DNA from: Eledone cirrhosa
Taxonomy: Eukaryota
Length of the DNA stretch: 64,000 nucleotides
Direction of reading: 5' to 3'
NCBI GenBank assembly: GCA_964016885.1
Contig: OZ024740.1
Coordinates: forward strand, 89,094,001 to 89,158,000
A model generated the notes under the pieces. The model saw nothing but the letters and a program-made list of their open reading frames with translations. It did not search any database and had not been told where the DNA came from. The translations under genes were made by a program, and so were the position numbers. Below are positions 1-64,000 of this stretch, piece by piece; position 1 is the first letter of the stretch; each line of letters opens with the position of its first letter.

Positions 1-2358
1 GATTGTTTTAGCAAGAAGCTAACGGCATTCTATAACATATATGCGACTATAACGTCAAGATGGGAAAAGTAGTTAACGAAAGATTTAGGAAAAATAACTC
101 AAACTAATCTCAAAAGAGAATCAGGATATAAATTCTTCCACAGAATTTAGTAAAATCCAGGGAAAAATCTATAGACCTTTAACTCATGATAAAATAAAGT
201 TTGAAACACTTATCCTTCAATTTGGAATAACATCAAATGCTCTGTATAGTCTTAAAAGACTATTTCATGAAAACTTTCAGTGGAGATGGTCACGGTTGGA
301 TTTCATTCATCAGCAGAGCTCAACAGAAACCAGTGCTCTCACAGTAGTATAATCCGAAAAAGGGAATTCTAAAGCTGGCTAGTTCGCCTTCATGTGTATT
401 TATGAAAAAGCACATGAGGAAAAGACGGGGCTAGTGACGTCAGGATGGAAGTGAATGTTTATTTACAAGAAATAGCAGTCAAATACATTCTGAAAAAAAA
501 CTCTACAAAGGAGTTCAGCAAAATAGCAATAATTATCACAGTTTTTATGAAAAAAACCGGGATTAGTCACAGATCGTTTAAGCACTCTAGGAAAAGAATC
601 CGAGTATAAATATAAATGAGAGGTATAGAGATTGTTTTAGCAAGATGCTAACGGCATTCTATAACATATATGCGACTATAACGTCAAGATGGGAAAAGTA
701 GTTAACGAAAGATTTAGGAAAAATAACTCAAACTCATCTCAAAAGAGAATCAGGATATAAATTCATCCACAGAATTTAGTAAAATCCAGGGAAAAATCTA
801 TAGACCTTTAACTCATGATAAAATAAAGTTTGAAACACTTATCCTTCAATTTGGAATAACATCAACTGCTCTGTATAGTCAAAAAAGACTATTTCATGAA
901 AACCTTCAGTGGAGATGGTCACGGTTGGATTTCATTCATCAGCAGAGCTCAACAGAAACCAGTGCTCTCACAGTAGTATAATCCGAAAAAGGGAATTCTA
1001 AAACTGGCTAGTTCGCCTTCATGTGTATTTATGAAAAAGCACATGAGGAAAAGACGGGGCTAGTGACGTCAGGATGGAAGTGAATGTTTATTTACAAGAA
1101 ATAGCAGTCAAATACATTCTGAAAAAAAACTCTACAAAGGAGTTCAGCAAAATAGCAATAATTATCACAGTTTTTATGAAAAAAACCGGGATTAGTCACA
1201 GATCGTTTAAGCACTCTAGGAAAAGAATCCGAGTATAAATATAAATGAGAGGTATAGAGATTGTTTTAGCAAGAAGCTAACGGCATTCTATAACATATAT
1301 GCGACTATAACGTCAAGATGGGAAAAGTAGTTAACGAAAGATTTAGGAAAAATAACTCAAACTAATCTCAAAAGAGAATCAGGATATAAATTCTTCCACA
1401 GAATTTAGTAAAATCCAGGGAAAAATCTATAGACCTTTAACTCATGATAAAATAAAGTTTGAAACACTTATCCTTCAATTTGGAATAACATCAAATGCTC
1501 TGTATAGTCTTAAAAGACTATTTCATGAAAACTTTCAGTGGAGATGGTCACGGTTGGATTTCATTCATCAGCAGAGCTCAACAGAAACCAGGGCTCTCAC
1601 AGTAGTATAATCCGAAAAAGGGAATTCTAAAACTGGCTAGTTCGCCTTCATGTGTATTTATGAAAAAGCACATGAGGAAAAGACGGGGCTAGTGACGTCA
1701 GGATGGAAGTGAATGTTTATTTACAAGAAATAGCAGTCAAATACATTCTGAAAAAAAACTCTACAAAGGAGTTCAGCAAAATAGCAATAATTATCACAGT
1801 TTTTATGAAAAAAACCGGGATTAGTCACAGATCGTTTAAGCACTCTAGGAAAAGAATCCGAGTATAAATATAAATGAGAGGTATAGAGATTGTTTTAGCA
1901 AGAAGCTAACGGCATTATATAACATATATGCGACTATAACGTCAAGATGGGAAAAGTAGTAAACGAATAATTTAGGAAAAATAACTCAAACTCATCTCAA
2001 AAGAGAATCAGGATATAAATTCATCCACAGAATTTAGTAAAATCCAGGGAAAAATCTATAGACCTTTAACTCATGATAAAATAAAGTTTGAAACACTTAT
2101 CCTTCAATTTGGAATAACATGAAATGCTCTGTATAGTCTTAAAAGACTATTTCATGAACACTTTCAGTGGAGATGGTCACGGTTGGATTTCATTCATCAG
2201 CAGAGCTCAACAGAAACCAGGGCTCTCACAGTAGTATAATCCGAAAAAGGGAATTCTAAAACTGGCTAGTTCGCCTTCATGTGTATTTATGAAAAAGCAC
2301 ATGAGGAAAAAACGGGGCTAGTGACGTTAGGATGGAAGTGAATGTTTATTTACAAGAA
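1..2358 (-). repeat. Tandem array of a 629-bp unit (~3.75 copies, runs off the window start), each unit carrying a hammerhead ribozyme
   Basis: GATTGTTTTAGCAAG recurs at 1, 630, 1259 and 1888; units are nearly identical; the array ends at (TA)n at ~2359. Confidence 0.97.
239..319 (-). ncRNA. Type I hammerhead ribozyme (further copies 868-948, 1497-1577, 2126-2206)
   Basis: Minus strand: stem I GCTCTG / CTGATGA / stem II ATGAAA...TTTCAT / GAAA / stem III TAGTC-ttttaa-GACTA / TA / stem I' CAGAGC. Confidence 0.88.
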
Positions 2359-2376
2359 TATATATATATATATATA

Positions 2377-2747
<371 letters not shown>

Positions 2748-3861
2748 TTATTTTTTTTATTTTATATCATATTCACATATTAACATATTAATTATTTTAT
2801 AAACATTTTATAAACATTTTTTTTATATACATATATGCATATCTATGTGTATCTATGTCTATGTGTATATATGTGTGAGTTGTGTGTATATATATGCAGA
2901 CAATTCAAATGCACTCGGTTATAAGGGTTTCCTTAAGGTTTGTGATAAACAAACTTATATAATAACAGTCACAACTACATAACAGGTGGATTTAGTAAAT
3001 ATAAAATGTATAATATAAGGTTTGTATTATAACATAAGGTTTCTATAATCTTAAATCTCCTTTGTTATTTGACATTTATAACATTTAATATAAGTAAATA
3101 ACTTAATTTCCTTCACGCTGTTTTGCTATTACATAGAAATGTTTTTCTCCGGGTTTTTTCTCTGGTTTCTCCGAAAAATCTATAGGTTTAGGAAAATTAC
3201 TATATCTTATACATAAAAAGTCATTTATTATATCTATGTGTACGGTATGTGTAGGTATATATATATAGTTATATGTATATGTATGTATGTGTGCGTATGT
3301 ATATATATATGAATATATTTTTTAATAATATATGGCTTTTAATAATATATAGGTTTTTAAATAATATATAGATCTCAACTTTTAATGTATACATCTCAAT
3401 AATTTGATGGATAATTTAATTGATAAATTAAACATTTAATCATATTTAAATACTGGTTAAAATTCATTTTCTATTCACGGTTATTTTCCATTCACGCTTA
3501 TTTACTTTACCCATCCAACAAATATTTATTTTTTCACTTCATCTTAAAAGTTATGCTAATACAACAACCTATCACTTAGGGCTTTCTCTTTTCTCTTTTC
3601 TTTTTTCTTTTCTTTCTCTTTCTCTTTTTCTTGTTTTCTTATTTTCCTTTTAAAGTTTGCTTTTTTCTGTTTTTTCTCTTCTTTCTTTTTTTTCTCTTTC
3701 CCTTTCTCCATACCCCAACAGCTTATTTTAAAAATATCCGACGTTAATTTGCATAATAGTATAAATAAATGTATAACTCCACTATCCGGGAGCTTCCAAC
3801 AGAAATGGTCGCATTCTTTAAGGGTATGTCAATATTTATTTATAAAACTGATCTATCTTAT

Positions 3862-3924
3862 ATTTTATCTGATGAAAGCATACCATAATTTAACTTGGTG
3901 TCCTTGAAATATGTATAATGAAAT
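3862..3924 (+). ncRNA. Minimal PLE-type hammerhead ribozyme in a solo pLTR remnant (~2900-4055)
   Basis: ATTTTAT / CTGATGA / imperfect stem II (atacc...ggtgt) / GAAA / tatgta / TA / ATGAAAT, overlapping an AATAAA; the region ends in (TA)n. Confidence 0.65.
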
Positions 3925-4054
3925 AAATTTGGTTTTATAAATATTGTTTCCATTTGTTAGTATATCGTATGTTTACTCCAATGATATGTTGAGTGCTTTA
4001 TATCAGTTATAAAAATATTTGCTTGTTGTATCCCAACAATATAAATAGAACTTC

Positions 4055-4091
<37 letters not shown>

Positions 4092-5568
4092 CTATTTAAA
4101 ACTAATATATATATATATATACACATTTTCGAAAACAATTAATTCCTGTATTTATTTTAATATAAGATATATGTTGATTCCCGAAGGTACTTCGTTTGTA
4201 GAATAAAAACCATTACGTTGTATATATAATTATATATCGTGCTAAACCCTCATTTTCAATAACACCGATACAATACGTTACATTAGATTCATATATTAAA
4301 ATAGTCCCTGCATTCAATATAACATTTTCTTAACATGCATACATTTTTTTCAGTAGGGATCTTTATATAAAATAATATACAGCAACTTGTCTATAATAAC
4401 TATTGCTAAATCGAACAGCATTACCGTGTTGTAAATCAGTAACGTTTTCATTATTTTGGTGGATACACAGTGTATGTAGTTAGTCCTATATACAATTACA
4501 GTTAAAAGATGGTTCCATGTCTAAATAAAGGGAATATTGTATATATATGTGTATTTTATTGTATGGGCATTGATATATATCTCACATGCTGTTTGGTGTA
4601 TTATATTTGTATATATTTAAGTATTATCACATTGAATTTTGATCTATTCTTCATAGTTGAACCCTTTTTCGAAAGTTTTACTCGAAAAGATTTTGTCGTT
4701 ATATATATATATATATAACATTTCCTCCATTGAAGTAGCATTGAAGTAGCATTGTTAAAAAAAGGTGTGGAATATTTTAGACTAAAAGTAATGGTATTTT
4801 ACTTCATGTTTAGATATATCAATGTAGCTTAAAACTGTGACAATGCCGATTTATATAGAAACCAAAAATGTTCTGACAGCTTCGAATTCTATAGAATCCA
4901 GCAATTAACTTTTACCGTTCCCTTTAAAACCTGCTGCTGAATGCTCTGTACATAAATATAATTTTATATATAGATTGTCGTTAGATACATGGACATGCGT
5001 CTGTTAATCAATATTTCACGATCTAACAGTAGCATAAGTAATTTACCTCATGAATGGGTAGAATCAAAGTACATTGGGTGTGAGTGATATTTAAAATAAT
5101 GAAATCATATACTTGTGATGCTATTGTTAGTTATTTTACTTAAGTTAGTAAAGGGTATCAGTGTTACTGTGTTGTGCGTTGAGATGTATTATTTCGTCTA
5201 GAATGTATTAAAGCTGTCAAATTTCTGAAAACAAGTGTTGATTGAAAACTTTATCATTGGTTAAGAAATAGTTCAAGTGTGGTTTAAATATTAGCGTGTT
5301 TAATATTATGCAGTAATGTGGTAACAATAAACCGAAGGCTTATGTGCGGCAAAGCATAAGCTAAGAAATACGTTACCACTATAATGTTTAACTGAACTTA
5401 AATAAATTAAATACGACAGATAATGAGGCAACTACATTTGTCTAGCATATTTCGGAAGCCTGTAGATACTGAAAATTATTATACAGGAATGAGAACAACC
5501 GCTGTAGACAAAGTAATTCGGAGACATTTTTGCTTACATATAGGTTAAATGGTGAAATATGTCACAAC

Positions 5569-5691
<123 letters not shown>

Positions 5692-8088
5692 AAGGGGGAT
5701 GAAATGGAGTTGATTATTTTAAGTCAAAGATAATGATTTCAGATGTATGAGCGTAGGTTGGAGAGAACATATGGATACGTGATGTGTGTGTATCAAAGCG
5801 ATGAACCACGGAGGAGATAAATTGGTTCAAGAGTGAACTAAAACCCAGTCATGCAGCGCTTCTATGTTTTGACGGAATGAAATTTCTTTTTGTCACTAGC
5901 TTGCAGTATCAGAAATTAGACTGCCAAGAAATAAAGAATATCATTGAAAAATATTTAATGCAGTTTTATAACTTTCTTCCGACATAGACTACAAAGAGAG
6001 TAGATCGTTATAATGGCAAATAAGGAACTTTGAAATGTTAATCAACACAACTATTAGCGGGATATTAGATATAAAGTGTATATATAGCAGTCGACTAATG
6101 TTACAAAATTATGATTAAAAGAAGGAGATACAATGCCCAATGACAAGCGCCTTAGAATGATAAATGGATTTTACCTTTACATTAATTTCTGAAAATCATA
6201 TTGATCAAACCTTATCTATTGCTGCGTAGAACGAGAGGATTGCATGGAGATCATTTCTAAATATTTAAAATTCCCAAGACAGAGTTTCCTAAATGTCGAT
6301 TGAATACATCATTTCGTATAAAATCTTGGATGATATTTCTGTTGTTATTGTAGTTGTTGAATATTTCTCATTCAGTCTTGCTTCAACGGGTGTATACCAC
6401 TTATAATAGCTCATCAAAAACACGGAACGATGAACATTTGAAAATGTTGTAGCAGTATGCTCCTCAATTATCATCTATCTGATCACTCAGTACAGGTCAA
6501 ATGTTATACTTCTAACAGTGTTGTAGTCATAGTTAGATCCTCCTTAATATGAGCAAATTATCCTGAGATTTAGCATTTATACGTAAGGTCTGCATTCAAA
6601 AACTTTAATTATGGTAGCGTGTTTTGGAATACATTGCTGAATATACAATGGAAGTTATAACATACGCGAAGCCGATTTGCATACACCGATACAATTTACA
6701 TGAATTGTCGTACAAGATAATCTACTTTGCTAAAGCTTGAAATGAAAGTATATATTGTAATGGAATAATTGCTAAACATGCTATATCCAAAAATAAATGA
6801 ATCAAAATAATATCACGACAAAAATATAATGAGCCAAGCGTATTTGTTACTCTGTTAAATTACTCAGAAACGTGATCCACACAGTCCATAGCAGCTGACG
6901 TAGGACATCCATAATACATTCTGTGGAAAAACGAATACAATTAATATACAATATTTGTGCATAGGGAATACGAAATCTTTTAGCTCAGTGACTAATGTTA
7001 ATTTTATTTAACATTTTCAAGAAAGGGTGACATATTTAAATGTGTTAAGGATTATCATGTCTCATCAGCGAAAGTCTTTCTTCGCAATTGAGTGTTTCAT
7101 CCTCAAGAGCTCACAGTAAGTTTAATACCATGGATAGCTTTAAAGTTACACATACTTAAGTAAAAGTGTGAATATGGTGGAACAATTACCCCGACAATGA
7201 GGGATGCTTGGCGGTGGAATGAGTAATTTATCACAATTTTCTTGTACATGCTTTATCGATCTCGAAAGATTGAAACACAATGATGGATTCATTAATATTT
7301 GAACCCTGAAACGATTATCATTGACAGTATAGATCGAAATAAGTAAACGAAAATATCTCGTCTTATTTACCGAGTTTTATTTATATGTTAATCAATTTCT
7401 AGTTGTTATAAAATGCTCGGACCTATTCATTAGAATCTTGGAGCTTATTTTACGGGTGATATGGCGCATGCCTTTCTGGCATGACACACATAATTAAGAT
7501 TTAGATTAAATTCATTTTGATTTATCTTAATTTTGGATATAGATATATAAATACGGCTCCTTAATTGTAGAGCTAACTCTGTTGAAAGGACTTGACTGCT
7601 GTTTCTAGTTGTCGATATCCCTGTTCAGGCCACTGGGACGAAGCTGGTATGATGTGTGTATTTTTTGTAGATACAGCACGTGTTACTGGACAGTCGCTGA
7701 TTTGAACTTAATGCGTGAACACAGATGGCTGGACTTCTTCCTTGTTGAAAATCCAAGTATCGGCCTCCGTGGTTTACCATTCGATTAATTGGTGAAATAT
7801 ATTTCTTTAATGGAATATATACAGGGAAGATTAATCATATTACAAGGTATCTATTTTTGAAGTTCTAGTTAACTTTATTTAGGTACCTACCTAGCCCTGT
7901 GATTGTTTCATATGTTTATTTATATGTTAATCAATTTCTAGTTGTTATATATATATATATATATATATATGTGTATTTGTGTGTGTATATGGGAAGTATT
8001 CACTAACCAAAGTATCGTCTTCCTGTTTTCCTTCGGTTGCAACGGATTTTCGAGATATTTACTTCTGCGTTCACAGATTGTTTTTTTT

Positions 8089-8138
8089 GTTTCAGAAGAG
8101 CCCGTGAAGGGTGAAAGCAGCGATTCTGTGCTTAGATT
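8089..8138 (+). ncRNA. Hammerhead-like motif with variant core CAGAAGA, in a pLTR remnant (~7990-8160)
   Basis: GTTT / CAGAAGA / GCCC-gtgaa-GGGT / GAAA / GCA...TGC / TT / AGAT; same family as 19025-19790. Confidence 0.55.
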
Positions 8139-8720
8139 TTAATCTGTTATTTTAATAAATAAATATATATATATGTATATACACTTTAAATTATTTATAC
8201 TCCCGTAAGGATGAGTAAAACTTTAGGCAGTATTCGGCTGCGCTTTCTAGCAACCATCCTACTCGCCGACCACTGGCCACGTGATGATTCTTAGCCATTT
8301 TGAATTCGTTTCTGGCGGGGGATCATGTAAGAAAAATCTGTGTCAAATTAAGTTATCTCCTGATGATTTCCAAACCTCGTTGATATATCGAAGATCGGAT
8401 ATATCCAAAGATGGAATGAAATCGCCGGGCGTAGAGATATTTTGCCGATTTTGTTAAGTTTTTCTTCTAACTTTGATTTTGTACCTAATTATGTATGGTT
8501 AACTATATGTCTAGTCAAATTGCACAGGCTATTAGAAATAGTAGGTAAATTCTTTGTAGCTGAATCGCGGATAAGAAGCTATATCATTTATCTATTGTTT
8601 CTTCATAAGTATATTTTAAACTTATAGCCTCGTTTAAATGATTTATTGTGTGGTTGATTTATGCTGATTGGGAGAAGAAATATTGTATATATTTTATCTA
8701 ATGATTCTATGGACTTACTT

Positions 8721-8798
<78 letters not shown>

Positions 8799-8812
8799 CA
8801 TACATACATACA

Positions 8813-9408
8813 TGGTAGCTGCGAACTCGTTTTCGAGTATGGCAACTACTTTATATCATTGTAGGAGAACCCCTACCGATGCGCTCACACGAGTCTGACT
8901 TTTTAGTCCAGCCAGCGACTTGAAAACTCTGGTACAAACACTACACTTGTGACAATTATTGACACATAGTGCTGGGCCCATGGTACCATTCGACGACAAG
9001 TGCAGAGAGATCTCCCGATATAAAGCAATGCCTGTGCCGTGAAGCTTTTATAGTGAGCAAAGGCACGGCACAAAGCCAGTCCCACTCTCTTAACCAAGAT
9101 GATATTTACCAAAAAGAAGAACAAGTCAACATCATTGGATACCGTCATGGTTGCAGCTGTTAGATCAGAGTTTTCCTTCTCCAAGAATTCTGCCTCGACA
9201 AAGGCTAAGGGGTCATCTCTCCAGGTGATTTTGGATGTCCATTGACTCTTAAGAGCTCTTTTGCCCTTTGACAGGTTTTGTTTTTAGTCCTGCAGGATGT
9301 CCAAAGTCACCCTCCTCACCAAGAAATGTTGGTGGGGTTGCTAGTTTAGTCGCCAACGACCCCGCAATGAGACAGTTTGTACTGGGATACATGTTACCAG
9401 TAGCACCA
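8813..9408 (-). mobile_element. Short non-autonomous RTE-related retroelement (SINE-like) flanked by (TACA)n
   Basis: 3' end (GCCATACTCGAAAACGAG...CCAT) matches the RTE 3' end at 9440-9490; the 5' part is homologous to 51045-51230. Confidence 0.6.
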
Positions 9409-9437
9409 ACATACATACATACATACATACATACATA

Positions 9438-11610
9438 CATGATGATGATGGCTGCCACCTCGTTATCGAGTATGGCCATTGCACGAGGAGAAAAAAAAAA
9501 AAAAAAAAGAAATATATATATATATATACACATATACATATTCACATATACACACACACATATATACATTAATAACAATAATAATAATAACGACAACAAC
9601 AATAATAATATACATATACATATATATATATACACATACACGCACACACACAAACACATCTACACACACACACACACACACACACACGATAGCAACTAAC
9701 AGCGCTGCGATCGAATGTGGCTTTTTAGCCCAGCCAATGATCTAAAATGTATTGCACAGAGTCGGCAACCAAAACATTCACTGGGAATAGTCGGCTGTGG
9801 TTGGAGTTCGTGTACTTTTGCATGTCGCTTGAGCCCTCCTGCTGATTTACATTCTCTACCACATGTTTGGCAAGCATGATGAGTAGCATCTCCAGCAGCA
9901 GCCTGGTAGTCAACCACTGGTCTTACTTTATGACTGCGAAGATGACTTTCGAGTCCAGCTTTGCTTAGGCAGAGTCTCGCACAGACGCTGCTTATCAGCA
10001 CCATAGGGGGACCCTCGCCGTCTGGAAGTGCAACAGCAATGCCCTTCCTCACATCCCGCTTTACTTTCTCGTATGCGATTCGAGATGCCTCAAAGGCAAC
10101 TTTTCCCTCATATACAGTCTTTCTCCATTTATTACGATCAGCAGCAATATTTTCCCATGTATCAGCAGAGATGTTAGCGTCTTTCAGGGAGGCTCTCAAG
10201 GAATCCTTATACCTCTTTTTTGGTTTATGTGGCGGTCGTTTTCCTTTAACCAACTCTCCATAAAAGAGTTGTTTTGGTATTCTAGAAACCTTCATCCTGG
10301 CAAGGTGACCACTCCAACGGTGTCGTTGCTTAAGCACAAGAGCTTCTATACTGTCACACATAGAGCTTTCCAAAATCTCGACATCACTGATGTGGTCCCT
10401 CCAGTGAACGCCATGGATCCGTCTGAGATACATCTGATGGAAACGATCCAATTGCTTAAGGTGGTGTCGATATGTGACATAGGTCTCACAGGCATAAAGA
10501 AGACAAGAGAGCACACATGCCATGTACACCTTTACCTTTGTCCTCCTGCATATGTCTCGCCGACCCCAGAGTCGCCTTTCTAGCTTTCCGAAAGCATCAC
10601 TTGTTTTCCTAATCCCAAGTGAGATCTCACTGTCAAGGTTGCTGTATCGATTGACAATGCTTCCCAGGTAGACAAACTGATCAACCACACCAAGTCGTTT
10701 ACCATACACATAGATGTTTGGTTCAGTGTACTTCTTACCAGGGGCAGGTTGGTACATGACGACGGTTTTCTTGAGACTGACAGTCAATCCTAGGGCAGTG
10801 CAAGCGTCAGAAAATGCATTCAAAATGTGATGCATATCACTCTCTGTGTGCGCTACAAGATCGCAATCATCTGCATGCGAGAGGTCTCTTATGATTGATG
10901 TAAATACTTTTGTCTTTGCAGCAAAGTGCCTCATGTTAAATATGCTGCCTGAGGTTCGATATCGGATGTAAACACCATGTTCGCAATTCCTGAATGCAAT
11001 ACAGAAAACTATTGCAAAGTATATGGCAACAGGGTCGGTGGTGGAATATCCCCCTGTTTCACTCCATTTTTTACTGAGATAGGCTCCGACATGTTACCTC
11101 CGACATTAACCCAAGCCTTCATGTCGTCATGGAAAGACCTAACTAAAGCAAGGAACTTATCAGGGCAACCAAGTTTCTGGAGAACCTTCCATAATGCATC
11201 TCTGTTAACAGTATCGAAAGCTTTTGTCAGATCGACAAAAACCTGATACAGATCCAAGCCTTGTTCCATGCTTTTCTCCTGGAGCTGTCTAACTGAGAAG
11301 ATCATATCAGTAGTGCCGCGTCCAGCACGAGAACCAGATTGACTTTCAGGAAGAACACACTCTGAAATGTGTGTCAGCAGACGGTCCAGAAGCACCCTAC
11401 ATAAAACTTTCCCTACGACAGAAAGCAATGATATACCTCTATAGTTCCCACAATCATTCCTGTTACCCTTTACCTTGTACAAGACCACCATTACTGCATC
11501 TCTCCAGTCCTCAGGTAAGGATTCATTAGCCCATATCCTGCCAAGCAAAGAGTGAAGATGTTGCAGGAGTCTCTCACCACCATATTGTAGGAGCTCAGCA
11601 TGTATGCCAT

Positions 11611-11614
<4 letters not shown>
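9438..11614 (-). mobile_element. 5'-truncated RTE-clade LINE
   Basis: RT ORFs 11009-11614 and 9696-10934; 3' hairpin plus (CAT)n tail near 9440; truncated at a TA tract. Confidence 0.9.
9696..11614 (-). pseudogene. RTE reverse transcriptase, frameshifted, with three C-terminal C2H2-like fingers
   Basis: Motifs NYRGISLLS, FVDLTKAFDTV, GVKQG, HADD, FVYLGS; fingers such as CQTCGRECKSAGGLKRHAKVH. Confidence 0.92.
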
Positions 11615-11664
<50 letters not shown>

Positions 11665-11699
11665 AGATTTGAATGGATACAGTTTAGTTGAAAGGAATT

Positions 11700-11817
11700 T
11701 ATTGACACGTGTTTCTATAACAGTTACATAACCTAAAACAGCTGCTATCTACAAACTTTTAGTTATGCAGATATTCAATATTTCAATGTTATTATTTACT
11801 GTCATTTCATCAGAATA
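11700..11817 (-). ncRNA. Hammerhead ribozyme with an extended (~90 nt) stem II
   Basis: TATT / CTGATGA / ATGACAGT...ACTGTTAT / GAAAC-ACGT-GTC / AATA(AA); palindromic stem III loop. Confidence 0.7.
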
Positions 11818-12286
11818 ATATTACTGAGGACCTATTTAGTTTTTATAGAGAATATTAGGAGGGAGGGGTGAAGTTGTTAGAAGAATAGTTGAAGGAGTGG
11901 TTTTTCGATAGCAGTGAGAATTCTTGGTGGCAGTGAGTAATTAGATTCCCATCTGTTGTTTTGACATTTTTTATAGAATATATTATTGGTTATTTTTCTA
12001 AATCTATAGAAGGATTAGAGATAGTAAAGATATGCGTGGTTGGTTTTGTGTTTGCACTTAATTAACATTCAGACTTAAATTTTTCTTTCAAGTGTACGTA
12101 TCCTTTCACCCACGCATTCACACACAAATATATTTGCACACCTCTACAAAATACATATACTCACAATTCACATATTCATACTCAACTTATCTTTATATAC
12201 ACACGTATAGACACACACATATATACATACATACTCTAGTCCATGTGTACACACATACACATACATACACATCTATATACACATAT

Positions 12287-12397
<111 letters not shown>

Positions 12398-12675
12398 ATA
12401 TATATAAGCACTTTAATACATGAATACACTTACATCTAACTATACACATCAAACATATATATATATTTACTTATTTATATACATTTTCGCATATATATAC
12501 ATACTTATGGACGTTTTTAGACACATTCATTATCGCATATTTGCACCTATTCTCATCAGCATATCTTTCCATTATTAGTGTGGTAATTTAAGGTTATTAA
12601 TATATGTTGAGAAGAGATTGTTTTTATATTTTTCTAACTAGATTAATGTTTATATAGTTGGGGGATGTCCCTCTT

Positions 12676-13110
12676 TTATGTAATATTCGGCTTGTAGTGG
12701 GAAAAAAGGGTTTTAGTTCTGTGACGGCAGAATAATGTTCGTTCAATTCTGTTATTCAGCAGTTTCTTCTTGTGTGTGATTATGTAATAAATCTCAAGAT
12801 TATACAATTTGCAGAAATTTTGGCTCCTGGAAAAGCTTTGGGTTTTAGCTAATTTGTCCCATTTTAGGGTAAACTTTTGATCGCTATCCCTGAGCGTCCA
12901 AGCTTTTTCTGCTAAAGTTGTTACATTTCTTTGGCTCTGGTGTTTTATTGAGTAAGAATACCTATACAATCGAGATTTAAACGATGTTGCCGTTGATCCC
13001 ACGTAATACCACTCGTTGCCTCCGGATTTAATGGTACACTTATAAATAATATTTTTTTCCAGGCAGTTATTGCCGAGGGGGCAGTTGTCAGGATAGGTGC
13101 AGTTACAGTT
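12676..13110 (-). pseudogene. PLE GIY-YIG endonuclease with Cys-rich linker
   Basis: IIY...YVG motif and conserved R; ORF 12676-13002 plus upstream in-frame sequence. Confidence 0.8.
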
Positions 13111-13329
13111 GTGTACGTTGGGTTTTCTCTGGAGTAGTATTGCGGACGAACTTGGGTGTGGTTTATTTATGTTCTGTAGTGTATTGTCTACTGTTTTTTT
13201 TTTGTGTTCTTTGTACTTAAGTTTTTAGTGTTTTCGTTTAACCTTCTAGTATTGATCTTTTTTATGTGTTGTTCAAGGTTTAACGCTGTAGAGTATGACA
13301 GTCTTTATATTACAACACAACGGAAAATA

Positions 13330-13367
<38 letters not shown>

Positions 13368-13809
13368 CGTTTCTGAATTTGTTTAGCAAGATTCTTTATC
13401 TGAAATCGTGTGTTGAAACCGATATTGTTATACTTTGGGATGGTCATGTTGCCAATAAGAAACACACGCATCAGTTGCTTTCTCTTCAATTTATTATAAT
13501 AAATTTATAAATTTATAAATTTCTGGTTGGTTGGTTGGTTCCACAACCAGTTAGTTGTTTATATATAGTCATAGTTCTTTCTTTACACTCTGTGACCTCT
13601 TCAGTGACTGGGCATTCCTTTCTTTGTTTCTGTGCCTCTCCTTTGTTCTGTCCTACGCCATTTTGTTTCTGTGTGTGTGTCGTCTGCTCAGCCTGCGCAT
13701 GCGCCACATCCGGGTGTCTGTGTGTGTTTATGTTCATTTATTTATTTGTTTATTTACATGTTACTGGTTGGTTTTTTGTTCTATGTGTGTGTGTGTTTTC
13801 ATTTTGTCC

Positions 13810-16800
13810 TTAATTGTAAGTTGTGATTTTGCTGTTCCACTCATGTTTTCTATTTAATTTTGGTTGTAATTCTTTTATGTTTATTGCCTCTGTGATTTGT
13901 CTAAACATTGCGTCTTTTCTGTGTGTAGATTCTATTTTTATTTCTATCTTCTCTAATTTACCCTTGTGTTCTATTTTAGCATATAGGTAGAGTACAGATG
14001 ATTCTTTACTATCTTGAAGGTCTCGCCAGTGTTCATGTATCCGTTCCCCTACACTACGAGCTGTCTCACCTATGTACACTATATTTTTGTCTGTACATTG
14101 TCCTTCAGTAGATCTTATGCTATACACTACATTTCTAGTTTTACAGTTAATATGGGGGCTTATTTTACAGGTTATACATTTCTTATCTATACATGAGGGT
14201 CTTTGAGAAGGGTATGTCTTGCTAATAAGTGATTTTACGGAGGTACCTGGTCTTTCTACTATCTTAATTTTGAGTTTATGTTTATTTAGGGCCCTCTAAA
14301 TGTGTAAGCTAATTCACCTCTAGGGGTTGTATCGATGAACATTACACTCTGGTATTTATTGCTATAATACCATGAGTTTATTCTATCAGCCTTGTTCCTA
14401 GTTCTTTCTATTCTATTCCAAAATTTGCTCCTATACAAGGGGCAGTACCCATTTATGTCATTATTTACCATTTTTTCCCAATTGGTTCTGGCTCCTCTAT
14501 ACACTCTGATTTTATCTCTCTGATTGTAGCCAGAGAACTGCATACGGTGGATGAAGTGTTTTATGTGTCTCTCTAGTTCTTCGGGGTTGCACATGCGGGA
14601 CACATTTCTCATCACCCGTACTAAATCCTCAATCAGTATGTTGATTTCGGTATGGTCCGAAACGGCCGAGTTTCGGTGGATCAGATGTTTGGAAGTCATG
14701 GGTTTGGCATAATGGGAATGGAGGATTTGTTTTTTGTTATTAATGGTATCTAACCAGAGCTCTGTGTCTGGTACAGGTAATCGATGGTTGGGGTGTTTAC
14801 TTGGGTAGTCTATAGTAACTCTAATGCTCTGGAGGATGGAGTTAGCTATTTGCTGGATGCTTTCCATTGTTTTTTTTTTCTAGTTCCTGACTGTTCTCTA
14901 GTGGGGGTGTCTTAACTACGATGTTTATATCATCAACGTAGCGGGAGTACATTATCAGGGTTAAGGGGTCTTCTAATTGTTCTTTAAGTTTAAGTTTAAG
15001 TCTACTGTCCCACCATACCATGAATAAGTTAGCTATGTCGCCTGCAATGCTAACACCAATGGCTGCTCCTTCCTCTTGGGCATATGCTTTTCCATTAAAT
15101 TTGAACATATGTTCCTTAAGGGTTAATTTTATGCTGGCCCCTACCGCATGTGCAATCATTTTATTCAGTTCATCGTGGTTTTCGGGTGTCCGTATGACTC
15201 TGGTCCACCCGTTCCGTCTATCTGTGTGGGTTTTCTTGGCCATTGAGGTAATGGTAGGTGGTCTGCCTCTTGCTGGTTTTGTAGGGCACAGGTTGCTAAG
15301 GTCATATGTGTCTAGGTAATTATTACTATCAGTAAGTTTAAGTAGGAGTCCCAGCTCATTGGTATCAATCCCACGGAACTCAACATTGCTCTCACTGATC
15401 ATTTCTACGCATTTCTCTCCACAGCAAAATCCACGTCAATAGATGGATACAGGGACACAACATCCATACTATCTATTATGCAGTTTGTTAGGTCCCTAGA
15501 TCGGTTACTCACGCCGATTCTGCCGAGGAAGTCCTCTGTGCTGTCACATACATCTGGGGACATTTCAATGATGGGGCGTATGATCAGGGAGAGGAAGTAG
15601 GACAGTCTGTAGTTACTAGCAATGTTAGCTCCACAGACTGGCCGTGTTGGTGGTCCCGCGACAGGGTCACTGCCCGTTTTATGGTCTTTTCGAAGCCCAT
15701 ACAACGCCGGCACGTCTTTGTTCCAGGCCTGGAAGTTGTTGGCAGTCCTTTTGATGGGCTGCATTATATTCGTCCACATCACCATATGGGCATTGAGGGC
15801 TTTTTCTCTATCCTCATGCTCCTGTGGTGTTACCTCTCTTGTGTTAGTGATGTGAGGTTGCATTGCCTGGATGTAGTTTGGCAGGCTGTCAACCGACATT
15901 CTGCCAGACTTGTCTGTTGGAAAGCATGCTATCTCTCCATTACGCGAGCGCTGCATGAGCTTACGCAAGCCATTTGCAGATTTTTCTCCCAGTTGCTGGG
16001 CCTCCATTCTATTATGCTTCTTGCTATACTGTTCTATACTATTTCTAAGTTCGGATCTAGCTATACTAAATTGTGCTTCTGTTTGTTCATCGACTTGCGA
16101 CGGCAATTGGGTGCGTTTGTTAAATGGTAGAGTCGTGGCGTGGACCCGTCGCAGGTCGAACGATTTATCGGAGGGATTATAAAACGTAGAGTTCCAGGCT
16201 GCTGCTTTATATGTACTAGTGCTATTGTTATTGTTAGTTGTGTTGTTTCTATTTCTATTTCCACCAACAGCCTCATGGTTGTTTCTATGTCTCTCATAAT
16301 TACTCCTGTCTCTTTCCACTGGCTCATTGTTGTTATCTACCCTATTTTGTGTGTCCGTGTGTTCGTCTTGGTTATTTTCTTTGTCCTTAGTCTCCCTTCT
16401 CCTTTTAATCCTATGGCTTTCCCTTATTTCTGTGATTTCTGTGCTACTGTCATTACTTGTTCTCTGTTTCTGTGTGTTTGTTAAGATTGCGGTGGTGCTG
16501 GGAGGCATTGAATGTGTGTGTGTTGTTGTTGTTGATGTATGCTGTTGTTGATGTGTGTTGTTGTTGTCTCCGTGTGTGTTATTATTGTTGTGTGTGTTGT
16601 TATTGTTGTTTGTGTCTGCGTGTCTGTTGTTGTTGTTTCTGGGTATGTTATTATTGTTGTTGTTGTTGGTGTGTGTGTTGTTGCTATTGTTGTTTGTGTC
16701 TGTGTGTCTGTTGTTGTTGGGATGTGTGTTGTATATGTGTGTGCGTATATTGTTGCTTTTGTTTTTGTTTTTGCTTTTGAGGCTCCAGCGTAGTTTTGTA

Positions 16801-17549
16801 AATGATTTTTCTATTTCTGACAGACAACTAATCATATTTACCTTCTTGAATGTCGCAAATCGCGGGGGCAGACATAATACAGATAACTCATTGTCATCTA
16901 TTATTGTTTTGCCGTATATATTTGTGTTGTTGTTGTTGTTGAACTCATCCGTTAATGAGGTGTCGGCCATATTTATACCGTCAATTTTGTCGGGATATCT
17001 ATTGGTATTCTCTATAGTATCCTGATTTAGCGTTATCTGCTTAAGCCACTTTAGTTTCTTGTTAAAGTGCTTATCACATTCTTGAGTAATGTACTGTTCT
17101 TCAGGACGTATAAGGCTTATAAATATTAGTTTCTCTCTCGGTGTGGTGATCCTAGCTATTTCTTGTATTAGGTTTCGCTTATGTTTTTCTTGATGACTTA
17201 ATTCTCTATAGATCTTCTTTTTTATGTTTAGAATTAGTGTTCGTTTTAGCCTATCTGCTTGTTTTTTGGTGAGTTGTAATCTTCTTACGTCGGTGTTGAT
17301 GGTGTTGGTGTAAACTCGGGACGAGGCACATTCTTTTATGAAGTGTAGTTGTCGAGATGTTATGGTTTTTCGTAGACAAAAGAACATGGTGGTTTTCAGT
17401 ATCTTGTTAGCCTGGCTAAGGCTTACGATATTTCGTTTCTGAATTTGTTTAGCAAGATTCTTTATCTGAAATCGTGTGTTGAAACCGATATTGTTATACT
17501 TTGGGAGGGTCATGTTGCCAATAAGAAACACACGCACCAGTGCTTTCAC
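13810..17549 (-). pseudogene. PLE polyprotein split by frameshifts (ORFs 15405-17549, 14842-15402, 14286-14867, 13810-14127)
   Basis: PTDKSGR, LYGLRKDHK, PPTRPVC, DVVSLYPSI, GAAIG, RYVDD, HYAKPM; GIY-YIG VYIGETARSVGERIHEH. Confidence 0.92.
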
Positions 17550-17639
17550 TTCAATTTATTATAATAAATTTATAAATTTATAAATTTATAAATTTCTGGT
17601 TGGTTGGTTGGTTCCACAACCAGATAGTTGTTTATATAT

Positions 17640-17684
17640 AGTCATAGTTATTTCGTCACACACTCTGTGACCTCTTCAGTGACT
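17640..17684 (-). ncRNA. Minimal hammerhead in PLE pLTR (also 13567-13609 on minus, damaged; 18510-18554 on plus)
   Basis: AGTCA / CTGAAGA / g-GTCAC-agagtgt-GTGAC / GAAA / taac / TA / TGACT. Confidence 0.85.
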
Positions 17685-18683
17685 GGGGATTCCTTTCTTT
17701 GTTTCTGTGCCTCTCCTTTGTTCTGTCCTATGCCATTTTGTTTCTGTGTGTGTGTTTTCTGCACAGTCTGCGCATGCGCCACATCCGGGTGTCTGTGTGT
17801 GTTTATGTTCATTTATTTATTTGTTTATGTACATGTTACTGGTTGGTTGTTTGTTCTATGTGTGTGTGTGTTTTCATTTTGTCCTTAATTGTAAGTTGTG
17901 ATGTTGCTGTTCCACTCATATTTTCTATTTAATTTTGGTTGTAATTCTTTTATGTTTATTGCCTTTGTAATTTGTCTAAACATTGCGTCTTTTCTGTGTG
18001 TAGATTCTATTTTTATTTCTATGTTCTCTAATTTACCCTTGTGTTCTATTTTAGCATGTTGGTAGTGTACAGATGATTCTTCACTATCTTGAAGGTCTCG
18101 CCAGTGTTCATTTATCCGTTCCCCTACACTACGAGCTGTCTCAACTATGTACACTATATTTTTGTCTCTACATTGTCCTTCAGTACATCTTATGCTATAC
18201 ACAGAAAAGACGCAATGTTTAGACAAATTACAGAGGCAATAAACATAAAAGAATTACAACCAAAATTAAATAGAAATTATGAGTGGAACAGCAACATCAA
18301 AACTTATAATTAAGGACAAAATGAAAACACACACACACATAGAACAAACAACCAACCAGTAACATGTAAATAAACAAATAAATGAACATAAACACACACA
18401 GACAACCGGATGTGGCGCATGCGCAGACTGTGCACACAACACACACACAGAAACAAAATGGCGTAGGACAGAACAAAGGAGAGGCACAGAAACAAAGAAA
18501 GGAATTCCCAGTCACTGAAGAGGTCACAGAGTGTGTGACGAAAGGACTATGACTATATATAAACAACTATCTGGTTGTGGAACCAACCAACCAATCATAA
18601 ATTTATAAATTTATTATAATAAATTGAACTGAAAGCAACTGGTGCGTGTGTTTCTTATTGGCAACATGACCCTCCCAAAGTAT

Positions 18684-18734
<51 letters not shown>

Positions 18735-19024
18735 ATATTAACAAATTGAAACTATATTTATGAAACCATATTTATTTCATTATACATATTACAAGGGCTA
18801 CCAAGGCAGATTATGGTGCGCTTTCATTAGATAAAATATAATATAGATTAGTTCTATAAATACATATTGACATACTCTGAAAAATGTAAGCTTCACGGTT
18901 GGAGTCTCCCGGATAGTGGAGATATTAGATTTATTGTTTGTTTATTATGCAAATTAGTGTCGGAAAGGTATAAATAACAGTATATTTAAATTACGCCGTT
19001 AGCTTATATATATATATATATATA

Positions 19025-19509
19025 GTAATAATAATACATTTGAAGACTAAAATCCAAAGAGAGCTCGATACCGATAAATATATATCAAATATATAAGAAC
19101 CCTGGAGCCAATATTTATTAAAATAACATATTAAATTTTAAGCAAAGAATCGCTGCTTTCACCATTAACAGGATCTTCTGAAACTAAAAAAATCAATCTG
19201 TGTACGCAGAAGTAAATATTTCGAAAAACGTTGCAACCGATGGAAAACAGAAATACGATACTTTGCCTCGTGAAGACGTTCCTTGGCAATGAACTGAACA
19301 AAGCAAAGATAATACATAATTATGTGGAGCGGTGAGAACAATTACACGCAACCACAAAACCAAGTTTATGGTGCAAATGAAGTCGTAGACTAATATTCTA
19401 TTTAGGAAACCGAATGATTTTCGGCTTCAGAGTTAAGAATAATGTAAATAAGTTAGAACGAAAATGACAGAGGTTATTGAAATAAACAATAATTAAATAT
19501 ATACATACA

Positions 19510-19570
<61 letters not shown>

Positions 19571-19790
19571 TAAAATAACAGATTAAAGTTTAAGCAAAGA
19601 ATCGCTGCTTTCACCCTTAACGGGATCTTCTAAAGACCCCGTTAAGGGTGAAAGCATCGATTCTTTGCTTAAACTTTAATCTGTTATTTTAATAAATATT
19701 TGCTCTACGGTTCTTATATATTTGATATATATTTTCCTTATCGAGCCCTCTTTGGATTTTAGTCTTCAATTTTATTATTATTACTATATA
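19025..19790. mobile_element. Nested inverted pLTR remnants of the CAGAAGA-HHR family
   Basis: ~19025-19180 is the reverse complement of ~19630-19790; inner hairpin ~19565-19700; homologous to 8015-8160. Confidence 0.75.
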
Positions 19791-19799
19791 TCTATATCT

Positions 19800-20676
<877 letters not shown>

Positions 20677-22276
20677 GGTTGTTAGATAGATTACCAAATT
20701 CAGATAAGGAAACTCTAACGCAAATCAACAAACAAGCCCCACAGTTACATCCAAAATAAACTAATTCCAGCTCTAATCATATCCGCAACATGTATGTACG
20801 CAATAAAATCAGGGTATCAGATATACCTCTTTTCATTATTTTTAGATCTATTTCCAAGGATTTCACTCAAATGATTGACAAAATAATATACAAGATTATG
20901 CTGCATGATCAATTATTATCCTAATGCTAACCTCAAGAATAATAACGAAGTTAGTGTCAATTGCGGTATTTTTTCTTCAGTTTTGACTTTAAATTCAGCT
21001 AAGAGTAACTATTTATTTCATCGTTTCCTGTCTAGCAACAACAACAGTAACAACAATAAGAACAACCGCTTCGCAAAAACAACAGCAACAACACAGCAGC
21101 AGCAACAGCAAGAAAAGGATCGACAAATACAGCAATGATAACACAGCTCCTGTTTTGTAAGATAGCGGAATTTTTCTGAAATATATATTGTAGATGTTGA
21201 TTAACCCAAGATTACCCCTGATCATTGAGGTTGGTGTTAATTTTGCAGTTAGTTCTAGTGAATCCGATGCGTTGCAGGCACACTCATCATTTCTTATTTT
21301 CAAGTATCTTCTTTTTAAATCTATAATATCAAATGAATTTTCTTGAAGAAAGTGGAATATAACTTGCAGATTTTTTGGCACCTATTTTTAGTAAGTCAGG
21401 CGGTGATGTAAAGTCTTTTCGGTGCCTCGTTTGAATAATGCCCCTATATTCCATCAATGTGTTATATGTTTACAAGTTGGAATATATTTTATTTTGTTGT
21501 TACAACTCATACATGCGAAAATTAGCCGAGTTTCTATGGGGTTTTACTTCATATGGGATTTCGTGGATGATTTATTTATAAGGTCCCTAGACGTGTCATG
21601 CTACGGTCGCCTCCGCCACAGCTATCAAGATATAGACTGAGGAGGCGTGATGACAGAGTAGAAAGTACAAGCCACCTCGTGTATTGGTATAACAATTGAG
21701 CAATCCACTGTCCTGGAATAGCATATAAATTATTGGTCCCAAAATGAAGATATATGAAGTTAATATCGCCAAGGTTCTACCTAAAGGAAGAGAACAAGTA
21801 TGGCATAATATTTATTTATCTTTAAACGGAGCAATCATTTTGTGAATATTATAACTTATCTATGTTATTGAATAAAGTCTTTGTCATGCTTCTGAAAATA
21901 TATCTTCACAAATTGAAGTGACTAATTCTTAGAGAATTCAATTTACTTGTTAGAGATTAAGTTAAACGTGGCCCTTTGGCTATGAATTTGACGCCATGAA
22001 CACCCCAGCAAACGTTCAAACTAATGTACGTTGGAATGTGTACTGCTTTTACTAATATTTCTAAAGTTTATAAACGCCCGGATATCATGAACCAATCAGA
22101 ATGCACCAATGATGATTAACAAGTAATACTCTTATTTTTAGTAGATCATTTATTTTTGAAACATTTAAATAAAATATAATTATATCGGTCTCATAGTATT
22201 AGCTCATCTTCTGATTTCAAATCTCACCAACAGCGAAACCTAATTCACGGTACCTAGGCGCAACTATAAGAAACAT

Positions 22277-22420
22277 TGGCTGAATAGGTAGAGTGTCGGA
22301 CAAAATACTTTGCAGCATGGAGTTACGGCTCTTTAGGATCTGAGTTCAAATCCCGCCGAGGTTAACTTTGCCTTTCATCCTTACGGGGGTCGATAAAATA
22401 AAGTACCAGTGATACACTGG
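22277..22420 (+). mobile_element. tRNA-derived SINE (core resembles the MetaSINE domain, from memory)
   Basis: A-box-like TGGCTGAATAGG, B-box GTTCAAATCC, core GCCTTTCATCC...GGTCGATAAAATAAAGTACCAG; multiple copies in the window. Confidence 0.8.
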
Positions 22421-22739
22421 CATAATTGCTGGCCTTGTGCCAAAAGTAGAAACTATTATCATATTAAAATGCTAATCTTTCGTATTTTACTTCTGTTCAA
22501 AATCGTCAACATTCTAAGTATATGCTTAAACATATATAGCCCCAGACAAACGCATGTTATTCAATGTGATTTGTGTAACAGTTGTTATTGTATGTAGGTG
22601 CGTGAGCTAGCGATTATTGAGTAGGAGATACGATCACGAGGTTTTCAGTTTGATTAATAAATCAGGATACAGTTTTCTTGAGTAAAATATACTGTTGTAC
22701 GATATTTATTCTTCCATGAGTTGTAGGATGTTATTGTCC

Positions 22740-24000
22740 GTTGTGAATTATATTATTATTGTTAGTACCTTGGATATAATCTTACACTCTGTGTTTGGCA
22801 GATTTATAGGCAAGAAATTATCAATAACATACACCTTCCTCTCATCGTTACCCATTAGCGTTACTACGCTCCGACTTAGCTGGAAATTATCTCGTTCTGC
22901 TTCAGTTGCGGTAGACAGATTCGAGGACATCGTAAAACGCGCGAATATGACCATTCTATTCGGGTGATTTATTTCTCGCAAAGCTGCATAAGACTTCGCT
23001 TATTTCGCTTCTTCTGTTGAGAGCAATGGCGAGTCATTAAAGTATGTCCGCCAACAAATCCATACCCACTCTTGTGCAAAATGCTGCTGGAAAGCTACAC
23101 ATATGTTTGAAATTGAGCAACACTCATTTTCGTCCTTCAAACACAAATGATGCTTTTATAGCTTCGTTGCCCCTCTGCAACACTGGTCCACCAAATACCT
23201 TTCGTTTCTCCATGGCTGAAGCACGCGTCGTATCTTTGACATTGAAGTATATGGTATAGTGCCATTTTTGCAGACTGCACGACGTCTGTTGAAATTTCAA
23301 ACCTAAATCACCTCTTCTAGTTCAGTAATTAAATATCAATGTTTTATTTTTCTACTGCTACTTCTTTTTAAATACTACATTAATCGCTCTACTAAAAATA
23401 CGCACCGCTTTTTATTAACGATTGCCCCTGTCAACTGTTTCATCATTAATGTGCTAATCCGATTCGACACGTAAATATTCCACTAACTGGGTTCCAGTTT
23501 ACGAGTTCATCCTAAGTCAACCGTGCAGATCAAAATTTCGTGTATAATTGACAGTTGGTGGCTGTGGACGCCCTGCGCTTTTCCAATATATTATGCTAAT
23601 GGGAAACCAATATAAATACTTTTTAGAAGACTCTATGTACCATATCCACACTGGTGCATTCGGGAAATCTAACCGGTATCTGTTTTTGAGGATTGTGCAC
23701 CACATATTTCTCTCAGCTCTCAAAATATGCGTCTAAGACATCGGTCCCATCCTCCGCTATCCAAAACAGGTTTCGAGGCACCTGACAAAATCCAACAATT
23801 ATGCCCCAGTTAGGGCGTATACCACCACTAAACTAAAAGCGCCACCTTCGCTATGGTGCACATCTAGGATCATCACCTCATCGTCTGGGTCCAAGATGAT
23901 CGTCCGTGCCTCAATATGTCTAGCGTTCCTAAAAAAGTATTTCCACCCCACCTCCCATTTTAAGCTGACCAAAGGATTCGTCGACTTTAACATCGCCAAT
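22740..24000 (-). pseudogene. Decayed L1/Tx1-like ORF2, related to the element at 29380-35200
   Basis: NFLPINLPNTECKIISKVL, YRLDFPNAPVWIW and LDVHHSEGGAFSLVVVYA align with the ORF at 30729-33035. Confidence 0.8.
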
Positions 24001-24584
24001 AAAACTGCGTTGCTATCATTTTTGTGCTTTTTGCTTCTGATATAATTGTTGTGTTTGCAGTGGTGGTGGTGAGGGTGTTAGTAGAATTTGGTGTGTTTGT
24101 AAAATTTTATTTTTTTGTGTTAAATTTATTTTTAATGTTCATATGATGATGACGATGGTGTTGAAAATTTTAATTACGGGAAATTTATTTTATACTTTTT
24201 CCCGCGCGGAGGAGGTGGTTCTCTTTTTGCTGCTCCTGTTGGATACTCCTTTCAATCAGTTTTCCACCCAGTGGACAACTGGCTGCTTTATCAAGGGGAA
24301 GAAAATTTGATGTCTCCTATCTTATCGCTTAAGGGCAAATGAAGAGCGTGTTGGAAAACAACCACAGGTTTAACTCCTAAGACATACTGGAAAAGAACAG
24401 TAACTCGCTCACGAAGACACTGGTTAGTTTACCCATAACATAATGACAAATGTCCGATAAAAACATTGCATAATAATGGAAGGAAGAAATGAAAACTACG
24501 GGAGCAAAATACAGCACGTTTCGATAGATAAAAATAAACAAAACAATAATATTAATAACTGTTTCTACTTGAGGCACAAGGCGA

Positions 24585-24720
24585 GTAAATTGAAGGGAAG
24601 GGGAAAGGTGATTAAGTCAATCCCGGTGCGTGACTGGTAGTTTATTTTATAGCCACCGTAATGATGAAATGAAAAGCTAACCTCGGTGGGATTTGAACTC
24701 CGAACATAAAGTGACGTAAC
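24585..24720 (-). mobile_element. SINE copy
   Basis: Reverse-complement similarity to 22277-22420. Confidence 0.65.
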
Positions 24721-27255
24721 ATTATGCCGTGAAGAATGTAAACAATTATTCCGAATATTTCGTTATCCTTTCTATATTGAGGGATACATTAATTAATGGA
24801 TCCATTTTTAATGGAGTTTTGGTTGGTAAAAAGAGGGGTTGGAAATCTCGTGAAGGTTTCCTTACTTGTTAGATTATGACAACTTGATTACAGTTGGTTC
24901 TGATTAAGACAAAGACCCATGTGATTTTCTGGATATTGTGTCAAAGGTTTTTCAAGCTCTAAAGAAGGTGGACTGCGATTTATTTTTACGCGTCTAACAT
25001 CCTCATACGTCTAATGACTATCAGATCTATAATCATATGTGGTCTGTGAGTAAGTAGCATGGTTTCTAGCTGAATCCTATGCCATGAAAATGTATATAAA
25101 CTAACTAACTTCAGTAACACCATGTTAGACTGGGAAATATTTTAGAGATCTTGGAATATTTTAGAGATCTTGAATGCAATGGGTTCCTTGAAAGGTACCG
25201 CCAAAATATTTCAAATGTATACGAAAATGTCCAACCTATATGGACTTATTGGAGTTCTCTTCAGTTGTATCCGCTTCTGATTTCTGACGACCTCCAGAAT
25301 GCTCGATCAATTCGTGTAGAATCTTTTTGTTTCATTCTCTTTTGTTTCATTTTGTTTCTAATAGCAATGAAGTTCAATTGAGTAGGCTATCTTGTGTTTG
25401 TCTGCATATAGTGAAACCTCTGGCGTTCTTCTTCTTGATTTGGATTATGACTTTCAATAAGGATTCGGTGGAACACGTAGCGTTGCACTAGAAACGTGTA
25501 TGAAAAGTTTAATGCAAACAATTGTAATATAGATACTGGACAAAATCATCCGTAACTATATCTTGCGGAACAAAAACATCATCTTAATCCAACAAATTGA
25601 GGACATAAAGAAGAATAAATTATACATACATATAATTTGCCAATAAGAATCAGATCATAGCATGGGCTGAATTGCTCAATTGTTTTGACAGTGTTTTTAT
25701 ATGTAGATTACGGAAACATGATCAATTGGTTAAGTGAAATATATGCAGGTATATAAATAAATCATATGTAGAAAATAAAAAAAACACTTCTGCAAACAAA
25801 GCTATTTCTTTATTAAAAAGGTAAGTTTCTAACAGGCTCCTCGTCTCTTTTGGGACTAACACCTTTAATCATAATCTTTAATCAGACGTTATTCTACTGC
25901 AAATAGGGTGGGAATCAACCTTACTTTGTAAAATGATGAATTTATTTTATATGTTGCAAATGGTAAACATTAAGGTATATAGCTACACAACTTAAAGGCA
26001 GTGCGCATATTTATGACAAGTATTGATAAACGATTAGGATTATAAACATCTTCAAAGGGAAGCCCCAACACAGGAAAATTGAGAAATCTAATGTCATGTT
26101 AGATGAAAAAAGGGAACATAAGTGAATTATACTCCAGACAGAACAACAATACACTTAGATACTAATGAACTAGGCAGCGTTCAACACACAAACGATCGCA
26201 AATATTGGGATTCTATAATTCTATAATGAAGACACATTAATTTAACATTTAAAACAGAGCTAACTGTATATAAGGTAATAGGCGCCAATACCGTGGCTGT
26301 CTAGGCAATATGGCTTTGTTATAATATTCTCAACTCTACGCTATATGAATTAGGAAGACTAGACAGAAAAAAACAATGGTTGCATTTAGAATAAATAACC
26401 CAAAATCTGACGTAGAAAGATAATATTTAGTACGAATACCAAAAGAACTATTAAGAACAAAAAGAAAATCTATTATAAAAATGTCCACCGAACAGCTACT
26501 GAAATATATAGTGATGAGCAATAGAAAGTAATAAAATAGTCAAAAACACGAAAAAAAACCAAAACAAATAAACTATTTTCTCTCTAAAGAAGACAATAAA
26601 TACCATAGAAAGGTTGATGTAATCGACAATATAAAACAAACATAAATATGAAAAAATTGAAAACCAACCTAAAAATTGAGTTATAGAACAACATAGGTAA
26701 AGGACGGTAGAAAATGTCTCTAAATTGTCAATATCTGAAAGTCTGAACCCAGGCGATATTTATCAAAAATAATTATTACACCAGAAACTAAAATTTCGGA
26801 ATGAGTAATTAATAAAATGCAGACAAAATAGGAAATGACGGGACCTAAACATATTTGATTGCGGCACAATTTGAGAATTCTCTTCCACACTGAAACTGTC
26901 GGAATGTATTTGGCATTTTGGTTAATATATTTAAAAGTATCAAGTAAGCTAAAGGTCGAAATATTTAGTAGGATACTGTGGACAAGTATTAAAGACATGG
27001 AAGTGTACATTGCAATAATTTTGGGCAGATATATCCTATAACTATACAACATGGAAATCAATTTTCCTGAAGCTTACCATTAGTTAATTTCAGAATCTAC
27101 CAGTTTATAGATTAGGATAAGATGATGCCCTATAAATGATGTCAAGTCCTATGATTGGTAATATCCAGGCCTACATTAAATGCTAAAACCGAAATAAAGT
27201 TACATCTGAAAATGTAGAAGGACAATCAAGAGTATGAAGAAGGCAGGACAGCTTA

Positions 27256-28928
27256 CACTGGTCAACAATCTTTTAAAGTTCGTGTGCTTCTTAAATTCGA
27301 TTATTTAATTTTGATGCATGTTCATGTTCTGAATCCAAATATCACCTTGATAAATGCTTATTAGCATAGGCTTAAATATAAACGCCATGTAATATTTGAT
27401 TATTTTATTATAATGTACAATATGTGTCATTATATTTTAAGCTCTAGCCTGTACCTACTCTATGACTTTTTGCTTGAGACTTATAATGGGCTGAAAATTC
27501 ACCTCTTCTTATGTCCAGCAATAGCCTGCAAGCACTGTTGTTCTCTATTTACCCGGGTACTGATTTTCCATGGTTGAAATATATTGGTGAAACCTATCAC
27601 CATGTTTGTCACTATCAGCCCCACAGTTCACTAAAAAAAGCCTAAATCGGATTCCAAAAAGTGAATTTTAAGTAACATGTTACATGCAATGTACTTGTAA
27701 GCCTTGATGAGCTTTTCCATCAATTCTTCGTAGTTTGCTTCCTTTCTGTTTCCTAGAAATCCCTTCGCCACTAACTTGAATGCTTCCCAAGCAGCTTTCT
27801 CCTCCCCATGAATGGCTGATTTAAAGTCACCATCTTTAAGAAGCATCGCTTAATAAGGGGAATTTTTATGTTAAAAAATCGAATCACTGACTGGATTTGT
27901 CCATAGCTTTTACGAAGATTTTCATGAGCCCCAGTTTTGTTTAGTGGTGGTAGCAAAATTCTGTTTGGTTCAGTGAGAGGTGGATGTTAGAGTTTTTCCA
28001 TCCAAGGCTGAAATGAGGTGGCTAGTCTCTCCTGATATTGTGGGAACCTCTTGCAAGGCTGACCCATTCAAACAGAAAGCAGCTGTACTTGGTGTATCCG
28101 CCCTGCAATCCCATCACATGAGCAAAAACCTTTAATTCACTACAGAGCTTCCATTGATGTTCATCATAGTTTATGCATTTCAACATATGCTCTATATTCT
28201 CATAAGTTTGTTTCATATGTGATGCTTAGCTCACAGAAACTGTTGGTTCACTATTGCCGTTATACAGGAAGACACATTTCAGAATCTATGAACAGCCCCC
28301 ACTGATTGGCTTTTATTCAATATTAAGTGCTTCCATCTGACGATTAATATTGTTGCAGGCCAACAAATCCCTTGCCATTATATAGAAATTGCTGAACTGC
28401 TGCTGACAGTCACGGAATTTTGAAATCTTCACATCAGCTTCTAGGAGATTCCAGTTTAAGATGAGATTTTAACATCTCAGCCTTATTCTTAGATAGTTGT
28501 AGATCACTGACAAGATGATGAAGTTCCCCTTGTGATAGGAGATATGGTATAGAAGAGTGTGCTTCATCAAATTATATCTTTCAGTAGGGAACTAAAATTA
28601 ATATAAAATGCGTCATATGCATATCAATACGTTGTTCAATGAATATTTATTATAAGTTTTAATAGTGTTTGACTGGGAAAATTACCTCCCTTAGCCCTCA
28701 ATATATGAACCTGCACTGCACAACCGCCTCCTATGACTGTTGGAATAATACTGAAGGGCAGTGGGACTGTGAATTTGGTATGAAACACACAACCGTAAGT
28801 TTGTTGGAACCTGTTGTGACACGTACGTGGTATGTTGAAATGTTAACCGTGATATTCACTATCAGTGACCTGAAATTAGTTGGAAATTGCTATTGTGATC
28901 TCAGAAGCATTTTGGTTGTTGACCAGTG
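27256..28928 (-). mobile_element. Chapaev3-like (CMC) DNA transposon, decayed
   Basis: TIRs CACTGGTCAACAA / TTGTTGACCAGTG with a TTA target duplication on both sides; transposase fragments GLQGGYTKYSCFL, FLGNRKEANY, KIHFLES, HGDRFHQ. Confidence 0.8.
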
Positions 28929-29313
28929 TTACAAGAAGGTGTCTGGTTGTAAGTATTTTCTTCATTCAGACACATGTAAGGTCATATCAATTGAAGCCAG
29001 AAACGTTTAATACGTCATGCACAAGCGAAAACAATATTTAGATAATAACAAAAGTGAGAATTATATACATAAACATAGCTCCATCTTTATTTAAAGAGAA
29101 ATGTGCGAAATAGACTTCTTTTCTCCACAACTGTTCTATGTGGTGCTTACCCATTTAAACAATATGTTAAACTAAATAAGACTGGAATATAAAATCCATC
29201 GGTATACACTATAATGTATTATATATTCGGAATCTCCAGCTTAGGCTGCAGTTCATAAATCACTAACAACCATAGTACACATATTGGTAAGAACTATAAT
29301 ATATATATATATT

Positions 29314-29346
<33 letters not shown>

Positions 29347-29348
29347 TT

Positions 29349-29379
<31 letters not shown>

Positions 29380-29597
29380 TATTTCTTTATTTACCATGAA
29401 GGCATAAAAAGAAGGGACAAATACAAAGGGGGGAGTTTACATACAATCGAGTAAAAAGGGTATAACATGAAAATAATCGAAAATAACCTCAAAAGGGAGG
29501 GGACGTGATGGGGGTTGCACACCCCCCCGAAAAAGTGTGCAATCCTTTGCCTGGGGAGCACATGGAGAAGGTGCTCCCCTCTCCTTTACTTCTTTAC

Positions 29598-32500
29598 CTA
29601 CAGGATGGTATACAGAGAAGGCCCATTTACACGAGCCATTCTCGCCACTATCACCCACCTTTCATAAAACTGCCTGTGGCCAAGCACCTCTCTCTCCATT
29701 CTTATCCTTCTTTCGAAGTGATATCGGAAGAAGTAGACCAGACTCTGGCCAGAGAGGAAGTTGCCTGACCTCAGACCTTTCAATCGTGTCCACCAAACAA
29801 CCTCTTTCAACATGGCTATTACGCACAGAAAAACCGCTTTTGCTTCCTTTGTGAAGAGGGGAGGCGGCTTGATTGTCATCACGGACTCGACGGTCAATTG
29901 AATCGGCGCCACCCGCGACAGCAGTCGTTCGGCGTAGCCCCACATATCAGCCACGCCCGGACATTGCCCCAATGCGTGCGCAACGGTTTCTTCGTGACGC
30001 ACGCATCTAGGGCAAATCCTTTTTGAGGGATCCCTGCCCGGGCGCCCGTGTCTGTAGAGCCTCTCTCGAACGGGTAGAGCCCCTCGGTAGCACTGCCAGG
30101 CCAGTGACTTCTGGAAGTTGTCCATTGGTCCTGGGCCGAAAGTCCTACCGAACAGGCTGGCGAGTTCGTCTTCCTCCATGTCTAGCGACTCTCCAATGGT
30201 GTCATCGCCCCTGCTAGCCACCAGCCCTCTATAGAATGATGAGGTGGATTCTCCACCGATGGCCTGGCCCGCTTGCCAGAGAGCCCTGAGCGCCTGAGCA
30301 CACTCAGTGTGCCAGTCTCCCAGTTTTCCGGATCTTTGCTTGACCCAGGACTGTAGCTCGGTGAGCGAGACGAGTCTCGGAAAGGCTCGTTTCACGAACG
30401 GAGCCCACACCGGTTGACCAGTGAGGAAAACCTGTAGGTGCCGTAGCCTTAATGCGTGCCTACGCATCATCAACCACGGCATCCCCAGCCCTCCTTTCGA
30501 AGGTTGTTGGCAGCAGATGGATCTTCTCACTATAGGAGGGCGCTTCTTCCAAAGAAATTGGAAGAGCATGTGTTCCATGGTGGTGAGTGTTTCCTTAGGG
30601 CAAGGCACGACAGTCAGGCGGTAGTAAGTGACGGACGCTATGTAAATGTTCGCCACCTCCGCCCGGCCTTTGAGGGACAGCTTACATTTGGCCCATTTCT
30701 GAGTTAGTGCAAACACCTTGTTCGTAACCTAGTTCCAGTTCTTTTCCACCTGGAGGTCCGGTCCAAACCAGACCCCAAGCAACTTTACCGGGCCCTCCGT
30801 CCAGTGTCCGACGACACCGTCGGGAGGCATCGGTCTGCCTCTCCACGTTCCGAGTTGCAGCCCGATGGATTTTTCCCGGTTCAGTTTCGCTCCTGACAAC
30901 CTTTCGTAATCCTCCAGTAAGGTACCGATCGCCTCGATCTCCGAGTCGGTCGATACCATTACTGTTACGTCATCGGCGTAGGCCGACACCGCTCGGCTCA
31001 ATCCTGGTTCCAGGGGGATACCCTGCAACAACTCCAACTTCCTCAGTAAAGGCTCGAGAGTCAATACGTACAGAAGGGAGGAGAGAGGGCACCCCTGTCG
31101 AATGGATCGTGTGATTTCGAACGGCTTCGAAAGGTAGCCGTTCACCTTGATCCTATAACAGATGTGGTTGCGATGTAAGGCAGTGATCCAGCCTCTGATA
31201 ACAGGACCGAACCCAGCCGCCGCTAGCACCGCATCCAGGTAACCATGGTCGACCCTATCGAAGGCCTTAGACTGATCCAAGTTGATCAGGGCCCCACCGA
31301 AGCCGGGTTTGTTGCTAACCCTCTCTATGATGTATCGCATGAGGTGGAGGTTATCGTGAATGGACCTGGATGGGATAGCACATGTCTGCGCATCTCCCAC
31401 CAGGCCACCCACGACAAGCGCCAACCTCTTTGCTAACACCTTGGCCAAAATCTTTAACTCTGTGTTTAGCAGGGTTATGGGCGGAAAATTATTTATACTA
31501 TCTCCCTTGTTCTCGTCCTTCCTCACCAGCGTGACTACGCCCTTGGCTACAGAACAAGGAATTCTCCCGTTCTGCTGCCAATTGCAGTAGACCGCTTCGA
31601 GGAGTTCGGAGAAGAAGACCGGCATTGCTAAATAAAGTTCGTAAGGTATACCATCGAGACCTGGACATTTGCGTCTGCTGCATTGGCTCAGCGCATCTCC
31701 GATCTCATCAGCCGAGATTGGTCTCTCGCAGGACTCTGCCTCTTCACCCGAGAGACGCGGCAGGCCGTCGAGGTATGGACCGAAATCCACGCCCCCGCCC
31801 GGACCCTCGCCTCCCCCGAACAATCGGGAAAAGTGCCTTTGAAAGGCCTCGCACATCTGCTTAGGCTCCCGGATCACCCGTCCATCTTCATCTTGCAACG
31901 ACCGGATGGTGGATCGATTTCCACTCTTAGCTTCTGTCACGCGGGCCCAGCCAACGGCCTTGGCCCCCTCATTACCTAGAGCACGTATTTTACTTCGAAT
32001 GACGCAGCCTTCGTGCTTTGCATCGAAAAACTGGTTCAAGGCCGTCCTCGATGCCAGCACTCTGGCCACATCTTCGCTCTTGATTGCCTCTTCTAATTTA
32101 CCTGTTAATTCTTTCTCGTTTCTATTCCTATCGGCAGCTAACATCTTGCTATAACTTATTGATTCTGTTTTAATCTCTCTTTTGAGAGATGCCCACCATC
32201 GGTTGTTGACGATTGCACCCGTCAACCTCTCCTTAACTAATCTGCTAATCCGGTTTCTGTAAGTCTCTTTTTCCGGTAAAGACAAATTAAGTTTCCAGTA
32301 ACCGGGACCCTGTTGATGTGTTTTCTCGAGATTGACTACGCAGGTCACTAATTTGTGATCCGTGTAGCCAACCGTGCGCATTTCTGGACAGCTTAATATG
32401 TCCCTATCCTTACTTCTAACTAAGAATCTATCTAAGTACGATCTAGATTGACCACTGTGGTTTCTCCAAGTCCAGGTAGGCACAGTTGGAAAATCTAGTC

Positions 32501-33035
32501 GATATCTATCGACCAAGTTAAAACGGTCGAGTAACTCCTTGAGGCTGTTACACCCCCCTCTATTAGGACATGCTCCTGCATAGTCCCAACGTGCATCTAG
32601 GATGTCATTCCAATCCTCCGCTAGAAGCAGGGAACGCGACGTTCCCAGAAAAGTCTCTAAACGCTGGAAGAAGTCGGGCCGTTCAGCTCCGAAAGGGGAG
32701 TAGACGGCGACCAGTCTTAAGGCCGCACCTTCACTACTACCAACGTCTAGCACCAACAAACGAACCTCCGGGTCCGAGTGCACAGCCTGTACGGCAAGAC
32801 CCAGGTGTTTTTGCAGCAGTACGACAACCCCACCCCCACCTCCAGGTTGACAGAGAGATGCATGCACCTCAAAGTCATCGAAGGTAGGGGCCAGCTGCCG
32901 CACGACGCTGATCCGAGTCCCACAGATAATCATTACATTTATACCACATGACCTGAGGTCATTTAGAAGCTTTGCTTGCTTCCAAGTTGAGCCCAGGCCA
33001 CGTGAATTTAAACATCCTACTCTTAACACATCCAT
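29598..33035 (-). pseudogene. ORF2: APE endonuclease, RT and zinc finger, with one in-frame stop at 30729
   Basis: NSRGL, SYLDRFLV, TDHKLV, PGLDG, DQSKAFDRV, IRQGCPLS, YADD, CPRC...ETVAHALGQC. Confidence 0.95.
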
Positions 33036-35055
33036 GTGGGCTGCAGAGCCAAAGGAGAGTGTAGAGACCTACCTTTCCGCTTCCCGGGGTTCGGGTCGCA
33101 CGACTTCCATGGGTCGGGGGTGTTGGGTGAAGGGGTGTCTTGTGGTGGTGTGGGGTCGTCAGCGTGTGGTGGGGTTGGGGTGTTTGGAGTTGTGTTGGGG
33201 AGGGGAAGGGGAGGGGAAAGCTTTTTAGTAGGACGCGGTTTATGGGTTTGACAGAGGGTGGTCCTACGTCCTCCTTAAAATCCTTTTTTAGTTTTTGGTA
33301 GAGGTTCATTGGGATCTTTATTAATTTTAAATGTGGGTAGTTTTCTGAAGAAACAAAGTTTACTCCTTCGGTTTGTACCGAAGGATTATTGTTTATGAGT
33401 TCATTTAACTTATTATTGTTTCTGTTGATGTAAGTATAGTGTAATGTCTTTTTTTCGGATGGTGTGAGTGTTTCGAAGAGGGGAGGGGAAGGTTTGGTTT
33501 TGTTTGTTGCTGGAGGGGTGTTTTCTGTTTTGTTGGATTGGGTTGCGATTTGGGTGGGGGTTGTTTGGCCTTGTGTGTTTTGCACATGTTTTCTTTTTTT
33601 CCTTTTAATCTGTCTGAAGGACTCCGTTTCTTCCTCCGAATTCGTTGGGTTATCTTCAGTGTTGGAGGGAAGAGGTATGTTTGCTGGTAATGTTTCCGTG
33701 TTGGTTTTCTTTGTGGGGGAGATGGATGTCACTATGTTAGACTGTGTTGTGTGTTGTGTCTGCGGTGGTTGTGTTGTTTTATTGAGTGAGGGGTTGGGTG
33801 GGCCTGTATTTTGTTTTGGGGTAATGTGTTGTGACTGTTTGTGTTGTGGTGGTGGTGTAGTTTTACTGAGGGACGAGTTGGGTGGGACTGAGTTTTGTTG
33901 TTTGTTTATCTGTTGTGGTGGTGGAGCTGGTGTTGGTAGCAGGGTTTTATTTTTGTTGAGTTGGGGACAAGCAGCCTTCAGGTGTCCTCTGCCTGCACAG
34001 ATATGACAGGACGGCCTTCTCCCCCCCCCCCACGCTAATGTTTATATACCCGTGGCCCTCTAATAGGATTCTGTCGGGTATTTGGGCGATGCGTTCAGGC
34101 TTCATTTGCACTACCAGCTCTATTCCTATTCCACTGAACGCATTGCCTGTGGTTTTCCCAATGGAAATCACGTTGTCATTCACTGGATCGATGAAGCCAG
34201 CTATGAGCCAGCAGTAGTCCACATCTGGCATCATTGCATTCAGCCATATGCGTTGAGTTCTTTTACCCATATAAGATCGATAAAAGGTAAAATTTTTCGA
34301 ACGAATCGGTGACAAAGCACATTTTTTTGCCGCCGATTCGTTCTTCATGATAATTGCTAGGCTTCCATACAGTCTGTCTTTTCTTATGAAAGTGGTTTCA
34401 TTAAGTACTTCTGTGAGTACTGTTTTGATATCTGCTTGAGAAGGCTGTTCAGGTTTTTTTGAAGTGTTGTTAATGGTGCGGAACACGACCGTTCGACTTT
34501 CAATGTCTTTGGTGAGTTCTTGAGGCATTTTTACCGATAAAATACCATTCTCTCCTTCACTTATGTATTGTTTGGCGTCTGTGATTCTTCGTGCCACATC
34601 TGAAATATTTTCGGCTACATATGTCAAAGATTTCTTTGTTGTTTGTGCAAATGAAATCTTGACTCTGTCGTCTGCTTTGCTTTCTGTTATGGTGTTATTT
34701 TCAAATGTTATTTTTGTGTTTGTTGTGTCTTTGTTTGTGGTGTTAGTATTGTCATGCAATTTTTCAAATTTTTTTTTTCGTTGTTGGAATCCATGTCCAG
34801 ATTTGTGTTTTCATCATTTATTTTCTCCGCAGATTCGTCTGTTTTTATTTTAATTTTTCCTTCCTTCTCTATGACGTTAGTTGGGAAGGAAAGGGGGACT
34901 AAAGCGTGCGAGCTTACAACTCTTACCGCTGTCCCCCCACCACTATTTTCGTTCTCTTCGTTTAACATTTCTGTCAGCCGATTGAACTTTTTTGCCACAA
35001 AATTTTTAAAAATAGGTTTTTCACCTCTAGGAGGGGTAAAGATGAGCTGACCCAC
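32959..35055 (-). pseudogene. ORF1 (frameshifted) with CCHC zinc knuckle
   Basis: ORFs 34708-35055, 33947-34759 and 32959-33732; after the C-run at ~34025 the alternate frame reads CHICAGRGHLKAAC. Confidence 0.8.
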
Positions 35056-35399
35056 CGCCTGACAGTTCAGACGGGGGGGGGGGGGTCAAGCTACACAATA
35101 GTATCAAAATTAAATTTGAACTCACAAAATTTCCGCAATAAATTTGAACAAAACTTCTGCGCGAAGTGAATTACATCCACACTGTAGAACAGACGACAGC
35201 TAGATTGATAGATAGATAGACAGATAGATAGATAGACGGATAGATAGATACGTAGATATACATATATATAGATAGATGTGAAAATCTGATCAGAAATGTT
35301 TGCCAAATCAGCCTGGCAGAGAATAATAATATCAGGTTTGATACTGAAACAAAAATAAGAGAATTAGACTAAACACAGTCTCTGAAATATTTCAGAATC

Positions 35400-36500
35400 A
35401 ATGAATTAGAGACAAATCAAACAAAAACGGAACGTTTAAGAGGAAATATTGTAGACGCGTTCGAGTAATATTGAGAGAAGCTCTGAATACAAAATATATT
35501 AAATGATAGACATTCATATTTTAGCTGGACCAGCAATAACTTATTTTGATAATATTCTCAACTGTACACTACAATAATTAGCAAGACTAGACTGAATAAA
35601 AAAAAATAGAAATCTAAATACCTTCAAAAAACACCATCGATAATCTGATAAAGAAATATTATATTTTCCACAATTGCAGGTATGTAGACGCCTTATGCAA
35701 CAGAAAACTATTAAAGAAATATCCTCTTAAGGAATACAAACTTATCGAGTAAAGTATTCTGGAAAATTAATGCGAATACAAAGCATGAAATGTAAGGAAA
35801 TGAGAGAACAACATTGGTTAAAATGGCTGGCGGCTGTTAGTAGGAAAACCAAAACAACACACGATAAAAGCTAAATAAGGTAAAATCATGGCTACAGAAT
35901 AATCTACATAAGTAATGTCAAAACATACCTCTCCATAGCCAATATCTAATAGAAGTAAAAGTGGCTTTAAATACATATACATTAGGTAGACATGAGAGTG
36001 GAGTACCTTTGATTGCGGAACATTATTAATGCCTTTCCACCAGAAGTTCCAAAACGCAGATGCTAAAACTGACAAATTTATAAAACTACAGAACACATGA
36101 ACATTTGGAAGGAAACATTAACCATACTGTTGCTGGCTGACCAGTTTTAGTCAATGAATAAAAACTCTATAACCATGTCAGAATTGGTGCTTTGTATAAG
36201 TAGACAAGACACGGATGTTAGGAAATACCTACATAGATCCGGAAATTTAACCATACATGGGAAAAATAACTCAGATAATACCGACTTACCATTACTTAAT
36301 ATAAGCCAATTCACAGAGATACTGAGATTAAGATTATGGGCTCGCTATTGTTATCAAGATACGGGTTTACTAAACCCAGCTAACTGTCAAAAGGGAATAG
36401 TAGGATTAATAAAACAGGCAGTAGCTAACAAATTGAAAATAATCACTACCTTGTGGAAACAGAGCATTAAATGCACTTTAGGAAACAATAAATTGGTAAG
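35400..36500 (+). mobile_element. Heavily decayed non-LTR retrotransposon, possibly R4/Dong-like
   Basis: Remnant peptides RRVRVILREALN...ILAGPAITY and EILRLRLWA...CTLGN resemble the R4 RT thumb and REL region. Confidence 0.4.
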
Positions 36501-37559
36501 TGGTAACTAACTGCACAAGCAACAAGTATTTAAATGAAACAGCGAGAAAAGCGACAAAAATACACACCAACGAAAAAACAAACAAAACAAAATAAATGGC
36601 AATTCTAAAATACACGAAAGAAAATGTATGAAGAGGAATAGAAGAAACATTCCATTTCTTCTACTCCACAGGACACGAAAAAGAAAACTTAAGCAAAAAT
36701 GAATAAAAATTATAACTCAAAATGTTTGAACTACATTCATTAACATTGTTCGATTTTCAACACTGCATGTCCAGAAATAAAATAATCAACAATGCCCTCA
36801 GAACAAAGCTAACAATTTTTGCCTGCCCTGGCTTTTAAGTCACAATGTTTTTAACAGCACGTTTTAGCCGGCTTTTATGTTCACCTCGACTAGAACAAAA
36901 AGTGAAATAGGCGCATAACGATGACCTGAACACAAACTATACCAAACCACACAGACATCTTTATCTGGGAATGGCATTACAATGTTTATCTCCTGATAAA
37001 AATCATGTGTCATTACTGAAAGATAACCGAGAAACAGCAGGTGAAACTATTAATGTACAGTAAAAAAATAATTACCGTCACTAGAGTCATGTTAAAAACG
37101 AAAATGAACATGAAATACCCCATACAATTTATATCAGGACGAATGTTAAAGGTAATTTAACGAAACTAATTTTGCCAGTCACAGCCTACATACTACGCGA
37201 GACGCAATATGCAATAGAATAAAATATACACCGAGCACATGCTACACGGAATTTCTACCAAACAGTACAACACTACTAGCAAGCCCCTAACTCTATAAAC
37301 AAACGAACGAAACACAGAAGACAAGTAAAAAATTCATAACCAATAATATGCCTATAAAACAAACATTTGTCATCCCAACAGGACACTTCAACATGCAGGT
37401 GTGACTGTTGATGTAGCAGAGACTCACACAAAACTCTTGGCATCGTGATAGCCTCGAGGACGAAGAAGGAAGAGATTATAAAGACAAATTGCAAAGTTAA
37501 AACAACAAACAAAAATGTCAGTGTTTACGTAGAAGCGATTAGAATGTAATTGTTTCTGA

Positions 37560-37680
37560 ATTAAGCACAAGGTCAGCAATTTCAAGGGACGAGGGCAGTC
37601 GATTAAATCGACACCGGTGCGATACTGGTACTTTATTTTATCAATCCCGTAAGGATGAAAGGCACAGTTAATCTCAATAA
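37560..37680 (-). mobile_element. SINE copy (core only)
   Basis: CTGGTACTTTATTTTATC...GGATGAAAGGC. Confidence 0.7.
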
Positions 37681-37899
37681 TAATTGCTATTATTGGATAC
37701 ATTGGATACATTGGATACATTGGATACAATTCAATGAAAGAAAAGCCCAGCTTGGGTTTTACAGCGAGTGAAATGATAATATCTCTGAAATGAAAACAGT
37801 GGGAATAACCATACTAGATATTGTATTAAATATAAGAAAATAATAGCAATCAATATTAACAACGAGTTCTAATATTGGGTGAAATGCTTGTTAGTGTAA

Positions 37900-39500
37900 T
37901 TCCAGATAGAACTTCACACTGTTGCCTTGTGTGCATTCAAAATGCCCCCTTCCAGTATACTTTCTCTTCCTGGGGAAAGCATACTCATTGTAGGCCCATT
38001 CAGCCTCATCAAATTCGTCACTCTCATTCATCTGTCATAAATCACAATAGAAGGCTGTCCCTCCTCCTTTACATTCAACTTCCTTCTCAAGTGGATATTG
38101 AAGAAGTTGATGAGGCTTTGTCGGTTAGGTAGATTCCTCTTCTCAATCATTTTAGGCTAAACCTCTGTACAGCATCTAACACCATAGTTACCGGAGAGAG
38201 GACGGCTTAGCGTACCACCTTCTGAAAAATGTGGAGATTCAATTTCCACTATAGTCTCGGCATTTGGCTGGATCTGTACTCGATGCAATAGCAATTGTTC
38301 GACACAAGCCCACAACTGCAATACACGGGAACTAATCATTAGCATGTATGTCGTCTTTCACACTGTGTCCGTCTTGGATAGGTTCGATTATTGCTACCCC
38401 CGTTTCTGCAGAGCTCGTCTCGAAAATGTATGGACTCATGCTTCCCCCTGACAATATTTGAAAGTTGTCCTGACTGTTCAGCAAAAAAAAATCAATTTTT
38501 GACTTTCTTCGTCAATATCCAGAGCCGCTCCAAGGTTATCATTGATCATACCTTCCATGAAACTTCTGTAGAACGCATCTTTGTATTCTGTATACCGAAT
38601 GAATTGTCCAGTTGATAAATATCTGTTAGCGCCTGTCTGCATTGGATTGACGGGCTGCGAAAAGCATGTCATACGAAAGGCACCCACACTGGTTGGGCTT
38701 CGTTTTCGTTTTCATCGTAGCGTATATCTGAGTATCAATAGTGATGGCTTCAGGTTGCCATAATAGAGTGCATGTTAGTAGCAGTTGGTTTGTCTGAGCA
38801 GTAGAACGTGCCCCGTCTATAAAATGTGGAAGAGCACAGGCTCCAGTCTGGTCTGGTATTTCTTGCGGCATGGTACCATTGATGAAATGTAGGTGTTTGT
38901 CAGCTCTCACCGACCTTTGAGAAGCACTCTTCCCTTTGCCCATTTCTGATTGTGAGTGTCTACATGGTTCGTGACCTCAATCCAGTGCGTCTCTACCTGA
39001 AGGTCTGCATACGAAAATATGTTATAAGTATTTTAACGGGCTCTCATTCCAGTAATCCAGTAGTATAGAGAACTGCTTGGCGCCATGGGGTTGCCTCTCC
39101 TCATACCTATTATTTAATCCAATCAATTATCTCGGTTAATGCAAGCTCCAAGGACCTGCTGTAATTCTTACAGTATTGTTCCGACTGTTTCTATATCGGA
39201 AGCTTCCGACATTACGACAGAATAGTCATCTGCAGACACGGCTCTCATGCGACAACGTACAAGACGATTTCCTCCCGATATTTCCATTTTTTTAAAGCAG
39301 AGAATCCAAAGTCAACACATATGGGGATACGGAAACTCTTCCGAACTGTTAATTTATACCGGACACATAGTGCCGTAGAATGTAGCGATCCAACTCCTGA
39401 AAACGGGACCTAGCTGCCTTGGATCAACTACCAGATAATGATTTTCGACTCTTTCAAACGGTTTACAATGACCTCAATTAAACTGTTTTCAGCCTATGTT
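37900..39500 (-). mobile_element. Decayed LTR-retrotransposon (Gypsy-like) pol remnant
   Basis: Higher-GC, coding-like block with weak integrase-like remnants; no intact motif. Confidence 0.35.
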
Positions 39501-40729
39501 AGAAGAGAACATCGACACCAGACTTAACTAGGCATTATATTATCAAATTAGTAAGTAGGGAAAGCAAGTCAGGCTTGTTACTCAGAACAGAGGCAATGTG
39601 GAAAAACCAGCATAACACATTTATATAACGATTTCGCAAATAAATAACCGTAGTAATAATAATTGCTTATATATTTGGCAGAAATGTAGGATGAAATGAA
39701 AGGATGAAATTCAAAGCTAACGTTGGCTAGATTTGAACTCATAACAAAAACAGCCGTAACTATATGCCTCAATGCACCTTATCTGCTGCTCTTCCGATAT
39801 TGCGATTTTCGAACGCAAGAATTCAAAACAACGAAATATTACATTTACTAGACACTCGGTGAAGATTGAATTATATTACCATTTCACTCATAATAAAGTT
39901 TTATTTTATGTTTATTATATTTTAAAATTAATATTACTAATTAAAGTACTAACAAGCTTCATTAATATAACTATAATTTCAACTATAAAATCTTATATAC
40001 TACAATAAGTTAAACAACAGCAACAACTGATATGATGTTATAGAAAATGTTTTTTTCTTTTCCAATGTATTCTAAATAGAATCATTTAAGCGATGTATTT
40101 TTTCTTAGTGAATTGCGTTGGAAATTGTTTCTTATGTCTGCTATTGTTGTTGTAGATTTCTTATCTATATGCGGAACACTGAACTTACGAAAGTAAAGGC
40201 TATAAAATAACATATTTCTCACGCATTCCGGTGAATTCCATTCCATCGATATTATGTTTGCTATTTTTATAGTCATTTTAGCTACTACATGTGCTTTCGA
40301 TTTCATTTGTTGGCAATCAGGCTCAATTTCGTCTGTATATTGTCCTCAAACTGCTTCTTTTACGAGATATTTTAGTGCCATCGTAATCCTCAAGCGCATT
40401 GAGCAGCTACATGAACTGGAAAATTTATATTCTATGTATTTTATTGATTTCCAAGATACTTCAAGAAAATTATTTCTTATTTTTCATTTATTTTTACTTT
40501 ATATGTGCTGAATGCTGCCGAGCGCTTCTAAGTGATCATGTAGGCACATAGTAAAAAAGAACAAAATATATTTTAGTATCATTTTCAATGCATATGTATT
40601 AGATATCGGAATCAACATCTTTATATCACGTTCTTTTATTTTACTCTCTCGAGATTTATGTGTGGAATTTCCGTATTTTCATAATTTGCACATTACCTCA
40701 CTCTCAATCTCTGCCTCATATTGCACACA

Positions 40730-42050
40730 CTGGAGGCGTTGATGGGCATCCAGCACTAACTAGCATGTATGGGATCTGTGTCTGCAAATGCTAACGATGT
40801 AACCGTAGGGATATCGAGCTCCAAACTCATTGAAATGTTCACCTCTGCTCCCAGGAAATAAGAAGTAGTGACAGAAGAGAAAATTAACCAGGAAAAGTCG
40901 GTGGGTGGCTGCAGCTCGAAACATTGATAGTCAAGCGCATGCCAAATTGTAGGCACATCAGGAACACGACGGACGAACCGGTTAAATCTCTCGGGGTCTG
41001 GCTTGGGTCAGACACACAGATGGACAAAAACTGTTATGAGATAATAGACATGTGACATGAGGGCTCTAACATTGAAAGGTCTGGCAGAGGTGGCGGGCTT
41101 TTTGTAGTCAAACCTTCTGTTAGAGGAGTCGGCATGCACTGACTGATGTGAACATGTGCTGAGGCTGCAGTATCTCCAGATTTAACTCGATGGTGAATGA
41201 ATGTGGTAAACGTTTATTAAATTCGTATTTCCACAGCTAGTGTCCTTGACAGAGATGCAGTCATAGATCTAGCGGAAACCGCGAGGGAGTGCTGAGAAAG
41301 TGAAATGTCTTCACACGCTCAGTCCTCTGTCAATCTAACAGTATGATCAGGGAAATCTCGCACCTCGCGTTCTATAGAGGGTTTATGGTGGCTAGAAATG
41401 ACGAAGGTCTTGGGGGAAACTCTCGGCCTCGAGGAAAATAAATGCAACTGTTTGGAAGAGTTTCAGACCGTAGCTCATGGATAACTTCCAGAATTCCTAG
41501 GCTGACAGTGCAAATGGCAAACCCTTCCAGACGGAATGTACATTCAACAGGCATGGAAATGCCATCAGCATGGAAATGCCATTTTTCCTGATGCATGCAT
41601 GCAATGAAATCTTTCAGTCCACACTCGTTATGTCCGAATATTGCTGACTTGGTCTTACGTGTATGACGGTTCTATTTAGAAGCTAATTGCCATCAATCGG
41701 AAATCGCAAACCACAGCCTTCCTTTAGCTAGAAAGGACAAGCTGTTTTTATCATGGTGAAAGTGGTTGTGTGGGGAACGCGTTTGAAACGATAGAAAACA
41801 AACACTTTTTCTTCGGTGACGCCCTGAATAAATTTTCATGTTTCATTGAAGATGAAAATCATGGTTGCACGGGAAATGCTGTCTATTTGTAGTTTATGGA
41901 AGGGTGACTCAGAGTGGCGAGCATGTCTCGAGTAAATGAACCTCCTATATATGGGCCAGTAGATGGGAGCTGGAGAAATGGGAGGTGCCATAGTTAACAG
42001 AGTGATCGTGCTTTTAATAGACTTTTCCTCATGACTGATCATACGAAGTA
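40730..42050 (-). mobile_element. Decayed Gypsy-like pol (RNase H/integrase) remnant
   Basis: Broken ORFs 41372-41596 and 40756-40956 with remnants resembling TDHKPL and YHP...VER. Confidence 0.45.
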
Positions 42051-42689
42051 TCCTGTTTTTGTTCGATTTTTATACTTTCTTGTTTGCATCCTTTATAGCT
42101 TTCTTTACACGCTACCACACAAAATGTCTCTCTCTCAGCTGTTCCCTATCGTCCTGAATTTTGTTTCCATACATCCAAGCAAATGGACATGAAATTATTG
42201 AAATCAGGAAATACTTGTATAAATATTTGACAGAATGTCTCAGAATAAAGATCAGCAAATCTTGGAACAGCAATGTCGGGTATTATCGCGCTTACTAAAA
42301 CTATGTAATATATTCACAGAGAAAAATAGACAAAATATTAATTTCTCTTTCGAAAGAATAAACTTCTTTGATAATAGCGAGGTTACCAATATGTTTATTG
42401 TTTTTAGTATATACATATATGAGTATTTATATACACACCATAGTGCATGAACACTGCACTAACAATCATATATATATATATAGAAGTATGTCTATCCGGA
42501 AAATTCAAACTTTCTACACTTCCGCCAAGCGTGAACCTATTTTAAACTGTGTAAAATTGCCTCCTTTTTTTTTTGTTGCTTCAATTATTAATTACATATA
42601 TAAATATACAGTCAGTATACATACATATCATGTGTTTCTCTGTCGATAACAGTTTGGATGCTTCTGAGGTGTAATTTTTTAATGTTGAT

Positions 42690-43045
42690 TTTCCTTTTGT
42701 TTTCTAACGCATCCCGGGTAATAATATTTTATCAAAATATTGATACTGGGAATCCATCGATATGCCCAGCTCCTATCGATGTAGTGACGGAGTAAAACAC
42801 ACTTCAACAACATGTGTACCTTTCTTTCCCACACCAAATCGGACTGCCTGAAGAGGTCACAGACAATAATGGCTGTCACCAAAATATATATAGCAGTATA
42901 TTTATAATTTATAATAAACAAAGCCAAATTTTACATATTTGACTTAATTATTTTACATTACTCCGGAGTAAACAAACCAACCTGCATACTTCATCGAGTG
43001 CTCCAGTCTGCATACTGATGTGTCGGTAAACAACCAGCATATACT

Positions 43046-43048
<3 letters not shown>
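42690..43048 (+). mobile_element. Solo PLE pLTR with mutated HHR (42843-42897) ending in (TA)n
   Basis: ACTGC / CTGAAGA / stem II / AAAA in place of GAAA / tatata / TA / GCAGT; same family as 52992-53282. Confidence 0.75.
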
Positions 43049-43133
<85 letters not shown>

Positions 43134-43139
43134 ATATAC

Positions 43140-43825
43140 ATTTCATTTAGCTTTGTTGGTTTACCACTGGATAGAACTGGTCATTCCGTATGGTCAACCT
43201 CGATGTAATATTAGGGAGAGCACTCGACGTAATGCAACTTCGTTTGTGTTGTTGGTGGTGCGAGTACGGGGTTAATTCTTATAAAATAACAGGAGGCTGG
43301 ACTGGTGTAATTCCTTAAAGGTTTATTATACTATGAACATTTCAATGACCGCGTTCAATATGAATCCGGTGGCATCATCAGGTATTCAACATTTAACAAA
43401 GCAATATAATCCATGGGGCTGAAAAGGCAGAGAGATAAGAAGGCGGCCACACATTTAGCAGTTTCTAGTTCGGTCGGCCGTCTTCAATATTCACCTAATC
43501 GATTTCAGGAATCATTTCTCCATCTGAATGAAATTACAATTATCTTCAACTTATTTGCATATTTCCTTAGAAAGAAATGCCGGTCTTGTATAAAAGAAAT
43601 AGAACTAGTGCAGAAAGTGTGAAGGCGGCCGATCGAACTAGAAACTGGTAAATGTGTGGCCGCCTTCTTGTCTCTCTGCTTTTTCAGCCCCATGGATTAT
43701 ATTGCTTTGTTAAATTTCGAATACCTGATGATGTCACCGGATACATACTGATGAACCCGGTCATTGAAATGTTCATAGTATAATAAACCTTTAAGGAATT
43801 ACACCAGTCCAGCCTCCTGTTATTT

Positions 43826-43828
<3 letters not shown>
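43140..43828. mobile_element. Fold-back pLTR pair with HHRs and a captured local spacer
   Basis: Arms 43281-43486 and 43620-43828; TA tracts lie outside both ends. Confidence 0.85.
43721..43781 (+). ncRNA. Hammerhead ribozyme (mirror 43328-43385 on minus)
   Basis: ATAC / CTGATGA / tgtcACCGG...CCGGTcat / GAAA / tgttca / TA / GTAT then AATAAA. Confidence 0.8.
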
Positions 43829-43878
<50 letters not shown>

Positions 43879-46159
43879 CAATAGTATACATACACCTAGC
43901 AAACATGGTTGACACATTCACAGTATACACAAAATTCAAAACTTCTAAATTGAAAGTGTGCCAATGGTAAACAAAATTTGGAGTAACATGAATCAAAGAT
44001 TTGATAACATTTAAATATTAATGTATTAGTGATGACATTGATATTTTCAGACACGGTATAACATAGGTATTAATTCCCTAACATTATTTTGATGAAAGGT
44101 AGATTTGATCTCACAGCGGAAACATAAAGGATAGTATTTAGAGTAAAGTCTCTTCAATCTTCACCTAATCGATTTCAGGACTCATTTCTTCTATCTGAAT
44201 GAAATTACAATTATCTTTAACTGATTTGCATATTGCCACAGAAAGAAATACCGGTCTCAAGAAATAGAACTGGTGCAGAAAGTGTGAAATAAATCTAGGT
44301 TTCTTTATTATATATATTTCATTAACCCACTGTTATTCCTTTCACGCTACGTACATTTCGAAAGAATTTCGGTTTTACGAAAATCTTTATTGCACACGTG
44401 TGTGATAAGATTGTTGTGTAATGGTGACGTTGTGTTATGCCTACGTCAGATCATCATTTGTTTTATGAACCTTTGTGTACATACATGTAAATACAAACAC
44501 GCACACATATATGTGTGTGTAAATGTATAAAGAGAGTGGTATAGAAGATGGGGGTTTGGATGGATAGTTTTATAATAAGTATTGCTTCTGTGAAGTTTAA
44601 TTTCATTGAGTTAATAACATTGATGCGGGATTAAATGCCTACACACTACAGTAAAACAGTGTGCATTTCTGAATTTCAAATCTATAGAAACATCTCGCTA
44701 AACAGACTAGGTAACGTAAGTTCGAAAATTCCAAGCAGAAAACCTGAGAAATCTTGAAAATGCATTTTAGTATATATTAAAGTGGTAATTCTTTTGGTTG
44801 TAAAAATGCTAGTGTCTTATGATGTTATGAAAACGGAAAAGGAAGGTAAAGGCATAGGGTCTAGGGTCACAGAAGAATGGGAGCGTGATGGGCTTTTGCC
44901 GTAGGAGCGGCGGTTTGGAGGCTGTGACCCGTGGACAAGACCGCGAAATCAATGGTCAGCGACAGCCGCTGCAACACCCACCAGACTTCGTTCAATAAGT
45001 CATTCGTGTAATTGACTATCTTCTGAATCCCCTCTATTCCAGTGTTTTTTATCTGTAGCGTGTGCACCAATGCATTTCCACATTTTGCAAGCATATATCT
45101 TCGTTGGAAGTGTGGAGGTCACTTACAGAGGGAACTGGATTTTGGTTTCTTGTATATTATTGGATCAAATATTACTCATTTGCTAGAGTACGCTATTCAC
45201 CTTTACAATTCGATATTTACATGGGTTTCAATGTATTTTTTATCACACATCACAATTCTTCCATATCACGTTTTATAATTTTTACATACGTTCATCCTTA
45301 TCCATCAATTTTAGTTGTATTTGGATTTACACAGTACCCTAATTATATTTGTCTATAGCACATGTCTTGATCGGATTCGTTACGTGGAATTTCGGCAGCT
45401 CTGTTGTTATAATTGATACTGATCCCGTCTCTTAATTATTATGTATCAGTAGCCTTGAAAATCAGAAAACACTGATCAACATCTTTCGGTTATACAGATA
45501 TAAACAATTAGATTCTGCGTTTTCCCGTCTGAAGGACAACACATTTCAATAGTTCTATTTTTATGCAGTATAGTTGTGTCTGATTTATCTGCCAATGCTG
45601 TTGGAAATCGTCAACAGACTTTTATTAATTTTCATTTGTCAGTTATGTTGATTTGTTCGTCTATGTCAGATACAACATTTCTTATGTGAAGATTCGGGAT
45701 ATCATACACAATATATTGGTACAGTTAATATTTCCCCTTTTATTGTATATGAATATCACTTTTAGAGAACTAGCATATAGTTTTGCATCCTTTGTTACGT
45801 ACATGTCTATCGAAATGTTGGCAACCTAACAGTATCAAATTGTAATACTACTTCCTTTACTGATATCAACTCTATGACGTTGTCACGTTCTAATATATCG
45901 TGTAATTCTAATTTGGTTTCTCAGTTTGCTGATTTCATTTTGTAGTTCCGATAGATTTACCTCCCAAGACGTATGCTAAACTGTGAATCAAACTATAAAC
46001 ACGCATCCGAAGTGAGGTTTAAAACAAGCTTAACAAAATTATATTCAGTTTTTTATCTGCCAGCAAATGATAAACGATTAACCGTAGGACAGAAATTCCA
46101 AACAATATTTACATTATATATTTCGTAAGGTTGAAGTACTTATTCGAATAACTGTTTCT

Positions 46160-46340
46160 ACTTTTGGCACAAAGCCAACAATTATACCAGTGCATTACTA
46201 GTGCTTTATTTTATCGACCCCGTAAGGATGAAAGGCAAAGTTAACCTCGGCGGGATTTGAACTTAGATCCTAAATTGTTGTAACTCCATGTTGCAAATCA
46301 AGCCGTCCGACCATCTACCGATACTTACAATCCACCAGCC
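46160..46340 (-). mobile_element. SINE copy
   Basis: Reverse complement of the 22277 family, including the B-box. Confidence 0.8.
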
Positions 46341-46677
46341 TTATTTGAATAATAAATGTACTTACTGTTTACCTTTCTTATCCAATACTCTTCCACCTCC
46401 TAAAACGGCTAACTAAACACACACGTGTTTTATCTCCCCAAATTTGTTTCCATGTTTTATTCCTTCTTGAATCATCTATTTTTCTTTTTCTTCTTTCATT
46501 GTATTTTTTTATGAAAAAGTAAAGTTCGAAATATCAAAAATTTTTTTATAATTAATTTATCAAGCGCTAAATTATTATATATCTTCAGGGTATCGTTCCA
46601 CAGTTTTGTTTTATTTTTGCATGCATACGCACACACACACACACACACGCACACATACACACACGCACACGCGCACG

Positions 46678-46725
<48 letters not shown>

Positions 46726-46733
46726 TATATATA

Positions 46734-47617
46734 CGAGGTGTGTCAGAATATTCTAGGACTGATGTCACAAAAGATTTATTTCAAAGCCAAACTTCACACA
46801 ACGAGTTTTCTCCTTCGAAGTAATCCCCATGGAGTATGTAACTGTAATCTTAGCTCTCTGCACGATCAAACTTTTTTCTTCATAATTTTATATACATATC
46901 CTCTGTTTCAGGTCGTCAAGCAATGAGCACAGAGCAACGAACAAAGTTGAAGTTTCTGGCATGGTTGGGGAAAACTCCATCAGAAGCACTGGTATTTCTG
47001 CAGCAAGTGTATGGAGATGAGACGATGTCACGCTCACGTATTTTTGAGTGGTGCAAGATGACCCCAGGAGCGGAAGGCACTCAACAACCAGGACTGAGGT
47101 AAACGTTGAGCGCGTCAGGCAGATCGTGCGTAGCGATCGTCGGCCGACTGTTCGACTGATGGAAAATGAGCTGGGCATGAATCGGGACAGCGTCTGGAAG
47201 ATTCTCACTGAAGATTTGGACATGCGGAAAGTCTGCGGGAAGATGGTGCCAACACTGCTAAACGAGGACCAGAAGGGTCGACGCATGCAAGTGTGCCAGG
47301 CCATCCTCAAGCGTCTTGAAACCAAACCAGACTTGCTAGGGACAGTCATCACCAGTGATGAGTCATGGATCTCCGAGTACGACCCGGAGAGGACCCGCTT
47401 TGAAGACGTGGACGACATCAAATAGGCCGTCACGACGGAACTGCGGAGGATCCCGGAAGAATCCTTCCGGGGATGCATGCAAGAGTGGCAGAAAAGGATA
47501 GAAAAGTGCATTAGACTCCAGCGGGATTACTTTGAAGGAGAAAACTCTTAGTGTGAAGTTTGGGTTTGAAATAAATCTTTTGTGACATCAGTCCTGGAAC
47601 TTTTCTGACACACCTCG
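46734..47617 (+). mobile_element. Internally deleted mariner (Tc1/mariner) transposon
   Basis: ~65-bp imperfect TIRs CGAGGTGTGTCAGAA...; TA duplication; transposase remnant DDPRSGR, KMVPTLL, VITSDESWISEYDPE jumping to the C-terminus. Confidence 0.93.
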
Positions 47618-47668
47618 TATATTGGAAAATGTGTGAGATCCTTGGTACAGTTAGGTATATTTGAAAAG

Positions 47669-48032
47669 AAGGAAAATAATGACTTCACTTGTAGTTCTAA
47701 ATAATTTGATTTCATTTTATAATAATATAATATTATGCGTTGGTAGATCTAGTAAGTTCTTTGTTAACTTCGGTGGGAAGAATTTTAAAGAATCCTGGTT
47801 AACTTTGCTGGTGAACTTTCTCGCACTCGGTGGCGATTGTCAAATTGAGATCTCAGTTTGACAATCGCCACCGATGAATGCGAGAAAGTTCTCCAAGAAA
47901 GTTAACCAGGAATCTTTAAAATTCTTCCCACGGACGTTAACAAAGAACTTACTAGATCTACCAACTCATAATATTATAATATTATAAAATTAAATCAAAT
48001 TATTTAGAACTACAAGTGAAGTCATTCTTTTC

Positions 48033-48035
<3 letters not shown>
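47669..48035. repeat. ~365-bp palindrome with no spacer, ending in (TA)n
   Basis: Centre GAGA|TCTC at 47850/47851; arms are diverged. Confidence 0.92.
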
Positions 48036-48113
<78 letters not shown>

Positions 48114-50445
48114 AACATGCAGACGTCCACACATACCTGCCTCCTTTCTCCACGTCAACGATGTTTTCCAAGAGAAAGGCAATGACCGATACAGCTTGAC
48201 ACCAGTGACGTTGCAACTTGTTTCTACTGCTGAGTGAAAAAGAGCAACATGACATAAAGTGTCTTGCCCAAGGAGAAAACACAGTGTCCTGTATTGAAAT
48301 TGAACTCAAATCCTAAGCCATGCATCTCTTTATTATATAGTTACGATGCACTACTGATTTTATCTGAATTCCGATTACATTCTGGTTTCAACCATCAATA
48401 TCTACACATCATGGTAAATGGGGAATTCACGTGAATTATATTCGTTGAGATAATAAACTGTATTCTATTTTTTTGTTACTGTAACATTAAACTAAATATT
48501 TGGATACTATCAACATTATAGCAACACTCAGCTGGGTTCTATTTAGTACAATGACAAAGAAAGCTTAAGAAGCTATATTGTAAAGCCTATAAAAGTCAAT
48601 GATTATTGATATCGAAAGAAAATTCAAGAGTATTCAATTTCACTTTAAATAAATTATATGAATGGAACCTTAATTTTGAAACGTGTGCTGCTGACAGCTT
48701 TTGACTAGAGCTGAATTGCTGGCCATTTATAATATTTTAATGTCTTAAATATTGATAATTCAGTCAACGTAAGTGAAAGTCACCATGAAGTGAAATTACC
48801 AAAGCCCTGAACGGAAGCGGTCACCCTGTAAAAGTTTTCGTTTGCATTTTAATGATGGGATAAAATGTTTGTGTTTGTATATGGATTCCTTCCTGCTGAC
48901 TTGCCCCACAGCATGTGATGTGGCATTTACAATAGTTAACTTATATTATGGATATACAGACAACGAAGATAGCGAAAGTTGTCAACAGTCTTAAGTTATG
49001 AAAATTTTACATGGAACGTTTGCATTAGACATGAAGATCGGAAGGTAAGGGGAATGTCATATATAAAGAAATGTGAAGTACAATTTAAGTTTTTCCTAGA
49101 TTGGCTTTTAAATGAGTCAATTTAAATTTGATGAAGGATAAGAGATATTATGAGTGAGAAACCAATCTCAATGAGTTCAATAATTATATATCGAAAACAT
49201 AAAGAACTGAAAAACATTAAAAGGTTAAAACAATTGCTCGATCTTAGCCTACAGGTTAAATGGCCCGTCATCACAGTCTGCCTTCAGCATCAATTAAATG
49301 ACAGATAACGTTGTAAAGCTTATAACATGATGTATGGGTGTAGTAAGCTATGTAAACAAAAGGTTTCCAGCTGTCAACTTGGTTCAATATTTAACTTACA
49401 AAAGATGGATGGGCACTGAAGAAAGGCAAAACTAGCATATTTGACAACGATATTGCTTTAAATATGATGGCTAGAACAAATTAAAGCACTATAATATACA
49501 TACACAGACACTCATACAGAGACTCACACACATGCACACACACATGTGCATGCACCCCCATACATGCACTTCCATACGCGCTATGAATCACGAATATTTC
49601 TTTAATTATACGGTAACAGATGAGAGAATATTAGTTATAAATAAGAGGGCATGGTGGAATTATTCGTTTCTCATTACCGAGAAATTGTGTTCGCTGATAT
49701 TATGTAGCATATGAAGCAAACATTGATTTCTATATATTCTGTATTCGACCAGATCTTTGCGAATAGATAACGGGGACGGAAACTATGAAGATATTCTTAG
49801 TGTGGATTCTAGCTGTAGCACATTGGTGTAATCTTCTTAAACTGTATATCAAACTGAATTATCCTGAGAAGAGGTTATGGACCAATGCCATATAAAAAAA
49901 TAGTTATATATATGTCTTTATTGGTTGCAGATCAATGAGAAGGCATCAACAATATAACTAAATATTCGTGAAATAGCAAACAAAATGCTCAGACTCAAAT
50001 CATACCTTCAGTTAAAAAAATGAAAAATAGAAAAAGGATTCACGGTCTTAACGACAGTTCAAACTGCCACCTCTGTGAATTAAAAAAAGAATATATTGAT
50101 ATTCGACATGTGTAGATAATACAGAGGACTAGGTAAATCACCTTTCATTATTTCGAGGTTATATGAAATATTTTCTTTGTATCACACACAGATCATCGAA
50201 ACAAAAGTTTTACCCGAATCTGGTATTTATTTTATGGTCTGACGCCAGTTCCCTTTACACACACATATACTGATGCATACGTACACCTGCACACACAAAC
50301 ATTCATACCCCCCCCCCCAACACACACAAGCTGCCGTCTGGGTTAAACATGTTCCTATTACTCACTCTACTACCCTAAGTATTGAGTACTCTGGTGCGTT
50401 ATGGTCCATCTGTTTCCTTTGTTCTCTCTCTCTCTATCTCTCCCT

Positions 50446-50537
<92 letters not shown>

Positions 50538-51044
50538 ATATAATGTTGAAACTGTGATTGTGTGCTTCTCTGTAATTTCATACAGCTAAAACGGCGCATA
50601 ATTTGAAAGGAGTTTGCACCTGAAATGGAATAAAACAAGTTTGGCGTCAATCGGAGCACGAGCTCCCGAGGTACGTGGTTTCTCAAGGTACCATCATAAA
50701 TAGCGAGAGAGAGAAAGGTAGAATGAGAGGTAGGGGTTGTGAGAGAGTAGATTGAAAGAGAGCGATAGAGAGGAAACGAGATGGATACAGAGATGGAAAA
50801 TCGAAGTGAGAGAGAGATAGACAGCTGGTAGTGTTGTTAAATGAAATTATAACAGGTGAGTTCAAAGCTAAAAATTGGTGATTGGATATTAAGTCATATG
50901 TATCATATAACTTGTGGCCAGACAGGATGTGTCTAGCGAATATTTCCTCCTAAATAGGAAGGGTTTCTAAGTATGTGTGTATAACTGCGTGTGTGTGTAT
51001 ATATATATATGTGTGTATATATATATGTGCGTGTGTGTGTGTTA

Positions 51045-51230
51045 CATGCTACCAGTAGCACTCGAGAGCGACCCGTATCATATTCGGGTCATCGATGACT
51101 AAACCGACAACCCCACCAAGCTTACTTGGTGAGTGGAGCGATATTTGGACACCCTATGGGATGAAATACAAGGCCTAGCAAAGTACCGAGGAACTCAGCA
51201 GAGTCAACGGCCATCCAAATAGCACTTTTC
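51045..51230 (+). mobile_element. 5' part of the element family seen at 8813-9408
   Basis: GACTAAAC...CAACCCCACCAA...TTGGTGAG...TTTGGACA...GAGTCAA.GG.CATCCAAA shared. Confidence 0.65.
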
Positions 51231-52644
51231 TTTTCTTTTTCTCCTGCGAATGAAAGGCCCCGGTTGTTATAACAACACCTTTCTAGGAGAGGGAAACGCT
51301 GAAAAAAGACTTGCGTCTTCGGAAGCATCCGATGAAGTTGACTAGTTCTCTTTTTCGGATACTGTTTTCGATGCACAGAGAGTGAGATTGGTCGGGTGCA
51401 AGGCCTTTCCACACTTAAGAAACCTTTAAAGCACAGGCATTGCTGTGTCAAGATTTGTTAAATATTCGTGTGGTTGGCGTAGCCTAAAGGTGCACTATTT
51501 TCCGGAATCAGAAAAATCGATTGCAATTCTATTAGCAGCGCTTTCCCCCATCATATATACGTTTGTGCGTGTGTGTGTGTGTGTGTGTATGAGTGAGAGA
51601 GAAAGAGTATGTGTGTGTATGTGTGTGTGTCTGTGACTAGTATATATAGGCAACAGATCCACACATATGTATATATATATACACACACATACGTATCTAC
51701 ACACACACAGCAAATCTGGTCCCTTGCGATTTGAACACATATATGTATATATTTGTGTTCGTCTTTCTTTTATATTCAATTATATATATATATACATTTT
51801 TCTGCTGCTTTTCTATTTCTCTTCTCTCTATAATTTTTCTCCATTTGATAAACCTTGCGAACTGGTTTTTCACTTCTTTGTCAGTTGATGCACTAGTGAT
51901 GCATTTTCCTTTATATTCGTGTAATTTGCCTAAAACTTAACTTAACTCTAGCTGTTTTGTTATTTCCCAATGTGCAGTGGAATGAATGGTACCTACCTGA
52001 TTGTAACAAAAGCGTAGTGACTTTCAGATGTTGGCTGAGAGATTGGACTCTCCGTCTTTCCATTCATTTTTCCATTGACCTTGTTTTGTGACACCACATA
52101 TTCTAAATATGTATGTATGTATATATATATGAGCATTTAAACTTTATTTTATTCTGAGTTAAGTCTCTATTGGTTTTTTCCCTGGATTTCACAAAATGTG
52201 TGGATAACATTTTCTGTCTCGATTTTTTTTAAAATTGGGTTTGAATTATTTTCTCATATCTTACGTTAAATATTTTCCATTTTGACGTTATATTCACTTA
52301 TATATTATGAAATACTGTTGGCTTCTTGCTCACATTAATTACTCTATTTTCATTTATGTATATATATCATCATCATTATCATCGTTTAACGTGCATCTTC
52401 CAGGCTTGCATAGGTTTGGATATATATAATATATATAATATATATATGATAGACCACCCGTGACCCGTTGGGTCACATTTGCTTAAAAATATAGTTTTTA
52501 ATAATTAAAATATACACAGACATGTCTATAATGTGTTCCTCTTTCTTTTATATTCAATTATAATATACGGCTCGGAAAAATCTCTTTCCTAGAACTATTT
52601 TATTGTAAGAGACTATTTTGAGTTTCTAACTCAATATATACTTT

Positions 52645-52728
<84 letters not shown>

Positions 52729-52799
52729 ATGTGTGTATGTAAATATATATATATATATATATATACATATGTATATGTACATCAGTATATGTATATCTA

Positions 52800-52844
<45 letters not shown>

Positions 52845-52886
52845 CTATATATATATATATATATAATATATGTGTGTGTGTACATG

Positions 52887-52922
<36 letters not shown>

Positions 52923-52940
52923 TGTATGTATGTATGTATG

Positions 52941-52991
<51 letters not shown>

Positions 52992-52995
<4 letters not shown>

Positions 52996-53274
52996 AGTTT
53001 ATGTTGGTTGTATACCAACACCTCAGTATGCAGGCTGGAGCACTCAACGAAGTGCGCAGGTTGGTTTGGTTACTCCGGAGTAGTGTAAAATAAAGTTAAA
53101 TAAAAGTCAAATTAAGTATTGACAATATCATACACCTAAACAACATATGTACTTGTCTATACCATACTAATTCAAACTGCCTGAAGAGGTCACAGCCAAA
53201 GATGGCTGTCACTGAAATATATATAGCAGTAATAAACGAAGCTAAATTTTAATCATTTGACTTTTATTTAACTT

Positions 53275-53282
<8 letters not shown>
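52992..53282. mobile_element. Partly inverted pLTR pair between (TA)n tracts
   Basis: 52992-53090 is the reverse complement of 42953-43048; inverted AAAATAAAGTTAAATAAAAGTCAAA. Confidence 0.8.
53176..53230 (+). ncRNA. Minimal hammerhead ribozyme
   Basis: ACTGC / CTGAAGA / ACAGCC-aaagat-GGCTGT / GAAA / TATATA / TA / GCAGT then AATAAA. Confidence 0.87.
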
Positions 53283-53306
<24 letters not shown>

Positions 53307-53448
53307 GTAATATAATAATAATTATATTATTTATATTTATATATACACTATATACACCTACAAAAAGAAAGCAATTTATTACTACCTTATTACCGATAAG
53401 AAAAATACCTCAATGTAAATACATCAGATGTTTTACAGACCAGGAATG

Positions 53449-53791
53449 TAAATTACACAATAATCAAAACTATGTTCACATTATTTTATTGCTGACAATC
53501 GTTTCTTCCAAACTTTCGTTTGGAATTCTCGGAGCACTAGCAAAGTTTGGACATATAATTAACTTTCTATTCAACTGAAGATATATAGATACATGGATAT
53601 TAATGTTGTCAACAATCATATAGATACATGGATATTAATGCTGTCAAGATTAATATCCACGTATCTATATGATTGTTCAGTTGAATAGGAAGTTAATTAT
53701 AAGTCCAAACGTTGCTAGTGCTCCGAAAGTTTGGAAGAAACGATTGTCAGCAATAAAATCATTTGAACATAGTTTTGATTATTGTGTAATT

Positions 53792-53793
<2 letters not shown>
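53449..53793. mobile_element. Fold-back palindrome with HHR-like motif (53490-53536, minus)
   Basis: TGCT / CCGAGAA (degenerate core) / TTCCAAAC-gaaa-GTTTGGAA / GAAAC-gatt-GTC / AGCA; the right arm has a deletion in stem II. Confidence 0.7.
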
Positions 53794-53871
<78 letters not shown>

Positions 53872-54194
53872 TTAATATTAACTACTCGTTCACCATTAGT
53901 GATGTGTAGTGTAGGCAGGAGCTGTCACAATGCCGTGGTATGCACACCAGCAGATTTATTATTTTTTATTTGCTCTTGCTGACAAAGTGGTACAGGTTTA
54001 AATGCTTCATATTTGATATTTGTGTATGCATTCTTATGGAGAGCCTTTATCAGGGAGAGGCCATGTCATCTGTGTAAAGAAATGGGAAGTGGGCGCAAAT
54101 GTTAGTTATTCTCCATAGCTATCAAAAACACACATCATATGTATATACACACATATATGTGCATGTGTGTTTGTACACACGCCAACACTTATAA

Positions 54195-54234
<40 letters not shown>

Positions 54235-54420
54235 TATTATATAGATTATTTCTGAAGACAGCATATATATGTGTAGGTATGTATATTCCCTCTGATAGTT
54301 TGTAAACATTTTACATAGATCTATATGATATACATACCAACATACACATATATATCCTAGAAACGATCGTAAAATGATGAATTTTTTAATATAAGGAACT
54401 GTTTCTTTGTTCTTATTCAT

Positions 54421-54455
<35 letters not shown>

Positions 54456-54457
<2 letters not shown>

Positions 54458-57097
54458 TAATTTAATATATCAGCTAACATAGGCGCACAGATGCACGTCC
54501 ATGCCAGCAAATACACAGGTTATGTCATAATACCTAGGTGGTTCAATGCAGGAGGGTGCAGAACAATAATATAAAAGACGTAAGATAAGAAAATATTTTT
54601 TAAAAAAAATTTTTTAAACATTTTTTTTACTTACTTAAATTTTCACTCCAACTAATTAGTTTCTGCAATGGGATAAAGACAGTTACGTAATCCAACTGTC
54701 GAGAATTCATTGCGTCATCAGGGAGTCTATTCTCAGCTGAGTCTCCAGGCAATGCGCGGACACTGGCGGCTCATATAAAAATAATAATAATTCGGTAGAA
54801 AGAACAGCTTGCGAGGACTGGATTCTATGTACTGAAATTCTCACTGCTTCTAGTCAAATGGCCGATTCTAAAGAATCAATCACGTGACACAGAGGCTAGT
54901 TAGAAGGAATGGGATGGTAAGATGACTGACGCCTACTAACACCCCAAAAAAAATTTAGAAGTGGTTTTGGCAGGTTTGCTCGACAAATCAGTGATTTGGA
55001 GATAAATATAGATAATTTAATATATCAGCTAACATAGGCGCACAGATGCACGTCCATGCCAGCAAATACACAGGTTATGTCATAATACCTAGGTGGTTCA
55101 ATGCAGGAGGGTGCAGAACAATAATATAAAAGACGTAAGATAAGAAAATATTTTTTAAACAAATTTTTAAAAAATTTTTTTTTACTTACTTAAATTTTCA
55201 CTCCAACTAATTAGTTTCTGCAATGGGATAAAGACAGTTACGTAATCCAACTGTCGAGAATTCATTGCGTCATCAGGGAGTCTATTCTCAGCTGAGTCTC
55301 CAGGCAATGCGCGGACACTGGCGGCTCATATAAAAATAATAATAATTCGGTAGAAAGAACAGCTTGCGAGGACTGGATTCTATGTACTGAAATTCTCACT
55401 GCTTCTAGTCAAATGGCCGATTCTAAAGAATCAATCACGTGACACAGAGGCTAGTTAGAAGGAATGGGATGGTAAGATGACTGACGCCTACTAACACCCC
55501 AAAAAAAATTTAGAAGTGGTTTTGGCAGGTTTGCTCGACAAATCAGTGATTTGGAGATAAATATAGATAATTTAATATATCAGCTAACATAGGCGCACAG
55601 ATGCACGTCCATGCCAGCAAATACACAGGTTATGTCATAATACCTAGGTGGTTCAATGCAGGAGGGTGCAGAACAATAATATAAAAGACGTAAGATAAGA
55701 AAATATTTTTAAAAAAAAACAGTGAGAATTTCAGTACATAGAATCCAGTCCTCGCAAGCTGTTCTTTCTACCGAATTATTATTATTTTTATATGAGCCGC
55801 CAGTGTCCGCGCATTGCCTGGAGACTCAGCTGAGAATAGACTCCCTGATGACGCAATGAATTCTCGACAGTTGGATTACGTAACTGTCTTTATCCCATTG
55901 CAGAAACTAATTAGTTGGAGTGAAAATTTAAGTAAGTAAAAAAAATTTTTTTAAAATCTTTTTTAAAAAATATTTTCTTATCTTACGTCTTTTATATTAT
56001 TGTTCTGCACCCTCCTGCATTGAACCACCTAGGTATTATGACATAACCTGTGTATTTGCTGGCATGGACGTGCATCTGTGCGCCTATGTTAGCTGATATA
56101 TTAAATTATCTATATTTATCTCCAAATCACTGATTTGTCGAGCAAACCTGCCAAAACCACTTCTAAATTTTTTTTGGGGTGTTAGTAGGCGTCAGTCATC
56201 TTACCATCCCATTCCTTCTAACTAGCCTCTGTGTCACGTGATTGATTCTTTAGAATCGGCCATTTGACTAGAAGCAGTGAGAATGTCAGTACATAGAATC
56301 CAGTCCTCGCAAGCTGTTCTTTCTACCGAATTATTATTATTTTTATATGAGCCGCCAGTGTCCGCGCATTGCCTGGAGACTCAGCTGAGAATAGACTCCC
56401 TGATGACGCAATGAATTCTCGACAGTTGGATTACGTAACTGTCTTTATCCCATTGCAGAAACTAATTAGTTGGAGTGAAAATTTAAGTAAGTAAAAAAAA
56501 TTTTTTAAAAATTTTTGTTAAAAAATATTTTCTTATCTTACGTCTTTTATATTATTGTTCTGCACCCTCCTGCATTGAACCACCTAGGTATTATGACATA
56601 ACCTGTGTATTTGCTGGCATGGACGTGCATCTGTGCGCCTATGTTAGCTGATATATTAAATTATCTATATTTATCTCCAAATCACTGATTTGTCGAGCAA
56701 ACCTGCCAAAACCACTTCTAAATTTTTTTTGGGGTGTTAGTAGGCGTCAGTCATCTTACCATCCCATTCCTTCTAACTAGCCTCTGTGTCACGTGATTGA
56801 TTCTTTAGAATCGGCCATTTGACTAGAAGCAGTGAGAATTTCAGTACATAGAATCCAGTCCTCGCAAGCTGTTCTTTCTACCGAATTATTATTATTTTTA
56901 TATGAGCCGCCAGTGTCCGCGCATTGCCTGGAGACTCAGCTGAGAATAGACTCCCTGATGACGCAATGAATTCTCGACAGTTGGATTACGTAACTGTCTT
57001 TATCCCATTGCAGAAACTAATTAGTTGGAGTGAAAATTTAAGTAAGTAAAAAAAATTTTAAAAAAATTTTTTTTTAAAAATATTTTCTTATCTTACG

Positions 57098-57103
<6 letters not shown>
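54456..57103. repeat. Tandem array of a 555-bp unit that switches orientation at ~55720; both ends in (TA)n
   Basis: Unit starts at 54456, 55011 and 55566; inverted phase at 55721, 56276 and 56831. Confidence 0.97.
55840..55921 (+). ncRNA. Type I hammerhead in each 555-bp unit (+: 55840, 56395, 56950; -: 54645-54726, 55200-55281)
   Basis: ACTCC / CTGATGA / GCAATG...CATTGC (inner GACAGTT/AACTGTC hairpin) / GAAAC-TAATTA-GTT / GGAGT. Confidence 0.87.
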
Positions 57104-57139
<36 letters not shown>

Positions 57140-57142
<3 letters not shown>

Positions 57143-57524
57143 AGAATATTTTCGAAACAGCGAGCGTGTTTGAAATTATTATAAATGTAAGCTATCGCCG
57201 TATTTTGACTAAAGAAATTAAAGAAATTATTTAGCCTGATAGTAGGGTTAAGAACCCTCGGAGAAATGGAAAAAAGACGAGTATTGACGTACATGGGAGT
57301 CGAACCCACATCTTTGGTTATCCAGACCACTGTGCTACCATTTAGACCAACACATCATGATGTGTTCGTGTAAACAGTAGCACAGTGGTCTGGATAACCA
57401 AAGATGTACGTCAATACTCATCTTTTTCCATTTCTCCGAGGTTTCTTAACTCCACTATCAGGCTAAATAATTTCTTTAATTTCTTTAGTCAAAATACGGT
57501 GATAGCTTACATTTATAATAATTT
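57140..57524. mobile_element. Fold-back element with a tRNA-like head, between (TA)n tracts
   Basis: Inverted arms spanning 57173-57524 centred at CATCA|TGATG (~57357). Confidence 0.8.
57286..57356 (-). ncRNA. tRNA-like sequence (pseudo-tRNA or SINE head)
   Basis: Acceptor stem GATGTGT/GTACGTC, A-box TGGTCTAAATGG, anticodon arm TGGT-ctggata-ACCA, T-arm TGGG-TTCGACT-CCCA. Confidence 0.7.
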
Positions 57525-58357
57525 ATATATATATATATATAAATTAAATAAATGAATGTACTGAATGCTATAGTTATTCACTGAATGCACAAATCATACT
57601 CCACTGTAGTGATTCCTAATCACCAGTTATCAATATTCCTTACAAAAGATACCATAAATATATCTTTTTAGATAAAAACCCTCCAACATTCTTTTGTTGT
57701 TTCTATCATTTCATCTATAATTCATAGGATACCAGATAACTTGTTTATCTTTTCAATTATGTTAATGGAATGCATTGTATTACTTAAGTAAACATTTCAT
57801 TACAGCTGTCAAATCTCAGAGTTGATACATTTCAGGAATTTTTAAACGCTACAATGACAAGCCACCAGACTGAGAATTGGAAAGAAGACTATTTGTAGCT
57901 TGCAATTATTTATGATACCAACCACCTAACCTGAAAATTCTGCTGTTCTATATGAAGAAACCATTTTATAATGTATGTTTCAGTAATGTGATTTCACGGG
58001 TAGTGGCTACTTAGTTGCGGTTGGTATGTACACAGTATTCTATTGCCAAGATGACATATGGATAAATACATTCAAATCATAACCATCATGACATTTTGTT
58101 TAATATGATCTATACTGACCAATGTGTCCCATGACATTTAAAATACTATTTCTCGAGGTGTCATTCTCTGGCATTGAGTTCGTAGCAATATGAATTCTTG
58201 CATTAAGCATTAAGTACTGTATTTAGTTGTGTTCTTGAAGTATTCTATATATGTTAGTGGCTTCTTTGCCAATCCTGTAGTATTGCTACTTGTACAGTAA
58301 AGCAAGCATGTGTACATGCGGTGTATGTATGGAATGAAAGAAATTGATATATATATA

Positions 58358-58405
58358 TCTTAATACGCTCTGTTTATACACACACACTCACACACGCACA
58401 CACGC

Positions 58406-58439
<34 letters not shown>

Positions 58440-58487
58440 GTGTGTGTGCGTGTGTGAGTGTGTGTGTATAAACAGAGCGTATTAAGA
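58358..58487. repeat. Small inverted duplication centred on (TA)n
   Basis: TCTTAATACGCTCTGTTTATACAC...GTGTATAAACAGAGCGTATTAAGA. Confidence 0.9.
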
Positions 58488-59385
58488 CAACCATGAATTG
58501 ATCTGCGACATAGTGTGCATTTGATAAGTGGCATACCCAGCACTAGTATAGGAAGTGCCTGTAGATTGAGCGAGTGGATTCTTTCCTGCACATGCAAAAT
58601 CCCCAATTATAAAAAAATTCATAGTGCAGCTCGTTAAAAATAGAAACACTGTGGTAAATTCTGTCGTGGTGAAATGATGGTGAAAGGGACAGGTGTCACA
58701 GCAAGTCGCTAAACTGAGCTTTCCAGTAATGGTGACAAGAAATAAATAGCCGGCCTGTTAAAAACACATAAGTAATTTTACAATCCATGTCAAAGTCTAC
58801 CGATCAGCCTTATCTATGATGACAATTATTTACCGAAAATGGAAAGTGGGTAGTAAATGTGACCTAAAATTTTGCTCACTTAGTCCATTCTGTTACAATG
58901 CTTCAGACATATGCATTCACCCCCCCCCCCCCAAAAAAAAAGTAATCCAAAGTGGATTTATATGGCAGCTTGAAATGTGCGTCCATTGCAAGGCTACAAG
59001 AAACAATATAAGCGGGGGACAGTCATTGTACCTCCTGCCTTGAAGGTAAAATGCATTAAAAACAAAACTTCCAAGTTCTGGCCAGCTTAAGGAAATACGA
59101 GGTAGTTACAACTTCTTATTGTCATTGTAAATAACCTTGAATCATTGACACTAAACATAAATAACTGTATTATGCATCTATGACTTCCAATTTGTAAAAA
59201 CAAACGTGTTTCCTTGATTAGCGTATATATATCAAATTCGAACTATTCTTCGAAACTGCACACCAATCTTTTCATAAAAAAAAACAGCTGACATTCGTCA
59301 ATTACTGGTAGGGTGGCTAGATATAGGGAGCGTTAGGACTCGTGTATATTTATATATAATTTATGTATAAGAATGTAAAGAGGGA

Positions 59386-59434
<49 letters not shown>

Positions 59435-60519
59435 GGTTGCATATGATGGGCGATTTTGAGGCCGTCAATCGTATTGGAGCCAATATACGTTGAGAATCAT
59501 TCCAGACGTGTCTACCTCGAATTCTGGGTGTATGTCTAGCGATACTTTATCAAACATATATTCTCCTATTTACACATATAGCTTATGATTACAGAGACAG
59601 TTAAACTCTATATCTAGCGTGTTAAACAATCGTACAGAGGTTTTTATATAAATATTTTATTTAATTGGTACAGAAATACATGAGATTCTTTTATAGTCAT
59701 TAAGTGTTTCAAAATATTAATTTATACCCCTTCATAACAATCAAAAGTCAATATAGACAAGATCTATTGTAATGTTTAAGATGTTATAAAGTACTTGATA
59801 TATTTTGTGGGCAAATACTCACATCAGGTTACAAGTGATTAAAAAACCCACAGTAAAATCTTTAAGGGTTTGCTACCAATGCGAATTATTAGTCCATTCT
59901 CCCACAAATTAGATTAGTCGCAAGTAGAGTTAAACAATTTGGTCTTCGTATTCCAAGCGATTGGATTATATAATTACAAACGAAAAACACTAAATCAATG
60001 ATATCAATTCAACGAAATTGTTGCGTATATGTCGTTAGGGCAAGTGATATAAATATCAACCAAATCACCCCCAATTAAAATCATACTGATACTTTAAAGA
60101 ATTACAGATTGGGCACTGTAGTAGTTTCTGATATTACAAAGGACGTGATTGTCACACACGAAATACATACTTTCATGGGTTTGTTCAGTGAATTTTGACT
60201 TAATTATTGAACAGTAATTTCCTTGATAATTATCGATTGATAAGTAGCAATTATTTACAGGAATGTAGATAACACTTAAATATACCCCAATGAATATGAA
60301 ATCAGTATTCATATTTCAACTAGGTAATTTTCTTGTCTACGTTATTTTTGACTAAAATGCAGCATCAAACGCTAAGAATTATTCTCCTTAATTAAAGACG
60401 GTTTAGTTGATAATGGAATATAAAAGTGAGCAAATTGGATATATATATTCCAACAAGAACAGCACTTCAGTTGCTTACAAACGCTTGGCGTTGGCATATA
60501 TGCATTGTATACGTGTGTT

Positions 60520-60582
<63 letters not shown>

Positions 60583-61594
60583 ACTGTGTGCTTGCATGTA
60601 TGTTCCGGTGTACTGGTTTTATATATTTTCCCGTAAATAAACTCATGAGTGTACATATACCATCATGAATATAGAAATTTATTTTCTTATAAATTATCAT
60701 ATATACTTAAGATATACGATTGTATTTCAATTTAAACATGTTATACATTTCAATTTAAACTTGTTATATTGAAAATTGTAACCCATTAAGTTTGAATATG
60801 TTAAATATATGTTATTAAGGAAGCTATTTTCTATATATTAAATTATACTGCAACAGAAATTGATTCCCATGTGCTCTAGTGGAAATCAGGTAACGTATAG
60901 AAATACATTTAATACGTTTCAGAGCAAACAATAGTTGCGTAATTCTATGGAATCACATTTGTGTTTAAAATATATTACATAATAAAACAACTCCTTAGAT
61001 TAATTAGAAAAGTCAATGGAATCACAGCTGTGATATCTTGTATGTATTCACATTTTATTACGTGAGCGATAATCATACGCTGGTGTAATATGAATATATA
61101 TTCTTGATCACACATACTCGTCTATATTTATTATCCCATGTTGATAGGAAAATCACTCTTTAACAAAAGAAACTAATTTAGAAGCAATATACAAAATGAA
61201 AAAAGTAACTAGTATGTTATTTGATATTGCTATCGCAGCTTTTAGCGGTTAAGGACACCGCCCGAGTTTGTGACTTGAAACTATGTGACAAGTAGATACG
61301 TTGTTTAAGCATTGAGAGTAACATGGAAGATTGACATGATCCGAACTGGCGACCTTTTAAACAGAATTATTTTTCCAGAATTAATTATCCAGGACTTTAG
61401 AATTAATTACATGAAATATATTCAAACATGTATGAAACACAAAATAACGTTGTCGCTTATAATATAGTTTTAATAAAGAGTATTCAAATATTAAATTGGG
61501 TTTAACACATAATAACTGTTTTGCACCCTAGACAAAATATGATACAGGAATTATCTAATAAAATTATCGAATGAAAGTAACAATTAATCGCTCT

Positions 61595-62126
61595 AAGGAT
61601 ACACGTGGATCATTAATTCGCTAAGCGAAATAGAGAGCCCCTTCTAGCATTAAACAAGGACACGTGCTATTAACGATCATGACGAAGAACACATACAAAT
61701 TATAATCCATTCTAAATTTAATATGACATATCTTCTTCTTCGCTCACATATTTCCGAGAGGGTTATGAAGGCATAAATCTGAAACAATCAATGCAGCGGG
61801 CCCTGTCAGAAGCAACCGTATCAAAAGTGACCCATTTATATCAGAGCTACGCATTCTATCCAATAACGTTACTGTAGAGACCCTTCGGGGGAACGCCATT
61901 TCCACCTCTTGTATTGGCGATCGTATTCTTTCTGTCATTATATGTTATATAAAGGCGGTGGATTGGCAGTAACGGTAGAGCGTCACCATGCTTCGTGACA
62001 TAGAGTTACGGCCCTTTACGTTATGAGTTCAAATCCCGCCGACGTTAGCTTTGCCTTTCATTCTTACTGGGTCGATAAAATAAAGTACCAGTTACGCACT
62101 GGAGTCGATTTAATTGACAAATTAAG

Positions 62127-62166
<40 letters not shown>

Positions 62167-62344
62167 CATGCATCTATATATATGTCTGTGTGTGTTATTA
62201 ACACAGATTAAAAGTTTAACCAACCAATTACTACTTTCAACCCAAAGCGCCATCATCTCAAACTTATGTATATATAACCCGGATTGGATTCTCTCACAAT
62301 GTTGGTCTTTGTATTTACTGTTACTGCTATATATCTAATCTCTG

Positions 62345-62412
<68 letters not shown>

Positions 62413-62590
62413 CAGAGATTAGATATATAGCAGTAACAGTAAATACAAAGACCAACATTGTGAGAGAATCCAATCCGGGCTATATATACATAAGTTTGAG
62501 ATGATGGCGCTTTGGGTTGAAAGTAGTAATTGGTTGGTTAAACTTTTAATCTGTGTTAATAACACACACAGACATATATATAGATGCATG

Positions 62591-62633
<43 letters not shown>

Positions 62634-63164
62634 TTAATTTGTCAATTAAATCGACTCCAGTGCGTAACTGGTACTTTATTTTATCGACCCAGTAAGAATG
62701 AAAGGCAAAGCTAACGTCGGCGGGATTTGAACTCAGAACGTAAAGGGACGTAACTCTATGTCGCGAAGCATGGTGACGCTCAACCGTTACTGCCAATCCA
62801 CCGCCTTTATATAACATATAATGACAGAAAGAATACGATCGCCAATACAAGAGGTGGAAATGGCGTTCCCCCGAAGGGTCTCTACAGTAACGTTATTGGA
62901 TAGAATGCGTAGCTCTGATATAAATGGGTCACTTTTGATACGGTTGCTTCTGACAGGGCCTGCTGCATTGATTGTTTCAGATTTATGCCTTCATAACCCT
63001 CTCGGAAATATTTGAGCGAAGAAGAAGATATGTCATATTAAATTTAGAATGGATTATAATTTGCAGGTGTTCTTCGTCATGATCGTTAATAGCACGTGTC
63101 CTTGTTTAATGCTAGAAGGGGCTCTCTATTTCGCTTAGCAAATTAATGATCCCCGTGTATCCTT
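61595..63164. repeat. 1.57-kb palindrome centred on (TA)n at ~62383
   Basis: ~770-bp arms, nearly identical with scattered substitutions; they contain a SINE and an RTE scrap. Confidence 0.95.
61953..62120 (+). mobile_element. SINE copy (mirror ~62640-62806 on minus)
   Basis: TGGCAGTAACGG, GAGTTCAAATCC, GCCTTTCATTC...GATAAAATAAAGTACCAG. Confidence 0.82.
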
Positions 63165-64000
63165 TCTTACAAATCTCATATGACGCCCTGCAGTATCCCC
63201 TTCTTTTTCCGTACGGAGAAGACGGGTACTATTTCGGCATTCCTCACCACAAACCAAACGAGCCCACTGCTGCGACATCTAAAACTGTTTCATGTATGGC
63301 TTTCTACTCATACCGCTTCATGACAAAGCATAATGATTTTAGCCCCCTGCACAGCTCACGGGAACTGTTTCACCAGTTTGCAGTTGACATGGCTGCAAAG
63401 ATGGAGTCCGAGAGACTGTGCTTCATCAAATTGAATCAGAAGCAGCTGCGCTCAGACGCCTACATACATTTTCGTGACGGCATCAGGAATGACACTGACG
63501 CCCGAAACATCGGCAAGATGTGCATCTCCCCTCAACCTATACAGGGGGCACACGGTACATGCACGAGCGAACACAAGACGCTATGACTTACGTTCGGCAT
63601 TATGGGCGACCCGATTTATTCATCACTTTTACATGTAACCCAAAGTGGCTTGAGGTAATGCGAGAACTTCTCCCAGGGCAGCAGTACTGCCATCGCCCTG
63701 ATATTATTGCAAGGGTTTTCAGGCAGAAGTTCGCTAAGCTCATTGATTTAATAAAAAAAGGGCAGGTTTTGGGGCCTGTTAAGTGCCACATGTATACTGT
63801 TGAGTGGCAGAAAAGAGGGTTGCCACACGCGCACATTTTGCTTTGGTTGGTCAACATAATAGACCCGACAGTTCTTGATGACATCACCGCAGCAGAAATC
63901 CCGGACCCAACTGTTGACCGGCAGCTGTACGACATTGTGAAGGCACACATGATGCACGGTCCGTGCGGTCCCGGTTTGCAAAAGTTCTGCTCATGCCACA
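63165..64000 (+). mobile_element. Helitron Rep (RepHel) fragment, frameshifted, continuing beyond the window
   Basis: YDALQYPLLFPYGEDGY, LFHQFAVD, LNQKQLR, GRPDLFITFTCNPKW, VEWQKRGLPHAHILLWL, MMHGPCG. Confidence 0.93.

Follow-up and report, generated by a model that had tools for sequence, protein, structure and literature searches.

A covarying bulged hairpin lies just beyond both kinds of copy end in Hydra-clade Penelope-like elements

The stretch analyzed here (hereafter the window) comprises 64,000 nucleotides of the 3.0-Gb genome of Eledone cirrhosa and is rich in (TA)n and in fragments of Penelope-like elements (PLEs), the sister group of telomerase reverse transcriptases (RTs). The C-terminal GIY-YIG endonuclease of a Hydra-clade PLE, with its CxCx5C linker, is located at 12676..13224 on the minus strand (hammerhead core at 11781-11813, same strand), and a Neptune-type PLE, which serves as a contrast case, occupies 13362..18691 on the minus strand; its two ends are located 60 nt apart inside the N-terminus of the open reading frame (ORF), without a hairpin. 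ORFs at 9696-11683 and 29598-34810 presumably represent RTE-like and L1/Tx1-like non-LTR elements, respectively, as labeled from their translations, and a putative Helitron-like helicase fragment at 63116-63586 lies beside a 1.57-kb palindrome (61595-63164). The window also carries non-coding tandem repeats with units of 629 and 555 bp; the latter form a retrozyme-like hammerhead array (54447-57107) with a fold-back at 55717 and one array end before each of two hairpins.

The original prediction had listed seven sites sharing a TACTC...GAGTRC stem downstream of a hammerhead ribozyme, and six of these are members of one bulged hairpin of Hydra-clade PLEs with the consensus 5'-RCUC-[inner stem]-loop-[inner stem']-UH-GAGY-3'. 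The conserved unit consists of a 4-bp stem, a 2-nt bulge on the 3' side (TT, TC or TA) and an inner stem; loop lengths vary from 2 to 63 nt, and the hairpin is common to dozens of otherwise dissimilar PLE families. In family A, the 629-bp tandem non-coding repeat, it is located at 584..605 on the minus strand (ACTC-GGA..TCC-TA-GAGT) and is repeated at 1213-1234 and 1842-1863. In family B it lies at 2421..2439 (minus strand), at the base of the tail of a fold-back (head-to-head) insertion at 2462..2623 with hammerhead cores at 2510-2533 (minus) and 2553-2576 (plus), the plus arm of which ends tail-less at (TA)n. The remaining listed members are those of family C (3975..3994, plus strand; hammerhead core at 3869-3909), family F (19702..19746, plus strand, GCTC..TC-GAGC; fold-back at 19563-19699), family D (42960..42999, plus strand, inner stem CGGAGT/ACTTCR; second copy at 53042-53081, minus strand) and family E (43222..43272, minus strand, ACTC-CGTA..TACG-TC-GAGT in most copies; fold-back at 43281-43828). 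A further abundant family, absent from the earlier list, has its hairpin at 50364..50387 on the plus strand (cluster 0), and the 555-bp repeat carries two, at 56002..56025 (plus strand, with compensatory GTTC/GAAC and an array end 4 nt before it) and at 56119..56143 (plus strand, with the other array end at its base; hammerhead at 55841-55920).

All five TACTC...GAGTRC sites occur at the positions predicted, as does the GCTC...GAGC site of family F, which is on the plus strand. TACTC...GAGTRC matches are enriched over background, with 10 in the window where 100 shuffles averaged 0.93 and never exceeded 4, three of the 10 being tandem copies of one unit and two (42959 and 53040) belonging to one family; another, at 45173, has neither inner stem nor element context and is probably a chance match. 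Paired arms are kept as had been proposed; the first T:R pair is not conserved across families. The outer position reads TG in 5, AA in 5 and TC in 4 of 26 hairpins of this genome, and TA in 20, CA in 17 and AA in 8 of 60 hairpins from other samples, with other combinations in the rest, and a simple 5-bp TACTC/GAGTR stem was rejected. For the site placed at 43220-43266 the hairpin is real, with its 5' arm being an ACTC six bases further upstream, which 16 of 19 other copies retain and which has mutated in the window copy. The seventh site, TACTCG...CGAG in a tRNA-headed element, does not fold as the claimed stem and was rejected as a member; it is located 85-110 nt before the tail-less end of that element, and pattern scans showed no hammerhead core nearby. 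Folding energies of single hairpins are marginal (z of 0 to -1.4 for five of the six window sites).

The predicted location downstream of the ribozyme was borne out, with a hammerhead core, intact or degenerate, 47-73 nt upstream of the sites of families B, C, D, E and F, and approx. 260 nt upstream of the hairpin in the 629-bp unit. The latter contains a type I hammerhead with full stem III at 868..948 on the minus strand (a reading of the sequence that scores below the Rfam gathering threshold), with further minus-strand copies at 239-319, 1497-1577 and 2126-2206. Hammerhead cores in the window were located by pattern scan; at gathering score, Rfam covariance models run over the whole window matched only a tRNA and no hammerhead or hairpin. 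In five loci from other samples, searched to an E value of 5, Rfam returned hammerheads on the minus strand and otherwise only sub-threshold matches, with Hammerhead_1 found twice in one locus (L225) and the hairpins unmatched.

Six full-length copies of one family (L170-L175) were fetched, each with a 785-codon frame encoding an RT with a C-terminal GIY-YIG domain and RWK and DKT motifs. This family is very young (150 scored matches, those listed being 98-100% identical, with several intact 785-codon frames), and its UTR contains internal (TA)n/(TG)n tracts. In Craig et al. 2021 (PMC8557442) the Hydra clade is described with a GIY-YIG endonuclease with CxCx5C, RWK and DKT, a hammerhead in the pLTR and (TA)n targets. 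Protein P0001 shows the CxCx5C linker, RWK and DKT and lacks the CCHH cysteine pair, all marks of the Hydra clade under the definitions given there, and the hammerhead in the pLTR, the insertion at (TA)n and the tandem or fold-back copies with an optional tail also agree. By match to these published motif definitions, the elements are Hydra-clade PLEs. Hydra ORF ends or starts are linked to the hairpin in families B, C, F, the 50364 family, c9, c16, c18, c19 and L086/L027; an ORF start follows the long end in 17 family B loci, the endonuclease lies upstream in three family C loci, family F is linked to both an endonuclease and an ORF start, and the 50364 family is linked to an endonuclease in L106. 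No physical link to a Hydra ORF was seen for families A, D, E and the 555-bp repeat. The families had been called unrelated, a description that does not hold, as those that could be linked all belong to the Hydra clade of PLEs, and the Neptune-type family of the window lacks the motif.

Full-length elements show the order hammerhead, short end, hairpin, long end, second hairpin, ATG, with the first hairpin starting approx. 160 nt upstream of the ATG and an in-frame stop 36 nt before it. Coding conservation, which had been named as an alternative cause of the similarity, is thus excluded, as the hairpin precedes an intact 785-codon ORF, in its 5' UTR, a stop separates the hairpins from the ATG, and inner lengths fall in all frames.

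The position of the hairpin relative to copy ends was assessed in this genome. Among 30 loci of family C, 3' ends at (TA)n are of two kinds, either after an 87-nt tail or just before TACTC, and these represent the optional PLE tail described in PMC8557442. Fold-back insertions were gathered blind to the motif from the window, 85 evenly placed 10-kb stretches, 2 adjoining stretches, 12 targeted stretches and 3-kb loci around search matches, the latter over-representing families A, B, C, E and c9 as well as the tRNA element. They formed 61 clusters, in 32 of which a tail ends at (TA)n. A descriptor (NYTC-[inner stem of at least 2 bp]-loop-[inner']-TH-GR(N)N, starting at most 25 nt from the short end in at least half of the members) matched the tail-less (short) end in 22 of these 32 clusters, where clusters 4, 6 and 47 are doubtful positives, negatives 13, 15 and 18 carry a recognizable variant, and the test is not fully out of sample as the descriptor was drawn from part of the data of this genome. 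The reverse complement gave 2, the upstream arm 2, and 30 shuffles a mean of 0.9 (maximum 3); families are related by descent, and family counts are therefore not independent events.

Modal short ends, after extension through TA microhomology, are mostly located 1-6 nt before the stem. In family A, 13 of 17 ends abutting (TA)n map just 5' of hairpin 1; in family C, 31 of 34 short ends are located 2 nt before the arm; in family B, offsets vary from 5 to 12 nt, tracking TA microhomology. Median TA microhomology is at least 3 nt in 19 of 27 families, as compared to 17% of background positions, and UA runs elsewhere in these 5' UTRs seldom serve as ends. The original proposal of a cis-acting signal of PLE retrotransposition thus has strong positional support, with the hairpin 1-6 nt beyond copy ends both in this genome and in relatives from elsewhere; of its wording as an RNA signal for the RT, the cis-acting position stands, and action on RNA and on the RT is what we infer.

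A second copy of the hairpin usually follows the long end, starting 0-10 nt past it in family F (L106), c8, c9, L072, L117 and the 555-bp repeat, and begins approx. 40-60 nt before the ATG; tails in this genome are approx. 60-180 nt long. Family A has a possible minimal second hairpin with one inner pair (500..514, minus strand), before which none of the 17 ends was seen to lie. The long end of family B is precise and is followed only by AGCACTC, which resembles the 3' half, without a second hairpin; a search with only TTTAGCACTC at this end found at least 40 near-identical copies linked to an ORF. Fold-backs of the motif families join a long to a short end in 97 cases, two long ends in 2 and two short ends in none; for families never used as queries these numbers are 52, 2 and 0 (121 long and 114 short ends), and one short-short fold-back was found by another method. 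Fold-backs of the Neptune family, which lacks the motif, are long-short in 5, long-long in 1 and short-short in 0 cases; the coupling of long and short ends is thus general to PLEs and does not depend on the hairpin. In the one Neptune-type family available (cluster 5) the descriptor matched 1 of 7, this one being a long-range chance fold.

Relatives from other samples were retrieved with a 70-protein alignment, which yielded 77 metagenome loci (from the best 80 of 377) together with 21 loci from a genome collection, the latter presumably contaminants of eukaryotic origin; 96 loci were analyzed, L286-L287 being left out as their matches were to bacterial RTs, and a search of viral contigs showed no relatives. 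Hydra PLEs were also observed on contigs of bacterial genome bins (L267-L285), most likely as host contamination. The descriptor matched 35 of 56 regions before the ORF (5' UTRs; reverse complement 4, shuffles 1.7) and 21 of 45 regions following a hammerhead (reverse complement 7, shuffles 1.95). The strongest signal was a 3' 8-mer, TTGAGCAC, present in 35 of 59 collapsed families (0.2 expected), and the only enriched class of bulged hairpin was that with a 2-nt bulge and UC/GA (29 vs. 8 vs. 3 of 59 families). Two hairpins, 54-83 nt apart, occur in 15 of 43 hairpin-bearing external families. When the 3' pLTR was mapped on the 5' copy in 36 loci, 17 ends were usable, lying upstream of the ATG and clear of the contig ends, and 11 of these are located within 4 nt of a hairpin; of the remaining six, three have GCTC at +4 and a weak inner stem and three have neither. 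Among the six new Hydra consensus sequences published in PMC8557442, judged by eye, the hairpin is clear in three (Hydra-2_Amil, Hydra-2_Ajap and, twice before the ATG, Hydra-1_Ajap), imperfect in two and absent in one. Three 8-mers searched in the accessible part of the supplement of Craig et al. had 11 of 15 matches in the Naiad/Chlamys files, with no obvious hairpin by eye.

Covariation was taken from anchored counts, as the 5' arms came out misaligned in a MAFFT alignment (A2). Anchors were selected without regard to inner pairing; an NCTC lay upstream of 73 of the 79 3' words, and inner pairs 1, 2 and 3 are Watson-Crick in 72, 51 and 42 of these 73 cases, as compared to shuffle means of 39.8, 22.3 and 18.8 (maxima 56, 40 and 31); inner pair 4 is at chance. 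The covariation that the original prediction had suspected is therefore present, as inner pair 1 is kept by compensatory change. Outer pairs also vary, the outermost being G-C, A-U or U-A and the next C-G or U-A. A purine precedes the bulge in 58 of 60 external hairpins and 21 of 26 of this genome, and U is the first base in 36 of 38 two-nt bulges found with a relaxed descriptor, the original descriptor partly imposing this U. The single-stranded flank ACUNU did not pair with upstream sequence (0 of 53, 3.6 expected). Overall, the hairpin is a real, covarying, clade-wide cis-element at both end types of Hydra PLEs. Evidence that it acts in the RNA sense strand is weak: the ratio of G.U to A.C is 13:5 at inner pairs 1-3 of external hairpins (12:7 and 3:4 in another count), and in most comparisons folding of the antisense strand equals or surpasses that of the sense strand (lower for sense in 17 of 58 and in 9 of 24).

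The PLE protein studied by Frangieh et al. 2024 (PMC11167929), PAc from an Anolis Poseidon element, initiates internally in vitro at two sites bounding the tail, extends both target strands, and is described with AT-rich targets and an AC-rich stem-loop. Taken together with the end positions observed here, this makes anchoring the simplest reading: the hairpin probably holds the Hydra RT-endonuclease on the transcript, and reverse transcription would start internally 1-6 nt 5' of it. The element protein would bind the hairpin in the transcript and nick a (TA)n target, and the nicked (TA)n would pair with UA-rich template over 2-5 nt immediately 5' of the stem. A tail-less end would result from priming before hairpin 1 and a tailed end from priming before hairpin 2, and a single event using both sites on opposite target strands would produce fold-backs with one end of each kind. 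Each anchor would fall outside the segment that its own site copies, and transcripts with both signals would therefore come only from copies that are tandem or carry a pLTR. Several observations speak against anchoring: family B is active and yet has a long end without a second hairpin, the Neptune family has two ends without a hairpin, the strand evidence is weak, and single hairpins have marginal folding energies. For template recognition by PLEs and the cause of their optional tail, the element offers a 25-nt motif in which the invariant and covarying positions are defined and which sits within a few bases of either copy end, making the tail testable by mutation; it may also provide a compact handle for loading a chosen RNA on a PLE RT.

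Among the alternatives, a signal acting at the DNA level, either as a hairpin in single-stranded cDNA or as a site in duplex DNA, is one we regard as unlikely. After one priming and fold-back synthesis, the hairpin would stop synthesis or direct GIY-YIG cleavage and so produce the tail-less end. Such a role would fit the resolution by endonuclease to which PMC8557442 ascribes the tail (the main text does not mention "hairpin"), and the Penelope tail, as cited in PMC11167929, is needed for endonuclease recognition of plasmids; the weak wobble test, the equally good folding of the antisense strand and the quasi-palindromic GAGYRCTC of many copies point the same way. Against it, the presence of one hairpin at an equally short distance past either end type favors one reaction at both, loops of such variable length and covarying inner stems disfavor a duplex binding site, and only 32 of 60 retain the last C of the palindrome.

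Another alternative is that the hairpin directs RNA cleavage or termination immediately 5' of its base, with ordinary priming from the new RNA 3' end; this would predict the same geometry as anchoring, and the conserved single-stranded ACUNU flank could be a determinant for a nuclease or other protein. We consider this improbable, as offsets within a family vary with TA microhomology (as in family B) and internal initiation by the Poseidon protein occurs in the absence of an RNA end of this kind (PMC11167929). Equally improbable in our judgment is that the hairpin is only a site of RNP assembly (cis-recognition), with the nearest UA run setting the start and the sequence of the 3' arm and flank outweighing the fold. 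The 3' half retained alone at the family B long end, the strength of the 3' 8-mer and the near universality of TA microhomology would all fit this role; the compensatory changes at inner pair 1 and the rarity of ends at other UA runs of the UTRs argue against it. A role in the 5' UTR as translational operator or host-protein site, with the end position secondary, would suit the distance of hairpin 2 from the ATG and is very unlikely, as the hairpin is kept in the non-coding 629- and 555-bp tandem units and copy ends follow it to within a few nt.

Within the anchoring reading, a more speculative step concerns the bulge. In the arginine sandwich of HIV TAR and 7SK ASM3 (Pham et al. 2018, PMC6189040), U23, G26, A27-U38 and G28 are named for the triple and arginine contacts. 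The Hydra hairpin likewise shows a Watson-Crick purine, a bulged U (plus one nt) and then G-A-G paired with C-U-C, and its invariant positions coincide with those named residues; it differs from TAR/7SK in having its bulge on the 3' strand and its loop at the opposite side. By this analogy, the invariant bulge U and the adjacent G-C and A-U may form a TAR-like U.A-U triple that binds an arginine, and the resemblance could also be convergent or due to chance. An RxR in the first helix is nearly invariant (R35 in 90% and R37 in 100% of alignment A1), which makes R35 and R37 candidates for the sandwich, and a predicted structure of the aligned Hydra family (AlphaFold, pLDDT 92) shows a TERT-like fold with TERTs as the best structural matches. 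It is possible, if tentative, that Hydra-clade PLEs use twin arginine-sandwich hairpins of this kind, with a protein dimer bound to both priming two cDNAs on opposite strands of one (TA)n. If true, this would explain the PLE tail, fold-backs with one long and one short end, the need for tandem copies and which retrozymes the Hydra clade mobilizes.

Small RNA structures place an RT on its template in several systems, including LINE/R2 3'-end structures, HBV epsilon and the template-boundary stem of telomerase. These are located 5' of the start or contain it, whereas the Hydra hairpin is located 3' of the start and, unlike them, would not be copied from its own site. As in PAc, there are two tail-bounding sites and AT-rich targets; the PAc sites are inside the ORF, within the AC-rich stem-loop, whereas the Hydra sites are in the 5' UTR, just 5' of twin hairpins. 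The letters of Fig. S1 of PMC11167929, in which the text order is uncertain, contain no CUC/GAG bulged stem, and this sole in vitro study of a PLE defines only a 172-nt region. The elements described here agree with the Hydra clade of PMC8557442 in endonuclease marks, hammerhead, (TA)n targets and fold-backs tailed at one end; the tails reported there are 30-40 nt long as compared to those of approx. 60-180 nt in this genome. No description of the hairpin was found in the papers searched. Like the metazoan non-LTR retrozymes (PMC7229834, PMC7761336, bioRxiv 10.64898/2026.07.22.740005), the 629- and 555-bp units are non-coding tandem repeats with type I hammerheads. Retrozyme repeats are reported in PMC7761336 to show no conserved motif pointing to a mobilizing element, whereas the units observed here carry the Hydra hairpin, which thus represents a sequence tag for assigning non-coding hammerhead repeats to a mobilizing clade.

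Other families with PLE-like ends were also observed. A 272-bp tandem non-coding element with a tRNA-Ser(GGA)-like segment (57142-57524 in the window; loci L309-L327), with 2238 candidates in the source genome, inserts in PLE style, with (TA)n targets, long plus short ends in 7 of 7 fold-backs and a tail of approx. 35-45 nt. Pattern scans showed no hammerhead core in it; at its short end a TTTC/GAAA stem matches the descriptor in 4 of 8 events, although its fold has a bulge of 1 nt, and there is a weak resemblance between its tail and that of the Neptune element (7 of 1000 shuffles). It is a possible PLE-mobilized tRNA SINE, for which no matching title was found in the literature search. Families at L024:1788-2155 and L154 (end clusters 303/263) have 40-nt tails that share CACAATGCTTCAAG and lack the hairpin, possibly representing another PLE clade, and two two-ended families (L023:2108-2374 and L304:319-898) start their tails with a different hairpin, ACTY-GTGT-nnn-ACAC-CT.

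Follow-up and report, generated by a model that had tools for sequence, protein, structure and literature searches.

A pair of head-to-head tandem arrays with a repeat period of exactly 555 nt occupies positions 54456-57107 of the 64-kb stretch of Eledone cirrhosa DNA analysed here (the window). It belongs to a dispersed family of non-coding insertions into (TA)n tracts in which every dissected locus with two starts combines one arm from each of two fixed starts, A and B, and each start is followed by a bulged hairpin that also lies behind the starts of Penelope-like elements (PLEs) of the Hydra clade. An insertion with one A arm and one B arm is likely to be the product of one event, and it is on balance probable that a Hydra-clade RT/endonuclease generates it by copying an RNA, probably a circle, with priming on both target strands. 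The main interest of the locus lies in the pairing rule and the hairpin and not in the inversion itself.

The 3' ends of both arms, in the sense of the ribozyme, point outward into (TA)n (Table 1). A preliminary description of the locus had counted about 2.3 units on the left and about 2.5 on the right in head-to-head order, which the measured 2.28 and 2.50 units bear out, and had called the units almost identical; apart from an A/T tract, the single variable site among all units at the locus is 56285. The TATA-like word at which it saw both outer ends meet (TA)n corresponds to an ATAT overlap at each start. The unit is non-coding, as had been noted, with a longest ATG ORF of 43 aa and no RT or GIY-YIG ORF, and is thus not an autonomous PLE. 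GC content is ~34% in the region, the locus has no LTR, PBS or PPT, and the folding of the unit beats 100 of 100 shuffles (z -4.15). Judged by genomic criteria, namely tandem type I hammerhead units, the lack of an ORF and membership of a dispersed family, the locus is a non-LTR retrozyme. Unit positions are numbered from the first base 3' of the predicted GUU cut (window position 55917).

Table 1. Features of the two-armed locus, in window coordinates
Feature	Position	Strand	Remarks
Left (TA)15 target tract	54426..54455	no strand	
Start B	54451..54463	-	unit ~195-199; used by left arm; ATAT overlap with TA tract
Left arm	54456..55719	-	2.28 units, ~1,264-1,268 nt
Hairpin A, 3' of start A	54541..54564	-	copies 55096-55119 and 55651-55674
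Type I hammerhead motif	54645..54726	-	predicted cut after 54650
Hairpin B, 3' of start B	54978..55002	-	copy 55533-55557
Type I hammerhead motif	55200..55281	-	predicted cut after 55205
Head-to-head junction	55717..55720		unit ~41-43 vs 359, within A/T tract
Right arm	55720..57107	+	2.50 units, 1,388 nt
Type I hammerhead motif	55840..55921	+	predicted cut after 55916
Hairpin A	56002..56025	+	copy 56557-56580
Hairpin B	56119..56143	+	copy 56674-56698
Type I hammerhead motif	56395..56476	+	predicted cut after 56471
Type I hammerhead motif	56950..57031	+	predicted cut after 57026
Start A	57095..57107	+	unit ~77-81; used by right arm; ATAT overlap with TA tract
Right (TA)18 target tract	57103..57138	no strand	

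The exempted tract consists of 40 nt of A/T runs (55937-55976 and four other copies) whose sequence is different in each of the five units while the length stays the same; across the family its length likewise tends to be constant within a locus. This variation looks like A/T boundary hypermutation after insertion, and the idea that the tract records RT errors was rejected, since the youngest locus (L037) shows hardly any variation in it. The surroundings of the locus contain further traces of mobile elements. The locus is adjoined by a palindromic, tRNA-like element (57140-57524) that has its unequal ends at TA tracts and looks like another two-armed PLE-type insertion, in this case of a tRNA-derived SINE. 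Just to the left are a far and near pair of F5 ends together with another short head-to-head element (53005-53266, 53446-53796). Elsewhere the window contains a Hydra-like endonuclease fragment and broken PLE-like RT frames (12697-13185, 14286-17555) as well as a LINE-like RT at 29598-33068.

Five type I hammerhead motifs are present, two in the left arm and three in the right, each with a GUU cut triplet and a stem III that holds the 10-nt palindrome ACTAATTAGT. They were identified via the catalytic core and folding and fall below the Rfam gathering threshold, at which no hammerhead is reported and the sole match is to the adjoining tRNA-like element (57285-57356). In eight sister sequences 97% of stem cells are paired and one stem II pair occurs in four Watson-Crick forms, while the basal pair of stem II is a C-A mismatch in 8/8. 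Stem III can be drawn as two pairs and a loop, or as a predicted inter-unit duplex of 10 bp with -9.0 kcal/mol, and by this palindrome the dimeric hammerhead suggested in the preliminary description is possible. To judge from the sequence the core is intact, and the weak GUU triplet and the C-A mismatch may slow self-cleavage. Among Xenopus retrozyme dimers one of nine is reported as cleaved in vitro in the available part of a preprint (10.64898/2026.07.22.740005), and PLE insertion in vitro is described as independent of RNA cleavage in the text available of PMC11167929.

A 25-nt hammerhead motif has 4,367 exact matches in the 3.0-Gb genome (reversed control 0), far from a chance occurrence, and a 17-nt motif common to the sister subfamilies has 12,359 (control 0). 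The first 100 matches of the former represent 59 loci, which suggests by extrapolation some 2,600 family loci if the ratio of matches to loci holds. The 4,367 matches are distributed as 2,483 on the plus strand and 1,884 on the minus strand. The loci dissected comprise the 59 in chromosome order, 34 best hits including the study locus and 20 loci of sister subfamilies, four of which gave no alignment; the duplicates L063 and L066 were removed before counting. Identity across the family spans 70-100%, and divergence averages 0.60% within arms, 0.86% between arms and 6.0% between loci, with the nearest other locus often as similar as the units inside one locus.

The outer ends of the family fall at two fixed starts only, 81 nt past the predicted cut for A and ~197 nt past it for B. 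The two are ~120 nt apart and each consists of an ATAT-containing word that overlaps the TA tract. In the chromosome-order set 38 of 59 loci have two starts and all 38 pair A with B; the same 38 of 59 carry an inverted, adjacent, 5'-truncated copy in head-to-head orientation, and the remaining 21 have a single start (11 A, 10 B). With the A+B loci of the best-hit set (15/34) and the sister set (3/20) the rule covers 56 of 56 two-start loci, A+A and B+B being absent. The preliminary description had read the arms as permuted multimers that start and end at different phases. The two outer phases do differ from each other, but both are fixed family-wide and take no values other than A and B, so the ends are not permuted. 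Fixed ends shared by all genomic copies had been named in that description as grounds for refutation; the outer ends have them, the inner junctions do not. As fixed outer ends are the signature of the two-start 'tail' of PLEs, they refine the proposed model and do not refute it. Both flanks are (TA)n and a target-site duplication is therefore not scorable there.

The caller used for these counts is motif-based. It scores some two-arm loci as single-start (L053, L049, L055, L059, L051, L087), and in L049, L055 and L059 the second arm starts at 94-104, inside hairpin A. Apparent B+B pairs at L089 and L117 and an A+B pair at L064 were AT-rich false matches that disappeared with motif-based calling. 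The arrangement of the A+B loci in the 59-locus set is uneven, with 26 having A on the left and 12 having B. Between the element and the TA tract, (CT)n of at least 8 nt is found at 13 of 70 B ends (for example L032, L042, L093 and L106) and at 0 of 75 A ends, and the 9-nt word of start B is present four times in L106; the (CT)n and the repeated word suggest slippage or re-initiation at the start. The single-arm loci L079, L104, L112 and L114 are truncated at or near a common internal ATATAT word (~180-190) that abuts the TA tract.

The pairing of a near with a far start extends to six further families, of which four are linked to an ORF, where it accounts for 23 of 23 pairs under a strict caller, with F4 left out and with pairs that have a long intervening TA tract dropped except for the Neptune-type family Nep187. 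Six near+near calls given by a loose caller were traced by eye to internal TA-like words, and the strict caller gives none. Since Neptune-type families that lack the Hydra-type hairpin also obey the one-of-each rule, the rule is not specific to Hydra.

The hairpin lies 7-9 nt 3' of each start and reads Y-T-C-Y, inner stem, R, a two-base bulge (TC, TT or TA) and G-A-R. A strict descriptor of this order matches the unit only at 86 and 203, with no antisense match and a shuffle mean of 0.06, and it is satisfied by 164 of 183 internal copies of hairpin A and 128 of 137 of hairpin B, counts that are not de-duplicated. Folded as a circle, the unit has predicted pairing probabilities of 0.81-1.0 in hairpin A and 0.53-0.93 in hairpin B, and two stem positions that are T-A in hairpin A are C-G in hairpin B.

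The near starts of F1-F5 and F11 carry the same hairpin, and with a relaxed inner stem it is found at the far starts of F1 (6/8), F2 (8/9), F3 (5/8) and F5 (4/6). The strict descriptor misses all of these far hairpins, in which the inner stem is short, as well as nine of ten F1 near hairpins, in which the inner part is too long. Its relaxed form matches the 3,851-nt F2 exactly twice, behind both starts, and the unit four times against a shuffle mean of 0.39. Behind the ribozymes of F6-F10 no such hairpin was found. Of six Hydra consensi in print, as far as their sequences are available (PMC8557442), three, from coral and sea cucumber, show the hairpin when read by eye, a count made without the relevant end of Hydra-1_Amil: the 3' end carries it in Hydra-2_Amil and in Hydra-2_Ajap, Hydra-1_Ajap has it twice before the ORF, and it is doubtful in Hydra-1_Crog and not evident in Hydra-1_Obim. 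F1 (L242-L249) contains a hammerhead, both hairpins and an internal tandem repeat, with no long ORF in the 3-kb loci around the far hairpin, and may be a second non-autonomous passenger.

Unlike the outer ends, the inner junctions have phases that spread across the unit, and of the variable phase for which the preliminary description had advised a survey of other loci this is the part that holds. Sixteen of 48 junctions are scorable, that is young enough and outside the A/T tract, and overlap by at least 1 nt in 15 and by at least 2 nt in 10, against null values of 0.46 and 0.17. The junction of the study locus lies within the A/T tract and displays no clear microhomology. An inversion could in principle come from misassembly, or from DNA rearrangement of a plain tandem array at a later time, and either can be regarded as extremely improbable: the inverted loci of the family invariably face head to head, their junctions are distinct and their ends are A+B, and one junction is present on two separately assembled contigs (L039 and L066).

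The inverted arm could also be created by fold-back and self-priming of one strand, as proposed for rotifer Penelope elements in the text available of PMC3846280, which also reports palindromes at their inverted junctions. In the present family 34 of 48 loci have lengths compatible with this route and four of 48 junctions are mirror-symmetric. Fold-back would, however, nest one arm inside the other, and in 14 of 48 loci neither arm is contained in its partner; the study locus is one of these (1,388 vs ~1,264-1,268 nt), so that simple fold-back cannot make it. Nor does it account for the fact that the second end, without exception, falls at the other start, which has a hairpin of its own. Fold-back is therefore not the general route, though it may occur sometimes, and as an account of the family it is very unlikely. 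The preferred reading, in which two cDNAs are primed on opposite (TA)n strands by a PLE enzyme and joined head to head, is what the preliminary description had put forward, and it finds support as part of the whole, with the same fair probability.

The arms themselves bear on the nature of the template. Among 136 arms, 74 are longer than one unit and 13 exceed three units, with a maximum of 2,404 nt, and their 5' ends do not pile up near the cut site (5/136 vs 2.5 expected). Of 203 copies, 197 have an exact cut-site junction and the remainder single substitutions, with no indel, in loci that were selected on the motif. A cleaved linear monomer was on these grounds rejected as the main template. 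Across the units of each locus 476 variants are common to all, 131 are private to one and a single variant occurs in a subset; in columns covered on both arms (23 loci) there are 80 private variants and one that is shared across arms, and no column is fixed differently between the arms in the six loci compared. Arms of one haplotype together with read-through of the cut site favour a circular template, and the sequence pattern favours repeated passes over one monomeric circle, with very young linear multimers less probable. The earlier proposal of a multimer-generating template, probably a circle, is to this extent upheld.

Two-site priming of both strands could instead draw on a linear multimer that is left uncleaved after transcription of young tandem copies. 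The accessible text of PMC11167929 gives unprocessed RNA as the dominant substrate of a PLE in vitro, and nearest-locus distances are as low as those within a locus. The single cross-arm shared variant against 80 private ones speaks against such a source, and no array exceeds ~4.3 units per arm among 93 family loci; with arrays capped at this size linear copying would shrink them in each generation, yet identity spans the full range given above. A linear multimer is thus considered rather improbable, and the circle is retained as the preferred template.

The candidate partner enzyme is represented in the same genome by F2, an abundant young autonomous PLE with 81 scored copies at 93-100% protein identity, many of them with frames near 745 aa. 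F2 has a hammerhead in 28 of 30 loci, and its motifs RWR, DKT, CxCX5C and CxxC are those that define the Hydra clade in section 11 of PMC8557442, as far as its text is available. The ORFs of F3 and F5 are 43-60% identical to that of F2. The family is fused to Hydra elements without a TA tract in two loci. In L049 an arm begins at the F2 far start and runs into the unit at the equivalent hairpin position, a junction that occurs once in the genome, and in L103 the ribozyme end of an F5 copy has given way to a sister unit. No autonomous PLE with a pLTR homologous to the unit was found among 50 GIY-YIG or long-ORF loci, 30 F2 loci and 20 sister loci, and tblastn of the sampled DNA, a small part of the genome that includes the Hydra fragments, returned no homologous pLTR. 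As no such element was found, it is a structural motif and a pair of fusions that point to the Hydra clade as partner. A hairpin behind both starts and a (TA)n target are terminal cis features that the unit shares with Hydra pLTRs, and the two fusions hint that a Hydra protein may use it as a template.

A Neptune-type or other PLE might mobilise the unit instead, with the hairpins inherited from a Hydra pLTR ancestor and left unread. In L065 and L086 the unit is fused to the 3' end of Nep187, which lacks the hairpin, and both (TA)n targeting and the pairing rule hold for Neptune-type families as well. Against this, both hairpins are kept at a fixed distance from the starts across diverged sister subfamilies, and the Nep187 fusions are no more than ~6 nt from its own TA-tailed end, as a nested insertion with loss of the tract predicts. 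All four fusions (L049, L103, L065 and L086) could be nested insertions with deletion. Mobilisation by a Neptune-type enzyme is accordingly held to be unlikely, and a Hydra-clade enzyme remains the preferred partner.

It is proposed that read-through transcripts would self-cleave, perhaps as dimers, and then be ligated into a 555-nt circle. Two enzyme subunits, arranged as a Hydra-type dimer, would bind a single RNA molecule at hairpins A and B; each would nick one (TA)n strand and prime at the UAUA-like word just 5' of its own hairpin, and the RT of each would roll for up to about four rounds. Microhomology would join the 3' ends of the two cDNAs head to head, and single-arm loci may represent events in which only one subunit yielded a product. 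Cleavage, the circle, the dimer and the partner enzyme are the components of this scheme that we infer; the anatomy, the pairing rule, the hairpins and the haplotype pattern are observed directly in the sequences.

A more general proposal is offered tentatively and has somewhat less than an even chance of being correct, namely that Hydra-clade PLEs integrate as a dimer on two hairpins that cross phyla, priming 7-9 nt upstream of each and serving one strand apiece, and that the retrozyme is a circular RNA that has kept both, its insertions recording two simultaneous rolling-circle RTs. If true, this would explain the tail and the inverted copy of PLEs, whose origin is listed as unresolved in the available text of PMC8557442, and would identify both the enzyme clade and the signal behind the movement of animal retrozymes. 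Two-strand (TA)n insertion of non-coding cargo would then be steered by a small, portable RNA signal. What the family offers is a pairing rule that can be counted and a candidate cis signal whose stem shows compensatory changes, in a genome where young Hydra ORFs are abundant.

Earlier publications already describe retrozymes as well as the inverted copies, tails, (TA)n targeting and paired internal RT starts of PLEs. In the literature searched, which was mostly non-subscription, no description was found of inverted retrozyme insertions, the strict one-of-each rule or the hairpin, and the hairpin is not described in the available text of the Hydra section of PMC8557442. Metazoan non-LTR retrozymes are reported as non-coding tandem units of low GC with one type I hammerhead each, which have no LTR, PBS or PPT, co-occur with PLEs and are proposed to have a circular intermediate; these statements come from accounts available in part (PMC7229834, PMC7761336, 10.64898/2026.07.22.740005). 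Retrozyme repeats are described there as having no conserved motif that hints at the partner (PMC7761336), and the case for the enzyme that moves animal retrozymes has previously been based on co-occurrence and pLTR homology. The present family differs in having a full PLE footprint, a Hydra-type hairpin pair and (TA)n flanks in which a target-site duplication cannot be scored. Inverted arms, fixed starts and insertion anatomy are not described in the accessible parts of the published retrozyme accounts.

EN+ PLE insertions, as portrayed in the text available, bear a 5'-truncated copy in inverted orientation and, at one end, a 'tail' (PMC3846280, PMC8557442), and the head-to-head inverted copy, the two alternative 3' ends and the (TA)n targets of the present family are alike. 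Here, however, the element is non-coding, both arms are multimeric, the tail is ~120 nt against 30-40, fold-back is excluded for 14 of 48 loci and the rule is strictly one of each, whereas the published tail is termed 'optional' or 'often one end'. With the Hydra clade, both as published in the accessible text (PMC8557442) and as represented by F2, F3 and F5, the family shares the (TA)n target and a canonical hammerhead. It also shares with F2, F3 and F5 the order of ribozyme, near start with hairpin and far start with hairpin. It differs in that the unit has no ORF and, beyond the hairpin, no alignable similarity to the F2, F3 and F5 pLTRs.

The Anolis Poseidon PAc in vitro, as described in the available text, likewise uses two internal RT starts, has both strands cut and extended and is predicted to act as a dimer, but its starts are close together in an AC-rich stem-loop and have no homology to the target (PMC11167929). 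In the present family ~120 nt separate the two starts, which share ATAT with the target and are each followed by a hairpin of their own. L1 twin priming also involves two primers, head-to-head inversion and microhomology at the junction, and its second primer anneals at variable internal sites. Here, by contrast, both starts are fixed and either can give rise to the long arm.

What the first reader, a model, noticed from the sequence alone, without database searches (positions are those of the whole stretch)
57140..57524. tRNA-headed element using PLE-style insertion, with a tRNA in place of the ribozyme
Seen: same TA-flanked outward fold-back geometry with unequal arms, but the centre is the 5' end of a 71-nt tRNA-like cloverleaf, followed by the TACTCG...CGAG stem; no HHR found. 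Inference: a SINE mobilised by Penelope-like rather than LINE machinery, where Pol III initiation or RNase P/Z processing supplies the RNA end that an HHR supplies in other families. A T6 run soon after the tRNA would stop Pol III, which complicates a simple SINE model.
Basis: partly seen in the sequence, partly recalled or inferred. Interest (0 to 1): 0.75.

Follow-up and report, generated by a model that had tools for sequence, protein, structure and literature searches.

The report
Ribozyme-free tRNA parasite of Penelope elements
This is one of thousands of copies of a 271-base repeat that carries a tRNA-like module but no detectable self-cleaving ribozyme and sits in TA microsatellites as two outward-facing arms, so it is likely a SINE-type parasite copied by Penelope-like retroelements instead of by LINEs.

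Summary
The hairpin is one insertion of a young family: a 271-272-nt circularly permuted unit, at least 2,490 arms, median 97% alike. Of 129 sampled loci, 77 are two outward arms; 172 of 198 arm ends abut (TA)n. No two-armed copy has two long ends: one arm carries an extra ~38-nt tail, a published hallmark of Penelope-like elements (PLEs) also shown by this genome's PLEs. There is no poly(A) or ordinary target duplication and no hammerhead. Copy 5' ends mark two sharp stops: four bases upstream of the tRNA, which fits a Pol III start and not an RNase P cut, and just 3' of T-loop A58, which fits an m1A58 or elbow block. So the tRNA most likely acts as promoter, not as a nuclease substitute. How unit-spanning templates arise is open. 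No partner PLE and no RNA run were found. Closest known: Schistosoma Sm-alpha, which keeps a hammerhead. Verdict: new variant of a known kind.

The parts
57140..57357 (-). Long arm of the insertion, unit positions 1-218
57285..57356 (-). tRNA-like module (72 nt, short variable loop, GGA at the anticodon position; unlikely to be a working tRNA-Ser)
   Evidence: Rfam 38.3 bits; ARAGORN
57338..57349 (-). A-box-like stretch (D arm) of the inferred Pol III promoter
   Evidence: sequence; box consensus from own knowledge
57296..57306 (-). B-box-like stretch (T loop); A58 is window 57300, and most family copies stop just 3' of it
   Evidence: sequence
57266..57281 (-). Trailer with the T6 run (57270-57275); predicted to pair with the upstream leader in longer copies
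57140..57173 (-). One-sided tail present on the long arm only
57358..57524 (+). Short inverted arm, unit positions 1-185, T arm deleted (17 nt, near 57403/57404)
57103..57139 (.). Left (TA)n target, shared with the end of the neighbouring hammerhead repeat
57524..57541 (.). Right (TA)n target
54447..57107 (.). Context and control, not part of the element: two-armed array of a 555-nt repeat with a type I hammerhead

Best explanation
It is a non-coding 271-nt repeat with an internal tRNA-like module and no hammerhead, likely transcribed by RNA polymerase III and likely inserted into (TA)n by the reverse transcriptase and endonuclease of a Penelope-like element. Inferred cycle: Pol III starts at the G four bases upstream of the tRNA. 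A fraction of transcripts read through the T5. The PLE enzyme primes cDNA from both sides of a cut in (TA)n at two AT-rich internal sites about 38 nt apart (unit ~180 and ~220) on the same template. Each cDNA usually stops just 3' of A58 (m1A58 or the folded elbow) or at the RNA 5' end. The two cDNA ends, or one end and the target, then join by microhomology. Unit-spanning copies most likely come from rare dimeric sources whose transcript starts in one unit and ends at the T5 of the next; that terminal redundancy would let the enzyme switch template and keep rolling. Shown: family, geometry, end positions, shared variants. Inferred: transcription, the enzyme, the modification, the template switch.
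For: Geometry: 77 of 129 loci two-armed outward, 44 single, 8 complex. Two-armed 3' ends: 58 long+short, 0 long+long, 6 short+short (5 look like long arms whose alignment broke off), 13 with one irregular end; 13.1 long+long expected of 64, P=4e-7. (TA)4 within 24 nt of 172 of 198 ends versus 708 of 7,090 background windows. 0 of 121 loci with a non-microsatellite flanking duplication; 0 of 198 ends with A8. PMC8557442 (passages) names partial tandems, an inverted 5'-truncated copy, a 30-40-bp one-sided tail and (TA)n bias as PLE traits not seen with LINE TPRT. An autonomous GIY-YIG PLE here has two TA-joined ends 68 nt apart, one on each arm in L220 and L223; the hammerhead repeat has ends 118 nt apart. 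Same template: the two arms share 44 derived variants versus 7.4+-2.4 in permutations; successive passes in 55 over-length arms share 57 versus 10.9+-3.8. Start site: of 32 genome-wide TA-joined tRNA 5' ends, 10 keep 4 leader bases, 2 keep 3, 8 keep 2, 12 keep 0-1, none keeps 5-7 (by eye). T-loop stop: 81 of 134 arms reaching 57-72 end there versus 24 of 205 in flanking bins; of 28 TA-joined ends, 23 lie at 59-61, 3 at 57-58, 0 at 53-56, 2 run to 52 (by eye). My hammerhead scan found 6 of 6 controls and no credible match in the unit. Cassandra is a precedent for Pol III start in one repeat and stop in the next (PMC10886601 passage).
Against: No autonomous partner: no significant match of the unit to 70 PLE loci, and a tempting likeness to the L215 family end scored 26 against a shuffle mean of 27.9. 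The T5 right after the tRNA resembles the T runs behind well-scoring tRNA genes of this genome and should stop most Pol III transcripts. A58 is not significantly more substituted than other tRNA A positions (5 of 113 versus 45 of 1,771, P=0.22), so there is no misincorporation support for m1A58. Three inversion junctions extend past -4 (L115 to -6; L006 and L027 to -9), several reach 54-55, and 12 of 32 ends fit an RNase P cut equally well. About half of the tRNA 5' halves in the position-ordered sample continue into the leader, which a simple Pol III monomer cannot give. Samples need an exact motif, and the main one comes from one contig; L041/L142 look like one insertion counted twice.
Confidence: 0.68

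Rival explanations
1. One reading: host tRNA-processing enzymes (RNase P and/or Z) cut multimeric transcripts at each tRNA module, and the monomers are ligated into circles that the PLE enzyme rolls around, so the tRNA replaces the hammerhead as the cutter.
For: Unit junctions are seamless, and successive passes share variants. The T-arm stop recurs on the second pass (7 of 14 arms, by eye). Leader and trailer are complementary and would hold the two ends together. 12 of 32 ends fit +1.
Against: 20 of 32 ends keep leader bases that RNase P would remove, with a sharp edge at -4. No pile-up of 5' ends at the RNase Z site (position 74). Multi-unit arms are far rarer than in the hammerhead family: 3 of 90 versus 14 of 47 loci, P=2e-5. 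A paired leader is a poor RNase P substrate (own knowledge).
Confidence: 0.15
2. An ordinary tRNA SINE mobilised by a microsatellite-targeting LINE (R4/Dong-like or other), with inversions from twin priming.
For: Intact A- and B-box-like motifs and a defined start. No PLE sharing sequence was found. Dong-R4 LINEs are listed as active in one cephalopod genome (PMC13282606 table), though the organism here was not determined.
Against: Both arms carry the same sequence, and only one has the tail. The 3' ends are internal to a permuted unit. No A tail or target duplication. PLEs and hammerhead repeats of the same genome share the architecture. LINE 3' ends were not compared directly.
Confidence: 0.09
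3. A retrozyme whose ribozyme is decayed or of an unrecognised type, with the tRNA as promoter only, as in Sm-alpha.
For: A CUGAUGA-like heptamer with two G-to-A changes (unit ~175-181), a hairpin and a GAAA with a palindromic stem III lie near the 3' ends (sequence). PMC8557442 reports partial hammerhead cores in Naiads.
Against: No stem I and no valid core with any 3-8 base pair. No ribozyme family in Rfam at E<=10, though Rfam also missed the real hammerheads in the window. In the hammerhead families examined the TA junctions lie downstream of the ribozyme, not inside it.
Confidence: 0.08

Closest known systems
Sm-alpha / Sj-alpha of Schistosoma (PMC6765202 and PMC2770079, passages)
   Same: tRNA-derived, apparently Pol III-transcribed, high copy number, tandem and dispersed; needs dimers to propagate.
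   Different: Sm-alpha carries an active hammerhead; none was found here. The passages seen do not describe two-armed TA insertions or PLE mobilisation for it.
Non-LTR retrozymes, non-autonomous PLE derivatives (bioRxiv 10.64898/2026.07.22.740005, part 1 of 5 and passages)
   Same: Short non-coding permuted tandem unit, PLE-type spread; one such family lies next door in the window.
   Different: Defined by a type I hammerhead in each unit. That text has 0 occurrences of 'tRNA'. Copies here are mostly sub-unit, with sharp stops at tRNA landmarks.
Naiad/Chlamys PLEs and non-autonomous MRC1 (PMC8557442, passages and supplement search)
   Same: No canonical hammerhead, (TA)n targets, inverted 5'-truncated copy, 30-40-bp one-sided tail, head-to-tail copies.
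   Different: No tRNA module reported ('tRNA' 0 times in the supplement). The non-autonomous ones generally share 3' sequence with a partner; four short motifs of this unit were not found in the supplement (line breaks can hide matches).
Cassandra, Helenus and Ajax (TRIMp3; PMC10886601, passages)
   Same: Small-RNA-derived Pol III promoter in a non-autonomous element that does not use LINE machinery.
   Different: They have LTRs, PBS and PPT and depend on LTR retrotransposons (Ajax makes 5-bp duplications); no such features were seen here.
Canonical tRNA SINEs, including cephalopod OK/OR1/OR2 (PMC4758252 passage; the 1994 paper itself not read)
   Same: tRNA-derived head with A and B boxes, about 270 nt.
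   Different: No LINE-like tail or target duplication; permuted unit; two-armed copies. OR2 is described as a CORE SINE. Identity with a catalogued SINE could not be tested without Repbase, Dfam or SINEBase.

Membership tests
Non-autonomous PLE-mobilised element | Inverted 5'-truncated copy adjoining the 5' end | tested here: met
   77 of 129 loci
Non-autonomous PLE-mobilised element | 30-40-bp tail at one end only | tested here: met
   ends at 177-184 and 217-222; 58 long+short, 0 long+long
Non-autonomous PLE-mobilised element | Partial tandems / head-to-tail copies | tested here: met
   55 arms longer than one unit; arrays L023, L019
Non-autonomous PLE-mobilised element | Microsatellite target bias | tested here: met
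   172 of 198 ends versus 10% background
Non-autonomous PLE-mobilised element | 3' sequence shared with an autonomous PLE | tested here: inconclusive
   none among 70 PLE loci out of tens of thousands of candidates; no Naiad of this genome was sampled
Non-autonomous PLE-mobilised element | Mobilisation in trans by PLE protein | not testable with these tools
   needs a cell or in-vitro assay
Non-LTR retrozyme / Sm-alpha type | Type I hammerhead in each unit | tested here: not met
   own scan: no credible match in the unit, 6 of 6 controls found; Rfam none
Non-LTR retrozyme / Sm-alpha type | Circular or self-cleaved monomer RNA | not testable with these tools
   no RNA holder listed
tRNA SINE (SINE2) | tRNA-derived internal Pol III promoter | tested here: met
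   Rfam/ARAGORN; 5' edge at -4; activity itself untested
tRNA SINE (SINE2) | A-rich or simple-repeat 3' tail with target-site duplication | tested here: not met
   0 of 198 A8 tails, 0 of 121 non-microsatellite duplications; duplications inside (TA)n cannot be seen
tRNA SINE (SINE2) | 3' end shared with a LINE | not tested
   LINE 3' ends of the genome were not collected
Functional tRNA gene | Canonical isotype features (long variable arm for Ser, purine 37) | tested here: not met
   short variable loop, T at 37, 38-42 bits versus 60-75 for the genome's best tRNA hits

The most novel reading that the evidence does not exclude
A third kind of small-RNA-promoter parasite beside SINEs (LINE-dependent) and TRIMp3 (LTR-dependent): a tRNA/Pol III element that rides the Penelope machinery with no ribozyme. 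Its thousands of copies would record both its transcription start (G-4) and an m1A58 modification of its RNA as reverse-transcription stops, and would show that one RNA is primed twice, 38 nt apart, to make the PLE inverted-arm-plus-tail structure.
Probability: 0.5. Interest if true: 0.78.

Novelty: new variant of a known kind. Interest (0 to 1): 0.64.

Why it matters
PLE integration is poorly understood: PMC8557442 calls the origin of the tandem/inverted structures, the tail and the role of the hammerhead undefined. A 271-nt non-coding, ribozyme-free substrate with thousands of young copies is a minimal test case. It argues that a hammerhead is not needed in cis for PLE-type spread, gives base-level priming and stop sites, and shows that both arms come from one source template. 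It also suggests that some repeats filed as unclassified tRNA SINEs in invertebrate genomes may be PLE parasites, which changes how they are annotated and dated.

Tried and rejected
Partner search: GIY-YIG family search (10,596 candidates, 150 scored, 30 loci plus 20 longer stretches) and a second PLE endonuclease (20 loci) gave no match to the unit. The L215-end likeness was rejected by shuffles. The 7.2-kb array on C2 is a larger tandem carrying one insertion, with no PLE ORF in the 10 kb translated. Parent tRNA not identified: best global score 42 of 72 among 13 genomic tRNA hits. A second-pass stop at 81-91 suggested did not repeat in the larger sample. m1A58 misincorporation test was negative. 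A>G excess in the flanking stem (22 of 1,372 versus 52 of 7,514, P=0.002, after dropping position 265 as a likely subfamily variant) is post hoc and given little weight. Whole-unit folding is only mildly better than shuffles (z -0.6 for the arm; -2.1 to -2.3 for the circle). No RNA holder listed; three contig runs of one sample show recurrent joints at the T arm but may be the assembly's own source. Ten literature searches listed no paper describing a tRNA-bearing, hammerhead-free PLE parasite; the library lacks most subscription papers and Repbase Reports. Three look-ups of earlier findings were empty.

Full report
Observation. The window lies in a 3.0-Gb genome (G000:C1:89094001-89158000); the organism was not determined. 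A fold-back is centred at 57357/57358. The left arm reads 218 nt on the minus strand to (TA)n at 57139. The right arm covers positions 1-185 of the same sequence, lacks 17 nt spanning the T arm, and ends in (TA)n at 57524. Rfam finds a tRNA at 57285-57356 minus, 38.3 bits; ARAGORN calls it Ser(GGA), but it has a short variable loop and T37. The centre is one base upstream of G+1.

Family. A DNA search gave 2,181 candidates (40 scored, 75 matches). Exact 20-22-mers occur 2,490 times (body), 1,566 times (tail) and 167 times (just past the long end), with 0 reversed-control hits each. These are lower bounds. Median identity to the family majority is 97.4% over 192 loci selected by exact motifs or top scores. 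Arrays show a 271-272-nt unit in which 54 further bases precede the tRNA. The end of that leader is complementary to the trailer that holds the T run, so the acceptor stem is predicted to extend by about 16 bp (z -2.2).

Insertion geometry. I mapped 129 loci on contig C1: 87 distinct loci from the first 100 matches and 42 more from the first 100. 77 are two outward arms, 44 single arms, 8 complex. 3' ends pile up at 177-184 and 217-222. Among two-armed copies 58 are long+short, none long+long (13.1 expected of 64, P=4e-7), 6 short+short (5 look like long arms whose alignment broke off) and 13 have one irregular end. (TA)4 lies within 24 nt of 172 of 198 ends against 708 of 7,090 background windows. 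No locus of 121 has a non-microsatellite flanking duplication and no end of 198 has an A8 run. PMC8557442 (passages) lists these traits for PLEs. In this genome an autonomous GIY-YIG PLE has two TA-joined ends 68 nt apart, and the neighbouring 555-nt hammerhead repeat has ends at +81 and about +199 from its cut, both present in 7 of 12 mapped loci. The two arms of an insertion share 44 derived variants against 7.4+-2.4 in 1,000 permutations, and successive passes in 55 over-length arms share 57 against 10.9+-3.8. So one source template is copied more than once; gene conversion within hairpins is not excluded.

Ribozyme. Rfam found none in three tandem loci at E<=10, but it also missed real hammerheads in the window. 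My own type I scan, allowing any 3-8 base pair, recovered 6 of 6 controls and found nothing in either strand of the unit, apart from one weak match in flanking DNA of L023. In the hammerhead family fold-back centres are scattered and not at the cut, and multi-unit arms are commoner: 14 of 47 loci versus 3 of 90 (P=2e-5).

5' ends. Of arms reaching positions 57-72, 81 of 134 end there, against 24 of 205 in flanking bins. Of arms reaching -5..+8, 18 of 41 end there, against 7 of 70. Genome-wide TA-joined ends sharpen both (counted by eye). At the tRNA start, 10 of 32 keep four leader bases, 2 keep three, 8 keep two, 12 keep none or one, and none keeps five to seven although the pattern allowed it. 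At the T loop, 23 of 28 begin at 59-61, 3 at 57-58, none at 53-56 although T54 and T55 could join TA as easily as T60, and 2 run to 52. The first edge is a purine after a pyrimidine upstream of the mature tRNA end, as expected of a Pol III start and not of an RNase P cut. The second is where m1A58 is known to block reverse transcriptases (own knowledge), though the folded elbow could do the same. Against: A58 shows no excess substitution (5 of 113 versus 45 of 1,771, P=0.22); L115, L006 and L027 extend to -6 or -9 at inversion junctions; some junctions reach 54-55. The T-arm stop recurs on the second pass (7 of 14), so it belongs to each tRNA module. Inversion centres favour the palindromic 4-mers at 63, 66 and 68, and several carry short templated fold-back inserts.

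Mechanism. Most likely: Pol III transcription from G-4, partial read-through of T5, double priming by a PLE enzyme at two AT-rich internal sites, stops at A58 or at the RNA end, and microhomology joining. In the position-ordered sample about half of the tRNA 5' halves (19 of 41 scored as through, and a few more by eye) continue into the leader. That needs a dimeric source, a circle or a template switch. I favour a terminally redundant Pol III transcript running from one unit to the T5 of the next, by analogy with Cassandra (PMC10886601 passage), over RNase P-made circles; this step is the least supported. No partner PLE was found among 70 PLE loci, a likeness to one family failed a shuffle test, and no Naiad of this genome was sampled. 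No RNA run was listed.

Known systems. Sm-alpha is tRNA-derived, apparently Pol III-transcribed and tandem, but has a hammerhead (PMC6765202, PMC2770079 passages). Non-LTR retrozymes are PLE derivatives defined by a hammerhead (bioRxiv 10.64898/2026.07.22.740005, part 1 of 5 and passages; its supplements are closed). Naiad/Chlamys elements and MRC1 lack canonical hammerheads but have no reported tRNA module (PMC8557442 passages and supplement search). Helenus, Ajax and Cassandra pair Pol III promoters with LTR machinery. I also saw passages of PMC4758252, PMC13282606 and PMC12859917. Ten searches listed no description of this combination, but repeat databases and the 1994 cephalopod SINE paper were not seen, so the family may already be catalogued as a plain SINE.

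Verdict. It works like a retrozyme-type PLE parasite. It is not a retrozyme (no hammerhead) and not a canonical SINE (no tail or target duplication). New variant of a known kind; interest 0.64.

Noticed in passing
window 54447-57107: Two-armed array of a 555-nt repeat with a minimal type I hammerhead whose stem II holds a long insert; 145 exact motif hits genome-wide, often multi-unit, 118-nt one-sided tail. Rfam misses it.
   Followed up: partly
window 13810-18691: Broken Penelope-like element (RT and C-terminal GIY-YIG, weak Pfam hits) with an inverted pLTR carrying hammerheads; its TA-joined ends fall in the first codons of the ORF.
   Followed up: partly
window 12679-13224 (-): Endonuclease end of a very young PLE family: 57,561 candidates, 94-98% identical hits, many 785-aa open frames; a candidate enzyme donor despite no shared sequence.
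   Followed up: partly
L215, L216, L223, L226 (pLTR): PLE family whose hammerhead has a U3-A8 core pair in place of C3-G8, and a 68-nt one-sided tail.
   Followed up: partly
L287, L289-L297: A second dispersed repeat carries a well-folded tRNA (53-71 bits, variable anticodon) about 310 nt inside a fixed hairpin-shaped 5' end after TA; not PLE-like, possibly a DNA transposon or Helitron-type element (label recalled).
   Followed up: partly
G000:C2:314.53-314.62 Mb (L331, L332): A ~7.2-kb tandem repeat carries one two-armed insertion of this family in each unit (9 motif hits).
   Followed up: partly
window 2462-2623, 19005-19804, 43281-43828, 46729-48035, 53446-53796, 58358-58487, 61595-63164: Further fold-back insertions; those at 2462 and 43281 contain hammerhead motifs, the others were not classified.
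   Followed up: no
window 29598-34810, 9696-11683, 47048-47425, 63116-63586: Reading frames that look like an L1/Tx1-type LINE, an RTE-type LINE, a mariner transposase piece and a Helitron piece (labels recalled, not searched).
   Followed up: no
unit positions 257-268 and 73-90: A>G changes are 2.3-fold commoner in the predicted flanking stem than elsewhere, with no matching T>C excess; could reflect A-to-I editing of the template (post hoc).
   Followed up: partly
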